A stretch of DNA of 64,000 nt from an uncultured Chloroflexia bacterium (GTDB lineage Bacteria; Chloroflexota; Anaerolineae; JAAYZQ01), in contig CAVOXA010000014.1 of assembly GCA_963700285.1 (NCBI GenBank), forward strand, positions 672,001-736,000, written 5' to 3'. This document shows, piece by piece, positions 1-64,000 of the stretch (the stretch's first letter is position 1; every line of letters begins with the position of its first letter). The translations under genes were made by a program, and so were the position numbers. A model generated the notes under the pieces. That model saw only the letters and a list, made by a program, of their open reading frames with translations. It did no database searches and was not told where the DNA came from.

Positions 1-314
1 TCGATCGCCTCGACCTCGGCAAAGCGGATGATCTCGACGTAGGGCTTGCCCTCGACAGTCACTGTCCTGGTTGGGATGCCTCGCTCCTGCAAGCCCGTAG
101 CGATATCTTCCAGGTACTTCTGGGCCAATCGGGCTGATGCCGCTTCCGCGCCGCGGACTATTTCCCGATTGGCCATGCTCGGCTCCGGTAGCGGCCCTAG
201 AACCTTCAGCAAGTAGATCTCAGCTCCAGATTGCTCGGCCTGGATGGCTGCATGGGGCAGCGCCTGCTCGGCCAGTTTCGAGCCATCCAGTGGAACCAGA
301 ATACGTTTGTACAT
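1..314 (-). CDS. Universal stress protein (UspA family), runs off window edge
   Basis: Manual translation MYKRILVPLDGSKLAEQALPHA...VEGKPYVEIIRFAEVEAID has the USP motifs; not in the ORF track. Confidence 0.85.
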   Translation of the reverse strand, partial: MYKRILVPLDGSKLAEQALPHAAIQAEQSGAEIYLLKVLGPLPEPSMANREIVRGAEAASARLAQKYLEDIATGLQERGIPTRTVTVEGKPYVEIIRFAEVEAI

Positions 315-337
315 ATCGTTTCACCTCATTTCCGACT

Positions 338-2153
338 CTAGGTCAGCGGCCAGATCAGGGGCAGGATCAAGGCCGTCAGGATGAACAATATCAGGTTGAG
401 CCATACTCCCACCCTGGTATAGTCTGCAAAGCGGTAGCCACCCGGCCCAAAGACCAGTACGTTCACCTGGTGGCCGATGGGCATCAGGAACGAGGTCGAT
501 GCGGCGATGACGATGGCCATCACAAAGGCGTGAGGGTTGGCGCCCAGGCTCCGGGCAGCGTCGATGGCGATGGGCACGGCCAGAACCGTCGCCGCCGCAT
601 TGGACATGACCTCGGTCAGCAGTCCGGTCATCAAATAGATGCCCATCATCACGGCCAGCGGTCCCCAGTCGCCCAACCAGGGCCACAATCTGGTCGGCCA
701 GCAGCTGCGCCGTGCCGGTGTTCTCCATGGCCAGGCCCAGGGGCAGCATGCCGGCGATGAGAAAGACCGACTTCCACTCGATGGAGCGATAGGCCTCGTC
801 CATGGTCAGCGTGCCGCGTCAGCACCATCAGCAGCGCGCCGATGAACATCGCCGCCGAGACATGCAGCCAGCCGGCACGCCACGACCACCAGCACGCCCA
901 GCAGGATGGCTACCGAAACCGGCGCTTTGTGTGTGCGGCGCGTTTCCAGGGGCGGCATGTCCAGCAGCAAAAAGTCCCGCTCGCGGCGCAGCAGGTTGAT
1001 CTTGTCCACCGATCCCTGTAGCAGCAGCGAATCACCGAAATCGAGCGAGACGTCACCCAGCCGGGCAAACAGGGTTTTGCCCTGGTGGCGGATGGCCAGC
1101 ACGGCCAGGCCAAAGCGGGACCGGAAGTCGATCTGGCGCAGCGTCTTGCCCCGAAGACTCGAAGAGGGCGCCAGCACCACCTCAGCCAGCTCAAAGGCTG
1201 CGCGCTCCGGCTCTGGCTCCCAGGGCTGGATGGGCCGGTCGGGCACCGGTACCAGCCCGAGCGTCTCGAGCGGCGGCCAGGATGGCATCGGCCGTGGCCT
1301 CCAGGTGCAGTTCGTCGCCAGGCTTGCAGGCGGTGCTCTGTCATGGCCGAGACCGTCTCGCCCTCCTGGCAGCAGAGGTGGATGTGGATGACGTTCAGGC
1401 CATGGCGGTTCTCCAGGTCTGCCTCCCGGACCGTCTTGCCAACCAGGGGCGAATCGTCGGCCACGCGGGCCTCGGTCAGGTATTCCTGGACCGGGTAGCT
1501 GTCGGCCAGGTCGCCGCCCGCCGTGCGCTCGGGCAGCAAACGGCGGCCCACCAAGGACCATGTACAGGATGCCGGCTGTCAGCACGACCACGCCCATCGG
1601 CGTAAAGTCGAAAAAACGAAAAGGGCTCGATGTCGCCATAGCTCTCCAGGATGCTGGAGGCCAGGATGTTGGGCGGCGTGCCGATCATGGTCATGTTGCC
1701 GCCCAGCAGCGACGCCCAGGCCAGGGGGATCAGCAGCTTGGAGGGGGGGATGTCGGTCTCGCGGGCGACGCTCATCACCGCTGGCAGCAGGATGGCCACG
1801 GCCCCAATGTTGTTCATAAAGGCCGACATGATGCCCACGGTGACCATGATGAGCACCGTCAGCCGCAGTTGGTTGCGGCCTGCCAGGCGCACCACCTGCC
1901 GGGCGATCAGGTCGGCCACGCCGCTGCGGGTCAGGCCGCCGCTGACGATGAACACCGCCCAAACGGTGATGACCGCCGGGCTGGCAAACCCCGAGAACGC
2001 CTCCTCGACCGTGACCAGCCCGGTCAGCACCAGGGCCACCAGCACGATCATGGCCACCACGTCCACCCGCAGCTTTTCGCTGACAAAGAGCACGACGGCG
2101 ACGGCCAGGATGCCCAGGACCAGGATGTTGTCGATGGTCATGATCGGTCTCAC
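338..2153 (-). CDS. SLC13/DASS-family permease with TrkA-C (RCK) domains, split by indels
   Basis: Fragments 1476-2153 (FMNNIGAVAILLP, GTPPNIL), 910-1554 and 806-1639 (RCK repeats), 338-688 (VMSNAAAT, PIGHQVN..GPGGY). Confidence 0.85.
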
Positions 2154-2533
2154 CCAGCCGTCTCTTCCGCTGCGAGCTGACTCTCCTCGATGACCTGCGC
2201 CAGATCATCGCAATGGGCCGAGGTCAGCGGAATCGCGACCCGGTATGCAGCAGAGGCCAAGGCATGGGCCGTCACCGGGCCAGCTAGCAGCAGCAACGCA
2301 ATCAACACCAGGCCCTTGCCCAGCCCCAGTGGTGTCCAGGCCACCGCCCCTAGAAGAAGCAGGACCGTGCCAAAGATGCCGACCTTGCCTACTGCGTGCA
2401 GCCGCGTGTAGACGTCCGGCAGTCGCAGGTAGCCCAGGACACCCAGCATTGTGAATGCCGTGCCCGTGAGCACTGCCAGAATGGCCAAAGCCTGAAGTAC
2501 CGTCTCAATCACTTTCGCACCACTTTCCATCAT
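2150..2533 (-). CDS. mnhG: Mrp/Mnh Na+/H+ antiporter subunit G
   Basis: RLPDVYTRLHA and PVTAHALASAAY motifs; operon position. Confidence 0.85.
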   Translation of the reverse strand: MMESGAKVIETVLQALAILAVLTGTAFTMLGVLGYLRLPDVYTRLHAVGKVGIFGTVLLLLGAVAWTPLGLGKGLVLIALLLLAGPVTAHALASAAYRVAIPLTSAHCDDLAQVIEESQLAAEETAG

Positions 2534-2543
2534 AAACGGCGGC

Positions 2544-2819
2544 TCAGAACATCTGCTCGTCGGCCACATACTTGGCCAGGGCGATGATGCTGATGAAACC
2601 CAAGGCCGCCAGGCCCAGGGCCACGTCGATATAAATGCTGTCCCGCTCAATTAGGGCCAATAGCACCAGCACAGCTAGGGTCAAGGTTCCCAGCAGATCA
2701 GCGCCCATGATGCGGTCGATGATATTGTCCCCGCGCCACACCTTCCACAGGACCACAGCCAGCAGGCCGATGTGCACCAGCAAAGCCAGGTAGAGGGCAC
2801 CGATCAAGATTATACCCAT
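2544..2819 (-). CDS. mnhF: Mrp/Mnh subunit F
   Basis: DRIMGADLL...YIDVALGLAALGFISIIALAKY. Confidence 0.85.
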   Translation of the reverse strand: MGIILIGALYLALLVHIGLLAVVLWKVWRGDNIIDRIMGADLLGTLTLAVLVLLALIERDSIYIDVALGLAALGFISIIALAKYVADEQMF

Positions 2820-2836
2820 ACAAGCCTCCTAACCCG

Positions 2837-3313
2837 TCACGGAATCATCCGGCGCAGCAGCTCGCGGCGCAGCTCCTGGGCCTCCTGGACGTATTGGGCG
2901 GCACGCGTCGAATCCAAGGCGTGCGTGTACATGGTTCCATCTCTGCCGATCTCGATGACCATCTCGCCTGGCGCAAGGGTGATGGCGTGGGCGCTCAAGG
3001 CCGTGGCCAGTTCTGAATCACAATCCGAGGGGATAGCAATGATACCTGGCTTCACGGGTAGCGCGGGATCGAGCACCAGCCGGGCAACTACCAGTCCACT
3101 CTTGATCGCATCAGAGAATACGACAAACAGGTAGCGGCACAGAGCCGTAGCGGCTCCGGGTAGGCGCTGGACCTCAAAGCTGCCACGTGGAGGCCGTAGC
3201 AACAGCATCAGGCCCGCCGCAACCAGCAGACCCAGGACGACGTTGCCCATTTCCAGGTTCGCTGTGAGCGCCAGATACACCAGCCAGAGACCAATAACCA
3301 TCCAGATTGCCAT
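2837..3313 (-). CDS. mnhE: Mrp/Mnh subunit E
   Basis: KPGIIAIP...AITLAPGEMVIEI...YTHALD. Confidence 0.85.
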   Translation of the reverse strand: MAIWMVIGLWLVYLALTANLEMGNVVLGLLVAAGLMLLLRPPRGSFEVQRLPGAATALCRYLFVVFSDAIKSGLVVARLVLDPALPVKPGIIAIPSDCDSELATALSAHAITLAPGEMVIEIGRDGTMYTHALDSTRAAQYVQEAQELRRELLRRMIP

Positions 3314-3316
3314 TGT

Positions 3317-4804
3317 CTAGCCTCCCAAGACCGCCACGACATAGGCCCCCGGATCGCTGAGCCAGAAGGCTGTCGCCTCGGCCAGGCGGACCAGGGGCTC
3401 AGGCCACAGACCCAACAGGAGAACCGCCACGATGAGCAGCGCGGGAGCCAGCAGGCAGTCCCCTCTCGCTTTGGCCTTGACCCCCACGGCTTGCGCCTGC
3501 CACCAGATACGCTGAAAAGCACGCACGACATAGATTAGCGTCAAGATACTCACCAGGGCCACTGCCGCCAGCATGGCGAAATGGCCGGCTTCGACGCCGC
3601 TGCTGAAGAGCATCATCTTGCTGACAAAGCCATTGGTGGGTGGGATACCCATGAGGGCCAGCCCGCCTAGAAAGAACAGCACGCCGGCCAGGGGCATATA
3701 CCTGCCCAGGCCGGTGACCACATCGAAGTCTGCTGTTTTGACCGGCGCCCGGCTGGCTACCGCGCCAGCCAGCATCAACAGCGCAGCCTTGATCAGGCTG
3801 TGGTTGAAAGTAAAAACGAGGGCAGCAGCGAGCGCCTGATGGCTCCCCCAGCCAATGGCCACCAGGATGAACCCTACCTGGGCCAGGGTCGAATAGGCCA
3901 GCATGCGCTTGGCATTGTAGGTGCCGATGGCCCCCAGGCCACCGTAGGCGATCCCGATCAGGCCCAGCACGAGGAGCAGACCGCGCACAGGTGCGGATTG
4001 ACCCACAAAGAGCAGGGTTGTCATCCGCAGAAATCCGTAGACACCCAGCTTGACCACTACAGATGACAACATGGCGCTGACAGCCGTCGGCGAGGCGGTA
4101 TGGAAATCAGGCTGCCAGAAATGGAAAGGAGTCACCGCGCTCTTGATCATAAAGGTGGCAACCAACAGGGCGATGGCCAACGGCAGTAGCGGAGCACCAG
4201 GGTTTTCGACAACGCGCAGGGCCAGGCCAGCCATACTGAGCGTGCCATAGGAGACATAGAGACTGCCAATTGCCAGCAGCAGAAAAGCCGAGGCGAGCAG
4301 GCTCATGTAAAAGTACTTGAAGGCAGCCTCGGCGCCCAGCCGATCGTCCGAAGCGGCGGTCAAGATGGTGCCGGAAAAAACTAGCAGCTCGGCAAAGACA
4401 AAGAGGTTGAAGAGATCGCCAGCCAGCATGGCTCCAGTCAAACCAACAGCCAACGTTAGAAAAGCGGTGTAGAAGGCAGGGTACTGTACCACCTTGTCGC
4501 GGCTACCCAGGGCATAGACGATACCCAGGCTGAGCACGACCTGGCTCATCACGGCCATCATGGCCGAGAGCAGGTCACCTACCAGCGTGATGCCAAATGG
4601 CGCCAGCCAGCCTCCCGACTGGAAGACCAGCGGCTGGCCACTGGACCAGACGCGGGCCAGCAACCAGGCGCTGGCAGCCAAGCCGCCCAGCATTGCCGCC
4701 AGAGACCAGGCAGCCTGAAGCCGCCGTCGCTTGCGCAGCAATAGGGCGACCGCCGAGCCAGTCAGAGGCAGGATGATGGGCAACAGTACCAGATAATGGT
4801 TCAT
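3317..4804 (-). CDS. mnhD: Mrp/Mnh subunit D
   Basis: GDLFNLFVFAE, PFHFWQPD, KRMLAYSTLAQVG, GIPPTNGFVSK. Confidence 0.9.
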   Translation of the reverse strand: MNHYLVLLPIILPLTGSAVALLLRKRRRLQAAWSLAAMLGGLAASAWLLARVWSSGQPLVFQSGGWLAPFGITLVGDLLSAMMAVMSQVVLSLGIVYALGSRDKVVQYPAFYTAFLTLAVGLTGAMLAGDLFNLFVFAELLVFSGTILTAASDDRLGAEAAFKYFYMSLLASAFLLLAIGSLYVSYGTLSMAGLALRVVENPGAPLLPLAIALLVATFMIKSAVTPFHFWQPDFHTASPTAVSAMLSSVVVKLGVYGFLRMTTLLFVGQSAPVRGLLLVLGLIGIAYGGLGAIGTYNAKRMLAYSTLAQVGFILVAIGWGSHQALAAALVFTFNHSLIKAALLMLAGAVASRAPVKTADFDVVTGLGRYMPLAGVLFFLGGLALMGIPPTNGFVSKMMLFSSGVEAGHFAMLAAVALVSILTLIYVVRAFQRIWWQAQAVGVKAKARGDCLLAPALLIVAVLLLGLWPEPLVRLAEATAFWLSDPGAYVVAVLGG

Positions 4805-4812
4805 CTCTTCTC

Positions 4813-5145
4813 TCAGCCCCGCAGCTTGTTGACCTCGTCCAGATCGCTACTCCGGTAGCGGGCTGACAGCAGAAAAAGCATTGACAGCACCAGACTGAGG
4901 CCGCCCATGCTGATGACGATGGCGGTCAGGATCAGTGCCTGGGGCAGGGAGTCGCTGCGCTGTCCAAGGGCGCCGTCATAGGCGGCCTCCGTCCCTTGAT
5001 AGGCACCAGTGCTGAGGAGGAAAAGATTAATGGCAGCACCCAATAGGATCAGACCGATCACCGACCGGATCATGTTGCGCCGCAGCAGTTGAAAGATGGC
5101 GATCCCAAAGAGGGCGCCAACGGCCAATGCAGTTAACAGTTCCAT
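4813..5145 (-). CDS. mnhC: Mrp/Mnh subunit C
   Basis: DSLPQALILTAIVI motif. Confidence 0.9.
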   Translation of the reverse strand: MELLTALAVGALFGIAIFQLLRRNMIRSVIGLILLGAAINLFLLSTGAYQGTEAAYDGALGQRSDSLPQALILTAIVISMGGLSLVLSMLFLLSARYRSSDLDEVNKLRG

Positions 5146-8051
5146 TACCTGACCTCCTCACCCGGGTGGCCGAGCGCATCGAGCATGTAAGAGGCGCTGC
5201 CTAGCACTGCCAGACAGATGGAAAACTCGAATAGTAGCGAGGTGCTAAGATTGACGCCCCGAGGCAGGGTAAGGTTCAACTCTTGGCCGAAATCGACGTG
5301 GCCCAAAAAGGAACCCGTGATTGCGGCCGCGGTGGTGGCCGACATGATGGCCAGCAGCAGTCCACCACCGATGAGGGAGGCCGGCCGCAGCCACGTCAAG
5401 CGCTGGCGGACCTGCTCGTAGCCAAAGACCACATACCAGAAACCCAACGCCAGGCTGACGATCACGCCAGCGGTAAAGCCATCACCCGGCTGGTCATGGC
5501 CGTAGAGGATATGCACGACAGCAATGACCATCGATAGCGGCAGGGAGACATAGGCCAGCGAGTGGACAAAGGGCGAAGTCTCGCGCCCGCCGATGCCCAG
5601 GGTCGGGAGCTGTGTCGCGGAGCTGGATGATGTCGCCACCTGGTCGCCTGCGCTTCGGGAAGCGTGGCGCAGTAGGGTATAAACACCCAAGCCGGCCAGG
5701 CTAAAGACGACGATCTCGATCAGCGTGTCCAGCGCCCGGAAATCAACAATGATGGCCCCGACGATGTCCTTGGCCCCGGTCAAGGCTTTGGCCGCTTCCT
5801 CGTAGAAAGGTGTCACGACGCTTGTACGAGGGCGAGAGGAAAGAGCCGCCAGGGTCAATAGCGCAACCACAATGCCACTGGCAATGGCGATTAGGGCGTC
5901 GCGCACTAGGCCAGTCCGGTCCATCAAGGACAGGTCCCGCTGGGCAGAAAGCCTGTCGGCCTGCTGGCGCTGTTCGCGGGGTAGACGAGTCAAGGCCAGT
6001 ACCAGAACAACTACAGTCAGAATGTCGACCACCACCTGCACCAGAGCCACATCGGGTGCCGGCTCAAGAACCAACAGCACAGCCACAGCCAGGCCCGAAG
6101 CGCCCAGTGCGACGATTGCTGAGATGTCGCGACGTAGGATGACGGTGGCAGCGGCGGCAGCGACGATCACCAGCAAGGCAAAGATGCGCAGCACGGCCAC
6201 CTCACCCTGGAAATCGAGGCTGGGCAGCGAAAAGTGGGCCAGTGACTGCCAGCTGGATAGCCCGCCGAAGCCAGCCACGAGCACCACCATGCCCAGCAGG
6301 ATCACGACCAGATAGTTGCGCAGACCGCCGCTTTGCAGGCGGGTCGCCAGCCCGGCAGCACGATCGATCAGATCCAGAAGCCAGGTGTAGAGCGTATTCG
6401 CGCTCCATTGTTCGCCGATGCGCGTCTGGAGGGTGAGGATCCGGTGACGGGCAAGGAATAGCCCTGTACCCAGGCTCACGGCCACAACGGACAGGAGCAA
6501 CGGCACGGTTATCCCCGTCCAGATGGCCAGAGAGACCTTGACCTTGGCGCCATAGACCTCAGCGGCGGCATCAGCCAAGAAGCGAGCCAGGAATATCGGC
6601 TCGGGCAACAGGCCGACAGCCAAGGAGAGGAGCGCTGGCAGTGCCGGCGCCAGTACCATTGGCCATGGCGCTTCGTGGGCGTGAATCGTGGGGTCGCGCG
6701 GCCTACCCAGGAATGTGTCCCAAACCAACATGCCTGCCTGAGCCAGCAGAAATGCGCCAGCGACGACCGTTGCCGCGGGAAAGATCAGATTCACTGAGGC
6801 CGGAACATCGGGATGCGTGGCCGTCGCCAACAGCGTCTCTTTGGCCAGGAAGCCGAACAAGGGGTGGCAGTCCCGCCATCGACAGGGCAGCCACCAGGCC
6901 GACACCGAACGTAAAGGGCATGAACCGGGCTAGCGCCGCCCAGGCGGCGCAGGTCACGGCTGCCGGCCTCGTGATCCACGCTGCCCACAACCAGGAATAG
7001 GGCGCTCTTGTAAAGGGCGTGTGCCAACACACCGATGACCAGCGCCTTGAAGGCGATCTCGGTATCCTGGCCGATGAGCACCACCAACACGCCTAGCTGG
7101 CTGATGGTCGAGTAGGCCAGGAGCGCCTTCAGGTCCCGCTGCTTCAGGCCCAGGTACGCGCCGGTCAGCATGGTGGCCAAGCCAAAGAGACTCAATAGCC
7201 AGAACCACAGGTCGGTGAAGCCCGAGCGCCGGATTGAGCCGGGCCAGGAGGTAGATGCCCGCTTTGACCATCGTCGCCGAGTGAAGGTAGGCGCTGGCTG
7301 GCGTGGGCGCGCTCATGGCATCGGGCAGCCAGATGTGAAACGGGGTCTGGGCGCTCTTGGTGAAGGCACCGAGGGCGATCAGGCCCAGCAGCGCCGGATA
7401 CAGGGCGCTTTGCCGCAGCAAGTCGCCGCTGGACAGAATGGTGGCCCAGTCACTACCACCAGCAACGTAGCTCAGGAGAAGCAGCCCAACAAGTAGGGCG
7501 ATTCCGCCACCGCCCGTGATAAAGAGCGACTTGAAAGCTCCCCGCCGCGCGGCCTCGTCCTGGGTCTTGTAAGCGATAAGCAGGAAGGAGGTGATGCTGG
7601 TGCCCTCCCAGAAGACAAAGAGTGTGATGACGTCGCCGGCAAGCACCAGGCCCAGCATGGCGGTCATGAAAAGCAGCAAGTAGGTCAGGAACCGCCACTC
7701 ACCCCATGGCCGCTCGTCACTCTTGAAGTAGTACCCGGCATAGACCACCACCAGCGTGCCGATTCCGGTGATGAGCAGGGCAAAGAGAGCGCTGAGATGG
7801 TCAAAGTAGAGGCCCAGACTCAGGCCCAGGCTTGGGATCCAGTCAAATCGCCAGACCAAAGCCGCGCCGCTTCCCAACACCACTGTCTGCCACAGGATCA
7901 GCCCAAACGCGGCCATAGGGGCTGGGGCCAGCATCCAGGCCAGCCGGGTCACAGTCAGACGCCGGTTAAGGGCCGTCAGCCCAGCCAAACAGGCCCCTAT
8001 AGGTCCAGCCATGGAGACAAGCAATGGGAATAAGAGATTTGAATCGTTCAT
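5145..8051 (-). CDS. mnhA: Mrp/Mnh subunit A fused with B domain, split by indels
   Basis: TKSAQTPFHIWLPDAMSAPTPASAYLHSATMVKAG; C-terminal DFRALDTLIE and GHDQPGDGF (MnhB domain); three fragments. Confidence 0.88.
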
Positions 8052-8093
8052 TCCAGCATTGCATCCATTCTACCGGGACAAGGCCGAAGCCGC

Positions 8094-9950
8094 CTACTCG
8101 GCCAATACCGACACACCTTCTTGCTTGGGACTGGTCACGATGATGAGAACGAAGCCAATCGCGGCTGCCAGGACAGAAGCAACCAGAATGTCCAGTTTGG
8201 CCAGATCAAGGAGGTCCGGTTGCTGAAAAGCTGATCCGGCAATGAACAGTGACATGGTGAAGCCGATGCCTCCCAGCCAACTTGCGGCGAACAGTTGTCG
8301 CCAACTCACACCATACGGTAGGTCGGCAATGCCGCCCTTGACCGCCAGCCACGAGAAGAGGGTGATGCCCAGCGATTTGCCCAGCAGTAGGCCCAATAGG
8401 ATGCCCAGCGATACCGGTAGTGTGAGGGCTTGGAGAAGGTTGCCTCCCAGGTCAATGCCTGCGTTGGCTAGGGCAAACACCGGGACGATGAGGTAAGCTA
8501 CCCAGGGGTTGAGGCTGCGCTCCAATCGCTGTAGAGGAGATTGGATTCGTTCAGCAATCACCTCAAGTGTCTGGGCGGCAGCCTGTTGTCGACGGCCTGC
8601 ATCGCCCTCAGCGTGAGCACCATTTTCAGTACCCAAACCTCCAAGTGCGGCGGTACACTGGGCCAGGTAGGCAGAGGCACGTACATGGGTCCGCGCTGGT
8701 ATCGTCATGGCCAGGAGAACGCCCGCGATGGTCGGATGAAGTCCAGACTGCAGGAAAGCCAGCCACAGGCCAATCCCCATCAGAGCGTATGGCAGCGGCT
8801 GGCGAACTCCCATCCTGTTGAGTACAATCAAGGCCAGCAGAAACAGGGCAGCGGCAGCCAGGGCTAGCCAGGCAATGTCTTGACTGTAAAACAGGGCCAG
8901 GACGAGCACCGCACCCACGTCGTCGGCGATAGCAAGCGCAGTGAAGAACACCTTGAGGGAAACCGGCACCCGGCTACGCAAGATTGTCAGTATGCCGAGC
9001 ACAAAGGCAATGTCCGTGGCCATAGGGATTCCCCAACCACCCTGGCCCGGACCACCAAGATTGAAGGCAATGTAGATAAGCGCCGGGAGCAACATGCCTC
9101 CGGCTGCTGCGACTAGAGGAAGGGCTGCCCGGCGTGCTGTGGCCAACTCGCCGACCAGGATCTCGCGCTTGATCTCTAGACCCACAACAAAGAAAAAGAT
9201 GACCATCAAGCCGTCGTTCACCCAATGGAGAAGTGATTCATCAAGCACAAGGCTGCCCATAGATATGGACAGGTGGGTTTCCCAGAGACGAAAGTAGCTC
9301 TCGCTCCAGAGCGAATTGGCCCAGACCAAAGCCAGTACTGTAGCCAGTAGGAGTAGGATGCCACTGGCAGCCTGCAGCCTGGTGAACTGCTGGAAGGCCA
9401 ATCTGACCTGAACGCCCAGGGGCTTTTCGATCTCGGCGATCAGCGAATCGAGGTCCCAGGCGCCATCGTAGCGCACCTCGTTGAGAAAGAAAGTCGGTGT
9501 TCCATTTGCACCGCTGCGCACGCCACTAACGAAATCTTGCCGGACCCGATCGGCGTAGACATGCTCATCCAGTTCGCGTCGAAAGCGATCCACATCTAGG
9601 CCAAGATCGGACGCGTACTGGACGAGATGCTCTTTGGCGAACGCTCCCTGATGCTTGAAGAGCAGATCGTGCATCTGCCAGAATCTGTCCTGGGCAGCAG
9701 CCGCTTCGGCCGCCTCGGCCGCCATCTGTGCGCTTGGATGCATCGTCGTGATTGGAAAGTGCCGGAACACATAGCGCAAACGGTCGCCAAAACGCGACCG
9801 CAACTGGGCCACAATGGGCTGCACGTCATGGCAATAGGGGCACTCAAAGTCTCCATATTCGACCAGGGTGACACGGGCGTCATCTGGTCCCCTCATATGG
9901 TCCCGGTCCGATACCGGTCGGGTCAGTTTTGGAACGTCACCACCTGCCAT
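8094..9950 (-). CDS. nhaA: Na+/H+ antiporter NhaA with N-terminal DsbA/thioredoxin domain
   Basis: N-terminal VEYGDFECPYC and GTPTFF; then WVNDGLM..GLEIKRE, GWGIPMATDIAF, ALAIADD, GIGFTMSLFI; one continuous ORF. Confidence 0.92.
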   Translation of the reverse strand: MAGGDVPKLTRPVSDRDHMRGPDDARVTLVEYGDFECPYCHDVQPIVAQLRSRFGDRLRYVFRHFPITTMHPSAQMAAEAAEAAAAQDRFWQMHDLLFKHQGAFAKEHLVQYASDLGLDVDRFRRELDEHVYADRVRQDFVSGVRSGANGTPTFFLNEVRYDGAWDLDSLIAEIEKPLGVQVRLAFQQFTRLQAASGILLLLATVLALVWANSLWSESYFRLWETHLSISMGSLVLDESLLHWVNDGLMVIFFFVVGLEIKREILVGELATARRAALPLVAAAGGMLLPALIYIAFNLGGPGQGGWGIPMATDIAFVLGILTILRSRVPVSLKVFFTALAIADDVGAVLVLALFYSQDIAWLALAAAALFLLALIVLNRMGVRQPLPYALMGIGLWLAFLQSGLHPTIAGVLLAMTIPARTHVRASAYLAQCTAALGGLGTENGAHAEGDAGRRQQAAAQTLEVIAERIQSPLQRLERSLNPWVAYLIVPVFALANAGIDLGGNLLQALTLPVSLGILLGLLLGKSLGITLFSWLAVKGGIADLPYGVSWRQLFAASWLGGIGFTMSLFIAGSAFQQPDLLDLAKLDILVASVLAAAIGFVLIIVTSPKQEGVSVLAE

Positions 9951-9963
9951 CGGCTGCCTCCTT

Positions 9964-10476
9964 TCAAGCGCTCAGGGATTCGAGCGCCCCGAGGATGCCC
10001 TCCGCGCCTGGATTTACACCCGAGGGAGAGACATAGCTCCAGCGGACAATGCCCTGCGCATCGATCACGAACAAGGCCCTTTGATTCACTCCATTTTCGG
10101 CGTCGTAGACTCCGTAGGACCGGGCAACGGCCCCCTTGGGCTCAAAGTCTGAAAGCAGCGGAAACTGGAGGTTGAGGTTCTCGGCGAAGGCCTGATGGCA
10201 CCATACCCCATCCACAGAGATGGCGATGGGCTGAGCGCCATACTCCTTAAACAGAGGCAGCACCTCGTTATAGAGGGACAGTTGGTCACCACAGACCGAA
10301 CTCCAGTCGGCAGGGTAGAACACCAGAATGACAGGTTGGCCCCGGAAATCGCGCAGCGAGAGCCGCTCGCCTGCGATCGCGGGCAGCACAAAGTCTGGCG
10401 CTGGGGTGCCCGGTGTCAATATGGATGACGGATTGGCCGGTTTTCCCTGAGCCGGCTTTTTGGTTTTCCTGAACAT
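9964..10476 (-). CDS. Peroxiredoxin (AhpC/TSA, AhpE-like)
   Basis: APDFVL...FYPADWSSVCGDQL, LLSDFEPKG, RALFVID; SD AAGGAG before ATG 10476. Confidence 0.85.
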   Translation of the reverse strand: MFRKTKKPAQGKPANPSSILTPGTPAPDFVLPAIAGERLSLRDFRGQPVILVFYPADWSSVCGDQLSLYNEVLPLFKEYGAQPIAISVDGVWCHQAFAENLNLQFPLLSDFEPKGAVARSYGVYDAENGVNQRALFVIDAQGIVRWSYVSPSGVNPGAEGILGALESLSA

Positions 10477-10572
10477 CTCTTTCTCCTTGCTGATCAGATC
10501 CTGTTCTTGTTGGCCTTGAAGATAGTACTTTTTCAGAATACAGGCCGTAATCGACGCCACGCTGGGCGGGCG

Positions 10573-11589
10573 CTAGGCGCCACCCACCTCCGAAGCCCAC
10601 AGCGCTTCTAGTTGCACCAGGTCGCCCGCTACCTCAAGGCCCGCATAGCGGCCTTGGCCCCTGAACAGAAGGCGTGCATCGCCGGCTTTGAGTGCATAGA
10701 GCGCCACAGAAACCTCTGCGCCCAGGGTCTCTGTAATGCGCCGGCCCATATCCACGGTCGTGGGCGCCTGCAAAAGACCACCCTCCGATCGGGCTGCCTC
10801 TATCTCCAGGCGATTTTGCTTGTCACGAACGATCCAGCGAACTGATTCATCCGATATGTCTAGCTTCTCAATCCGGGCCCCAGTATAGGTAGCGAATCGA
10901 TAGAGCACCCCGTCGTGCCAGAGTCCCAGGATGAAACCAGGGAAGGACCGCCGGTGCCAAGGGATGATGGCCACTGAAGCGGTCAAGCTAGTGCCTGGCG
11001 CCTCAAAATGGTTCGTTTGAAGCCACACCCAGGCAGCAGGGAAGGATTTTCCCCAGTCTTTCTCAGTATACCCGCGTCCCCCGGAAAAGCCAACTGGCTG
11101 TCCATTGATAGTCAAATCTCCTTCGATCTCGTGGTCCAGGCTCACTACGCCGTGGTAGCATTCCATGCCAGGGACCCAGGCATACCAACCCATGATCCCG
11201 GGCGAGACCAGATTGACTGGCCATGGGGCCAGGCTATGGAAGCGCACTGCTCCTCGCAGGGTCAGCTCGGGTGCCTCGATGTCCAAAGAAAGCGAGTCCG
11301 CTCGGAACCGGTTGGGCCCAATGCGCAGATCTAGCGCACCCTCGGCGGCCCAGAACTCCTCCGGGGGGTAGCGGTGATAGGTCACCTGGCCGGTCCGGCC
11401 ATCCAGAACCTGAACAAAAGCGTGGTGCTTGTCCGGCTCGTTGCTCACAAAGATGCCGGGGATCACGGCATACCGGTGCTTTTCGCTGGCGTCAACCAGT
11501 TTATAGTACCAGCCCTCGAAGAAAGGTGGTCGTTTGTTGTGACCATGGTAGCAATCTGGGTTGAGGGTCGTGCGCAGAAAACGGATCAT
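10573..11589 (-). CDS. Tocopherol cyclase family protein
   Basis: FFEGWYYK, GIMGWYAWVPGMECYHGVVSLDH, GRGYTEKDWGKSFP; ATGA overlap with upstream gene. Confidence 0.85.
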   Translation of the reverse strand: MIRFLRTTLNPDCYHGHNKRPPFFEGWYYKLVDASEKHRYAVIPGIFVSNEPDKHHAFVQVLDGRTGQVTYHRYPPEEFWAAEGALDLRIGPNRFRADSLSLDIEAPELTLRGAVRFHSLAPWPVNLVSPGIMGWYAWVPGMECYHGVVSLDHEIEGDLTINGQPVGFSGGRGYTEKDWGKSFPAAWVWLQTNHFEAPGTSLTASVAIIPWHRRSFPGFILGLWHDGVLYRFATYTGARIEKLDISDESVRWIVRDKQNRLEIEAARSEGGLLQAPTTVDMGRRITETLGAEVSVALYALKAGDARLLFRGQGRYAGLEVAGDLVQLEALWASEVGGA

Positions 11590-12170
11590 ACCGTCCTCAA
11601 GGCACCGGAGTGTCTTTCCGAAGCCATGGCTTCCCATTCATGACGCAGCAGGCCATAGAGGAGCATGTCATGACGCTTACCATCCCGTTGCAGGCGTTCG
11701 CGGAATACCCCCTCCCGCCGAAAGCCTACCCTGTCGACCAGGGCCAGGGAGCGCTGGTTGTAGCTGAATACCGTGACCTGGACCCGGTGCAGGTTCAACT
11801 CGTCAAAGGCATAGCGCAGGGCGAGCTGCGTGGCTTCGTAGCCATATCCCTTACCCCGGTTGGCCCGCTCGCCAAAACCCAGGCCCATGCCACAGACGCC
11901 GTGCTGCCAGTCGACGCCATCCAACTCCAGATAGCCCAACAGAGCATCGCCTTCCAGGGAACGCACCGCAAAAAGAAACGTGCTCTTGTCCTCCGCGGCC
12001 GCGGCCAGCCACTTGCCGAGTTCGGCCTCGGTCATGGGGTAGGCTGGCCGTGAATCGTAGAGCCGCAAAAAGCCAGCATCCTCATACCAGCCGGCAAGAG
12101 CCGGCAGGTCATCCTCTGTCAAGGACGTCAGCCGGGTATTCCTACCGCGGAACAGGTTCATGGATATCAC
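11586..12170 (-). CDS. GNAT (RimJ/RimL-like) N-acetyltransferase
   Basis: RGKGYGYEA, ELNLHRV, NQRS...GFRREG. Confidence 0.85.
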   Translation of the reverse strand: MISMNLFRGRNTRLTSLTEDDLPALAGWYEDAGFLRLYDSRPAYPMTEAELGKWLAAAAEDKSTFLFAVRSLEGDALLGYLELDGVDWQHGVCGMGLGFGERANRGKGYGYEATQLALRYAFDELNLHRVQVTVFSYNQRSLALVDRVGFRREGVFRERLQRDGKRHDMLLYGLLRHEWEAMASERHSGALRTV

Positions 12171-13624
12171 GATGTCCTCACGTGCTGTGATCCGTTGGCT
12201 GCCCGGGCACGGGCGTACGCGGCCAATGTCCGTTCTCGCGCCCAGGCATGGTCAACGATGGGTACTGGATAATCCTGACCGATGAGACAGCCCGCCTTGC
12301 GCTGATCCCCAAGCGCCATCTCCCATGGAGAGTGGATGTAGCGACGGGGCACGCGCTCCAGTTCTGGCACCCATGTTCGTACATAAGCGCCCTCTGGGTC
12401 GTGCCTCTTCCCTTGCAGGACTGGATTGAAGATACGAAAGTAGGGCGCAGCATCTGTCCCAGTACCGGCGCTCCACTGCCAGCCCCCATTGTTGGCGGCC
12501 GGATCGCCGTCCACCAGATGTTGCATGAAGAACCGTTCTCCCCACCGCCAGTCTATCAGCAGATCCTTCACCAGAAAGGAGGCGACGATCATGCGCGCCC
12601 GGTTGTGCATCCAACCCGTTTGGACCATCTGGCGCATCGCGGCATCCACCACGGGACAGCCGCTGCGCCCTTCGCACCAGACTCTGAATGCCTCCTCATC
12701 GTTCGCCCATTGGATACCACGGAGGTTGGGGCGATAACTCTGCTCCAAGACGGCAGGATAGTGGTGCAGGTTCGACATATAGAACTCGCGCCAGATCAGC
12801 TCGGTGAGCCAGGTCTCAGCCCCTTTTCGGCTTGCCGTACTGGCCATGCCACTCGGAACAGCTTCGACAGCCTCAAATGCGTGGGCAATTGCCTGTCGGG
12901 CAGACAACATGCCAAAGCGTAGGTATGGCGACAGCTGCGAGGTACCCGCTTGATCAAGGCGGTTGCGGGTTTCAGAATATGACTCTATGCCGAGACCGTC
13001 AGAGTCTATGAAGCGCTCCAGTCGCTGTTTGGCGGTCTTCTCTCCAGGGACAAACAGGGCATTCGGGCCGAGTGATGGCGCTTCAGGGATCGGGTAGCTG
13101 TCCAAACTGGGTACTGCAGGCAGGCGCTCCGGAGCGGCAAAAAGATCCCGTATCCGCGGCAGAGGCAATGACCGCCACGTCCGGCTGAAGGGCGTGAATA
13201 CTGTGTAAGGCGTCCCATCCCGCTTGTGTACCATCGCAGGTGGGTGTAGGGTCAGGCCACCGCTCAATTGGAGCGGCAGTACCTGGGCCACCCGAGCATC
13301 CCTTGCGCGGCCGTAAGGCCAACAGTCCTCCTCAGCATGGATGGATTCGGCCCGGGTTTCACCAAGCAGGCAAGAAAGCTGCTCCAGCGGATGGCCGTAG
13401 CGAACAATGAGACGACTGCCCCTGGCTCGCAGGCCGGTGTCGAGCCTACGCAGACCCTCCAGCATGAACGCCACGCGCTTGTCCCCGGCATCGCCCGCCT
13501 GGAGTAGAACAGGGTCCAGGACAAAGACCGGGATTACCCGTGCTGCCCTCTCCAGCGCAGCAGCCAACGCCTGATTGTCCGTCAGCCGCTGATCGCGCCT
13601 GACCCACCACAAGGCTGTACTCAC
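12167..13624 (-). CDS. phrB: Class I CPD photolyase (canonical)
   Basis: TSQLSPYLRFG, ELIWREFY, HNRARM, DGDPAANNGGWQW, TDAAPYFRIFNP; substrate-pocket and Trp-triad residues present. Confidence 0.95.
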   Translation of the reverse strand: MSTALWWVRRDQRLTDNQALAAALERAARVIPVFVLDPVLLQAGDAGDKRVAFMLEGLRRLDTGLRARGSRLIVRYGHPLEQLSCLLGETRAESIHAEEDCWPYGRARDARVAQVLPLQLSGGLTLHPPAMVHKRDGTPYTVFTPFSRTWRSLPLPRIRDLFAAPERLPAVPSLDSYPIPEAPSLGPNALFVPGEKTAKQRLERFIDSDGLGIESYSETRNRLDQAGTSQLSPYLRFGMLSARQAIAHAFEAVEAVPSGMASTASRKGAETWLTELIWREFYMSNLHHYPAVLEQSYRPNLRGIQWANDEEAFRVWCEGRSGCPVVDAAMRQMVQTGWMHNRARMIVASFLVKDLLIDWRWGERFFMQHLVDGDPAANNGGWQWSAGTGTDAAPYFRIFNPVLQGKRHDPEGAYVRTWVPELERVPRRYIHSPWEMALGDQRKAGCLIGQDYPVPIVDHAWARERTLAAYARARAANGSQHVRTS

Positions 13625-13665
13625 CGAACCCTCACCCGATCCCTGCCTGAGGACGAACCCTGCAA

Positions 13666-14610
13666 CTAGACTTCATCGAGTTCAGCAATGGCATCGCAGA
13701 TCACCTGGGCGCTGGCTTGCAGATCGGTTTTTTCCCCCCGAGATAGCGGCAGTGGGAAACTGGCCAGAACCCCCTCACCTCCGACCAGATGGGGCAGGGA
13801 CACCGTCACATCACAAACATCGAGCACCTCAACCTTGGGCGTACAGACCGTCAAGATCGATCGCTGGTCGCGCAGGACGGTCTGCACGATGCGCGCCAGG
13901 GCGGCGCCAATGCCATAATAGGTCGCCCCCTTGCCCTCGATGATCTCGTAGGCGGCGTCTCGAACGCGATGTTCGATCTCTTCCCGGACACACGTCCCCA
14001 TGTCGATGCCATGCTGCCGAGAGAATTCGGACAGTGGCATGCCACCCACCGTAACCAGCGACCAGGTGAGCACTTCGGAATCACCGTGCTCGCCAATGAC
14101 ATAAGCGTGAACGTGCTGCGAATCCACGCCCAGCTCTCGGCCCAACAGAACCCTGAACCGAGCCGTGTCCAGTGTGGTGCCAGAACCCAGGACCCGGCCG
14201 GGTGGAAGTCCCAGCTCGCCCGCGTACCGGGCAGTCAGGTGAGTCATGATGTCCACAGGGTTGGTGGCCACCACAAGAACAGCCCCGGGCGCATGGGCCA
14301 CCACCGCCGGGACGACCTGCCGGAAGATGGCTGCATTGCGCTCGAGCAGTTGTAGACGCGACTCACCCGGCCGCTGCCCGACACCTGCTGTCAAAATCAC
14401 CACGCGGCTGCCGGCCAGATCGGGATAGTCGCCGGCCCGGATACGAAGAGAATGGGCAAAAGGCATGGCGTGAAAAATGTCATCCGCCTCAGCTTCGGCC
14501 CGTTTTCTGTTCTTGTCAACCAGCACAATCTCGCTTCCGACACCGCGCATGACCATGGCATACGCGGCCGTCGAACCAACCATACCGGAACCAACAATGC
14601 CGACTTTCAC
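13666..14610 (-). CDS. ldh: L-lactate dehydrogenase
   Basis: [46 protein letters not shown]. Confidence 0.93.
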
Positions 14611-14728
14611 GAAACACTCCTCTACAGAGGCATTGACGACTACCCCACGACAAGGATCTGTCATATTCTTTCCACGCTCCCGGCCCGAGCCAACCGAAAG
14701 AGTCCAGGAGTGAGAAACCACAGATGTG

Positions 14729-14756
14729 ATTATACCGCGATGTCGAGAGTTTTCAA
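14729..14756 (-). promoter_or_regulatory. Sigma70-type promoter for ldh-phrB operon
   Basis: TTGAAA-16bp-TATAAT on minus strand. Confidence 0.6.
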
Positions 14757-14858
14757 GTGCCTCCGTCTCTCCATGCCATTAATGTCCCGTTAGAAACATG
14801 ACGTCCGGAACAGCCCCCATCTACCAAGTCCGCTGCTCTTGCGGCGCGAGAGCCAGAT

Positions 14859-15920
14859 TCACAATCCGCACCTTCCTTCTTGGTCTTTATCAAAGAGATA
14901 GTGTGAGACCAGGTATTCCCGCCCTACCCTGTAGATTCCAGACCTCACCGCAGATCAGAAAGAAAAGCCGCCAATTGGCCAGCCACAGGGTCTCATTCTC
15001 GGCGCCGTAGGTCTCGGCCAGGATCCGGCGTACCTGGGTCTCGTTGCGGTCCAGCTTGTCCAGCCAGGCGCGGAGCGTGCGCGCATAGTGGCATGCCGTC
15101 CACGCACCAGTGGTCAACCAGGTGCAGGTCGCGCTGGAAGTAGAGGAGCAGGTCGTCGGAAGGCATGGTGCCGCCGGTGAAGAAGGTTTGGGCCATCCAG
15201 TCCTTTGGATTACTGGCGTCGAACTCGTAGGCGAATTCACGATGGCTAAAGATGTGCACGAACAGCATGCCCGCCGGCTTGAGCCAGGAGGCGATGTGGG
15301 CCATGAGCCGTTCATAGTTCTTCATGTGCTCAAACATCTCGATGGACAGGACACGGTCGAAGCGACGCGCGGTGTCAAACTCGGCCACATCTGCGGTGAT
15401 GAGCCTCGATGTTGGTATAGCCCGCGCTCACGGCACTGCGTTTGGATGAACTCCCGCTGGGTACGCGAGTTGGAGACGGCCATCACCCGGCAGTTGGGGT
15501 ACTGCTCGGCGATCCACAGGCTGAGCGAGCCCCAGCCACAACCCAGGTCCAGCACCTCCATCCCGTCCTCCAGCCGGGCGCGCTCGACAGGTCAGGCGCA
15601 GCATCGCGTCCTCTGCTTCGTCCAGGGTGGTGTTCCCGTCGGGCCAATAGCAGCAGCTGTACTTCAGCCGGTTGCCCAGCACAGTGCGAAAAGAACTCGG
15701 AAGGCACTTCGTAGTGCTGGCGGTTGGGGTCGTCCGTGTGAATGGCGATGGGGCTTTGTCGGAGCTTTTCGATCAGCGCTTGCTTTTCGGCAGTACGTTC
15801 TTCAAGACTGGCCCTGTATCGTTGCTGCAGCGTTCGCGCCAGGCTGCGGCGGACGACCGCGCGAATCAGCCAGTCCGGCACCCGATTGGTTTGGGCCAGC
15901 CGCATGTACCACAGAGGCAT
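14859..15920 (-). CDS. SAM-dependent methyltransferase, cyclopropane-fatty-acyl synthase family, split by indels
   Basis: [45 protein letters not shown] in successive frames. Confidence 0.85.
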
Positions 15921-15921
15921 G

Positions 15922-18191
15922 CTATACACCCTCCAGATCGAACTCTGGCGCTCCCACGGTCACGATACCCAGATAGCCGTCGACGGTAACAAACTCCCCA
16001 TCCTCCAAGAGCTCGACAGCATGGGAGACTGCCGTTGACACAGGGAATGCCCAAGCTCGCGGGCGATGATGGCACCGTGGATGAGCATACCGCCGCGCCG
16101 CTCGACGATGGCACAAGCCAAGGGCACCAGGTGGGTCATCGTCGGCTGGATGGCATCGCAGACCAACACTTCGCCCGCCCGAAAGCGGCCCAGATCCTGG
16201 GCATCGCGCACCCTGCGCACCTGGCCCGTGGCCAGACCAGGGGCAGCAGGCTGCCCGACAAGCTGGCGCGGGCTCTCGCCTGAGGTGCCAGGGACTGTCT
16301 GGCTCCTCGGCTCGTGGTTCGGGTAGGATCACCAGCGCTGGTGAGGGATCACGCAACGCCTCGGCGAGCGCGGATGCGGCTTCAACACTGATTTGTGCAC
16401 CTGGCTGCAGACGACCCTCCGCACGCAGTCGTTCGGCCGCCAACTCCAAGGCGCGCAGGAGCTGGCTTTCCAGCCGGCCGATCAGCAGGTTGTCGTCATC
16501 GCGCAACCGCCAGCTCAGCCGGCCGATGGCCAGCACCTCCATCGCCTCTTCTCGTCGCTCTGGACCTGCCTGCTGCCAGGAAGCGTACTTTCCAAGGCCT
16601 CGACGGTGCGCCCTGCCGGGACCTCCACACCGGCCACTGTACTCCCCATCGCAGCCACCTGGGGCCTCTTTGCCATTTCAAGGATGTTCCGGCGCCAAAG
16701 TGTCAGGGCGCTCAGAAAGACGCTCACCTCCATAGGCTACGTCCATGAGCTCGCTCTGTAGTTCTTCGAGGGCCCGGAGAAATGTCGCACCGCCAGTTAT
16801 GGACCTGCATCCGGCGCACCATCTCCGACCAGTCCGCATCGAGAGAATGCTTGAGCGCGTCACCCAGGACCTCATTTGCCTGCACGCGCTCTGCCAGCGC
16901 CTGAAGGGCTTGGTTGCGCCGGAGGGCGACCATCCGCTGCCCCTGGAGCAGGCCCACGAACTCGTACGGATCGTCTGGCCTGACCAGCATCGTTGTAGTA
17001 GATCCCAAGTTGGCGTACGCCGTGGGCAAAGGGGATAAAGTCCTCTAGGTAGATCTGCCGCCATTCGTGTCAGAGACTGCACTGCGCTCCTCGATGGCAG
17101 CAGCCAGTGCCTGGTCGTCAAGCACTTCTATTGCCTCAGCCGCAAACCGCCTACCCAGCTGCTCCAGCTCGGGAATGAGTTCCTCGACCACTCGCCCCGC
17201 CAGGGCACTCAAACGCCGCATACCCGGTCGCAGCGAGAGATACCAGTCCCGCTGATCGCTTTCCTGCGGGACCGCTGTGGTGATGGGCCTCGCTTGCAGC
17301 AGGGTGAACTGCTCTCCCCGACCCGTCCATTCGGTATCAGGCGGCCACTGGAAGAGGGCTTCGACCTGTTGCAGCGTCTGATGCAAGGTCTTCAGGTCTG
17401 CTAACTCCAGGATCGGCGTTCCCGCCTTCTCGCCCTCGCGCTCGCCGGGCCGCCATTCGATCACCGTGCCAGAGTTCCGGTCCAGGATCCAGCGATCGGG
17501 ATCGACCAGGCCGTCCACCAGGTCGCCGCATGGGCCCGGTACTGCCTCAACGATGGCATGGTTGCGGCCTGGTTCCCTGGGATCGCGTCCAAAGGCCACA
17601 CCGGAGCGGTCTTCGTCGACCATCTCCTGGACGACGACTGCCATGCGGCTGAGGTCCGGATCCAGGGCCAGTTCCTGGCGGTAGAGCAAGCGCCGCATCC
17701 GACCAGAGGGAAGCCCACACGACGCGGAGTGCATCGAGCACGGCATCTGTGCCGACAACGCCGACGACCGATTCGTGCAAACCGGCAAACGAGCGATTGG
17801 CCGAGTCCTCTCCCAGGCGCAGACGACCGGACAGCCAGTCGGTCTTGCAGACCCAAGCTTCTCGACGGCTGCCTCAATAGCTCTGGACCAGTGCTGAAGG
17901 GACTGCGCTACGCCAGAAAGGCCGAGCGGATGCGCAGAGCCACGTCCCAGATCTCCTCCCAGCGCATCGACTCAAATGGCTTGCGACCCAGTTCCATCCG
18001 GATCAGGCGGGCCAGTTCTTGATTTTCCAGAAAATACTCGTAGGCATTCGTCGTGACGAAAAAGCCATCGGGCACGCGAAAACCGGCCTGGGCAAGCTGG
18101 GCCAGCTTGGCTGGCCTTGCCGCCGATCAGGCGCTCGTCACACTCTGCAGCCTCTTTGAGAGGGACTACCCATCTGACCGCTGGGACCCAC
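15922..18191 (-). CDS. PEP-utilising enzyme with rifampin-phosphotransferase-like domain order (ATP-grasp N-terminal, phospho-His domain C-terminal), many indels
   Basis: LIGGKA, LAVRSSA, MAVVVQEMV..SGVAF, LLQARPITT, GGMLIHGAIIARELG; GGAGG 7 nt before GTG 18191. Confidence 0.75.
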
Positions 18192-18680
18192 TGGCGCACC
18201 TCCTGGAAACGTGTGACGTGCAGGAAACCGGACCGCATCTACCCGGAACAAGGCCGTCGACGGGGACTCGACGAAGGACTTCAGATAGGGGTGGCGTGCC
18301 GTCAGCAACCAGACCCATTCCTCGTACTCTGGTCCCGTCTCCAACTGTTCCGCCCTCCCTGTGATGGTGACCGCCCCGACCTTCATCAGATCCCCAGGGT
18401 ACTTGCCTCGGTTGTCAACCACCAGGGCCACCCGGTCGCACTGGGAGAGCAGGCGGAACTTTCTTGTGGCCCTTGGTGTGGCGAATACGAAAGACTTCAG
18501 GTCGGGGCTAAAGGCATAGGCAACTACCGAGCCGTAGGGTTGTCCATCACCCTGGGTGCAGAGCACGGCAAAGGCCTCTTCCGCGACAAGGACGCGGATG
18601 CACTCAGCCACCGTCCGCTCGGAGAACTCTGCGGCCAGCGATGCGTCCAATTCGGGTCCCAAAACCGGTTCGTCTTGCAT
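18166..18680 (-). CDS. Pyridoxamine 5'-phosphate oxidase-like FMN-binding protein
   Basis: FAVLCTQGDGQPYGSVVAY...FATPRATRKF...VALVVDNR; SD AGGAGG before MQDEP; end approximate because of indels. Confidence 0.75.
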
Positions 18681-18700
18681 GATACTTTCCTCCTGGAGAA

Positions 18701-19544
18701 TCAACGACTCCACGACCGTACGAGGTTCGCGAGTCGATAGAGGCCTATGCCGAGTCATCGCCGCCCACAGGGGCAGGAAGGCGACTACACCCGATGACCC
18801 ATACCACCAGGCGAAGAGCAGAGCAGTTAGCAGAGCAAGGATCTGGGCCGCCTGGACACGTCGAGGATTCAACGGCTCGCGAGTCGCGTCCCCCACGGTG
18901 TGCACTTCACGAGAGGTGGCGATCACGACCGAGAACAAGCCTGCCAGCGCCACCGATGAAACCACGACCAGCAATGTAGGTCCGCTCTCTATGGCATACC
19001 CCCCCAAAAAGAAGGGTAAGACGATGGTGGCAACAAGAGCCAGAGCCGAAATGAACAGATGGTAGCCAAGTGGAGGCGATAACAAGCCATCGAGCAGAAA
19101 CGCGACGGCCGTCACCAGGCCAGCCATCCAGTAGCCCTGCCAGGTCAGCCAGAGCCCCAGGCCAAGGACCGCCAGCGAGTCCAGGGGTCTAGCAGGCAGC
19201 CCCACCGTGCGGTTCACCAGACGGAGCGCCAGCAATAGCCAGAGGACCACCAGGAGGGACGGTGGGCCAACGAACAGCAAGGCGATGAGTACCAGGCCCG
19301 CCCCCACAAAGGCCGCCAGGTCGTGGTCGGGATCAAGCTCCCGGCCCAAGGCCCAAGTCAAGAATAGGACAAGACCTATCTCAATGCCCCACAGGGCGCT
19401 TTCGAGAAGCGCTGCGCCTGAGAGAAGGTGAAAGACCGCCCCAGCGATTGCCACGACTAGGGTCAGGGCAGCGATGGCGAGATTCGTCGGATAGCGGGGG
19501 TCCATGGGAGTGCGCCCCAACGCCGTGATGTCGGTCAACTTCAT
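18701..19544 (-). CDS. Multi-pass membrane protein, hypothetical
   Basis: Highly hydrophobic with WALGRELDPD motif; true stop inferred at 18701 after one indel. Confidence 0.6.
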
Positions 19545-19548
19545 CGTA

Positions 19549-20001
19549 CTACCTTGCCTGAAGTGCGACGGTAAGAGAGTCTCCCTTCACCGGCGCAAAG
19601 GGTCCCTCTGTTCGCCATAGGACCTGGCCCCGGCGATCCAGGAGGAGCACATGGATGTCGTCCTCGTGGGGCAACTGGAGGGCCTTCCGAAAGGCAGTCT
19701 TGTCCAGGTAGAGCGTAATGGTGCGCTCGCGGGCCACTGGGTCGGGAATACCAGCGCGCATCCCCTCGTTGATGAAGGTGCGGGCCAGTCGGCTCCGCTT
19801 CTCGATGGTAGGCAGCTCGTAGTAGCGCAGCTCTGGCTGACTCTCCTCGAGCTGCCTGGCGAAGGGGATCCAGGAATCCACCTGGCCCTGCTGCCACTGC
19901 TGGAAAGCGATGAAGACCAGGTTCCACTCACCTTCAAAGGCGTCTGGCAGACTGAGGCTCTTGCCCTGCAGGTTTGAACCAGTCACTACCGGGAACTGCA
20001 T
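19549..20001 (-). CDS. Hypothetical thioredoxin-like-fold protein (ATP10-like)
   Basis: MQFPVVTGSNL...LVFIAFQQWQQGQVDSWIP...FINEGMRAGIP; SD GGAGG. Confidence 0.65.
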   Translation of the reverse strand: MQFPVVTGSNLQGKSLSLPDAFEGEWNLVFIAFQQWQQGQVDSWIPFARQLEESQPELRYYELPTIEKRSRLARTFINEGMRAGIPDPVARERTITLYLDKTAFRKALQLPHEDDIHVLLLDRRGQVLWRTEGPFAPVKGDSLTVALQAR

Positions 20002-20023
20002 GTCTTGATCCTCCAAAATCGGG

Positions 20024-20699
20024 CTAGAAACCACGGCGCTGCCCCTCCCATGGCGGCTCAGCGCCAGCCCTGAATTCTTCGACACTGGGTCCCTGGAGGC
20101 TGCGAAGGCGCCAGGTTCCGTAGAGATAGCTGACAATCAGCAGGACAATGGTCACTGGCCAGCCGCTCAGGACCTGAACAACAGCCGAGCTGACTGGCCT
20201 GCTCGCTCTGAAACAGGTTAAACTGGAGCAGAAGCCGGAGTCCAAAAACCAGAACCCACAGCCAGGTAACCTCGCTGTAGGCTGGACGCACCCTCGGATG
20301 CCAGTACCAATCCAGCGGCCAGCGACGGGCGACATAGCTCGTCCAGGCCACGATGGGTCGCCTGATAAGAACGCTAACCAGGCAGAGGAGAAAGGTCAAT
20401 CCACCGGTGATGATGCCGGGCAGGAAAAACCCCTCGGATCTGCCCAGGAGCTGCGCGACCAAAGCTGCTACGGCTACACCGCCAGCACCACCAAGGGCGT
20501 ACAGCAGAGATTGGCGTTTGAACAGACGGTAGATGGCGATGACAATGGCCAGGCCAAGCGAAGACCAGATGGCAACCTGCATGCCCCAAATGGCATTGAG
20601 CAACACAAAAAAGAGAGGGGGCAGGAGTGAATCCAAAAAGCTGCTACGACCGGCCAGCACCATACGTAGTTCTTCGACTATCTCACGCAGTTTGTCCAT
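20024..20699 (-). CDS. DUF3159-like membrane protein (copy A, one indel)
   Basis: Co-linear paralog of 37668-38342; [11 protein letters not shown]. Confidence 0.7.
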
Positions 20700-20860
20700 T
20701 CCTCCGCCACTCCATGTCTAGCTGTGAACGCAGTATACCTCAAGAATCACGCATCACCAAGAATGCTGGCGCATTTGTGTATCAACCAGCAACGTGGGCG
20801 AGTATGCAACTTGGATTGCGCACCTTTCTACCTGTAACAGTGTTTCTATACCAACCCGGG

Positions 20861-21694
20861 CTGATGTCCAACGCCGCACCAGGTGAGATCGCGATCCGTC
20901 ACGGTCTCCACGGCCTGACCTTGTCGGTAGTCTCGGCCTGTGCCTCGGGTACATACGCCATCGGCGAGGCAACTAGGCTCATACGAACAGGTGCGACGCC
21001 TACGGTGATCTGCGGTGGCAGTGATGCGGGCATGCATCCCCTGGCGCTGGCCGCTTTTGGCAACATGCAGGCCGTTTCGCGCCGAAATGACGAACCCGAG
21101 CGGGCCAGCCGGCCCTTTGATGCCGATCGAGATGGTTTTGTGCTCGGCGAGGGCACCGGCGTGCTCATCCTGGAGAGCTTGACTCAGGCACGGAAGCGCG
21201 GGGCGCGCATCTACGCCGAGGTAGCTGGCCATGGCGCCAGCACAGACGCCTTTCACATCACCAGCCCCGACGAGGAGGGGGTAGGTGCAGCTCTGTCGAT
21301 GGAGCGGGCCCTGAACGATGCGGGACTTGGCCCGGCGGGCATTGACTATATCAATGCCCATGGCACCAGCACGCCTCTCAACGACGTGGTCGAGACCCGC
21401 GCCATTCACAAGGTTTTTGGCGAACATGCCTATCGCATACCTGTCAGCTCGACCAAGTCGATGATCGGGCATCTCCTGGGCGCAGCCGGCGCCGTCGAGG
21501 CAATTGCCTGTATCAAGTCCCTGGAAACAGGGATCATCCATCCTACCATCAACTATGAAACTCCCGACCCGGACTGCGACCTGGACTACGTGCCCAACCA
21601 GGCACGAGAGACACACCCCCGCACCGCCCTGTCCAACTCGTTCGGCTTTGGGGGGCACAACGGGTCAATCATCTTCAAAGCCTGGGAGGGCTAG
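20861..21694 (+). pseudogene. fabF: 5'-truncated beta-ketoacyl-ACP synthase II
   Basis: Homology to copy B begins at LMSNAAPG; the first ~137 codons and start are missing. Confidence 0.8.
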
Positions 21695-21751
21695 CGGCGA
21701 ACCGACCTGAGCCTGGGCCGGCTGGTCCAGGCGTCACATACCCCTGTCCAG

Positions 21752-21925
21752 TCAGACAGCGGCCGGATCGGAGACATCGGCCTCAAACAGGTCGGATGTC
21801 CACTCGGCGAGTTGGCTCGTGTGGCGGCCCATGGCCAGAACGCGCCAACCCCCATCACTCAATTGGGCAACCAGCGCCCGGCCAATGCCGCCGCCTGCGC
21901 CCCAGATCATCGCCTTTTTTGCCAC
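21752..21925 (-). pseudogene. N-terminal remnant of SDR oxidoreductase (57 codons)
   Basis: MAKKAMIWGAGGGIGRAL...DLFEADVSDPAAV*; paralog of 47128-47763, cut at the deletion junction. Confidence 0.8.
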
Positions 21926-22021
21926 GATTCCTCTCCTTGCTCTCGCACTTTTCGGTTTACGGAAGGACCCGAGACGTTTTCGTTGAACAAGGACCCTGTC
22001 TGGTCTGCTGACTCCTGGGCA

Positions 22022-23473
22022 CTAGGGCTTGACCGGTTCCCGAACGTTGCCAAATGACTCGATGGCTCGATCCCGCGCCCAGCCGTGATCCAGGATTGGG
22101 GCTGGATAGTCCAGGCCAATGGCACAAACTGACTCGCGTTGGACATCCGGGGGCATGGTCCATGGCTCGTGAATGTAGCCGACGGGCACGTCGGCCATTT
22201 CCGGTAGCCAACGGCGCACGAACGCGCCATTCGGATCGTACTTGCGGCCCTGCAAGACCGCGTTCAGGATACCGAGATCGGGAGCCGCACCTGTACAGGT
22301 GCCAGCCGCCCGCTGCCAACCGTCGTTGTACACCCGCAGGTCGCCTTCTAGGAGGTGCTGCATGAAGAACCGCTCGCCCCACCGCCAGTCAATCAGCAGG
22401 TCCTTCGCCAGGTTAGAGGCCGGGACCAGGCGTGTCCGGTTGTGGAGCCAACCGGTCTGGGCTAGTTGGCGCATTGCCGCGTCTGCGTGCGGATACCCGG
22501 TGCAACCCTGGCGCCAGGCATCGAAAGCCGCCTGCTAGTTCTCCCAGGGCGTGTGTCGAAATTCGGGGCGGAAGCCCTGCCTCAGAGCCTGGGGAAAATG
22601 AATCTGGATCGAGACGGCGAACTCGCGCCGGATCCGAGCGTCTAGCCACAGCACGGCACCGTGCCGCGCCTCAGAATCCGGGGCGGCATCCATGGCACTG
22701 AGCGCGCTCAGAACGGCCTGGCGAGCGGAGAGCATCCCAAACCTCAGGTATGGGGACAGCCGGGACGTGCCCCCACATCCAGACGGTCACGTAGCTCGTC
22801 ATAGCGGTAGATCGGAGCTGCGCTGGCCGGATGATGGGTCTCACCGCGCCAGTCCACAAAAGCTTGCAGCCGCCGTTGCGCCTCCGCTTCACCCGGCTGG
22901 AAGGGCACGAGAGAAGAGAGCGCAGGATCCCTCGGAATTGGAAAGCTGCCAACATCGGGCAGTGGAGATAGTTGCGTCGGAGGCCGGAGCACGTCGCGCA
23001 CAGGCGGCAGCGTCAGCGCTTTCCATGCCTTGCTAAAGGGGGTGAAGACGGTGCAGGGCTGGCCATCGTCCTGTCGCAGGGCAGCCGGCGAGTGCACAGT
23101 CAGGCCAGCGCTCAAGTACAGGGGCAGGGCTTCGGCAACGCCCACGTCCCGCTCTTGTGCGTAGGAAGAGAAATCCTCCTCAGCAAATATCGCGCTTGCC
23201 CCTGTCCCGCTCATAAGCGCACTCAACTCCGTTCTTGGTTCGCCGCGACGGATAATATGCCGACTGCCTCGAGCACTCGATTCATCGTCCAACCTGCGCA
23301 GACCTGCCAGCAAGAATGCAAGGTGTTTTTCGCTCGAATCGGGTGAGGCCAAGACTTCCCTATCAAGTAAATAAACTGGCACTCTGCGACCTGCATGAGC
23401 CAGCGCAGACGCGAGGGCCTGATCGTCACTCAGGCGCAGATCGACGTACCCACCAAAGTGCAGTCATCGTCAT
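22022..23473 (-). pseudogene. Degenerate photolyase paralog (copy A)
   Basis: Aligns to 47779-49233; indels plus an in-frame TAG at 22535 (GAT in copy B) and eroded motifs (LEGDLRVYND). Confidence 0.8.
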
Positions 23474-23507
23474 GGTACAATCCAGCCTTCTAGGGTCGGA
23501 AGAAAGA

Positions 23508-23618
23508 TCACTCCCGATGGTCCTTTCCGCGGAGTTCAGAAATCGCAGCGATGGTCAGTGGTCCTAGCGTAGCGAGAGTGGCCAACAGACCCAACACAAA
23601 GATAAAGGCATCGCTCAT
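23508..23618 (-). CDS. 36-aa hydrophobic micro-protein (copy A)
   Basis: MSDAFIFVLGLLATLATLGPLTIAAISELRGKDHRE; SD GGAGG, ATGA-coupled, conserved in copy B. Confidence 0.7.
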   Translation of the reverse strand: MSDAFIFVLGLLATLATLGPLTIAAISELRGKDHRE

Positions 23619-23794
23619 TCCTGCCTCCTCCATGCCAGTACAAAGGCGCCGAAGGAAAGGATGGAGGGAACCCAAATGCCCACAAAGATGGCTTGCTCCT
23701 TTGAGCCAGCGAACCACAGGAATGTCGACAGCAAGAAAGACATACCGGCCGCCAACAGAATGCTATATCGGCTAATTCGCCACCAGTTGTTCAT
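23615..23794 (-). CDS. 59-aa two-TM micro-protein (copy A)
   Basis: MNNWWRISRYSILLAAGMSFLLSTFLWFAGSKEQAIFVGIWVPSILSFGAFVLAWRRQE; SD AGGAG; frame conserved in copy B; absent from ORF track. Confidence 0.75.
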   Translation of the reverse strand: MNNWWRISRYSILLAAGMSFLLSTFLWFAGSKEQAIFVGIWVPSILSFGAFVLAWRRQE

Positions 23795-23931
23795 TACCTT
23801 CTACTCCTTTTGCTTTTTTGACCATCACCAGCAGTGTTGCTTGCCCTGCTGATTGCGGTGACCTTCGTTCCCATTCGACGTTTATGCCTGATCACTCTTA
23901 TCCACCGATAGCCTTATTCTTATACCTTGAC

Positions 23932-23960
23932 ATGATACCATACCACCGTGGTTTTGTCAA
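23932..23960 (-). promoter_or_regulatory. Sigma70 promoter of micro-ORF/photolyase-paralog operon (copy A)
   Basis: TTGACA-17bp-TATCAT. Confidence 0.7.
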
Positions 23961-24093
23961 GAATTTGAAATGAATTTCGCGTTAAGAACGCGTACAAACT
24001 TGACAAAAACTGTGCACTTTCGTGCGCTATCCCTTAGTCCATCCTCAACGAAACGGTTCGTACAGATTGCACTTGGCGCAAGGCTGTTCGGTC

Positions 24094-24420
24094 ATGACGG
24101 CAGCAGAATACGAGTCGATGATCCAGGAACTGCTCACCCACGCAAACGAAGAGATGGGGCATGCTTGTGTCCTGTCCGACCAAATCGATTTCCTGGGAGG
24201 ATTCCGGGTGGTGGACGTGGAGGAGATCAAGACCTCGGGCGACAACACAGAGATGCTCGAGCAGGATCTGTCAGGCGAGTTCCAGGCCATTCCCGCTACT
24301 TAGGAGCGGATCCCTGAGGCCGAGTCACTTCAGGAGTATGGACTCAGGCGTACCCTGGAGGACATTCTGATTGTCGAGGAGGAACACGCCTGGGACCTAC
24401 TGACCGCTCTGGGCCGCTAA
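24094..24420 (+). pseudogene. Bacterioferritin-like remnant (copy A)
   Basis: HANEEMGHA, MLEQDL..E, ILIVEEEHA ferroxidase motifs; first helix missing, frameshift. Confidence 0.7.
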
Positions 24421-24532
24421 GTGAGCAACAGAAACCGAATCCACAGTGGGCTGATTCGATCCCAACCCCAGACTTGCCTGATCCAGCATGCCAGGCAGAT
24501 CACGGCGAGCAAAGAGGGGGCGGTAGAAGAAA

Positions 24533-24568
24533 AAGAGGTGAGCCCGCCGGGAAGCAGGATCACCTCTT
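24533..24568. terminator. Hairpin terminator between bfr remnant and DUF4397 (copy A)
   Basis: AAGAGGTGA...TCACCTCTT inverted repeat with A-run; also present at 50478-50516. Confidence 0.65.
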
Positions 24569-24585
24569 GCAAAGAAGGAGAAGCT

Positions 24586-25398
24586 CTAGTCCTCGATATT
24601 GATCTCGGACCTGCGAGTCCGAAGGACGAAGCCACCGGCGATCAAGGCCAGGCCCGCGCCCAGGACAAGCAGCAACCAAGAGTTTGTGGTCTGGCCGCCC
24701 GTCGTCGGCAAACTGGCAGGCGTGGCCACGTCGTGGCTGGCATCAACGCTGGGCACCGCCGTCAGGGCAGGCTCACCGCTGGCCAGGCCCATGGCAAAGA
24801 TGGTGTACACCGTTCCGTCCTCAAGTGTCACCCCGGGCACGCTCAAGGCCACTGCATCCGTACCAGCGAGACGCGCTTCCAGGTCATAGGTGCCGGCATC
24901 GACGGGTAAATAGTCACCCACTCCCTTGAACGCTACATCTGAGAAGAGTACGGGACCACCGTTCGCCACCGCGATGTCAACGGCCGGGGCATCGGGTGAA
25001 GCGTGCACAAAGCGTACGTGGGCCTTGCCGACGGCGGGGGCACTGTTGTTGTCTATCAGGACCAAGGGCTCGATGTTCTCCAGCGTGCCGACAGCAACGA
25101 CCGTGTAATCGGTCTGCGTCGCTAGGTCGAGATTGGCATCAATGACGATAGGCTCTGTGGCGCCGGTTGGGGACACCTGGACATTATAGGAGCCGGGCTC
25201 GAGCACGGCATAGTCGGTGATCCCTTTGAAAGGCGCATTGCTGAATGCTACGGCGCCGTTGACCCAGACGTCAACTGCCGGAGCATCGGGTGAGGCGTGC
25301 ACGACACGCACACGAGCTTCGTGACCATCAGCAAAAGCACTAGTGGCCAGGACCAGACTGAGAACCAGAACAGCAGAGACTACGAATAGACGTTTCAT
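24586..25398 (-). CDS. DUF4397 surface protein with LPXTG sorting signal (copy A)
   Basis: Signal peptide, two RVVHASPDAPAVD-type repeats, LPTTG + TM + RTRR tail. Confidence 0.9.
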   Translation of the reverse strand: MKRLFVVSAVLVLSLVLATSAFADGHEARVRVVHASPDAPAVDVWVNGAVAFSNAPFKGITDYAVLEPGSYNVQVSPTGATEPIVIDANLDLATQTDYTVVAVGTLENIEPLVLIDNNSAPAVGKAHVRFVHASPDAPAVDIAVANGGPVLFSDVAFKGVGDYLPVDAGTYDLEARLAGTDAVALSVPGVTLEDGTVYTIFAMGLASGEPALTAVPSVDASHDVATPASLPTTGGQTTNSWLLLVLGAGLALIAGGFVLRTRRSEINIED

Positions 25399-25444
25399 TT
25401 TTTTCCTCCATGCTACCTGTGATTTGATGAACTACCATATGAGG

Positions 25445-25484
25445 AGTATAGCACAGAAATCTTTTTTTGTCAAGTCTTTGTCCA
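25445..25484 (-). promoter_or_regulatory. Sigma70 promoter of DUF4397 gene with 11-bp-phased TnnACA repeats
   Basis: TTGACA-17bp-TATACT; TGGACA exactly 11 bp upstream of the -35. Confidence 0.7.
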
Positions 25485-25681
25485 TATTCTTTACGGATTT
25501 CTAATGCCGCCCCTCCTGTGTCTGGTTGATTCAGACAGAAAGTGATTTTCTATCTCTGAACCATTCGCTGCGATGTTGGGCTGAGGGTTCGCGGGCCGGC
25601 CAGATCAACTACCCCCTGGCTGACGTGCTGCAACCAGGGGATAGTATGCTGCGGAGCAGGGCTGGGTCAGATGGCCATCGT

Positions 25682-27945
25682 CTAGGATTCCAGGGCGGCC
25701 TTGACGCGCTCCGGCGTCATAGGCAGGCGCCGCAACCGGACACCCGTCAGAGCAAAGAGAGCATTGCCGATGGCAGGGGCAATCGGGCCGATGGGTGGCT
25801 CGCCCAGGCCGCGCGGTCTGCCATCGGGCGCTTCGAGCAGGATCGTCTCTACCTCCGGCGCCTCGGCCATTCTGATCAACGGATAGCGGTCAAAGTTACC
25901 GGCCTGCACGCGGCCATTCTTGACCGTGATCTCTTCCATGAGCGCGGCGCTGGTGCCCATCACAATGCAGCTCTCGATCTGGGCCCTGGCCCCGTCGGGG
26001 TTGATGGTCCGGCCAGCATCCACCGCGGCCACCACCCGGTGAACCTGGATCCGACCACTATCTCGGTCCAGCGAGATCTGAGCAACTTCGACGACCACGG
26101 TCCCGCCGTCGCTACTGCAGGCGATGCCCTGTACTCGACCCTGAGGTTGGGGCTTCTCCCCAACGGGCTCGCGCCGCCGCCGCTTCCAGGACGGCGCCGC
26201 ATGCGCCGTCCAAGAGCATCGTCGAGGCAGGTGAGCCAGGCGAAAAGCAGAGGATCGACGCCTGCCGCGAAAGCAAGTTCGTCGACAAAGCTCTCGATGG
26301 CGAAAGATATTGGCCATCAGGCCCAGGCCACGCCACGAACCGGTGGGGATCGGCATGGGCGTCTCCAGACCGTGGTATCCCGGTTGGCGATGTCATAGAG
26401 GATTTGGCGCGCCACGGGTCGAGCCAAAGTCAAAGCCCAGGATCTTGCCAACAGGGGCGGGAAAGGCGCCAAACAGCGCGTCGCCACTGGCCTGCTCGTG
26501 GCATAGGCTTCGATCTCGCCCCTGGTCGTCCAGGATCGCGCTCAGTCGGTGATGGGTGAGCGGGCGCACAAAGCCATCGCGCATTTCTTCGAAACGGTCC
26601 CAGCCGACGTGGACCGGCGCGCCCACGGCCCTAGACAGCCGGGCCGCTTCCACGGCAGCACTGGGTACCGGATCGAGCTCGATCTTGCGCCCAAAGCCGC
26701 CACCCAGATAGGTGGGAATGATCTCGACCTGCTCTGGTTCCAGGTCAAGGGCCGCAGCCACCTCCCTCCGGACGCTCATCTCGAACTGGGTGGAGGTCCA
26801 TACCTTGCCCCCGTCCGGGCCGACGATGGCCAGAGCGGCCTGGGGCTCCATGGGAGCATGGGTGGCCATTCCACTGCGATACTCGGCCGTTATGGCGATG
26901 CCCCTTGCTTGAGGAGCGAGGAGACATCACCCTACCGTCTGGATGTTCACACCGCCGCGGCCTCCGACGGTGACCAACTCCTCCAGCTCCTGCCTGCTGC
27001 CAACAGGTAGCCTTCATCCCATTCCACTTCCAGGGCATTACGGGCCGCCCAGGCCTCGAGACGCGACTTGGCCACCACGCCGGCAAAGCCATCCTCGATC
27101 ACCACCTTGACCACACCAGGCATGCTCTCTGCCTCGCCCGGTCCCGCAGAACAGCATCTTGGCCTCTATCGTCGGCCGGTGCACAGCCGCTCCATAGAGC
27201 ATGCCTTCGGCACGAGCGTCGTAGCCAAAGATGGCCTCACCGGTGACCTTGGCGGGCAGATCGACGCGGGGCAGCGATTGGCCTATGAACTTGTACTCAC
27301 TCGCTGGCTTGAGCGGGACCTCGTTCTTCCGGTATCTTCCATGCTACCTCGCGCTGGCCACCAAATCTCCGTAGCTGACCCTGGTTTCAGGATCTGTCCG
27401 CCAGCTCAAAGCCGCCATCGCGGGCGACCAGGGCCTCGGCGGGCTGGTTCAGCACACTGGCCGCCTCGGCGCGCAGCGTCTCTCGCAGGGTCGCCGCGGC
27501 CTGGCGCAGAGGATCGTAGAGGGTGGTCACCGACATGCTGCCGCTGGTGCCCCGAAAGCTGTCGTCGGCCTGGCTGGTGCTGGCATGCTGCACCTCCAGC
27601 TTGTTCCCAGGCGACTTCCAGTTCTTCGGCAGCGATCTGCGCCAGGGCGGTGTGGATCCCCTGGCCCATCTCCGCCTTGGGTACGAATACGAGGACGCGC
27701 CCGTCGGGGTAGACTTCGAACCAGAGCAGGGGATCGAGCGTGCCGCTGGCAAAGCCGCCAGCATCTCCTTCGGTCAGCCCTGCCGCTGCTCGGCGGAGGG
27801 GCGGCAGGCCCAGCGGGATGCCCAGGGCAAGGGCGGCGCCAGTCGCCGCCATACCTATCAAGAACCCGCGCCGGCTGATGTACCATTTGCGCTCGGCATC
27901 GTTCGGGAACCTGGCCGTTCTGCTGTTGCTCGCCGATTCGCTCAC
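25682..27945 (-). CDS. Xanthine dehydrogenase family Mo-cofactor subunit (IorB-like), copy A, many indels (possible pseudogene)
   Basis: ISRRGFL Tat motif, KAEMGQG, HAPMEP, GGGFGRK, GLGEPP. Confidence 0.8.
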
Positions 27946-28433
27946 GCCGCACCTCCACCCGAGGCCGGTCCTGGGGCACTGGCCATCTCTGCGGCTGCGC
28001 GGTCAACCGCCCGCTTGATACGTCCGTAGGCGCCACAACGACAATAGTTGGCGCTCATGCCAGCGATGATCTCTTCTTCTGTGGGGTTCGGATTCTCTTC
28101 AAGCAGAGCAACCGCCCTCATCATCTGGCCGCTCATGCACCAGCCGCACTGGTGCACCTGCTCGTCCAGGAAGGCCTGCTGCACTGGATGCAGCACCCCC
28201 TCGCTGGCCAGCCCTTCGATGGTGCGGATGGCCTTGCCCTTGGCAGCCGACAGCGAAGTGATGCACGAGCGCGTAACGTTGCCGTCCAGGTGGACCTCGC
28301 AGGAGCCACAGATCCCCACGCCGCAACCGAACTTGGTGCCGGTCAGTCCCAATTCGTCGCGCAAGACCCAGAGCAGGGGGCGGTCTGGCTCATCTGCCAT
28401 TTCATATGTTTTTCCATTAACCACGATTTCCAT
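27942..28433 (-). CDS. (2Fe-2S)-binding small subunit (IorA-like), copy A
   Basis: [30 protein letters not shown]. Confidence 0.92.
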
Positions 28434-28496
28434 GCAATGCTCTCCTCACAAGCCTTGACGCTCATCAAGTGTGAAAGGTTGGGTGTCCGAATGGCC

Positions 28497-28628
28497 TCAT
28501 AGCATGCCCAGGATCATAGCGATGCCGACACCTAGCAGCAAGCCCGCGAATGTGCCAACCAATGCGCCAAGTGCTATACCGAGACCCCAACCCACGGCAG
28601 TCTGCAGACACCCTCTGGTTCTTCTCAT
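28497..28628 (-). CDS. 43-aa Gly-rich membrane micro-protein (copy A)
   Basis: MRRTRGCLQTAVGWGLGIALGALVGTFAGLLLGVGIAMILGML; SD AAGGAG; conserved at 54419-54550. Confidence 0.6.
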   Translation of the reverse strand: MRRTRGCLQTAVGWGLGIALGALVGTFAGLLLGVGIAMILGML

Positions 28629-28657
28629 GGCACTCTCTCCTTCACTCGCCAGCCGGT

Positions 28658-29310
28658 CTACACGTGATTCCGCAGCATCAATTCCTTGGGATAGGGATTG
28701 AGATACACCTGCTGGTGCACCCACTCCGGCACCGGGTAGCGGTTCAGGTGGTGCTTGAGCAGCGTCAAGGGCACGATCAGCGGCAGCAGCCCCGAACGGT
28801 AGTCCTCGATCAGATCGAGCAGCCCCTGCTTATCCTCACTTGAGAGGTGGTTCTTCAGGTAGCCCATCAGGTGCTGGAGTACATTCACATGCTTGCCCCG
28901 CGTGTCCATCACGCTTAGGCCTTCCATGAGCATGGGCACCATACTCGGCCTCAGTTCCTCCCATGTCTCGCTTGCCCGCATCGGCGACGAGGCGGCCCAT
29001 CTCGGTGTAGTGCTTGGGGCTGTGGGCCATGAGCGTGAGTTTGGGGGCGGTGTGGAAATGACCAAAGGATCGGCAGTCCTGTGGTTCCTTGTCCAGCATC
29101 TCTGTCCAGCGGTAGTAGGCAAAGACCCGCTCAATGAAAGTTCTCGCGGAGGGGCATGTCGTTGAGCCGGCCCTCTTCCTCCAGAGGCAGCAGCGGGAAA
29201 GCGATTCATGACCTCGCGGGGGAACATGCCGGTGTCGTTTTTCTGGGCCATTCCGTGCTTGTTGTAGACCTTGACGCGGAATAGACCCGACGAGGGGGAG
29301 TCCTTTTTAT
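28658..29310 (-). pseudogene. ybgA: YbgA (DUF523/DUF1722) 3' remnant 1
   Basis: KKDSPSSG...EEGRL...NVLQHLMGYLK...QVYLNPYPKELMLRNHV; N-terminus absent. Confidence 0.8.
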
Positions 29311-29470
29311 TGGAAGAGACTCAATCGACAGAAAGGGACCGTTGCTCAGCAGGCGTTTGGTTGTCAATCCGACGTGACTGGTCATACTCGTCTCGCGACT
29401 CATAGCCATCAGGTCTAGTGTGCTGCCACACCGACCTCTCTGTACCAAAAACTAGCGTCCATGAAGGGAA

Positions 29471-30113
29471 TCAGTGTCTCTTGGTCAGCCGAAAAAACCG
29501 TCGAATGAGACCGGGAAACAGCTTTCGGCGCAATCGCTTGGTAAAGGGATGAGCCGAGTCGATCTGGTCCAGCATATCGTAGCATTTCTCGGCCATCTCG
29601 CGTCGTCCGGTCTCAAAGAGATAAACGCCAAGAAGACCCATAAATCCCATTACTTCCGAAACGTGGAACTTTTTGCGCTTGGGATAGAGCAGCTTCAGAT
29701 CGAACTTGTGATCAACAATCTCTGCGATCCGATCGTAGTCACGCCGGGTAAGGCACAGCTCGCCGTAGTTTATGCGCGCAAACAAGTAATCGGGTCCGCC
29801 GGAAATTCTCCTCAATCGCCGCTTCGGCTTTGTCACGGTGCCCCGACAACGAATAGGCAGCGCTCAGATAGTTGTCAAACACTGGCACATTCGGATAGCG
29901 TTCTTTCCAATCGAGCAGCTCCGCTATCGCCTCAGAAGACCTCGTTTGAGACAAGTCGTGAAGCCGATTGATTGCTTCTTTGACCTCCGGGGGCAGCCGT
30001 TTGTACTCCCGATCGAGGATCGGCGCATCCGTGATTTCGTAAGTGACAACCTGCACTGTTTGCGAGCTGGGGAACTTACGAGCGGCCTGTTTCCGTCGTC
30101 TCTTTTTCGTCAT
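29471..30113 (-). CDS. Hypothetical TPR-like protein (one indel)
   Basis: Fragments 29739-30161 and 29471-29836 join near ...ENF/PDYLFARINY. Confidence 0.55.
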
Positions 30114-30203
30114 ATCTGTCTGGCCGAATGCATACCCAAACCACTTTTCACGCCTGGCCACAGTGGAATCGCCCCAGTATCTGCGCCCACTCGCGGTCTC
30201 GCT

Positions 30204-30632
30204 CTACTGCAGATACATCTCACCCGATACCTCCAGGGCGTCCTCTGGCAGGCCGTAAAACTCGCCTGTCGGAAACATGGACAACTCGTAGTGCTCGCTC
30301 GCGTAGCTATAGAACCCAAACCCCCACCGCTCCTCATTGCCAAAATATCGCAAGCGGCACAGAGGAGTCGGCGTGCTGCGCAGTCTCTGCAGGTACTCCT
30401 CCCGGCTCTCTGGCCAATCCGCAGGCGGCCAATCTGGGCTTTGCGGCTCTGGCTCTGTGTAGGCATCCACGTAACAGAATTGACCACGAAAGCGAATCTC
30501 CAAGCGAGTGTAGCGTCCGGCAAACCGCTCCTCGGCAAAGCGGCGCAATCGATTTTCTGTGCGCCGGCGCACGGCATCTGGAATCTTGACGCCGCCACTG
30601 TCCGGGTCGTGCACCCATTGCTTCTTAGCCAT
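30204..30632 (-). CDS. Hypothetical protein, co-transcribed with TA pair
   Basis: 142-aa ORF MAKKQWVHDPDSGG...LCRLRYFG, starts 12 nt after antitoxin stop. Confidence 0.65.
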   Translation of the reverse strand: MAKKQWVHDPDSGGVKIPDAVRRRTENRLRRFAEERFAGRYTRLEIRFRGQFCYVDAYTEPEPQSPDWPPADWPESREEYLQRLRSTPTPLCRLRYFGNEERWGFGFYSYASEHYELSMFPTGEFYGLPEDALEVSGEMYLQ

Positions 30633-30644
30633 TTCGTAGCATCC

Positions 30645-30911
30645 CTACGATTCCTCTGCCTCGATTGCCTGCCAGAACTCATCGTGGCGAACGCCGCCTG
30701 TTTCCCGAATCTGCGCCCGTCCTGCTTCCAATATGCTCATAAACTTGGGGGTGTAGGCCAGGACCAAGCGCTCCAGCTCTTCCTCATCCTCGATCGACAG
30801 CAGAACCGCTACCGGCTTGCCGTGACGAGTCACAACGACGGGTCCTTCTGTAGACGATCTCAAATATGCACTGAACTGCGCCTTTATCTCTGCCACTGGT
30901 GCTATCTTCAT
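30645..30911 (-). CDS. Phd/YefM family antitoxin
   Basis: EIKAQFSAYL...GPVVVTRHGKPVAVL. Confidence 0.88.
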   Translation of the reverse strand: MKIAPVAEIKAQFSAYLRSSTEGPVVVTRHGKPVAVLLSIEDEEELERLVLAYTPKFMSILEAGRAQIRETGGVRHDEFWQAIEAEES

Positions 30912-31231
30912 GACTCAACCTCCTCTCCGGCAATCGTCAACCGATCTCGAACCCTCACCCCTATCACCAGTATGTAGACAGCTCCGGCGTCCCGATCAAC
31001 TTCGTAGAACACTCGGAACCGGTTGTTCGGCCCGAAGCGAAGCTCCCACTCTGCCTCAAAAGCCACCGCGCGCTTCAGCGGCTTGCGATTTCTCGTCTCC
31101 ACCTCGGGCTCGAACTGCAACTGCACCTCTATCTCCCGGCGAATCAGCCCATAATACTTGCGCTCGATCGCCTTCAGATGCTCCTTGACTTGCGGTGCGT
31201 ACACCAGTTCAAAGACCCGTTTCGAGTTCAT
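30908..31231 (-). CDS. RelE/ParE family toxin
   Basis: RKPLKR...WELRFG..RFRVFYEV...VYILVIG; ATGA-coupled to antitoxin. Confidence 0.8.
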   Translation of the reverse strand: MNSKRVFELVYAPQVKEHLKAIERKYYGLIRREIEVQLQFEPEVETRNRKPLKRAVAFEAEWELRFGPNNRFRVFYEVDRDAGAVYILVIGVRVRDRLTIAGEEVES

Positions 31232-31241
31232 TATGACCAGA

Positions 31242-31269
31242 ATTATAGTCAGAAATCAGGATCTGTCAA
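31242..31269 (-). promoter_or_regulatory. Consensus sigma70 promoter of TA operon
   Basis: TTGACA-16bp-TATAAT ending 11 nt before the ATG. Confidence 0.75.
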
Positions 31270-31380
31270 GTTTTGGTTTCCAGAACGATTTTGTGCTTGT
31301 CGCAGCGGACGTCGCGCTGTTTGGGACTATCAGTTTCTTCGGGTATAGAATTCCGTAGAGATGTGAAGCAGAGACAAGTC

Positions 31381-32062
31381 CTATACATGATTGCGCAGCA
31401 TGAGCTCCTTGGGATACGGATGCAGGTAGACCTGCTGGTGCACCCAGTCGGGAACCGGATGCCGGTTCAGATGATGTTTGAGCAGCGTCAGCGGCACGAT
31501 CAGTGGTACCATGCCCTGCCGGTAGTCCTCGATGAGGCCCAGGAGCTCCAACGTACCGAAGGTACGCCTTGCCCTCACTCGAGAGGCCCTTCTTGAGGTA
31601 GCCCATCAGGTGCTGCAGCACGTTCACATGCTTGCCCCGTGTGCCCATAACAGCGAGGCCCAGCATGAGTTGGGCGCCGTACTCGGCTGTCAGTTCCTCC
31701 CAGTCACACCTGCCGGCGTCGGCGACGAGGCGGCCAATCTCGGTGTAATGCTTGGGGCTGTGAGCCATGAGCGTGAGTTTGTGAGCGGTGTGGAAACGCA
31801 CCAAAGGACCGGCAGTCCTTGAAGGACTGCCGGTCCTGCTATTCTCCAGCATCTCCGCCCAGCGGTAGTAGGCAAAGACCCGCTCGATAAAGTTCTCCCG
31901 CAGCGGCATGTCATTGAGCCGGCCCTCCTCCTTCAATGGCAGCAGCGGGAAGCGCTTCATGATCTCACGGGGGAACATGCCCGTGCCGTTGCGCTCTGCC
32001 ATGCCGTGCTCATTGTACACCTTGACCCCGAAAAGCCCTGAAGACGGCGAGTCCTTCTTATA
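31381..32062 (-). pseudogene. ybgA: YbgA 3' remnant 2 with palindromic insertions
   Basis: KKDSPSSG...ENFIERVFAY...FHTAHKLTLMAH...PKELMLRNHV; N-terminus absent. Confidence 0.8.
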
Positions 32063-32151
32063 AGATTGGACACAAGCGACAAAATCTCTCAAGCCTAAGC
32101 ACCCGTATCCTGATTCGAAAGCCTCCTGACGCATAGTGACCTACCACGGGT

Positions 32152-32290
32152 CTACACGTGGTTCCGCGGCATGAGCTCCTTCGGGTACGGATGTAGGTAT
32201 ACCTGCTGGTGCACCCAGTGGGGCACCGGGTAGCGGCTATAGTGATGCTTGAGCAGCGTCAGGGGCACGATGAGCGGCAGCAGCCCCTGC
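32152..32290 (-). pseudogene. ybgA: YbgA 3' remnant 3 (last ~45 codons)
   Basis: GLLPLIVPLTLLKHH...QVYLHPYPKELMPRNHV. Confidence 0.75.
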
Positions 32291-32430
32291 CTGGTCCAGA
32301 CCCTGCAGGACACCGTCCGGGTCGGTGGTGTCCTGCTGTGGGGTGTCCTCAAGGTCTGCGCCTGGTCGGACTCTTTGGTGACGATTTCTCTACCCTCTTT
32401 GGCACGCCCGTCAGCGACAGCCCTCGCGGC

Positions 32431-35400
32431 TCAGTAGTTGCGCATCACCAGTGGCAGGTAGCAAAGAGTCGTGAGCCGGGGTTCAACGACCAAACTGAAA
32501 ACGTTGGAGATTGAGCCGCCAGCATCGGGGTTGCGCACAGCCACTCCCACCGTCTGACCGGTGCTGATCAACCCGGCGTCGACTTGAGCCCTGACCTGAG
32601 TGCTGCTTTCATAAGTCGTCGGCAGCGATTCGCCGTTCCACAGGACTTGCGCGCCGCTTGCATAGCCGGTGCCTATCACCATTAGATCGAGCCCCGTGCT
32701 CCCTGCCAGGACTACGCCTGGATTGAGGCTGGTGATCTGCGGCACCGGATTCGACACGGTAAAGACCAGCCGGTTCGAATCCAGCGCATCGCCGCCCGGA
32801 TTGCGAACCACAACATCTACGAGACGGGCGGTGGCAATCTGCTCCGTGCCGATGCCGGCCGTCAACTGGCTGCTGCTGATCCAAGTGGTGGGCAGCGCAA
32901 CCTCGTCCCAACGGAGCACAGCGCCATCTTGAAAGTACTCTCCATCGACGGTGAGCACAAAGGCGGGACCTCCCACTGTGGCCGACTGCCGGTTCATCTG
33001 GTTGATCTTGGGCAGTTCCGCCAGTGCCGACGAGGCCCAGGTATCGGGCTGGTTCCACACGGCGTTAAACGGCCACTCGTTCTCATCCCCCTCAAAGCGG
33101 GCCCCATAGTACCCCAAGCTCATGCTGACGAGTTGGTCCCGGCCACCGGCCGTCGTTCCGTCGATGCGCAGCTCTGCGCTCCAGGCCGAGGCGTTGGCGC
33201 TGACCATCGCCTGCAGCCCGCCCGGACCAGCCTGGGAAAAGCCCCCCACCCCGTCCCCGGAATAGGTGAAAAACCCACCATCTTCCCCGGCAAAGAAGCC
33301 ATAGTCATCCGCCTGGGCCAGCGCGTCGTGGCTGTTGTTCGCGTCGATGCGGAGGCCGGCAAAGGGGCTCACACCACCGCTGCCGCGATCCATACCGCTG
33401 AAACAGGCCCACAGGTGACTGCTGCTCCGCAGCAGGTACACCACGGCCTGGTTGCCGTCGGCGTAGGGCGCCAGCCGCAGTTGCATGCCACCCGCATACG
33501 CCGTGTCCTCGCAGAAACCGTCGAGCAGCGGGGCGCTTCCCTCGGGAATGCTCAGTGGTAGGACAGTAAAGGCGGCTTGCGCGGTGCTGCCCAACGCTTT
33601 CGAGTCACGGGCGATGAGGGTCGCGGTGTGCTTGCCGGGCGCCAGCCCATCCACCAGGAGTTCGTCGCCGCTGCCCGATGGCTGGCCGTCCACCGTCCAG
33701 GTCAAATCGTTGCCGCTCAAACCTCCATCCTCGGCATCGCTGCCGCCGCCGCTCAGCACCACCGCCTCGCCCGCGGGTAGGGTCGCGCCCTCGCCCGGTG
33801 AACCTAGGTAAGCCGTGGGCGCCCGGTTGCTGACAGTAAAGGGCGCCGAGGTCGCCACGGCGGTGTGATAGCCGTCGCTGGCTGCCACACGGATCAGTCC
33901 CTGGCCCGGGAGGCTGGCTGGAACTTGGAGATTGGACAGGAGCAGGCTGGTGGTGGTTGAGTCCACCAGCCCCAGGACAGTTCGGTAGCAGGGCGATCCA
34001 GGTCGCGCCATTGTCGGGGCTGTACTGCACGTTATAAAGCAGCGTGTCGCCGTCGGGATCGGAGGCCAGCCAGGTCAGCTGCATCTGTTCACCGATGGTC
34101 TCGCCCCCCGCGGGCTGTGAGACGCTCACCACAGGCAAGCCCGCACCAGGGCTCCTGCTGGCCAATACTGTACCGTCTTGCACCAGCTCGACCCGGGAGA
34201 CCGCACCCGCCGGTGCAGCAAAGGTCGTCACAAAGGGCAGCGTCGGATCGGTGGGCGGGTCGTCCGCCAGATCCTGCAGGGTAATCTCCTGTTCGGCCAG
34301 CACGGTGCCGTCCGCCGCCAGCAGCCGCACTCGGAAACTGCTCGCCTGGGGCGATGCCCCGGCAGAGAAAGTGGCCAGGTTCTGCCATTTTTGGAGAATC
34401 CCAGCGCCGAGCTCAGCCGTGGGATAGATCCAGGCATAGTCCAGCGTACCGGTGATGAGCGAGGGCGTCACCGCGCCGCTGACATACACAGCCGCGTCTG
34501 CCGAGGCCAGATCGATCTGGGCCTCTACCGTCTGCAGGCTCCCGTCGTACAGCCGGTCGTAGATGGCCCCCCAGGTATAGTCACTCGTCCACATGGGACG
34601 GCAATAGCCCATCAGGTCCGCTGCGTCGTCTGGGGCGATGGGTGTCCAAGTCTTGCTATCAAAGCCATAGTGGTTGGCAGCCCCGGCATAGTCGATCTGC
34701 GTTGTGGGGTAGGGATAGTTGCCGTCTGGATCGTCCTCCGTTCCCCTGCAGAGCACGTGCTTGCGCCCGTGATTGTGGGACATCTCGTGGACAAGCGTCC
34801 CGCCTGCCGCAGGCCAATACCAATCCGCCGAGACTGTCGGCGCGTGGGCTGCGAACTTGACCCAGGCGTTCATCGACACCGTGGAGCCAAGGCCGCTCGT
34901 CGTCCCGCTATCGGCGTCTGGGTGGATCATGCCAATGTAGTGGGTCTCTGCCCCACTGTCGTCGCACTCGTCCGGATCGTCCGAGAAAAAGTTGCGTGCC
35001 CCAACAGAGCCAAGGATTTGCCAAGCGTCGTCCTTCACTTCGTACGGTCCAAAACAAGGATAGGGAACTGGCCCCCACCAACAGACCTGCGTCTCGGCGA
35101 TGTCACTGGTCTGGTAGTAGGTCCAGATGTCATAGACCGGCCACAAGCGCCTAGCCATGTCGATCATGGCCCCAAAGTTGGGGTTGTCGCTCGGCCGGGT
35201 GTACTGCTCGGTATGAGTCCGCACCGGGATGAAAACCGTACAAACAGGCGATTTCTCGTGAAAGGTGACATCACGGCTGATCTGGTTATTTCCCGTATCC
35301 GGATCGGTGTAGACGGCCTGCGGGTCCACCACCAGTCTCAGTTTGACGGTTCCAGCCGCCGTCCAAGCCGATGGGAGCTGGAAAAGCAAGCCATCCTCCA

Positions 35401-36812
35401 GGGTGGCCCGGTCGTAGGTCCCACCCGGCTCCAGGAAGGGCCAGCCTCGGACTGGATGCAGAGGCGACCCTGGGAGCGCGCTGCCTCCCCTCGTGCCATA
35501 GAGGTAGGCGTCGACGGCTACCGTTGTGGGTCCCGAGGTCTGGCGGGCGTAGGCGCGCACGTAGGTGGTCTTTTTGGCTACCAGCTCCACGTCGTGGGCC
35601 AGGTTCTGGATGCCCTGCGTGACCTCCAGGGCATCGGCCACCAGGTCGCGCTGGATCGCCGCTGCGTCAAAAGGCAGGCGGTAAATGCCCGGACTGCCCT
35701 GGACCCATCCGGCGAAATAGAGGTATCGGTTGTCGGTATAGAGGCCCCTGTACACCGGGCCCACGACGGCGATCTCCGTCTGCGGTGCCGCCATCAATGG
35801 GCATGCGCCGCACTGACGTGGTTTGGGTTAGAGAATCGTACTCGGTCCAGAACAGACTGGCGCCGTCGGTTCGGATCTGCCCGATATAATGATGAGTGGA
35901 AGGAGCGTCCCTCAGATTGGTCGCTGCACACAGGTAAAGGGGCGGGTTCGGGTAAGGCTGCGCCTCGTTCCAGCAGCCGTAGCGGCGGATGCGCTGCGGA
36001 GAGGTGCCGGTCACCCAATAGACCTGAAAATGCCACGGGTACGCGGGCTCATAGTACAATAGGTTGGTCCCACCGGTGGCGTCCAACTGGGTCTTGTTGC
36101 AGGGTAGCGTGCCGCAGGTGACGGTTGTCCTCCACAACCCTCCTTCGGCCGTCCAATACACCATGCCATCAACGACGGCCAACTGAGTCGGGTGACAGGT
36201 CGTGTCGGCTACCCGGTCGACCCCGGCACCATCCTTGCGGGCCCGCGCCAGGCAGCACCCATTGTCGCAGTACCCGGCCGCGTCAACAGACGCCTCGCCT
36301 GAGGGCGATCCGTTTGCGGCGAGCACCTCGGGCTCTGGCACCGACATATAGACATGGTCGCCGCTGGCCTGTAGATAGTTCGGAGTGGCCCACGCCTCAC
36401 TGAGATCCAGCATCAGAGATGGCGTGGCGCTCGGATCATCAATACGGCGCCGGAAGACGCCTTCGCCTTCGCCGCCATAGTAATACAGGGCCTCGGCGTC
36501 GGCCGTCATGGCGTGAAAGTACTGGCAGTCGGGTGAGGTGGAGCTGGATATCGTGTACACCGATCCGCCGTTGGCCGGCTGCCGGTGCAGGTAGCCGTTG
36601 GTGATGCTGCCCCCGCAATGGAGGGCCCAGTAGGCCAATCCCTCGGCCAGTGTCCATTCCGAGAGCGAATCCCCAACCACCAGTTCCAGTGGCGCGGGAA
36701 GCGTCTGGGATTGTGGATCATCCGCCAAACTTGTGGCCGGTGAGAGGAGGCTGGATAGGAGAAACGCCAGGCACAATGCGACCCCGAACGTCATGCGAAC
36801 AAGGCTCAACAT
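32431..36812 (-). CDS. Large (~1450 aa) secreted multidomain zinc-metallopeptidase-like protein with Ig/IPT domains (two indels)
   Basis: SD AGGAGG; signal peptide; propeller-like N-region; HEMSHNHGRKH (HExxHxxGxxH); two IPT/TIG-like repeats; C-terminus CYLPLVMRNY. Confidence 0.75.
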
Positions 36813-37667
36813 ATTTTTCCTCCTGACATTGCGGTTAGCGTGCAGCGCCTAACCGGGTCCGAACCATCGCCGAAGCAACCTCATCGCCTCTCGCCCCGAG
36901 TGCACCGCACTCGGTCCAAGGGTCCGTGACAGACTCCACCTCTTGAGTTACGCCCTCCAACTCCTGGCTGTAAGAATACCTCAATCCTGGTGCAGGCTCC
37001 CTGCAAAGACACAACCGCTCCCTGCAATCGACTCTTGCCGATCGGGTTGTTGTGTGCCATATTGTCGCCAGGCTAGGCTTCTAAATGAGACCGGTACCAT
37101 CCAAGATGCCTGCGCGGGTGGCCTCTTTGCCCGCCAGGATCTTGACGGTTCCAGGCGGGTATGCGCACCGTTCCGGGTGTGTGTGCATCATGAGAATGCT
37201 TATCCATTCGCCACTTCCAAATGACGCATGGCAGGGAGTACAAACTGTGATGGTTGCTACGTGGTGTGCTCGCGTGAATCCCTGCGGCCAATCGCGAGAC
37301 ATTCCCCAACCTTGCGTGGGTCAAGCGGGAGCGCTGTGATTGCCTTGCTCACGAACGAAGCAGCGTGAAGGCTTGGCGCAACCTGCGCCTGAGCGCCCAT
37401 CGAATTCAGGAGATGCGGGACACCCGCCTCCAGATTCGCTTTGCCCCACCCTAGCATATCCTCTTGTTCCAGATCGTACCCCCTTCTATCGAATCGTTTC
37501 TAGTCGGCTAGCGAAGGGTTTCGCTGACCCGATTCCCCCTGCCCCTGTTGGCGGCTTGCCCAACAATTGCCAGCCGGTCATCCCCCGGTCACCCCTCGGC
37601 GACGTCCAATCTTCCCGTGTTCTTCATTGCTGGGCTGGGAATCGCATTCTTGACACCCTTTCTTCCC

Positions 37668-38342
37668 TTAGAAACCACGTTGCTGCCCTTGCCAGGGAGG
37701 CTCGGCGCCGGTCTTGAACTCCTCGACACTGGGTCCCCCAAGATTGCGCAGCCGCCAGGTTCCATACAGGTAGCTAACGACCAACAGCGCAATGGTAACC
37801 GGCCAGCCGGTCAGGACCTGGATCAAGCCAAGCTGGCTAGTTTGCTCCCCCTGGAACAGGTTCAGTTGAAGCAATAACCTCAGCCCAAAGACCACTACCC
37901 ATAGCCAGGTGACCTCGCTGTAGGCTGGTCGCACCCTGGGATGCCAGTACCAGTTCAGGGGCCAGCGGCGGGCGACGTAGCTCGTCCAGGCAACGATGGG
38001 ACGCCTGGCAAGAACACTCACCAGGCAGAGCAAGAAAGTTAGCCCACCCGTGACGATGCCCGGCAGAAAAAAACCCTCAGACCTGCCCAGAACCAGTGCT
38101 ATCAAGGCAGCCAGGCCCACACCAAACGTTCCACCAAGAGCGTACAGAACAGATTGGCGCCTGAGCAAGCGGAGAATAGCGATGACAACAGCCAGGGCTA
38201 GTGAGGCCCAGATTGCGACTTGCATTCCCCACAAGGCATTCAGCAGTACAAAAACGAGAGGGGGCAGCAGAGAATCCAACAGGTTGCTGCGGCCAGCCAA
38301 CACCATGCGCAGCTCTTCAAGAATCTCGTGCAACTTTTCCAT
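37668..38342 (-). CDS. DUF3159-like membrane protein (copy B)
   Basis: Intact 224-aa multi-TM ORF. Confidence 0.75.
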   Translation of the reverse strand: MEKLHEILEELRMVLAGRSNLLDSLLPPLVFVLLNALWGMQVAIWASLALAVVIAILRLLRRQSVLYALGGTFGVGLAALIALVLGRSEGFFLPGIVTGGLTFLLCLVSVLARRPIVAWTSYVARRWPLNWYWHPRVRPAYSEVTWLWVVVFGLRLLLQLNLFQGEQTSQLGLIQVLTGWPVTIALLVVSYLYGTWRLRNLGGPSVEEFKTGAEPPWQGQQRGF

Positions 38343-38556
38343 GCGATCATCTCTCCATGTCAGCTCGCAAGTACAGTATACCGTACAAACGGCGCAGAAT
38401 CAAGATAAGGGTCGCGCCCGGTATCCTTGCGAACAGAGAGCCAGCGTAAACCCCACGCGGCGTGTCTTTCTGTCCTCCGTGGTGTTTCCTTATCAGAGTT
38501 GGAGTTTGCGTATCTCCACTCCTGCGCACAAGTATCCGCCTTGGGGGGTGAAACAG

Positions 38557-39801
38557 ATGTACGAACGAGTGGTGGTCACAGGGCTCGGGGCAGTGACAGC
38601 TCTTGGCAACGATGTACCGACCTACTGGGCTGGGCTGGTCTCGGGGCAGTCTGGCGTCGGGCCGATATCTGCCTATGATGCCTCTGGGCAGGACGTTCGC
38701 ATCGCGGCAGAGATCAAGAACCTGGATATAATCGGTCTTCTCGGACGCAGGCGGAGCAAGAGAACCGATCGATTCAGCCAGGTGGCCCTGATCGCTGCAC
38801 AGCAGGCTGTGGCCGATGCAGGCATAGAGTTCGGTGACAGCGATACCAGTCGCAGGGCAGCTGTCATACTGGGAACGTCGATCGGTGGCATCACGACTCT
38901 TCTCGAGGGCCAGGACGCTCTCCGCGAGCGTGGCGCACGACGGGTCAGCCCCTTGATGATACCCATGATGATGTCCAATGCGGCTCCGGGCGAGATTGCA
39001 ATCCACTACGATCTCCACGGCCCAACCTTCTCGGTGGTTTCGGCATGCGCCTCGGGCACACACGCCATCGGCGAAGCGGCCAGGCTCATACGCACGGGAG
39101 CAGCAACGGTAGTGATCTGCGGCGGCAGTGACGCAGGGATGCATCCCCTGGCGCTGGCCGCGTTTGGCAACATGCAAGCCGTCTCGCGCCGCAATGACGA
39201 GCCAGAGCAGGCCAGCCGCCCGTTCGATGCCGACCGCGATGGCTTTGTCCTGGGTGAGGGGGCCGGCATGCTCTTCCTGGAGAGCCTTTCGCATGCTCAG
39301 AGCCGCGAGGCAAGCATTTACGCCGAGGTGGTCGGCCACGGCGCGAGCACAGACGCCTTCCACATCACCAGCCCCGACGAGGAGGGGACCGGTGCCGCAC
39401 TGTCTATGCAGCGCGCATTGCACGACGCGGGTCTGGATCCGGCGGAAATCGACTATATCAATGCCCATGGCACGAGCACGCCACTGAATGATGCAGTAGA
39501 GACCCGGGCCATCCGCAAGGTCTTTGGCAGACATGCCGATCGCATCCCAGTCAGTTCGACCAAGTCAATGATCGGACACCTCCTGGGTGCAGCAGGCGCC
39601 GTCGAGGCTGTTGCCTGCATCAAGTCACTGGAAACCGGCATCATCCATCCTACCATCAACTATGAGACTCCTGATCCAGATTGTGACCTGGACTACGTGC
39701 CCAACCTGGCACGGGAAACTCATCCCCGCACCGCCCTTTCCAACTCGTTCGGTTTTGGCGGGCACAACGGGACGATCATCTTCAAAGCCTGGGAGGGCTA
39801 A
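38557..39801 (+). CDS. fabF: Beta-ketoacyl-ACP synthase II
   Basis: [42 protein letters not shown]. Confidence 0.93.
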   Translation: MYERVVVTGLGAVTALGNDVPTYWAGLVSGQSGVGPISAYDASGQDVRIAAEIKNLDIIGLLGRRRSKRTDRFSQVALIAAQQAVADAGIEFGDSDTSRRAAVILGTSIGGITTLLEGQDALRERGARRVSPLMIPMMMSNAAPGEIAIHYDLHGPTFSVVSACASGTHAIGEAARLIRTGAATVVICGGSDAGMHPLALAAFGNMQAVSRRNDEPEQASRPFDADRDGFVLGEGAGMLFLESLSHAQSREASIYAEVVGHGASTDAFHITSPDEEGTGAALSMQRALHDAGLDPAEIDYINAHGTSTPLNDAVETRAIRKVFGRHADRIPVSSTKSMIGHLLGAAGAVEAVACIKSLETGIIHPTINYETPDPDCDLDYVPNLARETHPRTALSNSFGFGGHNGTIIFKAWEG

Positions 39802-40054
39802 CGGCGAGCCAACCTGAGCCTGGGCCGTCTGGTCCAGGCGTGATACACGCCTGTTGGGGTCAGGATACGGGCCAGCCCCCACCATAATCCAGCCCTTCCA
39901 GAAACGATCGAGCTTGGGAGCACACCGCCTTCCGGTCGTCCGCGTCCAGGTAGCGAATTCCCAAAACGTTGCGGCCGAGGTGAGGACAAATCCGCAGCGA
40001 AGGTGGATGGCCTGCTGGCCCCTGGGCTGCTTCGCCTAGCCTACTCAGCCAGAC

Positions 40055-40861
40055 TCACCTTGATTCACCCCCTCTTCTCCTTCGCCCCCAATGACGGCGG
40101 GTGACTCTTCCATCTAGCGCCTGGTACCAGCGCCGGGTGAAGGGAAAGAGGTGGTTAGCCAGGAGCATCGGCCGTAGGATCCAGGAGGTATAGATTGTCT
40201 CCATGTCCTTCTCTATGCCCCCTACCATGCCCCTGGCAACTGCCTCGGCGGACTGAGAAAGCCATGGCGTGGGAGCGCCTCCGGCGCTCTCCAGGAAGCC
40301 ACTCCGGACAGCCAGCGGATAGACAAGGACCAGGCGGTCCCGCTTCCCAGTTTGGAGGCGGTAGACCTCGGCGAACCGGTCCAGCGCGGCTTTGGTCGAG
40401 GAGTAGAGCGCATAGCCCTCCAGGCCGACTCGGCCCAGGATCGACGACGTGATCACGACGCGGTAGTTGCCGCCGGGGAAAAGCGCATGCATCTTTTCCA
40501 CAGCATAGATTGGCGAGAAGACGTTGGTCTGGAAGATGGCCTCAATGCGACCCCAATCTGGATCCCGGACCGGTTCCCAGTAGGCAAAGCCGGCAATGGC
40601 GCAGAAGAGGTCGATCCCGCCCATTTGCTCGAGGGCGTAGGCAAAAAGCGCGTCCACACCCTCCTGGAGGGCCAGATCGCCGGCAAAGGGCCGGATCTCG
40701 GTCCGGGCTGCGCGGGCCGATTCCACCGCGTCATGAAGCCGCGCCCCGTCTCTGCCTGCGGCGACGACCTGAAGCTGCCGCCCAGAGAGCTCCTGCAGCA
40801 GCGCCCGGCCAATGCCTGAAGATGCACCCGTTATGACAACTCGCTTTCCATCTATCTCCAT
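40055..40861 (-). CDS. SDR family oxidoreductase
   Basis: VITGASSGIG, YSSTK. Confidence 0.85.
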   Translation of the reverse strand: MEIDGKRVVITGASSGIGRALLQELSGRQLQVVAAGRDGARLHDAVESARAARTEIRPFAGDLALQEGVDALFAYALEQMGGIDLFCAIAGFAYWEPVRDPDWGRIEAIFQTNVFSPIYAVEKMHALFPGGNYRVVITSSILGRVGLEGYALYSSTKAALDRFAEVYRLQTGKRDRLVLVYPLAVRSGFLESAGGAPTPWLSQSAEAVARGMVGGIEKDMETIYTSWILRPMLLANHLFPFTRRWYQALDGRVTRRHWGRRRRGGESR

Positions 40862-40947
40862 GCTTTGCCTTTTCTCAGCGATGCCGAGTCCAGCTTCTTC
40901 GAGACACCAATCCCCGGCATCCCAGAAGCAAGCATAGCCGCAGTCTG

Positions 40948-41484
40948 TCAGGCCGTAAACAGCGCCGTCCAGACAAAGAGGTCCAGCACCGCCGTTTGGA
41001 AGCTGAAGGCCAGGGCGCCGGCCGCAGCCAGCCAGTAGGAGACTGCTGGCCGACGCGGCCGGAGAGCCAGCAGCGCCAGCAGCAGACCTATCGAGGCCAG
41101 CCCGACCACGGCCAGCACCAGCCGGATGGCCAGCCATAGCGTGCCGCTTGGCTCTCGCACCATGGCCGAGGTCAGGGGCAACCAGAGCGCCGATGGCAAC
41201 AGGATCAGCAGGTACAAGATCGGGAACAGGACAAAGCCCAAACTTCCGGCGATCTGCACACCCTCTGGGTCGACGCGGAACAACAGGTAGAAGGTGAAGA
41301 CAAAGTACCCCCCCGTCGCCAGGGCCATGGAGGCCATATAGGCTGGCAGAATCGCCGCCGGCACGCCGCCCCACAGACCAGCCCGTGTGGCGGGATCAAA
41401 GCCCACGCTGTAAGCATAACCGGCAAGGACAGCAGCGCCGCCCAACAGCACGATCCAGGCCAGCGCCAGCTTCTGGGGGTGCAC
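40948..41484 (-). CDS. Membrane protein, hypothetical
   Basis: About 5 TM segments, LWGGVP and LDLFVW motifs; SD before GTG. Confidence 0.65.
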   Translation of the reverse strand: MHPQKLALAWIVLLGGAAVLAGYAYSVGFDPATRAGLWGGVPAAILPAYMASMALATGGYFVFTFYLLFRVDPEGVQIAGSLGFVLFPILYLLILLPSALWLPLTSAMVREPSGTLWLAIRLVLAVVGLASIGLLLALLALRPRRPAVSYWLAAAGALAFSFQTAVLDLFVWTALFTA

Positions 41485-41488
41485 GGGA

Positions 41489-42091
41489 TTACCCCCCTTG
41501 CTCCGTAGCATTCGGACCCGGTCCCCGGCGCCCTGCTCTGCCTGCCGCCCAGCGCCAGATCGCAACCAGGATTCCGGCAAACAGCAGGAGGAAACTCACT
41601 CCGAGAAAGCCCCACTTCAGCGCTGTGAACAGGGGCGCCAGCAGGTCCACCAGGGCAGTCTGCTCCGGGTAGCGCAGCATCACCAGGGATGTGGATAGGT
41701 TCTCCAGATAGTCAAACAGGGCGCCCAGCAACGGGGCCAGGTTGGCGAGCTGACAGCGGCTGTCTGGCGCGAAGGCCTTGCCATACACCCAACTCATGGC
41801 TGTCACCAGGAACAGCGCGTAGACCAACGGCCAGATCAGGTCAAAGGTGAATCGGGCCCGGACGTAGGCGTGCCGCCCCTGCTCGCCATACGATTCGGCA
41901 ATCCGGTATAGATCGCCGGGCGTGTAGAAGAAGGAGGTATCCGGCGACTCGGCACTGCCGGTCTCCTGCTCTGCCTTGAGCGCCTGCTGGGGAAGGACCA
42001 GGGCCGTGAAGAGCAGAAAGATGATGAGCGCCGCCAGGGCAACCCAGCCCGTTGATACCCTACGCAGCCAACCAGAGATGCGATTGCACAT
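41489..42091 (-). CDS. Membrane protein, hypothetical
   Basis: PDTSFFYTP..YGEQGR..Y..DLIWPLVY..FDYLEN; SD GGAGG. Confidence 0.7.
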   Translation of the reverse strand: MCNRISGWLRRVSTGWVALAALIIFLLFTALVLPQQALKAEQETGSAESPDTSFFYTPGDLYRIAESYGEQGRHAYVRARFTFDLIWPLVYALFLVTAMSWVYGKAFAPDSRCQLANLAPLLGALFDYLENLSTSLVMLRYPEQTALVDLLAPLFTALKWGFLGVSFLLLFAGILVAIWRWAAGRAGRRGPGPNATEQGG

Positions 42092-42229
42092 ATTCTATCC
42101 TCCCTCCGGTTTGAAGCATGAAGAACGCGGCTTGGGTCCGGGCCGGTCCTAAGCGCGGCCTCGCGACCAGACCTGTCGCCCCTTCTTCGGGAAGGACCTT
42201 CCTGGATTCAGGGCAGGCCCGTGGCAGAT

Positions 42230-42535
42230 TCACGGCAGGCGCAGTGCCTGCACCCCGATCTGCTCCATGGCGCGGGCCAGGGCAAAGTCCTTCTCAGTGA
42301 TGCCCCCGGCCTCGTGCGTCGTCAGATCGACCACCACCCGGTTGTAGACGTTGAACCACTCAGGGTGATGGGCGGCCCGCTCGGCCACCAGGGCTGCCTG
42401 GGCCATAAAACCAAAGGCATGGACAAAGTCACGAAACCTGTACTCCCGGTGAAGTTTTCCCTTTTCCACGGTCCAGGAGCCAAGTTCAGCCAACACTCCC
42501 TGGATCTCAGGCTCAGTTGCTTTCTCTACGGTCAT
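42230..42535 (-). CDS. phhB: Pterin-4-alpha-carbinolamine dehydratase
   Basis: HHPEWFNVYNRV..LTTHEAGGITEKD. Confidence 0.92.
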   Translation of the reverse strand: MTVEKATEPEIQGVLAELGSWTVEKGKLHREYRFRDFVHAFGFMAQAALVAERAAHHPEWFNVYNRVVVDLTTHEAGGITEKDFALARAMEQIGVQALRLP

Positions 42536-42644
42536 ATCAGATCCGATGCCTCCTCTTCGCTATTTGATCACGTCTCACGTTGTTGGCGCTTGAACGCCCA
42601 AGCCCGCCAGCTTCTCTGCCCGGAGCTCAGTCAGAATCAACTGG

Positions 42645-43823
42645 TCAGAACTGTCCCTGCATTGAGGCGGCATAGCCCGTCATCTCGACGTAGCCGTTGC
42701 CGCCAATGGCCAGACCAGCCCGCTCGCCTTCGACCTGGACCGCACCCTCCCAGTAGGCATAGGACACATCAGTTCCTGATCAGCCAGATAGGGTTCGATC
42801 TCCAGCGTCAGGTCTGCGTCGGGCACGGCAATGGTCCAGCCGGCCGGATAAGTCGGCCCCAGAGTGACGGACTGCGCCAGGTATCATCGACGCGGATCTC
42901 GAAGTCGTCACGGTCGAGATGGCGGGTACTGCCGTCCGGGGTGATCAGGGTGCCGCTGGAAAAGGGATCGATGCTGCCGTCCTCCTTGCGAAGCTGGAAG
43001 GCCATCAACTCGCTTCCGTCGTCCAACTGGATCGAGAACCAGTCCCAGCCCACCTGTTCAGCGGCCAAGCCGCTGGTGCTCCACTCGTGGTCCATCCAGC
43101 TCCAGCCTTCAACCGGGTGGACCACATCCGCGACCTGCACCGTGCCCGTCGTCTCCAGGCGGGTCAGGCTGTAGTAGTAGGAAGCGTTGCCCGGTTGCGG
43201 GCCCTTGGGGCTGTAGCCGCGGTCGCCCTGCAGAATGGGACCCTTGCGGTCAGTCAGCACCAGGTCCAGGACCAGGCCATCCTGAGCGGCGTACATGCGC
43301 GTCACACCCGGCTCGAGCTCCTCCACCTCCCAGTCCTCCAGCCAGACCTGGTAGGGTGTCGGCCTGCGCTCCGGCCAAGCCGCCAGCCCCTCGCGCAGAA
43401 CCGCTCAAAGGCCTGGAAGCTCCCAGCCGACAACGTCGGTCAGGGCAAAGTGGGCCATGTAGACCTGGTCCGCCGCCCAGGTCGACTCGCGATCGCTGCG
43501 CAGCGCAGGCGGGACCAAGGCCCGCCGGAAAAAGGTCAATTGGTAGCCAAAGCGCCGCCCCTCGGCTGTGACCAGGTTGCCGGTATAGTACCACCACTCG
43601 GTCTGGTAGTCCAGGTGTGGGCCGTGGTCGGCGGGGAACTCCAGGTCGACTGGACCCTCGACGCGCAGGTAGCCAGCCGCTGGGCTGCCTCCGTCTCCAT
43701 CAGTCAGGGCAACCAGGCGAGCCTGCACCTGCGGCTCCTGGCGCTGAACCACGAGAAGCGAGCACACCGCCCAGCAGGGCCAGCAGCCCGATGCCGATCA
43801 GAACCTTCAGCCAACGTTTGCAT
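42645..43823 (-). CDS. Lipocalin-like AttH/CrtC-fold protein (indels)
   Basis: FPADHGPH..QTEWWYYTG, FGYQLTFFR, SYYYSLTRL, WMDHEWS, GWDWF, EMTGY. Confidence 0.85.
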
Positions 43824-43832
43824 GATGGATCC

Positions 43833-46420
43833 TCACTCGTAGCGCAGCGCTTCGGCGGTGAGCATCTTGCCCATCTTGCGCGCCGGGTAGATGCCGGCCA
43901 GCAGGGCGGCGACCACGGCCACGGCCAGCGCCGTCAGGAAGGGCGCCGGGCTCGACCTGCATCTGCAGCGTCCAGCCGAAGGAGCGGCGGTTGATGATAT
44001 AGATCAGGATCAGCGACAGGGCAAAGCCGGTGGGCATGGCCAGCAGGCCGGCGACGGCGCCCATCAGGCCGGTTTCGAGCATCACCAGGCCCCAGAGCTG
44101 GCGGGCGGTTAGACCCACAGCCCGCAGGATGCCCACCTCGCGCTGTTTCTCCAGCAGCAGCGACAGCAGGGCGCTGAGCACGCCGATAAAGGCGACCAGC
44201 GTGGCCAGCAATTGCAGCGCGCCGGTGATGGCAAAGGTGCGGTCAAAGATGACCAGCGCCTCGTCGCGCAGCGCCTGGTTGGGCCGGACAAAAAGGCGCT
44301 GCACCGGCGCCAGCGCATCGCCCAGTTCCCGGGCCACGGCGTCGGCGTCGGCGCCTGGCGCCAGGCGGATGGCCAGGGCGGTGAGTGCCTCGTCGTTCCA
44401 GAACTCGTCGATAGGTGTCCAACGACATGGAGATGGTGCCCCACTGGTCACATAGTCGTAGTAGATGCCGGCCACCGGAAGCTCGCGCGGGCCCTCGGCG
44501 GTGTAGAGCGTGACCGTGCCACCGCGGCGGGGCAGGCCGACCAGGTTGGCGTAGGGCTCGGAGACGACGACCGCGCCAGCCTGCATCGCCGCCCAGATCT
44601 CTTCGGGCGAGAGAGCCGTCGGAGAGGAAGGGCCGGTCACCAAAATCGGGATTGTAGACGCCAAAGACCGAGAACCGGACCGCCGGGCGATTCCACCGTC
44701 GCCGTTCGCAGCAGGTCCACGCGCTCGACGCCGGGCCAGGCCTCGACGATAGGCAGCACCGCCGGGTCCAGCGGCGTGGTGGCCTGGGTCGAGGTACGGC
44801 TGGGCGCCGAGACATAGACGTCGCCCTGCAGCACCTGGTCCAGCCAGGTGACCACCGTGGTGCGAAAGCTGCCGATCATCAGGCTCACGCCGATGGTCAC
44901 CGATACGGCCACCATCAGCGCCGCCACGGCGACGGCCGTGCGGCTGATCGAGGTGACGACGTTGCGCGGGGCCATGCGGCCCAGCGCGCCCCAGATACGC
45001 CCCAGGGGCCGGGTCGCAATGCGCATCAGCAAGCGTGGTCACCAGGGGCGTCAGCGCGGCAAAGGCGACGACGATGGCCAGGGTGCCGGCAAAGCTGACC
45101 GTCAGGCTGCGGGTGGGGATGGCCAGCAGTCCCAGACCCAGGGCAGCCAGGACCAGGCTGCCGACGGCCACCCAGGCGACGGCGCGCCGGGCTTTGCCCT
45201 CCAGGCCGGAGCGGGAGAGGGCGACGCGCGGCGGCACCGAGGCCGCTTCCCAGGCCGGCGGCGCGGCGACCAGCACGGTGGCCAGGATGCCCAGCAGCGC
45301 GCCCTTGACCAGGCTGCTGGCTGGCGATCTCGATCTCCTGCACGGTGACGACGAAGTAGAGGTCGTTGATGGTCTGGGTCACCGCCTGCACCGCGCCCCG
45401 GCCCATGACGATGCCCAGGCCCAGGCCCAGGACGGCGCCCAGGACGCCGACGACGAGCGCCTCGCTGACGACCAGGGCAAAGACCTCGCGGCGGGTGACG
45501 CCCAGGCAGCGCAGCGTGCCAAAGAGCGGTCGGCGCTGGACCACCGAGAAGGTCATGGTGTTGTAGATCAGGAACAGGCCGACGACCAGGGCCAGCAGGC
45601 TGAGGGCCAGCAGGTTGAGGCGGAAGGCCGCCGTCATCTCTTCGATGGTGCCGGCGCGGGCCTCGACCCCCACGATCTGGGCGCCGGCCGGCAGCAGGGC
45701 GCGGAGCTCGTCAGCGACGGCCCCCTCGTCCCCGGGCAGGATCAGGTCGATGCGGTCCAGCCGGCCCAGGCGGCCGGTCAGTTCCTGGGCGGTGGCAATG
45801 TCGGCCAGGATCAGGCCGTCGAGGGTGCGGCGGCTGAGCTCGTCGGCCGGGGTCAGCAGCCCGGCCAGGAAGGCCTGGCGCGGGTAGCCGCCCACCTCCA
45901 GGCTCAGGCGGTCGCCCGGCGCCAGGCCATAGTAGGCGGCAGTGTCCGACGGCCAGCAGGACCGCGCCCGGCCGGGTGAGCAGGGCGGTCAGTTCTCCAG
46001 CGGGCGCCTCGCCTGCGCCCCAGAGATAGTTGCGGAAGGGCGCTTCGGCAAAGGGATCGACGCCCAGCAGTTGGAAGGGCCGGTCGCCGAGCTGCGGCGA
46101 ATAGACATAGTCGGTGACGATCGGGGCGGCCGGGAATGCCGCCGGTGGCCAGCCCCTGGCGGCGCAGTGTCGACGTAGAGCGCCTTCGTCCAGCCCCTGC
46201 GGCCCGGCCGACGATCTGGTGGGTGGCCCGCCCGGCGACCGCGTCGGTGCTGTAGTCAAAGGCGCGGGTGGCGCTGGCGTTGGCCAGGTCCACGGCCACG
46301 GCCACGGCCACGCCCAGGGTGATGCCCAGGACCATCAGGGCGCTCTGCCAGGGGTGGCGCAGCAGGTAGCGCCAGCCGATGTTCCACAGCGTGCGCGAGG
46401 CAAAGGTGGCCGGTCTGCGC

Positions 46421-46428
<8 letters not shown>
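43833..46428 (-). CDS. FtsX/MacB-type ABC permease (indels)
   Basis: [37 protein letters not shown]. Confidence 0.85.
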
Positions 46429-47121
<693 letters not shown>

Positions 47122-47127
47122 CGACGT

Positions 47128-47763
47128 TCACAAGTCCAGCAGGCCACGATGGCCATCGCGGCAGGCGGCCAAGATCCGCTCAGCCGCCTCGTCGGGGCTC
47201 ATGGCCCCAGCCGGCAGTTTGAAAGGCACCTTATCCCACAAGGGGGTATCCACGGCAGCCGGACGCACCAAAGTGACCCGGCGCTTGCGCTCCTCCTTGG
47301 CCAGGACCTCGACAAAGGCCTCGAGTCCGGCTTTGGCAGCCGCGTAGGCCGATAGGCGGGGCAGGCGCATCCGCTCGCTGATGGCGCCCAGGAAGATGAG
47401 GCTGGCGTCAGCCGCCAGTAGTGGTAGACTATGGTGCACGGTCAGGTAGGCGCCGACCAGATTGGCATCCAGGATGCGCTGCCAGGACTCGGGCGTCGCC
47501 TGGGCCACCTTGCTAGCGACGATGTCGCCCGCGGCGTAGATCCACAGGTCGATCTGATCCACCCTCTCACCGGCCTCCCCTACCGCGCCCTCTACGGCAG
47601 CTGCGTCGGAAAGGTCGACCTCGAATAGGTCGGACGTCACATCAGCTAGGCCCGTTGTGTGCCGGCCCAGGGCCAGCACTCGCCATCCCTCATTTCCAAG
47701 CTGGGAGGCCAGCGCCCGGCCAATGCCGCCGCCCGCGCCCCAGACCATCGCGTTCTTTTTCAT
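47128..47763 (-). CDS. SDR family oxidoreductase
   Basis: WGAGGGIG, YAAAK. Confidence 0.85.
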   Translation of the reverse strand: MKKNAMVWGAGGGIGRALASQLGNEGWRVLALGRHTTGLADVTSDLFEVDLSDAAAVEGAVGEAGERVDQIDLWIYAAGDIVASKVAQATPESWQRILDANLVGAYLTVHHSLPLLAADASLIFLGAISERMRLPRLSAYAAAKAGLEAFVEVLAKEERKRRVTLVRPAAVDTPLWDKVPFKLPAGAMSPDEAAERILAACRDGHRGLLDL

Positions 47764-47778
47764 GGTTTCTCTCCCCAA

Positions 47779-49233
47779 TTAGCCAGGCCAGACAGGTTCG
47801 CGGACCTTGCCAAAAAACTCGATGGCCCGATCTCGCGCCCATCCGTGGTCCAGGATTGGGGCTGGATAGTCCAGCCCGATGATACAGTTAGTTCGGCGTT
47901 GGACATCCTCGGGCATGGTCCATGGCTCGTGGATGTAGTCAGCAGGCACGCCAGCCAGCTCGGGCAGCCAACGGCGCACGAAAACGCCTTCCGGATCGTA
48001 CATACGGCCCTGCAGGCCCGGGTTCAGAATGCCCAGGTAGGGGGCCGGGCCACTGCCCGTGCCAGCCGCCCGCTGCCAGCCCTCGCTGTTCGATGCCGGG
48101 TCGCCATCCAGCAAATGCTGCATGAAGAACCGCTCGCCCCAACGCCAGTCAACCAGCAGGTCTTTGGACAGGAAGGAGGCCACAACCTGGCGCGCCCGGT
48201 TGTGCAACCATCCTGCCTGAACTAGCTGGCGCATGGCGGCATCCACCAGCGGATAGCCGGTCCGGCCCTGGGCCCAGGCATCGAACGCCGCCAGATCGTT
48301 TTCCCAGGGCACGTTGCGATACTCTTCACGGAATCCCTGGCTCCGGGCCCGAGGGCAGTGGTACGCCATCGAAATGGAAAACTCGCGCCGTATGAGTGCA
48401 TCCAGCCAAAGCTCAGCGCTGTATCGCGCCTCCGCATCCGGGGCGGCGTCCATGGCACTGAGCACGCTTACCACTGCTTGGCGAGCAGAGACCATCCCCT
48501 GGTTTATGTATGGAGATAGCTCCGACGTACCCTCCACATCCAGCCGGTTCCGCATTTCGTCGTAGTGGTATATCGGCGCCAGGCGCTTGGGTTGATCCCC
48601 ATCAACCCAGTCCACAAAGGCTTTCAATCGCCTTTGTGCCTCGGCTTCACCCGGCTGGAAGGGAACGAGTGAGGACAGCTCAGGAACCCTTGGAATTGGA
48701 AAGCTTAGAACATCGGGCGGTGGGGATAGCTGCGTTGGAGGCGGGAGCACGTCAAGCACCAGCGGCTGCGCCAGCGCCTTCCACGCCTTCCTGAAGGGGG
48801 TAAAGACGGTGTAGGGCAGCCCATCACCCTGACGCAGTGCATCCGGTGGATGGACGGTCAGACCCCGCGTAAGGTGAAGGGGCAAGGTCCTGGTCAGTTC
48901 GGCATCCCGCCTTCTGGTGTCAAGGGCATGCGCTGCTTCAGCAAAGATGGCGGTCGCTCCTATCTCACTCCACAGCGCAGCCAGCTCTTCTTGCGGCTCA
49001 CCGCTGCGGACGATCAGCCGGCTGCCCCGGGAGCGCAGGTCGTTGTCTAGCCCTCGGAGACCGGCCAGCAGGAAGGCAAGCTTCTTATCATTCGAGTCTG
49101 GTCCGGCCAACACTTCCTCTTCAAGTATATACACAGGCACGACGCGATCGGCGTCTGCCAGGGCGGCAGCCAGGGCCTGATTGTCACTCAGGCGCAGGTC
49201 GCGACGTACCCACCAAAGCGCAGTCGTCGTCAT
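47779..49233 (-). CDS. Photolyase/cryptochrome-family paralog lacking CPD-binding residues (intact, 484 aa)
   Basis: WVRRDLRLSDN, SELSPY, HNRARQ, DWRWG, DGDPASN; but DALIRREFS, GWQR, LGILNP. Confidence 0.9.
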   Translation of the reverse strand: MTTTALWWVRRDLRLSDNQALAAALADADRVVPVYILEEEVLAGPDSNDKKLAFLLAGLRGLDNDLRSRGSRLIVRSGEPQEELAALWSEIGATAIFAEAAHALDTRRRDAELTRTLPLHLTRGLTVHPPDALRQGDGLPYTVFTPFRKAWKALAQPLVLDVLPPPTQLSPPPDVLSFPIPRVPELSSLVPFQPGEAEAQRRLKAFVDWVDGDQPKRLAPIYHYDEMRNRLDVEGTSELSPYINQGMVSARQAVVSVLSAMDAAPDAEARYSAELWLDALIRREFSISMAYHCPRARSQGFREEYRNVPWENDLAAFDAWAQGRTGYPLVDAAMRQLVQAGWLHNRARQVVASFLSKDLLVDWRWGERFFMQHLLDGDPASNSEGWQRAAGTGSGPAPYLGILNPGLQGRMYDPEGVFVRRWLPELAGVPADYIHEPWTMPEDVQRRTNCIIGLDYPAPILDHGWARDRAIEFFGKVREPVWPG

Positions 49234-49267
49234 AGCATGATCCAGCCTTCTAGGGTCTGAAGAACAA

Positions 49268-49378
49268 TCACTTCTGATGGTCCTTTCCGCGCAGTTCAGA
49301 AATCGCAGCGATGGTCAGTGGTCCGATCGCGGCAACAGTGGCCAACAGACCCAACACAAAGATAAATGCATCGCTCAT
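49268..49378 (-). CDS. 36-aa hydrophobic micro-protein (copy B)
   Basis: MSDAFIFVLGLLATVAAIGPLTIAAISELRGKDHQK. Confidence 0.7.
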   Translation of the reverse strand: MSDAFIFVLGLLATVAAIGPLTIAAISELRGKDHQK

Positions 49379-49554
49379 GTCCGCCCCCTCCACGCCAGTA
49401 CAAAGGCGCCGAAGGCAAGAATCGAGGGCACCCAAATACCCACAAAGATGCCCTGCTCCTTCGAGCCAGTGAACCAAAGGAATGTCGACAGCAAAAAAGA
49501 CATGCCAGCTGCTACAAGAATGCTATATCGGCTGATTCGCCACCACTTGTTCAT
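49375..49554 (-). CDS. 59-aa two-TM micro-protein (copy B)
   Basis: MNKWWRISRYSILVAAGMSFLLSTFLWFTGSKEQGIFVGIWVPSILAFGAFVLAWRGRT; SD GAGGAG. Confidence 0.75.
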   Translation of the reverse strand: MNKWWRISRYSILVAAGMSFLLSTFLWFTGSKEQGIFVGIWVPSILAFGAFVLAWRGRT

Positions 49555-49691
49555 TGCTTCCTACTCCTCTTCCTTTTTTGACTATTGCTGGACGCACCGC
49601 TTGCACCGCAGATTGCGGTGACCTGCGCTCCCATTTCCTGTTGCTGCGTTAAAGCCCGCAGAGACTACTAGTCTTTCTTCCATGCTCTAGC

Positions 49692-49731
49692 ATCATAGCA
49701 TATTGTCATAGTTTTGTCAAGTATTTGAAGA
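49692..49731 (-). promoter_or_regulatory. Sigma70 promoter with three 11-bp-phased repeats
   Basis: TTGACA-17bp-TATGAT; TCTTCA/TTGACA/ATGACA at 11-bp period. Confidence 0.7.
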
Positions 49732-49931
49732 ATTTTTTGCGTTAGAACTGCGTTAAACCTTGACAGGGACTGGACGTCGGGGCGCAGTGTCCACCAATTC
49801 CTCCCCATCAAGCGGTGGCCGCATACTCCACCTTGCGCAAAACTGGTCTATTCTAGCCTGCTTTCTGAAAGACCAAAGAAATTCGAGATTCCGGTCCCGA
49901 TGAGATTCCGGGCGAAAGGAGCCAGTCAGTG

Positions 49932-50347
49932 GTGATCACAAAAGAGCAGCCAGTGGGAAAGCTGAGCAAAGATCTGGCCTGGGAGTGCGCCACATTGACC
50001 TAGTACGTGATGCACTCCTCATCATCACAGGTGCAGAGCACGAGTCGATGATCCAGGCGCTCAACCACACCAACGAAGATTTGGGGCACGCCGTCGCGCT
50101 ATCCGACCAAATCGATTTCCTGAGGGGATGCCTGGCGGTAGAAGTAGAAAAGACTGAGACGTCGAGCGACAGCACCGAGATGCTCGAGGAGGATTTGGCA
50201 GGCGAGCTCAACGCGATTTCCCGCTTCAAGGAGCGGATCGCTGAGGCTGAGCCACTACAAGAGTAGGCACTCAGGCGTAACCTACAGGACATCTCGATCT
50301 TTGAGGAGGAACACGCCCGGGATCTTCTGACCACGCTTGGTACGTAG
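49932..50347 (+). pseudogene. Bacterioferritin-like pseudogene (copy B)
   Basis: ITKEQ..KDLAWE..*YV, MLEEDLAGE, QE*, EEEHARDL; two in-frame stops plus an indel. Confidence 0.75.
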
Positions 50348-50477
50348 GCGATTTGCAGAAAACGAGACCACACCGGACTGATGCTGTCCCAACTCAACAG
50401 CCCCATTCAGTCCGGCAAGTCAACAGGATAAAGGAGGCCCGTGCCCCCAACACGGCAGCACAAGCGGCCAAGACAGG

Positions 50478-50516
50478 AAAAGAGGTGATTCTGCCGAGAA
50501 GCAGAATCACCTCTTT
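50478..50516. terminator. Bidirectional intrinsic terminator
   Basis: AAAAGAGGTGATTCTGC-CGAGAA-GCAGAATCACCTCTTT. Confidence 0.75.
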
Positions 50517-50532
50517 AAAAGAAGGAGAAGAC

Positions 50533-51345
50533 CTAGTCTTTGATGCTGACCTCAGCCTGACGATTCCGGAGGAAAAAGCTTCCGGCTACCAAGGCCAGGC
50601 CCGCACCCAGGGCAGCCAGCAGCCAAGGGTTCGCGGTCTGACCACCAGTCGTCGGTAAGCTGGCTGGAGGAGCCGCGTCGTAGCTAGCATCTACGCTGGG
50701 CACCGCCGTCAGAGCTGGCTCACCACCGGCCAATCCCATGGCAAAGATGGTGTAAACATTCCCATCTTCTAGCATCACCCCAGGCACACTCAGGGCCACA
50801 GTTTCGGTCCCGGCCAGACGAGCTTCCAGATCATAGGTACCAGCGTCGACCGGCAGGTAATCGCCCGTGCCCTTGAATGGCACATTGGAGAAGAGTACAG
50901 GACCACCGTTCGCAACCGCGATGTCAACGGCTGGGGCATCGGGTGAGGCGTGGACAAAACGCACGTGAGCCTTGCCCGCTTCAGGGGCGCTGTTGTTGTC
51001 GATCAGGACCAGCGGCTCAATGCTCTCCAGCGTACCCACAGCGACGACCGTATAGTCGGTTTGAGCGGCCAGATCAAGGTCGGCATCGATGACAATCGGT
51101 TCCGTTGCGCCGGTAGGGGACACCTGGACGTTGTACGTACCAGCCTCGAGGGCGGCATAATCTGTGATACCCTTGAACGGGGCATTGCCAAATGCTACGC
51201 TGCCGTTAACCCAGACGTCGACTGCCGGGGCATCGGGTGAGGCGTGCACGACGCGCACGCGGGTTTCTTGACCCTGCGCGAAAGCACTAGTGGCCAGGAC
51301 CAGACTGAGTACCAAGACGGCGGATACTGCAAACAAGCGTTTCAT
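50533..51345 (-). CDS. DUF4397 surface protein with LPXTG sorting signal (copy B)
   Basis: Signal peptide, two HASPDAPAVD repeats, LPTTG + TM + RNR. Confidence 0.9.
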   Translation of the reverse strand: MKRLFAVSAVLVLSLVLATSAFAQGQETRVRVVHASPDAPAVDVWVNGSVAFGNAPFKGITDYAALEAGTYNVQVSPTGATEPIVIDADLDLAAQTDYTVVAVGTLESIEPLVLIDNNSAPEAGKAHVRFVHASPDAPAVDIAVANGGPVLFSNVPFKGTGDYLPVDAGTYDLEARLAGTETVALSVPGVMLEDGNVYTIFAMGLAGGEPALTAVPSVDASYDAAPPASLPTTGGQTANPWLLAALGAGLALVAGSFFLRNRQAEVSIKD

Positions 51346-51388
51346 TTCTACCTCCAAGCAGATATGGTTTTTTGAAATTCTTGAGGCG

Positions 51389-51439
51389 AGTATAGCACAA
51401 CAAGATTATTTTGTCAAGTATTTGCACATATTTCTTACA
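51389..51439 (-). promoter_or_regulatory. Sigma70 promoter with 11-bp-phased repeats (copy B)
   Basis: TTGACA-17bp-TATACT; TGTAAG/TGTGCA/TTGACA at 11-bp period. Confidence 0.7.
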
Positions 51440-51627
51440 GCTTTCTAATGCTGTGGCAAGCTTAACTATCTAGTATCTGCAGAAATCAAATGATAGAGGA
51501 AGACTCTTGCTGATATCCCCCTGAGAACTGGCCTGCGAACAGCGCTACATCAGAGCCCCCCCTGGCTGCATCCTGCAACTTTGGGATCAAGGGGCGCGGC
51601 ACAGTGTTTTGTCTGGGTATGCCTTAG

Positions 51628-53874
51628 CTAGGAGGCCAGGGCCGCCTTGACACGCTCCGGCGTCATGGGCAGGCGCCGGAGCCGGACGCCTGTCAGAGCA
51701 AAAAGTGCATTGCCAATGGCAGGGGCAATCGGGCCGATGGATGGCTCACCAAGGCCTCGTGGTTTCCCATCGGGTGCATCAAGCAGGATCGTTTCCACAT
51801 CAGGCGCATCAGCCATTCTGATCAGCGGATAGCGGTCAAAGTTCCCCGCTTGCACCCGGCCATCCTTGACGGTGATCTCTTCCAAGAGCGCAGCGCTGGT
51901 TCCCATCACGATAGAGCCCTCGATCTGGGCCGCGGCACCATCAGGATTGATGGTGCGCCCGGCATCCACGGCAGCCACCACCTGGTGAACGCGAATCTGG
52001 CCCGAGTCCCGGTCCAGCGACACCTGGGCCACCTCCGCGACTACGGTGCCACCATCGTTGCTACAGGCAATGCCCTGCGCTCGACCCTCGGGCTGGCCTT
52101 CTCCCCAGCCGGCCCGTTCCGCGGCTGCTTTCAGGACAGCGCCCATGCGCTGTCCCAACGCATCCTCCGGCAAGTGCGCCAGGCGGAAGAGCAGAGGATC
52201 CACACCAGCCTCATGCGCCAGTTCATCGACAAAGCTCTCGAGGGCAAAGACATTGGCCATCAGACCCAGACCGCGCCAGGAACCGGTAGGGATCGGCATG
52301 GGCCGTCTCCAGGCTGTCGTGTCCCGGTGGGCGATATCATAGAGGATCTGGGCGCCGCGTGTGGAACCAAAATCGAAACCCAGCACCTTGCCAACCGGGC
52401 CGGGAAAGCCACCCAAAAGGGCATCTCCGCTGGCCTGCTCATGCCGCAGAGCGGCGATCCGCCCCTGACCGTCGAGGACAGCACTCAGTTGGTGGTGTGT
52501 GAGAGGGCGCACAAAACCATCGCGCATCTCCTCAGAACGATCCCAGCCAACATGTACGGGAGCGGCCACCGCCCTAGAGAGCCGGGCAGCCTCGACAGCA
52601 GGGCTGGGCACTGGCGCGAGTTCGATTTTTCTCCCAAAGCCTCCGCCCAGGTACATCGGGATGATCTCGATCTGCTCAGGCTCCAGGTCCAGGGCCGCGG
52701 CTACCTCCCGACGGGAGGTGATTTCGAACTGGGTGGAGGTCCACACCCGACCTCTTTCCGGACCCACGATGGCCAGGGCGGCCTGGGGCTCCATGGGGGC
52801 GTGCGTAGCCATGCCGCTGCGATACTCCGCCGTGATAGGTGTGCCGCGGCTCAGAAGGGAAGCTGCATCCCCCTCCCGCTGGATATTCACCCCGCCACGA
52901 CCACCAACAGTGACCTGCTCTTCCAGTTCTTCCTGCTGCCAAAGGTAACCCTGGTCCCATTCGACCTCCAGGGCATTGCGGGCTGCCCAGGCCTGGAGGC
53001 GCGACTCTGCCACCACGCCGGCAAAGCCGTCCTCGATCACGACCTCGATGACGCCGGGCATACTTGCTGCTTCGCCGGGCCGGGCTGACAGCATCTCCGC
53101 ACCTATCGTCGGCCGGTGGACGGCAGCTCCATAGAGCACCCCCTCGGCACGAGCGTCGTAGCCAAAGACGGCCTCGCCCGTAATCTTGCTGGGCAGGTCG
53201 ACGCGGGGCAGAGACTGGCCAATGTACCATTGCTCGCTTGCTGGCTTGAGCGGGACGTCTCCTTCTGGAACCTGCCACATTACATCCTTCCCTACTAGCT
53301 CCCCATAGGTCACACCGACCTGGGGATCAGAGATCAGCTCTATGGCGCCTTGCCGGGCCACCAGGTTTTCTAGAGGCTGGTTCAGCTTGCGTGCGGCCTC
53401 GGCGCGCAGCATTTCGCGCAGTGTAGCCGCCGCCTGGCGCAGCGGATCGTAGAGGGTTGTCACCGACATACTGCCGCTTGTGCCGCGAAAGCTCTCGTCG
53501 GCCTGGCTGGTGCTTGCGTGCCGGACCTCCAACTGATCCCAGGCGATCTCCAACTCATCGGCTGCGATCTGCGCCAGGGCGGTGTGAATGCCCTGCCCCA
53601 TCTCCGCCTTGGGCACATTGAGCAGGACACGACCTTCAGGATAGACCTCGAACCAGAGCAAGGGATCGAGGGTGCCCGAGGCAAAACCACCCGCATCCCC
53701 CTCGGTCAGCCCAGCCGCGGCTCGCCGCAGATGTGGCAAGCCCATGGGGATGCCCAGGGCTAGTGCGGCGCCAGTCGTCGCCATCCCAACCAAGAATCCA
53801 CGCCGGCTGATGTACCACTTGCGCTCGTCTTTGTCCGCAAGCTCACTGGTCTGCTGGCCCTGCCGATCGCTCAC
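51628..53874 (-). CDS. Xanthine dehydrogenase family Mo-cofactor subunit (IorB-like), Tat signal, intact
   Basis: ISRRGFL, KAEMGQG, TSGSMS, HAPMEP, WRGLG, GLGEP. Confidence 0.9.
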   Translation of the reverse strand: MSDRQGQQTSELADKDERKWYISRRGFLVGMATTGAALALGIPMGLPHLRRAAAGLTEGDAGGFASGTLDPLLWFEVYPEGRVLLNVPKAEMGQGIHTALAQIAADELEIAWDQLEVRHASTSQADESFRGTSGSMSVTTLYDPLRQAAATLREMLRAEAARKLNQPLENLVARQGAIELISDPQVGVTYGELVGKDVMWQVPEGDVPLKPASEQWYIGQSLPRVDLPSKITGEAVFGYDARAEGVLYGAAVHRPTIGAEMLSARPGEAASMPGVIEVVIEDGFAGVVAESRLQAWAARNALEVEWDQGYLWQQEELEEQVTVGGRGGVNIQREGDAASLLSRGTPITAEYRSGMATHAPMEPQAALAIVGPERGRVWTSTQFEITSRREVAAALDLEPEQIEIIPMYLGGGFGRKIELAPVPSPAVEAARLSRAVAAPVHVGWDRSEEMRDGFVRPLTHHQLSAVLDGQGRIAALRHEQASGDALLGGFPGPVGKVLGFDFGSTRGAQILYDIAHRDTTAWRRPMPIPTGSWRGLGLMANVFALESFVDELAHEAGVDPLLFRLAHLPEDALGQRMGAVLKAAAERAGWGEGQPEGRAQGIACSNDGGTVVAEVAQVSLDRDSGQIRVHQVVAAVDAGRTINPDGAAAQIEGSIVMGTSAALLEEITVKDGRVQAGNFDRYPLIRMADAPDVETILLDAPDGKPRGLGEPSIGPIAPAIGNALFALTGVRLRRLPMTPERVKAALAS

Positions 53875-54362
53875 ATTGCACCCCCACTCGAGGCTGGTTC
53901 CTCCGCAGTTGTCATCTCGGCGGCCGCGCGACCAACCGCCCGCTTGATGCGGCCGTAGGCGCCACAACGGCAATAGTTGGCACTCATGCCCGCAACGACC
54001 TCCTCTTCTGTGGGATTCGGATTGCCTTCCAGCAGTGCGACTGCCCTCATCATCTGGCCGCTCATGCACCAACCGCACTGCTGTACCTGCTCATCCAGAA
54101 ATGCCTGCTGCACCGGATGAAGCTCCCCGTCGCTGGCCAATCCCTCGATGGTCCGGATGGCTTTGCCCTCGGCTGAGGACAGTGTGGTGATGCACGAGCG
54201 TACCACCTTGCCATCCAAGTGCACTTCGCAGGAACCGCAGATCCCCACACCGCATCCGAATTTGGTACCTGTCAGTCCCAACTCGTCGCGCAGAACCCAT
54301 AACAACGGGCGGTCAGGCTCCTTTTCTACTTGATAGGTAGTGCCATTGACCATAATTTCCAC
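53871..54362 (-). CDS. (2Fe-2S)-binding small subunit (IorA-like), copy B
   Basis: Same Cys motifs as copy A; GTG start downstream of SD. Confidence 0.92.
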   Translation of the reverse strand: MEIMVNGTTYQVEKEPDRPLLWVLRDELGLTGTKFGCGVGICGSCEVHLDGKVVRSCITTLSSAEGKAIRTIEGLASDGELHPVQQAFLDEQVQQCGWCMSGQMMRAVALLEGNPNPTEEEVVAGMSANYCRCGAYGRIKRAVGRAAAEMTTAEEPASSGGAM

Positions 54363-54418
54363 AGAACGCCCTCCCTTTTGGCGATACACGCCAGATGTAG
54401 GACTTTGGCCGCCTTCCA

Positions 54419-54550
54419 TCACAGAATGCCAGCGCTCACGGCGATACCCACACCGAGCAACAAGCCCACAAGAATGCCAGTCAGCGCGCCCAGCACAGAG
54501 CCCAGGCTCACACCTACGGCACGCTGCAAACATCCCCTGCCTTCTTCCAT
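54419..54550 (-). CDS. 43-aa Gly-rich membrane micro-protein (copy B)
   Basis: MEEGRGCLQRAVGVSLGSVLGALTGILVGLLLGVGIAVSAGIL; SD GAGGAG. Confidence 0.6.
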   Translation of the reverse strand: MEEGRGCLQRAVGVSLGSVLGALTGILVGLLLGVGIAVSAGIL

Positions 54551-54719
54551 CGTATGCTCTCCTCGAGGCGCCGCCCAACGCAGCGATGATACCCGGCTCC
54601 CAGTCGTCCCATGCCCCCACCCATGGGCCCATGAGAACCAGGACACTTTGTCACCTAATCATCCTTTTTCCTACACCACTCTAGCAGTTCCGCCCGAGGA
54701 CAGGATTTGCCCATCGAAG

Positions 54720-55205
54720 CTAGTCGAGCCCATCTTGACCTTGATTGAGTTCGTCCAGCACAGCCAGGATCTCAGCATTCGGTGGAATGTCCGACATGGA
54801 GCCGCCATAGTGCACGTAACTTACCTGGCCCGACTTGTCAATGACCATCAGGGCCGGCATACGACCCCAACTCAGCAGCTTCACCTCCTGCCCATAGCGC
54901 TTTGCTACGGTGTGGGTCGGATCGGCCAGCCCTACGAAGGGTAGTTCCTCTTTTTGCCAGTAGTCCACAAAAGCCTTCTCGCTGTCAGGGCCTACGACTA
55001 CAACTTCAGCACCGCGCTCGACAAACTTCTGATAGTCTTGGCGCAACTGCGCCATGTGCCTACGGCAATACATTCACATGAACCCACGGGCGAACACCAG
55101 GACCACGTGCCTGTTCCTGTGATAGTCAGAGAGCGTCACGCTCCGGCCCCGCGTATCCTTCAGCGTAAAATCGGGCGGGGTAGTCTTCTCTCGAACTCTG
55201 GCCAT
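54720..55205 (-). CDS. Selenocysteine-containing AhpC/TSA peroxiredoxin-like redoxin (UxxC), 161 aa
   Basis: MARVREKTTPPDFTLKD...VVLVFARGFM-TGA(55074-55076)-MYCRRH in one frame; SD GGAGG; downstream hairpin. Confidence 0.85.
55039..55054 (-). promoter_or_regulatory. Putative bacterial SECIS hairpin
   Basis: TGGCGC-AGTT-GCGCCA; loop contains G and starts 25 nt after the UGA. Confidence 0.6.
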
Positions 55206-55279
55206 GTTCAGTTTCCTCCCAACTCGCTAGGATGCCAAGGGTGGCCACGTGCCCTAGGGGCCTTGGCGCTGCCAGCTTA

Positions 55280-56461
55280 TCACGGACTCGGTCGCGCCTC
55301 CAGCATCACTTCAACGGCCTGTTCCACTCCAGCGCGCACAATCCCCAGCGTCACGAGCTGTCCGACTTTCTTCTCAGCCAGGTAGGTAATCAGATCGTCC
55401 ATGTCCCGGATGGCTTGGCCATCGAGCCTTACGATGATGTCACCTCCTGTGGAAGGAGAGGCATCTTCGGACTCGAGCTGCTTGTCAGCGCCACGCAAAC
55501 CCGCCTTGGCGGCTGGACCATCCGTGACAATACCTCCCAGGATCACACCTCGGTCGACGGACAACTCCAGGGCTTCGGCCAGACGCGGCGTCACGGACTG
55601 ACCCGTGATCCCCAACCACGGGTCCGAGTACAATCCGCTCGTGATGAGTTCCGGCACAACTCGCTTCACAGTATTCACCGGGACGGCAAAGCCGATCCCT
55701 GCATTGCTCCCGCTGGATGAGTAGATGAGCGTGTTTACGCCAATAACCTGGCCTCGAGAGTCCAATAGCGGTCCACCGGAGCTGCCGGGGTTGATGGCCG
55801 CGTCAGTCTGTATGAGCTTGGGCAGCGAAAACCCGCTATCCTGGCGCACGACACGCCCAAGGGCACTGACGATGCCTGTGGTCATGGTCTGCTCAAAACC
55901 AAAGGGGTTCCCGACGGCGATGGCCCTCTGCCCAACACGAAGCGAAGACGAATCTCCCAGTTGAACCGGCTTCAGGAGCCCATCGGCTGCGGGCACCTTG
56001 AGCACCGCCAGGTCGCTATCTGCATCGGTCCCTACGATCTCTGCTTCCACGATCGTGTCATCGGAAAAACGAACCAGGATCTGCTCTGCGTTCTCCACCA
56101 CATGGTTGTTAGTCACAACATGTCCTTCGGAGTCGAGTACAAAACCTGAGCCGCTGCCGCCCCCCCGCTGTGTCCTGACGGCGATATTCACGACCGAGGC
56201 GCCCACTCTCTCATAGAGCTGAATGAGCAATTGCTCCTCAGCGGCCGCCAAGCTCAACAGATCCGCCTCCAGCGGAGAAAGCCGGTCCACAGCCGGCGCG
56301 GAGGATACTTTCAGTATCTCGGGAACTGACCCTCTGTCAGCGTCCGCCGTACGAACAAATCGGGATTGAGTCGCCTCAAGGCCTGCAACTATGTCCCCGC
56401 CGAAGAGGACCAATACCAGAAGGCCTAGGACCCAGATGAACAGCCTTTCTCTTGATATCAT
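55280..56461 (-). CDS. HtrA/DegP-type serine protease with PDZ domain
   Basis: [31 protein letters not shown]; N-terminal TM. Confidence 0.92.
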
Positions 56462-56563
56462 GCTTCCTCCTATCGTTGCACCTGGAAAAGGTCTTTCGCC
56501 GTGGCTCAATCTGGGCGAGGGACCTTCTTGACCAGATGTGAATTGGTGATTCACCTAGGATTC

Positions 56564-56592
56564 ATGATATCATATTGCACAACTTTTGTCAA
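56564..56592 (-). promoter_or_regulatory. Sigma70 promoter of htrA-selenoprotein unit with 11-bp repeat
   Basis: TTGACA-17bp-TATCAT; TGTGCA 11 bp after TTGACA. Confidence 0.65.
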
Positions 56593-56672
56593 CTATTTGG
56601 CTGGATTTTTCTGTTAAGACTGCATAAGAACAGGCACTTCTCAGGTGACACATCATATCCGCTGGGAAGGCA

Positions 56673-57671
56673 TCAAGGCTGGCTGGTACCCTGGCGCCCT
56701 GCCTCCAGGAGCACCTCACGTCGCCGGCGGTAGGCGACAATAGGCTGGTCGGCCTGGATGAGTCGCTCTCCAATGCGCAAGCCGGAGGCCTGGGGTTGGT
56801 GGGTCACGACAATCCGCCGATCTTGGTGGGCAATGTAGCGGTTATAGGGCAGCGCAAGCCAGGCGATCAGATCGCGCAACAGAGGCAGGGTCACGAACCG
56901 CTGGCAGTAGCGCAGGTATAGGAGCGTGTGACTCTCATCGACAGGCACAAAGGCGCCGATGATACGCATATCGGACTGAATATAGTTCTGCCATAGATTG
57001 GGGAACAGGAACTCTAGCTTGTACTCACGGGCAGGATCAGGCACAGGTACCTGGCTTGGCCTTCGGGGTGACGTACCATCATCAACCCGGTTGTAGGCAT
57101 AGATATAGAACAGATCATCATCCATCCATTGTAGCCCGGGCCCATCGACCAGGGTACGATTGCCGCGACCGATCGTATTGTAGTGCAGGAACGGCACATG
57201 GGCAACGTCAAGCTGGTTCTCAATGACCCGGCTGTAGTGGGCGTCCCAGGGGTCATAGATAGTACGGTAGGTAAAGGTATCATCCATATCATCGAAGAAG
57301 CGGGGCGGTGGCAGCTCATCGGGTGGGCTCTGGCCCCACCAGACCCAGATGAAGCCATGGGCCTCGTGGGTCGGGTAGCTGTGAGCCCGAAACACCTTGG
57401 GCACAGACGCAACCCGCCCGTTGGCGGGGATAAGCGTGCATCGTCCTGAAGCATCGTACTCGAAGCCATGGAAAGGGCACTGCAGATGTCCCTCGATGAC
57501 CTGCCCCTCGCTGAGCGCCACGCCACGATGGGGACACCGGTTAAGCAAGCAACTGACCTGGCCTGCTGTATCCCGCCAAAAGACCATCTTCTCGCCCATG
57601 CGGGTGACTCCGACAGGTGTCTCTTTGACCTGTCTGGATTCCATCAGAACATACCATTGATTGGGGATCAT
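56673..57671 (-). CDS. Rieske non-heme iron oxygenase alpha subunit
   Basis: CPHRG...CPFHG; ENQLDVAHVPFLH; QDRR. Confidence 0.9.
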   Translation of the reverse strand: MIPNQWYVLMESRQVKETPVGVTRMGEKMVFWRDTAGQVSCLLNRCPHRGVALSEGQVIEGHLQCPFHGFEYDASGRCTLIPANGRVASVPKVFRAHSYPTHEAHGFIWVWWGQSPPDELPPPRFFDDMDDTFTYRTIYDPWDAHYSRVIENQLDVAHVPFLHYNTIGRGNRTLVDGPGLQWMDDDLFYIYAYNRVDDGTSPRRPSQVPVPDPAREYKLEFLFPNLWQNYIQSDMRIIGAFVPVDESHTLLYLRYCQRFVTLPLLRDLIAWLALPYNRYIAHQDRRIVVTHQPQASGLRIGERLIQADQPIVAYRRRREVLLEAGRQGTSQP

Positions 57672-57750
57672 TGCCTTCCTCCTTCGCGTCAAGAACCTCG
57701 CTAGACCAGCTCACGGAGGATATTCAATCCTGAACACTGCTTACTGGCCT

Positions 57751-58380
57751 TCACTTTTCCTGCACATATCCATAGTGGACAAAGTCATCCCGGCTCCGCC
57801 GGCCTTTGAGATAGGTTACAGCAACCACCAAGATGCCAAAGACCACGAACCCCCAATCTCTTTCCACCAAGTGAAGAACAATGGGGATGAACCAGAACCA
57901 CAGGCTCTTGAGCCGCACATTTACCCTAGCCAGGAGAAAACACAGGACAGTGATTGCCCCCAGTATCAGGAAGGAGGGCAAAGAGACCAGGGCAATGCTC
58001 CACATGAGCATGGTCGAGCCGCGCCCTCCCTGGCCGCGAAGGAAGACGGAGTAGTTTGTGCCCACATATGCGGCAAAGATAGCCAAGAGCTTGGCATCGT
58101 CCTGCCCTGAGAACAGAAACTCCGCAAGTCCCACGCAGACCAGAGCCTTGGAGACCTCGCCAAGCAGCGTAAGAACCACGACGAGCAGTCCGCCAGTGCG
58201 AAAGGCGTTGATGACGCCTACGTTGCCGGTCCCTTCCTGGGTGAGGCTTCGTCGCCTAAACAGATAGGTTGCCAAGTAGGCGAAAGGGATGGCACCGTAA
58301 GTATACGCGACGAGAGCCAACAAGGCCAGGCCCAAAGCTTGTACGGTACCAGTAGCTATCCAGATCTCAGTATCACCCAT
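57751..58380 (-). CDS. Glycerol-3-phosphate acyltransferase PlsY-like (divergent)
   Basis: YGAIPFAY, GTGNVGVIN, SVFLRGQGGRG. Confidence 0.7.
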   Translation of the reverse strand: MGDTEIWIATGTVQALGLALLALVAYTYGAIPFAYLATYLFRRRSLTQEGTGNVGVINAFRTGGLLVVVLTLLGEVSKALVCVGLAEFLFSGQDDAKLLAIFAAYVGTNYSVFLRGQGGRGSTMLMWSIALVSLPSFLILGAITVLCFLLARVNVRLKSLWFWFIPIVLHLVERDWGFVVFGILVVAVTYLKGRRSRDDFVHYGYVQEK

Positions 58381-58456
58381 AACCCACGCTGCAGCGCGCC
58401 ACTGCTTCTTTCCTCGAGGCTGAAAACCGCGTCAACGGACGCTTGTCAGAGGCTGC

Positions 58457-59328
58457 CTAGCCTTTCAGCCCAGTTACAGTGATGCCCTTGATGAACTGCT
58501 TCTGGGCCAGGAAAAAGACAATGACGACCGGCAGCATGGTCACCAGCGAGGCAGCCATCAGATAGGCCCAGCGCACGTCGTAGCTGCTGCGAAAGAAGCT
58601 GAGCCCCAGCGAGACCGTGTACTTGGACTGGTCGTGCAGGTAGATGAGCGGCGGCAGAAAGTCGTTCCAGGCCGCCTGAAAGGTGAAAGATCGGCCACCG
58701 TGGCCAGCGCGGGCCGGGAGATGGGCAGGATGACGTGCCAGAGGATCTGCAAGGTATTGGCACCGTCGACCCGGGCGGCGTCCTCCAGCTCCGGCGGCAG
58801 TGTCAGGAAGAACTGCCGCATCAAAAAGATGTAGAACGGGCTGCCGAAAAAGGCTGGCACGATCAGGGGCAGGAATGTGTTGACCCAGCCCACCGTCTTG
58901 AAGCCGATGTAGATGGGGATCATGGTCACCGGATAGGGCAGCATCATGGTCGCCAGCAGCACCACGAACAGCAGGTTCTTGCCCGGCGCCCGCAGCCGGG
59001 CAAAGGCATAGGCCACCACCGTGCAGGAAAGCACGTGGCCGACGATGATCATCACGGCAATGAACAGCGTGTTGAGGCTGTAGCGCCCAAAGGGCACGTA
59101 GGTCAGCGCCTCGGGATAGTTGGACCACGTGACTGGATCCGGCAGCCAGCGGGGCGGGAACTCCAGCACCTGGTAGTTGGGCTTGAGCGACGACGAGATC
59201 ATCCAGAAGAGGGGCAGCAGGAAAAGCAGGGCGACAAGGATGGCCAGCGCGTAACCTACGATGGTCCCCAGCCGCTGGCGCGCCTGTTGCCCAACGAGAA
59301 GCTCCCGGGTCTGTGCGGCAAACCTCAC
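58457..59328 (-). CDS. Carbohydrate ABC permease (one indel)
   Basis: ELEDAARVDGA, WNDFL, QKQFIKGI. Confidence 0.9.
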
Positions 59329-60270
59329 CGCCCCCCTCCCTCATAGTAGACCCAGCGGTCGGCGGAGCGCACGATCAACAAGGTCAGCACCAGGATGATC
59401 AGGAACAGAACCCAGGCCAGCGCCGAGGCATAGCCCATGTTGAAGTACTGGAAGGCCTGGCGGAAGAGGTAGAGCACGTAGAACAGGGTCGAATCGAGCG
59501 GCCCGCCGTCGGTGGCCACAAAGGCGCTGGTGAAGGTCTGGAAGGTGCTGATGATGCTCAGCACCAGGTTGAAAAAGATGGTGGGCGTCAGCATGGGCAG
59601 GGTGATCCTCCAGAACGACTGCCAGGTACCCGCCCCATCGATGGCGGCTGCCTCGTAGAGGTGCTGGGGAATGCCCTGCAGGCTGGCCAGGTAGATGACC
59701 ATGGTCCGACCCAGCCCCCACAGGCTCATCATCAGCAGGGCCGGCAGCGCCCACTCGGGATCGGCCAGCCAGCGCGGTCCCTGGATGCCCACGTAGGAGA
59801 GCAGCGTGTTGATCAGGCCCACGTCGGGATGCAGGATCCACATCCACAGCACGACAAAGGCCACACCGGGCAGTACGGAGGGCAGGTAGTAGATCGTGCG
59901 AAAAACGCCGACGAAACCGCAGCTTCTGGTTCATCAGCAGGGCCAGCACCAGCCCGCCGACCAGCTCCAGCGGCACATAGACCAAGGTGTAGATGGCCGT
60001 CACCTTGAGCGACTGCCAGAAGAGGGGATCGCGGGTGAACATCTTTTCATAGTTGTGCAACCCAACGAACTTGGCCGGGCTCAGCAGATCCCAGCGGGTG
60101 AAACTGATGAACAGCGAAGCGATCATCGGCCCCAGGACAAAGAGCAGAAGACCCAGCAGCCAGGGCGAGATCAGGAGATAGAAGGTCAGCGCCTCCCGTC
60201 GGGCCAGGCTAAGCCTCTGCCAACGGTGAGCGAGGCCGTGTCTGGGATGCAGTCGCGCATCTACTGCCAT
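59325..60270 (-). CDS. Carbohydrate ABC permease (one indel)
   Basis: LYEAAAIDGA, RITLPML, MGYASALAW. Confidence 0.9.
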
Positions 60271-60333
60271 GAGGCTACCTCGCTATTGATGGGGGGAGAG
60301 TCTGCCTCTCCCCCCTGAGGCCAAGACACGTAC

Positions 60334-61803
60334 CTATTCGGACAGCTTTTCATCCAGCGCCGCCTGCGCCTCCTGGGCCGCTTGCTGCATCACCTCGGCC
60401 ACATCGGCCTCCGGATCGATCAGCACGGTCTCCAGCGCCTTGCGCAGGGCCGGATCGGCCGTCTCGCCCCAGTAGGGCGTAAAGACGTAGGCCCGCGGCG
60501 CCAGATGATCCAGCTCGCTGATCCACACGCCCTCGATGGGATCCTCCGTCAGGCCTGCTTCCTCGGCAACCGAGGCGACCGGCGGGATGGCCCAGTCCTT
60601 CCACACCTCCGAACCCTCCTCGCCGGTGTAGAAACTCAGGAAGCGCCACGCTGCCTCGGGGTGCTTGGTGCCGCTAAAGATGCCAAATCCACCCCAGAAA
60701 AGGATGTTGGCCCGCTCCTCGCCGGCCGGCACACCCACCACGCCCAGATCGACGTTGGGGTTGTCCTTGTAACCCGCTTGCGGCCAGCGGCCAAAGAGGC
60801 GCATGGCGGCCTGGCCGTTGTCAAACTCGGCGTTGCCGCCAGCCCACAGCGAAAAGTCCGCGGGCGGCGGGGCGACCTTGTGCACGTTGTACAGGTCGGC
60901 AAAGAACTGCACAGCCTCGATGGTCTCCGGCGAGTCCATATAGCCGACGAACTGCGTGCCATCCTCGCTGATGAGCTGCCCCCCGCGGCGGCGATCCAGT
61001 ACTCAAAGCCCGTCGTCCAGTTGGCCGTCAGTTGGATGCCCCAGATGTCGGTCTTGCCGTCGCCGTCGGTGTCCAGGGTCAGGGCTTGGGCCTTCTCCAG
61101 CAGGTCGTCCCAGGTCCAGCCCTCCTGCGGGTACTCGACGCCATACTCGTCAAAGATCTTTTTGTTGTAGTAGACGCCCAGCGGCGTAAAGTCCTTGGGC
61201 AGCATCCACTGCTGGCCCTCCCACTGGCCCGGCTCCAGGACGCCGGGCAGGTAGATGCTCGTGTCCAGCGGATAGTCGCCGTCGATGAAGTCGTCCAGCG
61301 GAAGAAAGGCCCCCTTGTCGACGAACATGGGCACTGCATCGTCGCCGATCTGCATGATGTCCGGGGCATCACCGGCGGCGATCTGGGTCAGCAGCCGCGT
61401 GTAGTAGTCCCGGCCGGACACCGCCTCGAGCTGGACCAGGATGTCGGGGTTTTCCTCCTCGAACCTGGCAATGATCTCCTGGTGCGGGTTCAGTCCTTCG
61501 CCACTGTCGCCCGTGCCGACGCGCAGGATCATCTTGGCTCTCCTCGGATGGATCCCCTACGGGCTCGGGAGTGGCGGTGACGACCTTTTCCACCTCTACC
61601 ACCTTGGTCACTTCTTTCTCGACCACTTTGGGAGTGCCTTCGACAATGACCGTTTCTTGTACTGTCTCCATGACGACTTGGGTGACGACTTTTTCAACCT
61701 CGACAGTCTCTACAATGACCTCGGGCTCGGGCGCCGGGCCGCAGGCCGACAGCAATACGAGTACCACCAGCAAGACACTGACAAACAGTCTGGCTCTTTT
61801 CAT
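60334..61803 (-). CDS. Sugar ABC substrate-binding lipoprotein (indels)
   Basis: Lipobox LSAC, V/E/T-rich linker, AGDAPDI, YYNKKIFD, WTWDD. Confidence 0.88.
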
Positions 61804-61863
61804 TTCTCTTCTCTCCTAATCTTTTTTCGAAAGGTCATGGTTAGCGATGCATCAGATTTGGTT

Positions 61864-62319
61864 CTAGGTGTCTACCTCCTTTCGTCGCTGCTCCCCCAGC
61901 CTTCTGAGGATCAGATTGTACAGCAAGAAGAGTTCACTGCCGGCACATTCAACCCCGGCCGAACTGAGAGTTACCCAGATCTCTGTCTCGCCAATGCCCA
62001 AGTCTTTGCAGATGAGCCTGGCCTGATGCCACGTGGGTAACCAGACCAGCTTTTCCACCATGTTCTCCACCGTTCCAAGCCTTCTGAGAAAGTGCCCAAG
62101 ATTCAGGATGAAGTAGATCCGGTCTGGAAACGGAGAGGGCGCCGCGATGACCTCCCTTTCGTCCCACACGAAGCAGCCCACCTGCGGACGCCAGAGGAGC
62201 CCTGCCTCTTTGAGGCGTCTGGCCGCGAGGCGCAGATCTTGGCCGAATGGGATCGGTGCCAGATCGACGTCGCTGCGGAATGGCGTTGGTCTCATGTCAG
62301 ACTCCCAATCCTTGCTCAA
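61864..62319 (-). CDS. Hypothetical protein
   Basis: 151-aa ORF coupled (TTGA overlap) to upstream kinase. Confidence 0.55.
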   Translation of the reverse strand: MSKDWESDMRPTPFRSDVDLAPIPFGQDLRLAARRLKEAGLLWRPQVGCFVWDEREVIAAPSPFPDRIYFILNLGHFLRRLGTVENMVEKLVWLPTWHQARLICKDLGIGETEIWVTLSSAGVECAGSELFLLYNLILRRLGEQRRKEVDT

Positions 62320-63365
62320 GCACCAGCCGCCTCTCTGCGGCTCTTTTGAGCTAGGAGACAGGCTTTTGCCAGTGTCGACTCGTTTGCTACGGCCCAGTCA
62401 GCCAGTTTCAGGATCTCGGGCAATGCGCTCGGTGCGGCTTCACAACTGAGTAGTGACCCCAATGGCGGATCGAGAGCGGCACACAACCAGATGGTTCGGA
62501 TCAGATCAGGCAATGCCTGGATCTCTGACCACGCGAGAGGCACAACCTCCTGGTAAGCGGAAAGAAAGCTCATGACCTGCTCCATGTTCAGTACGCCGGT
62601 ATAGACAATGTGCTTCAAACCGAGCCCAGGATCGGTGCAGAAAGCAATAATTGCCTCAGCCACTTCCATGGCCCTCGAGGACCAGTGAGCCAGATCATAG
62701 TCGACCACACCGACAATCTGATTGCCCTGATAGATCAGATTCGCCCCGTGGTAGTCTCCGTGGATCACCAACTCTGGCAATTTCGGGAGCGTAAGATAGC
62801 GGTTCCGAAGGTCTTGAACGTGTTCCTTCAGATGCGATATCAGCACTTCGAGCTCGGACGGCATGGAACACGGCCAACACTTCAAGAGTTCTTTCAAGAT
62901 GCGAGCAAGCGCATCATATCCATAGCGTTCCTCAGCCCTGTGAAACGCCTGGTAATCAAATTTCTGGACAGCATTGTGATAGAAGCCCAGCATACGCGCA
63001 GAGGCGCTCAGCTGACACGGTCTTGCTCCGTCAAAAGGATCCCCGGGAACAAATACCTGCATTTCATAGACCTCCCCCGCATGCTCCAGGAAGGTGCTAT
63101 GGTGACAAGTAAGAACCAGGGCCGGGGCCGGGAACCCCACACTGCGTAGGTGCTGGACTAGGGCGTGTTGCGCTAGAAGCAGAGATGGCTGGCGCAGTCC
63201 GGCGTGCCGACGCTTGAGTATGTACTGACCCTTCTCGGTTTCAAGCAACCACTTGTCATTCACATAGCCCCGCTTGATAGGGGCATAGTAGCTATGCGTG
63301 CCCATGCCATACTGGGCCAAAACAACTCCGATATCCGACTCGGTGAGGGTTCCGTACATACTCAC
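62316..63365 (-). CDS. APH/homoserine kinase type II-like phosphotransferase
   Basis: RGYVND, ILKR, IHGDYHGANL, VVDYD. Confidence 0.85.
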   Translation of the reverse strand: MSMYGTLTESDIGVVLAQYGMGTHSYYAPIKRGYVNDKWLLETEKGQYILKRRHAGLRQPSLLLAQHALVQHLRSVGFPAPALVLTCHHSTFLEHAGEVYEMQVFVPGDPFDGARPCQLSASARMLGFYHNAVQKFDYQAFHRAEERYGYDALARILKELLKCWPCSMPSELEVLISHLKEHVQDLRNRYLTLPKLPELVIHGDYHGANLIYQGNQIVGVVDYDLAHWSSRAMEVAEAIIAFCTDPGLGLKHIVYTGVLNMEQVMSFLSAYQEVVPLAWSEIQALPDLIRTIWLCAALDPPLGSLLSCEAAPSALPEILKLADWAVANESTLAKACLLAQKSRREAAGA

Positions 63366-63367
63366 GT

Positions 63368-63508
63368 TTAGGTAGGGCCTTGTGGCGCTGGGCGCTCCAA
63401 CATCTTTTTGTAGATGTTCTTAAAGCGGGCAGGCCCATACAGCTCATAGAGACCGCGAGAACAGCCAGACTGACAAACGGGCACGAGCACAATATCCTGA
63501 TCGTCCAA
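63368..63508 (-). CDS. Possible 46-aa ORF upstream of kinase
   Basis: TTG start after AAAGGGTG; MDDQDIVLVPVCQSGCSRGLYELYGPARFKNIYKKMLERPAPQGPT; fills the promoter-to-kinase gap. Confidence 0.35.
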   Translation of the reverse strand: MDDQDIVLVPVCQSGCSRGLYELYGPARFKNIYKKMLERPAPQGPT

Positions 63509-63539
63509 TGACACCCTTTCTGCAAGCCCCAATAGATAA

Positions 63540-63567
63540 ATTATACTCTACGCCTATGCAATGTCAA
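63540..63567 (-). promoter_or_regulatory. Consensus sigma70 promoter
   Basis: TTGACA-16bp-TATAAT. Confidence 0.75.
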
Positions 63568-63769
63568 GCCACTGGAAAGAACCTCGGGCCTGGTACCGAT
63601 CGCCACTTCTTGGTGGCATCGGCCGGCCTCGGGAGAGAATCTAGGCGATGGGCATAAGGGGCCTTTCGGCTCGAGTCCCACCGCCGCTTCGGGTTCACAG
63701 ACGGCTGCCGTAAACTTTCAGAACCTGCATGCTGCCTAGATCGAATCCCATTCTCAAATTGCCCCCGCG

Positions 63770-63798
63770 TTGCTTTTCCAAAGGGTGTATGCTATCAT
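63770..63798 (+). promoter_or_regulatory. Sigma70 promoter with extended -10
   Basis: TTGCTT-17bp-(TGC)TATCAT. Confidence 0.55.
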
Positions 63799-63871
63799 CA
63801 AGAGGACATCTGATAAGGCAAGTAATTTCCAACCGGTACAGGCATGATCACCGAAAACGTGAGGTAGATGG

Positions 63872-64000
63872 ATGAGAGTAATGCTGATTCAGCCGCCCAT
63901 GTTCCATCTGCGGATGCAGCTTTCCCCGAACCTGGGGCTCGCCTACATTGCAGCCGTTCTGGAGCGGGACGGCTTCGAGGTGCAGGTCCTCGATGCGGCC
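63872..64000 (+). CDS. B12-binding radical SAM protein, N-terminus only
   Basis: MRVMLIQPP...PNLGLAYIAAVLERDGFEVQVLDA; SD GAGG. Confidence 0.75.
   Translation, partial: MRVMLIQPPMFHLRMQLSPNLGLAYIAAVLERDGFEVQVLDAA

Follow-up and report, generated by a model that had tools for sequence, protein, structure and literature searches.

What is new here, apparently, is a group of the photolyase/cryptochrome family whose sequences have the lesion pocket replaced and the flavin core kept. The group apparently is real, conserved, rare, and undescribed, and its member in the window (the whole 64,000-nucleotide stretch of DNA that was analyzed) is the paralog that we call copy B. Its residues make it highly probable that copy B is a functional flavoprotein that does not repair DNA. 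A more specific reading, that copy B is a light-induced, flavin-based sensor of light or redox state with an arginine-lined anion site, falls somewhat short of an even chance and is put forward tentatively as the best explanation. The broadest reading is that a CPD photolyase of bacteria gave rise, independently, to a cryptochrome-like photoreceptor or to a new flavin photoenzyme, that an arginine-lined anion site took the place of the lesion pocket, and that living intermediates record the steps; it seems to us evenly balanced between true and false.

Features of the window, with positions counted from its first nucleotide
Feature	Position	Strand	Remarks
Canonical CPD photolyase (copy A)	12167..13624	-	Every lesion-pocket residue present
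Duplicated block	21768..28641	.	~76% identical to 47606-54563; copies B and C in respective blocks
Second derived copy (copy C)	22022..23473	-	Two frameshifts, in-frame TAG, D372E, N378Y
ABC ATPase, FtsX permease, CrtC-like lipocalin	42645..47121	-	Frameshifted in this assembly
Short-chain dehydrogenase (SDR) directly downstream of copy B	47128..47763	-	
Derived photolyase paralog (copy B)	47779..49233	-	484 aa, intact; PF00875 and PF03441
Remodeled 391-399 loop (D391G, F396L, R397G, F399L)	48025..48051	-	
W384R codon CGG, group signature	48070..48072	-	R in 16/16 full-length members and 7/7 fragments
Codons for E274A and W277R	48388..48399	-	
TM2, small hydrophobic ORF, 36 aa	49268..49378	-	ATGA overlap with TM1; no Pfam match
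TM1, small hydrophobic ORF, 59 aa	49375..49554	-	No Pfam match; first gene of predicted operon
Predicted CarH-type operator and sigma-70-type promoter TTGACA-17-TATGAT	49688..49735	-	Three 11-bp repeats overlap

An earlier note on this DNA had described copy B as an intact paralog, and its frame is indeed open through 484 codons, end to end. Copy B is 53% identical to canonical copy A, has no Pfam domain beyond PF00875 and PF03441, and is predicted to adopt the two-domain fold that is a feature of class I/III photolyases. Residues are given in E. coli numbering, counted by hand on an alignment with structure 1dnp and then mapped across the protein sets. The lesion residues of E. coli photolyase are E274, W277, N341, M345, and W384 (excerpts of PMC8476157 and PMC5812317), and copy B has A, R, N, Q, and R in their place, such that N341 is the one survivor of five. 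All eight substitutions named earlier (E274A, W277R, Y281S, M345Q, W384R, D391G, R397G, and F399L) proved correct, and four more were found: F396L, N379S, G380E, and M339L. The 391-399 loop is the part that enters the duplex. The FAD motifs and tryptophan triad were said to be kept, and the 1dnp alignment bears this out: Y222, T234, S235, L237, S238, W271, R278, W338, R344, D372, D374, N378, and W306/W359/W382 are unchanged, and R226 and R342 are kept as well. At the photolyase FAD residues R344, D372, A377, N378, and G381 (PMC8476157, in excerpt), copy B has R, D, S, N, and G. Copy B also carries an insertion of 6 to 7 residues near residue 210 relative to class I/III CPD photolyases. A first structure model on 16 sequences was poor (pLDDT 41), and a homodimer prediction scored 0.00 and has no weight either way.

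Orthologs that carry the arginine substitution were sought and found. The derived group comprises 25 clusters at 90% identity, 18 of full or near-full length and 7 of fragments, and the members with a taxon in the source are Anaerolineae. Among the best 120 full-length matches, 18 had the derived pocket and 102 the canonical one. Those 18 are copy B and 17 others at 60-77% identity to it, and a profile made from 16 members ranked those 18 first and brought in no further protein. Residues were counted in 16 R384 proteins, both proteins of a sister pair, 125 near kin of the canonical type, and 141/150 distant representatives (400-620 aa), three cut group representatives having been swapped for full-length cluster members. 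R384, G391, L396, L399, and F473 (own numbering) are found in all 16 full-length members, and among 120 short proteins, 7 clusters had these five residues and 113 had W384. W384 itself occurs in 0/16 members versus 125/125 nearest canonical proteins and 140/141 distant relatives (the remaining one is a gap), and Arg384 occurs in 0/266 other full-length relatives examined. With cluster members counted too (37 proteins), R stands at 384 in 33 and L in 3, and 1 does not cover the position; Leu replaces R384 in the two sister proteins and one cluster member. E274 is likewise absent (0/16; A13 T2 S1), R397 is lost in 16/16 (G7 D4 S3 N1 H1), and position 281 is A14 S1 T1; the canonical near kin keep E274, W277, W384, F396, and R397 in 125/125. 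The ligand site with two arginines proposed in the earlier note is not supported as a fixed site: R384 is universal, and R277 is found in 11/16 (W in 5).

The remainder of the group's proteins is a mixture of constancy and erosion. Y222, T234, L237, S238, W271, R278, W338, R344, D372, W359, and W382 are present in 16/16, as are R226 and R342, and W306 is present in 15/16; it is Gly in P0067 and P0333. N378 and G381 are each found in 14/16 (N378S and G381N in 2/16 apiece), position 377 is A, S, or T in 16/16, N341 is altered in 3/16, and the antenna residues D101, Y105, and R51 are relaxed. The Trp of the RQLW motif, which we take to be an MTHF contact of PhrA, is replaced in the group (V15 I1), and none of the 125 canonical kin has W there. 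Among the 148 sites that canonical kin conserve, the group has kept 113, fixed 7 to a new residue, and relaxed 28, and the changed sites lie mostly in the pocket, the DNA loop, and the antenna. Mean net charge is -6.6 in the group versus -3.7 in canonical kin. Read error as the origin of the substitutions was ruled out because orthologs carry the same residues, and the claim that the changes are old is supported as well. Residues 151-175 and 251-265 seemed to have gained constraint, which was set aside, as the group may simply be younger.

The 18-row group forms one branch nested among canonical Anaerolineae photolyases, with an SH-aLRT support of 100 in a quick IQ-TREE run and a support of 99 in FastTree after removal of 19 trait columns. 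The group descends from class I/III CPD photolyases yet has lost E274 and W384 of their lesion residues. The two sister proteins have G274, W277, L384, G391, W396, G397, and L399. We are unsure of the sister position of this L384 pair, as it received an SH-aLRT of 87 in IQ-TREE, and FastTree gave no separate R384 branch. The tree suggests that positions 274, 384, 391, 397, and 399 changed first and that R277 came later. Candidate living intermediates are the L384 sister pair, basal members that keep W277, and a crown with R277 and R384.

The host genome (G000) has four photolyase-type loci, all on one contig: copies A, B, and C and a second canonical copy, D, at G000:C14:155723-157147. Copy C shares E274A, W277R, W384R, R397G, and F399L with copy B, as had been noted, and D391G and F396L as well. 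Copy C likely is a young pseudogene because of its in-frame stop and its changes at FAD residues, and since the assembly has patches of single-base errors, its frameshifts could be errors. The duplicated block contains genes for a 2Fe-2S protein, a molybdopterin protein, and a DUF4397 protein, TM1, TM2, the derived photolyase, and an SDR remnant. Coexistence with a real photolyase, also claimed earlier, is true of the host, but in a relative of the same family, G013, the derived copy was the only one seen; a canonical photolyase was not found in that genome, which is 87% complete in 820 contigs. Neither cofH nor PF04244 was found in G000, G001 (a congener), or G013, all of which are incomplete genomes.

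The derived gene is rare. It is present in 2/23 genomes of the family, and the congener G001 has it deleted along with half of the SDR gene. In a class sample of 401 genomes, a profile matched 79, and derived residues were seen only in G000 and G013, a reading that covers the fetched loci and leaves out ~49 lower-scoring matches of the 79. A codon pattern matched 27 of the 401, and the one photolyase among 30 loci was that of G013. In a phylum sample of 401 genomes, only G000 matched at E 1e-88. A generic photolyase-pattern search of genomes and metagenomes gave no derived member among the 160 loci listed, in a 50%-identity library no derived protein stood as a representative of its own in the 141/150 rows examined, and the ESM Atlas returned ordinary photolyase clusters only. 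We conclude that the derived gene is dispensable, being broken as copy C, deleted in the congener, and found in 2/23 family genomes. A literature search, made without supplements and with few subscription papers, found no description of the group, nor do the available parts of PMC9498864, bioRxiv 2021.02.01.429150, and PMC3204975 describe it. Chloroflexi proteins that model best on a class III photolyase are mentioned in an excerpt of PMC7560933, with Roseiflexus and Chloroflexus as named hosts, and that excerpt reports no pocket loss.

Copy B is under purifying selection and is not decaying. Codon models were fitted to the three DNA copies of the group (B, C, and that of G013), and dN/dS of copy B versus G013 was 0.144 at a dS of 1.64, far below the value of 1 expected of decay. 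Three canonical pairs with dS below 2 gave 0.105, 0.135, and 0.142; pairs with dS above 2 are saturated and were left out of the comparison. On a three-branch tree, dN/dS was 0.23 for B, 0.22 for C, and 0.11 for G013, and dN/dS of 1 was rejected on each branch (2dlnL of 13.8, 15.3, and 72.6, respectively). As the branches of B and C are alike, B has been no more constrained than C was before breaking. The group's protein tree has a length of 3.9 changes per site, and codons have drifted under the new residues (CGG/CGA, GGC/GGT/GGA, and CTG/CTC/CTT). R384 evolves at a rate as low as that of R344. Nonetheless, 143/484 sites and 20/47 majority-Arg sites are invariant in the group, and thus the invariance of R384 alone is not exceptional.

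Transcripts of the region appear to be present in two sediment RNA runs with different study codes, X1 and X5. An X1 contig is identical to copy B at 48797-49108, and X5 contigs are identical at 48877-49027 and 49039-49265; these exact matches span part of copy B, and the pocket codons lie outside that part. X1 contigs also span the leader and the junction of copy B and SDR. In a 19.5-kb control stretch, X1 and X5 contigs lay nearly all on one DUF4397 gene, with a 160-base piece on copy C. This distribution argues against plain DNA carryover, with the reservation that the runs were picked via the B region and that the B and control searches used different likeness limits. The contigs carry neither level nor strand and so cannot rank genes. 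No X1 or X5 contig fell on copy A, in runs chosen with the B region.

Copy B lies in a predicted operon with the order promoter, TM1, TM2, copy B, SDR, ABC ATPase, FtsX permease, and CrtC-like protein. The last three genes are whole in the congener G001 (232, 861, and 390 aa). G013 has the order B-SDR-ABC-FtsX as in the host, and in locus L263 the SDR gene follows a canonical photolyase. TM1 was found only in G000 (twice) and G001, or 2/23 genomes. Canonical photolyases of the family have the same neighbor genes, and the neighborhood therefore is inherited and names no specific partner. We conclude that it is an ancestral light cluster that is not specific to the group.

The promoter, at 49720, is overlapped by a predicted operator in which one repeat has the full TnnACA and two have 3/4, for a total of 10/12. 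CarH operators consist of 11-bp nnnnTnnACAn units in tandem that lie over the -35 element (PMC9304148, in part). The crude score of 10/12 was reached 133 times in the host genome. The best whole-genome match to the 41-nt promoter core was the carH promoter (34/41), followed by the copy D cluster (31) and the promoter of copy C (30), the second repeat of which has decayed. In sequence terms, the match to the carH promoter is a stronger sign than the crude repeat score. The carH gene is 40 kb away (G000:C14:760773-762131), and its product has MerR and both B12 domains, with PF13411, PF02607, and PF02310 above cutoff. W-x9-EH and E-x-H are present in the product, and we take both to be meaningful CarH motifs.

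How copy B might work can be sketched in six steps. CarH would repress the operon in the dark, and light would release it. The protein would then bind FAD, which we propose because neither the pyrophosphate contacts nor the R344-D372 bridge varies. Blue light would reduce the FAD via W382-W359-W306, with no help from an antenna, the site of which is eroded. A thymine dimer presumably could not be seated because E274, W384, Y281, R397, and the 391-399 loop are changed. Loss of the E274 acid and gain of R384 (and later R277) beside R226 and R342 would create a cationic phosphate site, and a nucleotide or nucleic-acid phosphate held there may tune the state of the flavin, as ATP does in plant cryptochromes. 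Finally, the flavin state would be handed to a partner protein. In plant cryptochromes D391 contacts ATP; the group has Gly there, and thus the ATP pose of the plant proteins cannot be carried over. The radical state of plant cryptochromes lasts longer with ATP (PMC10940379, in excerpt).

Support for a non-repair photoreceptor, as the earlier note had it, is mixed. The conserved loss of the pocket and the selection on the gene speak for a non-repair function; of a photoreceptor, Asp378 of the plant type, a C-terminal tail, and an output domain are missing. N378S in 2/16, G381N in 2/16, and N341 changes in 3/16 fit a protein freed from repair catalysis. N378 in 14/16 is a photolyase state, and this would count against a sensor, as does the lack of a regulator in the predicted operon. 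No fused output domain was found among members of 229-858 aa, the length range covered. A light-released repressor ahead of a gene points to an effector no less than to a sensor. Moreover, the triad is no more conserved than all other tryptophans, and W306 is replaced in two proteins; thus, the triad does not prove photoreduction.

Instead of a sensor, copy B may be a photoenzyme with a new substrate, in which FADH- gives an electron to an anionic molecule held by R226, R277, R342, and R384, such as a damaged nucleotide, an RNA crosslink, or a small metabolite. We regard this as unlikely, though not lightly dismissed. The residues at 378 (N in 14/16), 377 (A/S/T in 16/16), and 381 (G in 14/16) favor the fully reduced state (excerpt of PMC9356274), the new residues are fixed and not random, and the gene sits among light-induced effectors behind the predicted CarH-type promoter. 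Intact members, however, have N378S, D374E/G, H340P, and N341 changes at sites conserved in 124-125 of 125 canonical kin. Moreover, pocket positions 277, 345, 380, and 397 vary within the group, and the relaxed antenna residues D101, Y105, and R51 would lower photochemical yield.

Alternatively, copy B may be passively photoprotective, either holding and quenching a flavin or binding nucleic acid without preference for sequence or lesion, and signaling nothing. No functional set is better conserved than the FAD contacts, even as redox-tuning and antenna sites erode, and R226 and R342 of the cationic face are found in 16/16. W277R, which reportedly loses lesion preference, also speaks for passive photoprotection, and Li and Sancar reportedly showed in 1990, to go by a title, that W277 mutations alter selectivity. 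We nonetheless find such a role rather improbable, since the group is more negatively charged than its canonical kin (-6.6 vs -3.7), R397 and the Y-x-V-F-T motif are relaxed, and a 484-aa protein is costly for one FAD.

CPD repair by copy B is unlikely because lesion residues are lost and position 384 is no longer W or Y, as it is in every lesion-binding subfamily tabulated in the available part of PMC7560933. Weak repair might persist, or repair of single-stranded DNA or RNA of the kind that DASH proteins perform. Copy B does keep R226, R342, N341, N378, and the triad, W277 survives in 5/16 members and M345 in 6/16, automatic names call the group photolyase, and neither a canonical nor an FeS-type photolyase was found in G013. 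We consider residual repair quite doubtful: DASH proteins keep E274, W277, and an aromatic residue at 384 (excerpt of PMC5812317), W384 is near universal even in distant relatives (140/141), G013 is a fragmented genome of 87% completeness, and G000 has two canonical copies. Last, slow decay of a redundant duplicate with no function of its own is very improbable and largely refuted, for although the genus has two losses (copy C and G001), the gene is in 2/23 family genomes, the B branch has a dN/dS of 0.23, and TGG to CGG (W384R) is a single transition, the frames are open in 18 full or near-full clusters at 58-90% identity with a tree length of 3.9, dN/dS is 0.14 at a dS of 1.6, and copy B has the best-kept promoter and RNA contigs.

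If copy B is a sensor, as we tentatively prefer, it may be informative about how photolyases change function. To our knowledge, the known photolyase-to-cryptochrome transitions are ancient and eukaryotic. The transition here would be young and bacterial, with ~60% identity to the working photolyases of its own genome and with graded intermediates, so a few mutations could be exchanged both ways and the products assayed. No single change at site 378 interconverts photolyase and cryptochrome (PMC9356274, as excerpted). The group has changed the same six positions as plant cryptochromes, to other residues and with no Asp378, and could test which steps are needed. Moreover, every named member carries an ordinary photolyase annotation, and thus repair capacity is overcalled in these genomes.

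Compared with known families, copy B is like the class I/III CPD photolyases (reference structures A. nidulans 1owl/1tez, E. coli 1dnp, A. tumefaciens PhrA 4u63, and T. thermophilus 1iqr) in fold, FAD residues, and Trp triad and unlike them in that 4/5 lesion residues are changed, the 391-399 loop is remodeled, and the antenna site is eroded. Copy B scored 334 bits against PRK10674 and 338 against TIGR03556, below cutoffs of 506 and 885 that canonical copy A (399 and 420) does not reach either. Resemblance to CRY-DASH (Synechocystis 1np7 and Arabidopsis CRY3) lies in Gln345, which copy B shares with two close relatives. The suggestion that Gln345 is DASH-like did not survive the group's counts, as Q occurs in 3/16 (L6 M6 A1). 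CRY-DASH proteins have E274, W277, N341, Q345, and Y384 (PMC5812317, in part). A DASH reading was rejected, as the group has no E274, has mostly lost W277, and has no Y384, and copy B scored 229.5 against the DASH model TIGR02765, below its cutoff of 317. The (6-4) photolyases and animal cryptochromes have His345 and Trp384 (excerpted table of PMC7560933), whereas the group has His345 in 0/16 and R384. The FeS-BCP/CryB proteins (R. sphaeroides CryB and A. tumefaciens PhrB) are members of the family in bacteria for which a role in sensing has been proposed (PMC3204975, in part). Copy B differs from them in class and domain makeup, with CPD-photolyase descent and no PF04244-type N-terminal domain. 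As in the CarH/LitR operons of T. thermophilus and Myxococcales, 11-bp repeats lie over the -35 element and a gene for a MerR and B12 protein is on the contig; unlike in those operons, the photolyase slot holds a noncanonical paralog, and the operator here is predicted from sequence.

The nearest functional parallel is to plant cryptochromes (Arabidopsis CRY1 1u3c and CRY2 6x24), in which positions 277 and 384 were said to be replaced as well, and Arabidopsis CRY2 confirms it. CRY2 departs from the canonical residue at 274, 277, 281, 345, 384, and 399, the same six positions that are changed here, and likewise keeps the FAD core and triad. At those positions, the group has A/R/A/L/R/L versus G/L/S/V/Y/D in plants, with S281 common to copy B alone. 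Plant cryptochromes have Val345 and Tyr384 (table of PMC7560933, as excerpted), both of which are absent in the group (L/M/Q/A and R, respectively). Sensing cryptochromes have Asp or Cys at site 378 (PMC9356274, in part), and plant cryptochromes have a C-terminal extension (PMC10940379, in part). Asp378, the plant mark, occurs in 0/16 (N14 S2), and all 18 group proteins end ~10 residues past the last helix. Thus, plant cryptochromes have retained D391 and R397 and possess D378 as well as a C-terminal tail, none of which the group has; copy B is ~32% identical to them. The residues indicate that copy B is not a plant-type cryptochrome because Asp378 and the tail are missing, and that the convergence is on positions and not on residues, with an independent origin. 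By analogy, copy B likely works as a plant cryptochrome does, with repair lost and the flavin core kept.

The derived photolyase gene has been lost in the congener, G001. At about position 1500 of its locus L273, the gene is fused after approximately seven codons to the middle of the short-chain dehydrogenase (SDR) gene, a deletion of ~1.8 kb. DNA upstream of the junction matches that of copy C, the broken second derived copy, at 87% versus 80% for the subject gene, copy B, and DNA downstream is 89% like that of copy B. The operon itself is retained, and TM1 and TM2, the tiny hydrophobic ORFs of 59 and 36 aa at the operon head, persist despite loss of the photolyase paralog. Neither ORF had a match in a Pfam search, and TM1 was found in 2 of the 23 genomes of the family.

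For many of the genes split in the window, assembly errors are the likely source. Compared with G001, single extra bases occur in patches of the host assembly (window 14874-20699 and 42645-47417), and the 4.8 kb downstream of copy B carries 21 extra bases and lacks 2.

Exchange may have affected the canonical CPD photolyase, copy A (12167-13624). Between copy A and the syntenic photolyase gene at G001 locus L266, dN is 0.17 and dS is 1.29, whereas the flanking proteins are 81 to 93% identical to their counterparts. Thus, judging from sequence divergence, photolyase genes seem to have been swapped within the light clusters. At least five DUF1722 copies, several of them partial, flank these clusters.

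Features near the light clusters and elsewhere on contig C14
Feature	Position	Remark
TM1 and TM2	window 49268-49554 and ~23510-23795	operon head
DUF4397 genes	window 50533-51357 and 24586-25398	anchor-like C-terminal end
Further DUF4397 copies	G000:C14:745836-748518	
Stop-interrupted frame	window ~49900-50400, + strand	between DUF4397 and promoter
DUF1722 copies	window 28658-29333, 31256-32291; G000:C14:146875-151424	flanking light clusters
CarH-like protein	L294:1274-2632 = G000:C14:760773-762131	
354-aa protein	within G000:C14:749579-754460	B12-binding_2 match, helical N-terminal part

A promoter of the DUF4397 genes resembles the CarH-type one at 26 of 41 positions, and among the stretches compared with RNA contigs, near-identical contigs were deepest on the DUF4397 genes. 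The stop-interrupted frame is common to both blocks and G001, and its acidic and histidine motifs are presumably ferritin-like.

Two B12-related proteins are encoded elsewhere on the contig. The CarH-like protein has ~150 additional C-terminal residues that lack a Pfam match. The 354-aa protein lies directly upstream of one ORF that reads as histidine-kinase-like and of others that read as response-regulator-like, and thus it is possibly a B12 sensor coupled to two-component signalling.
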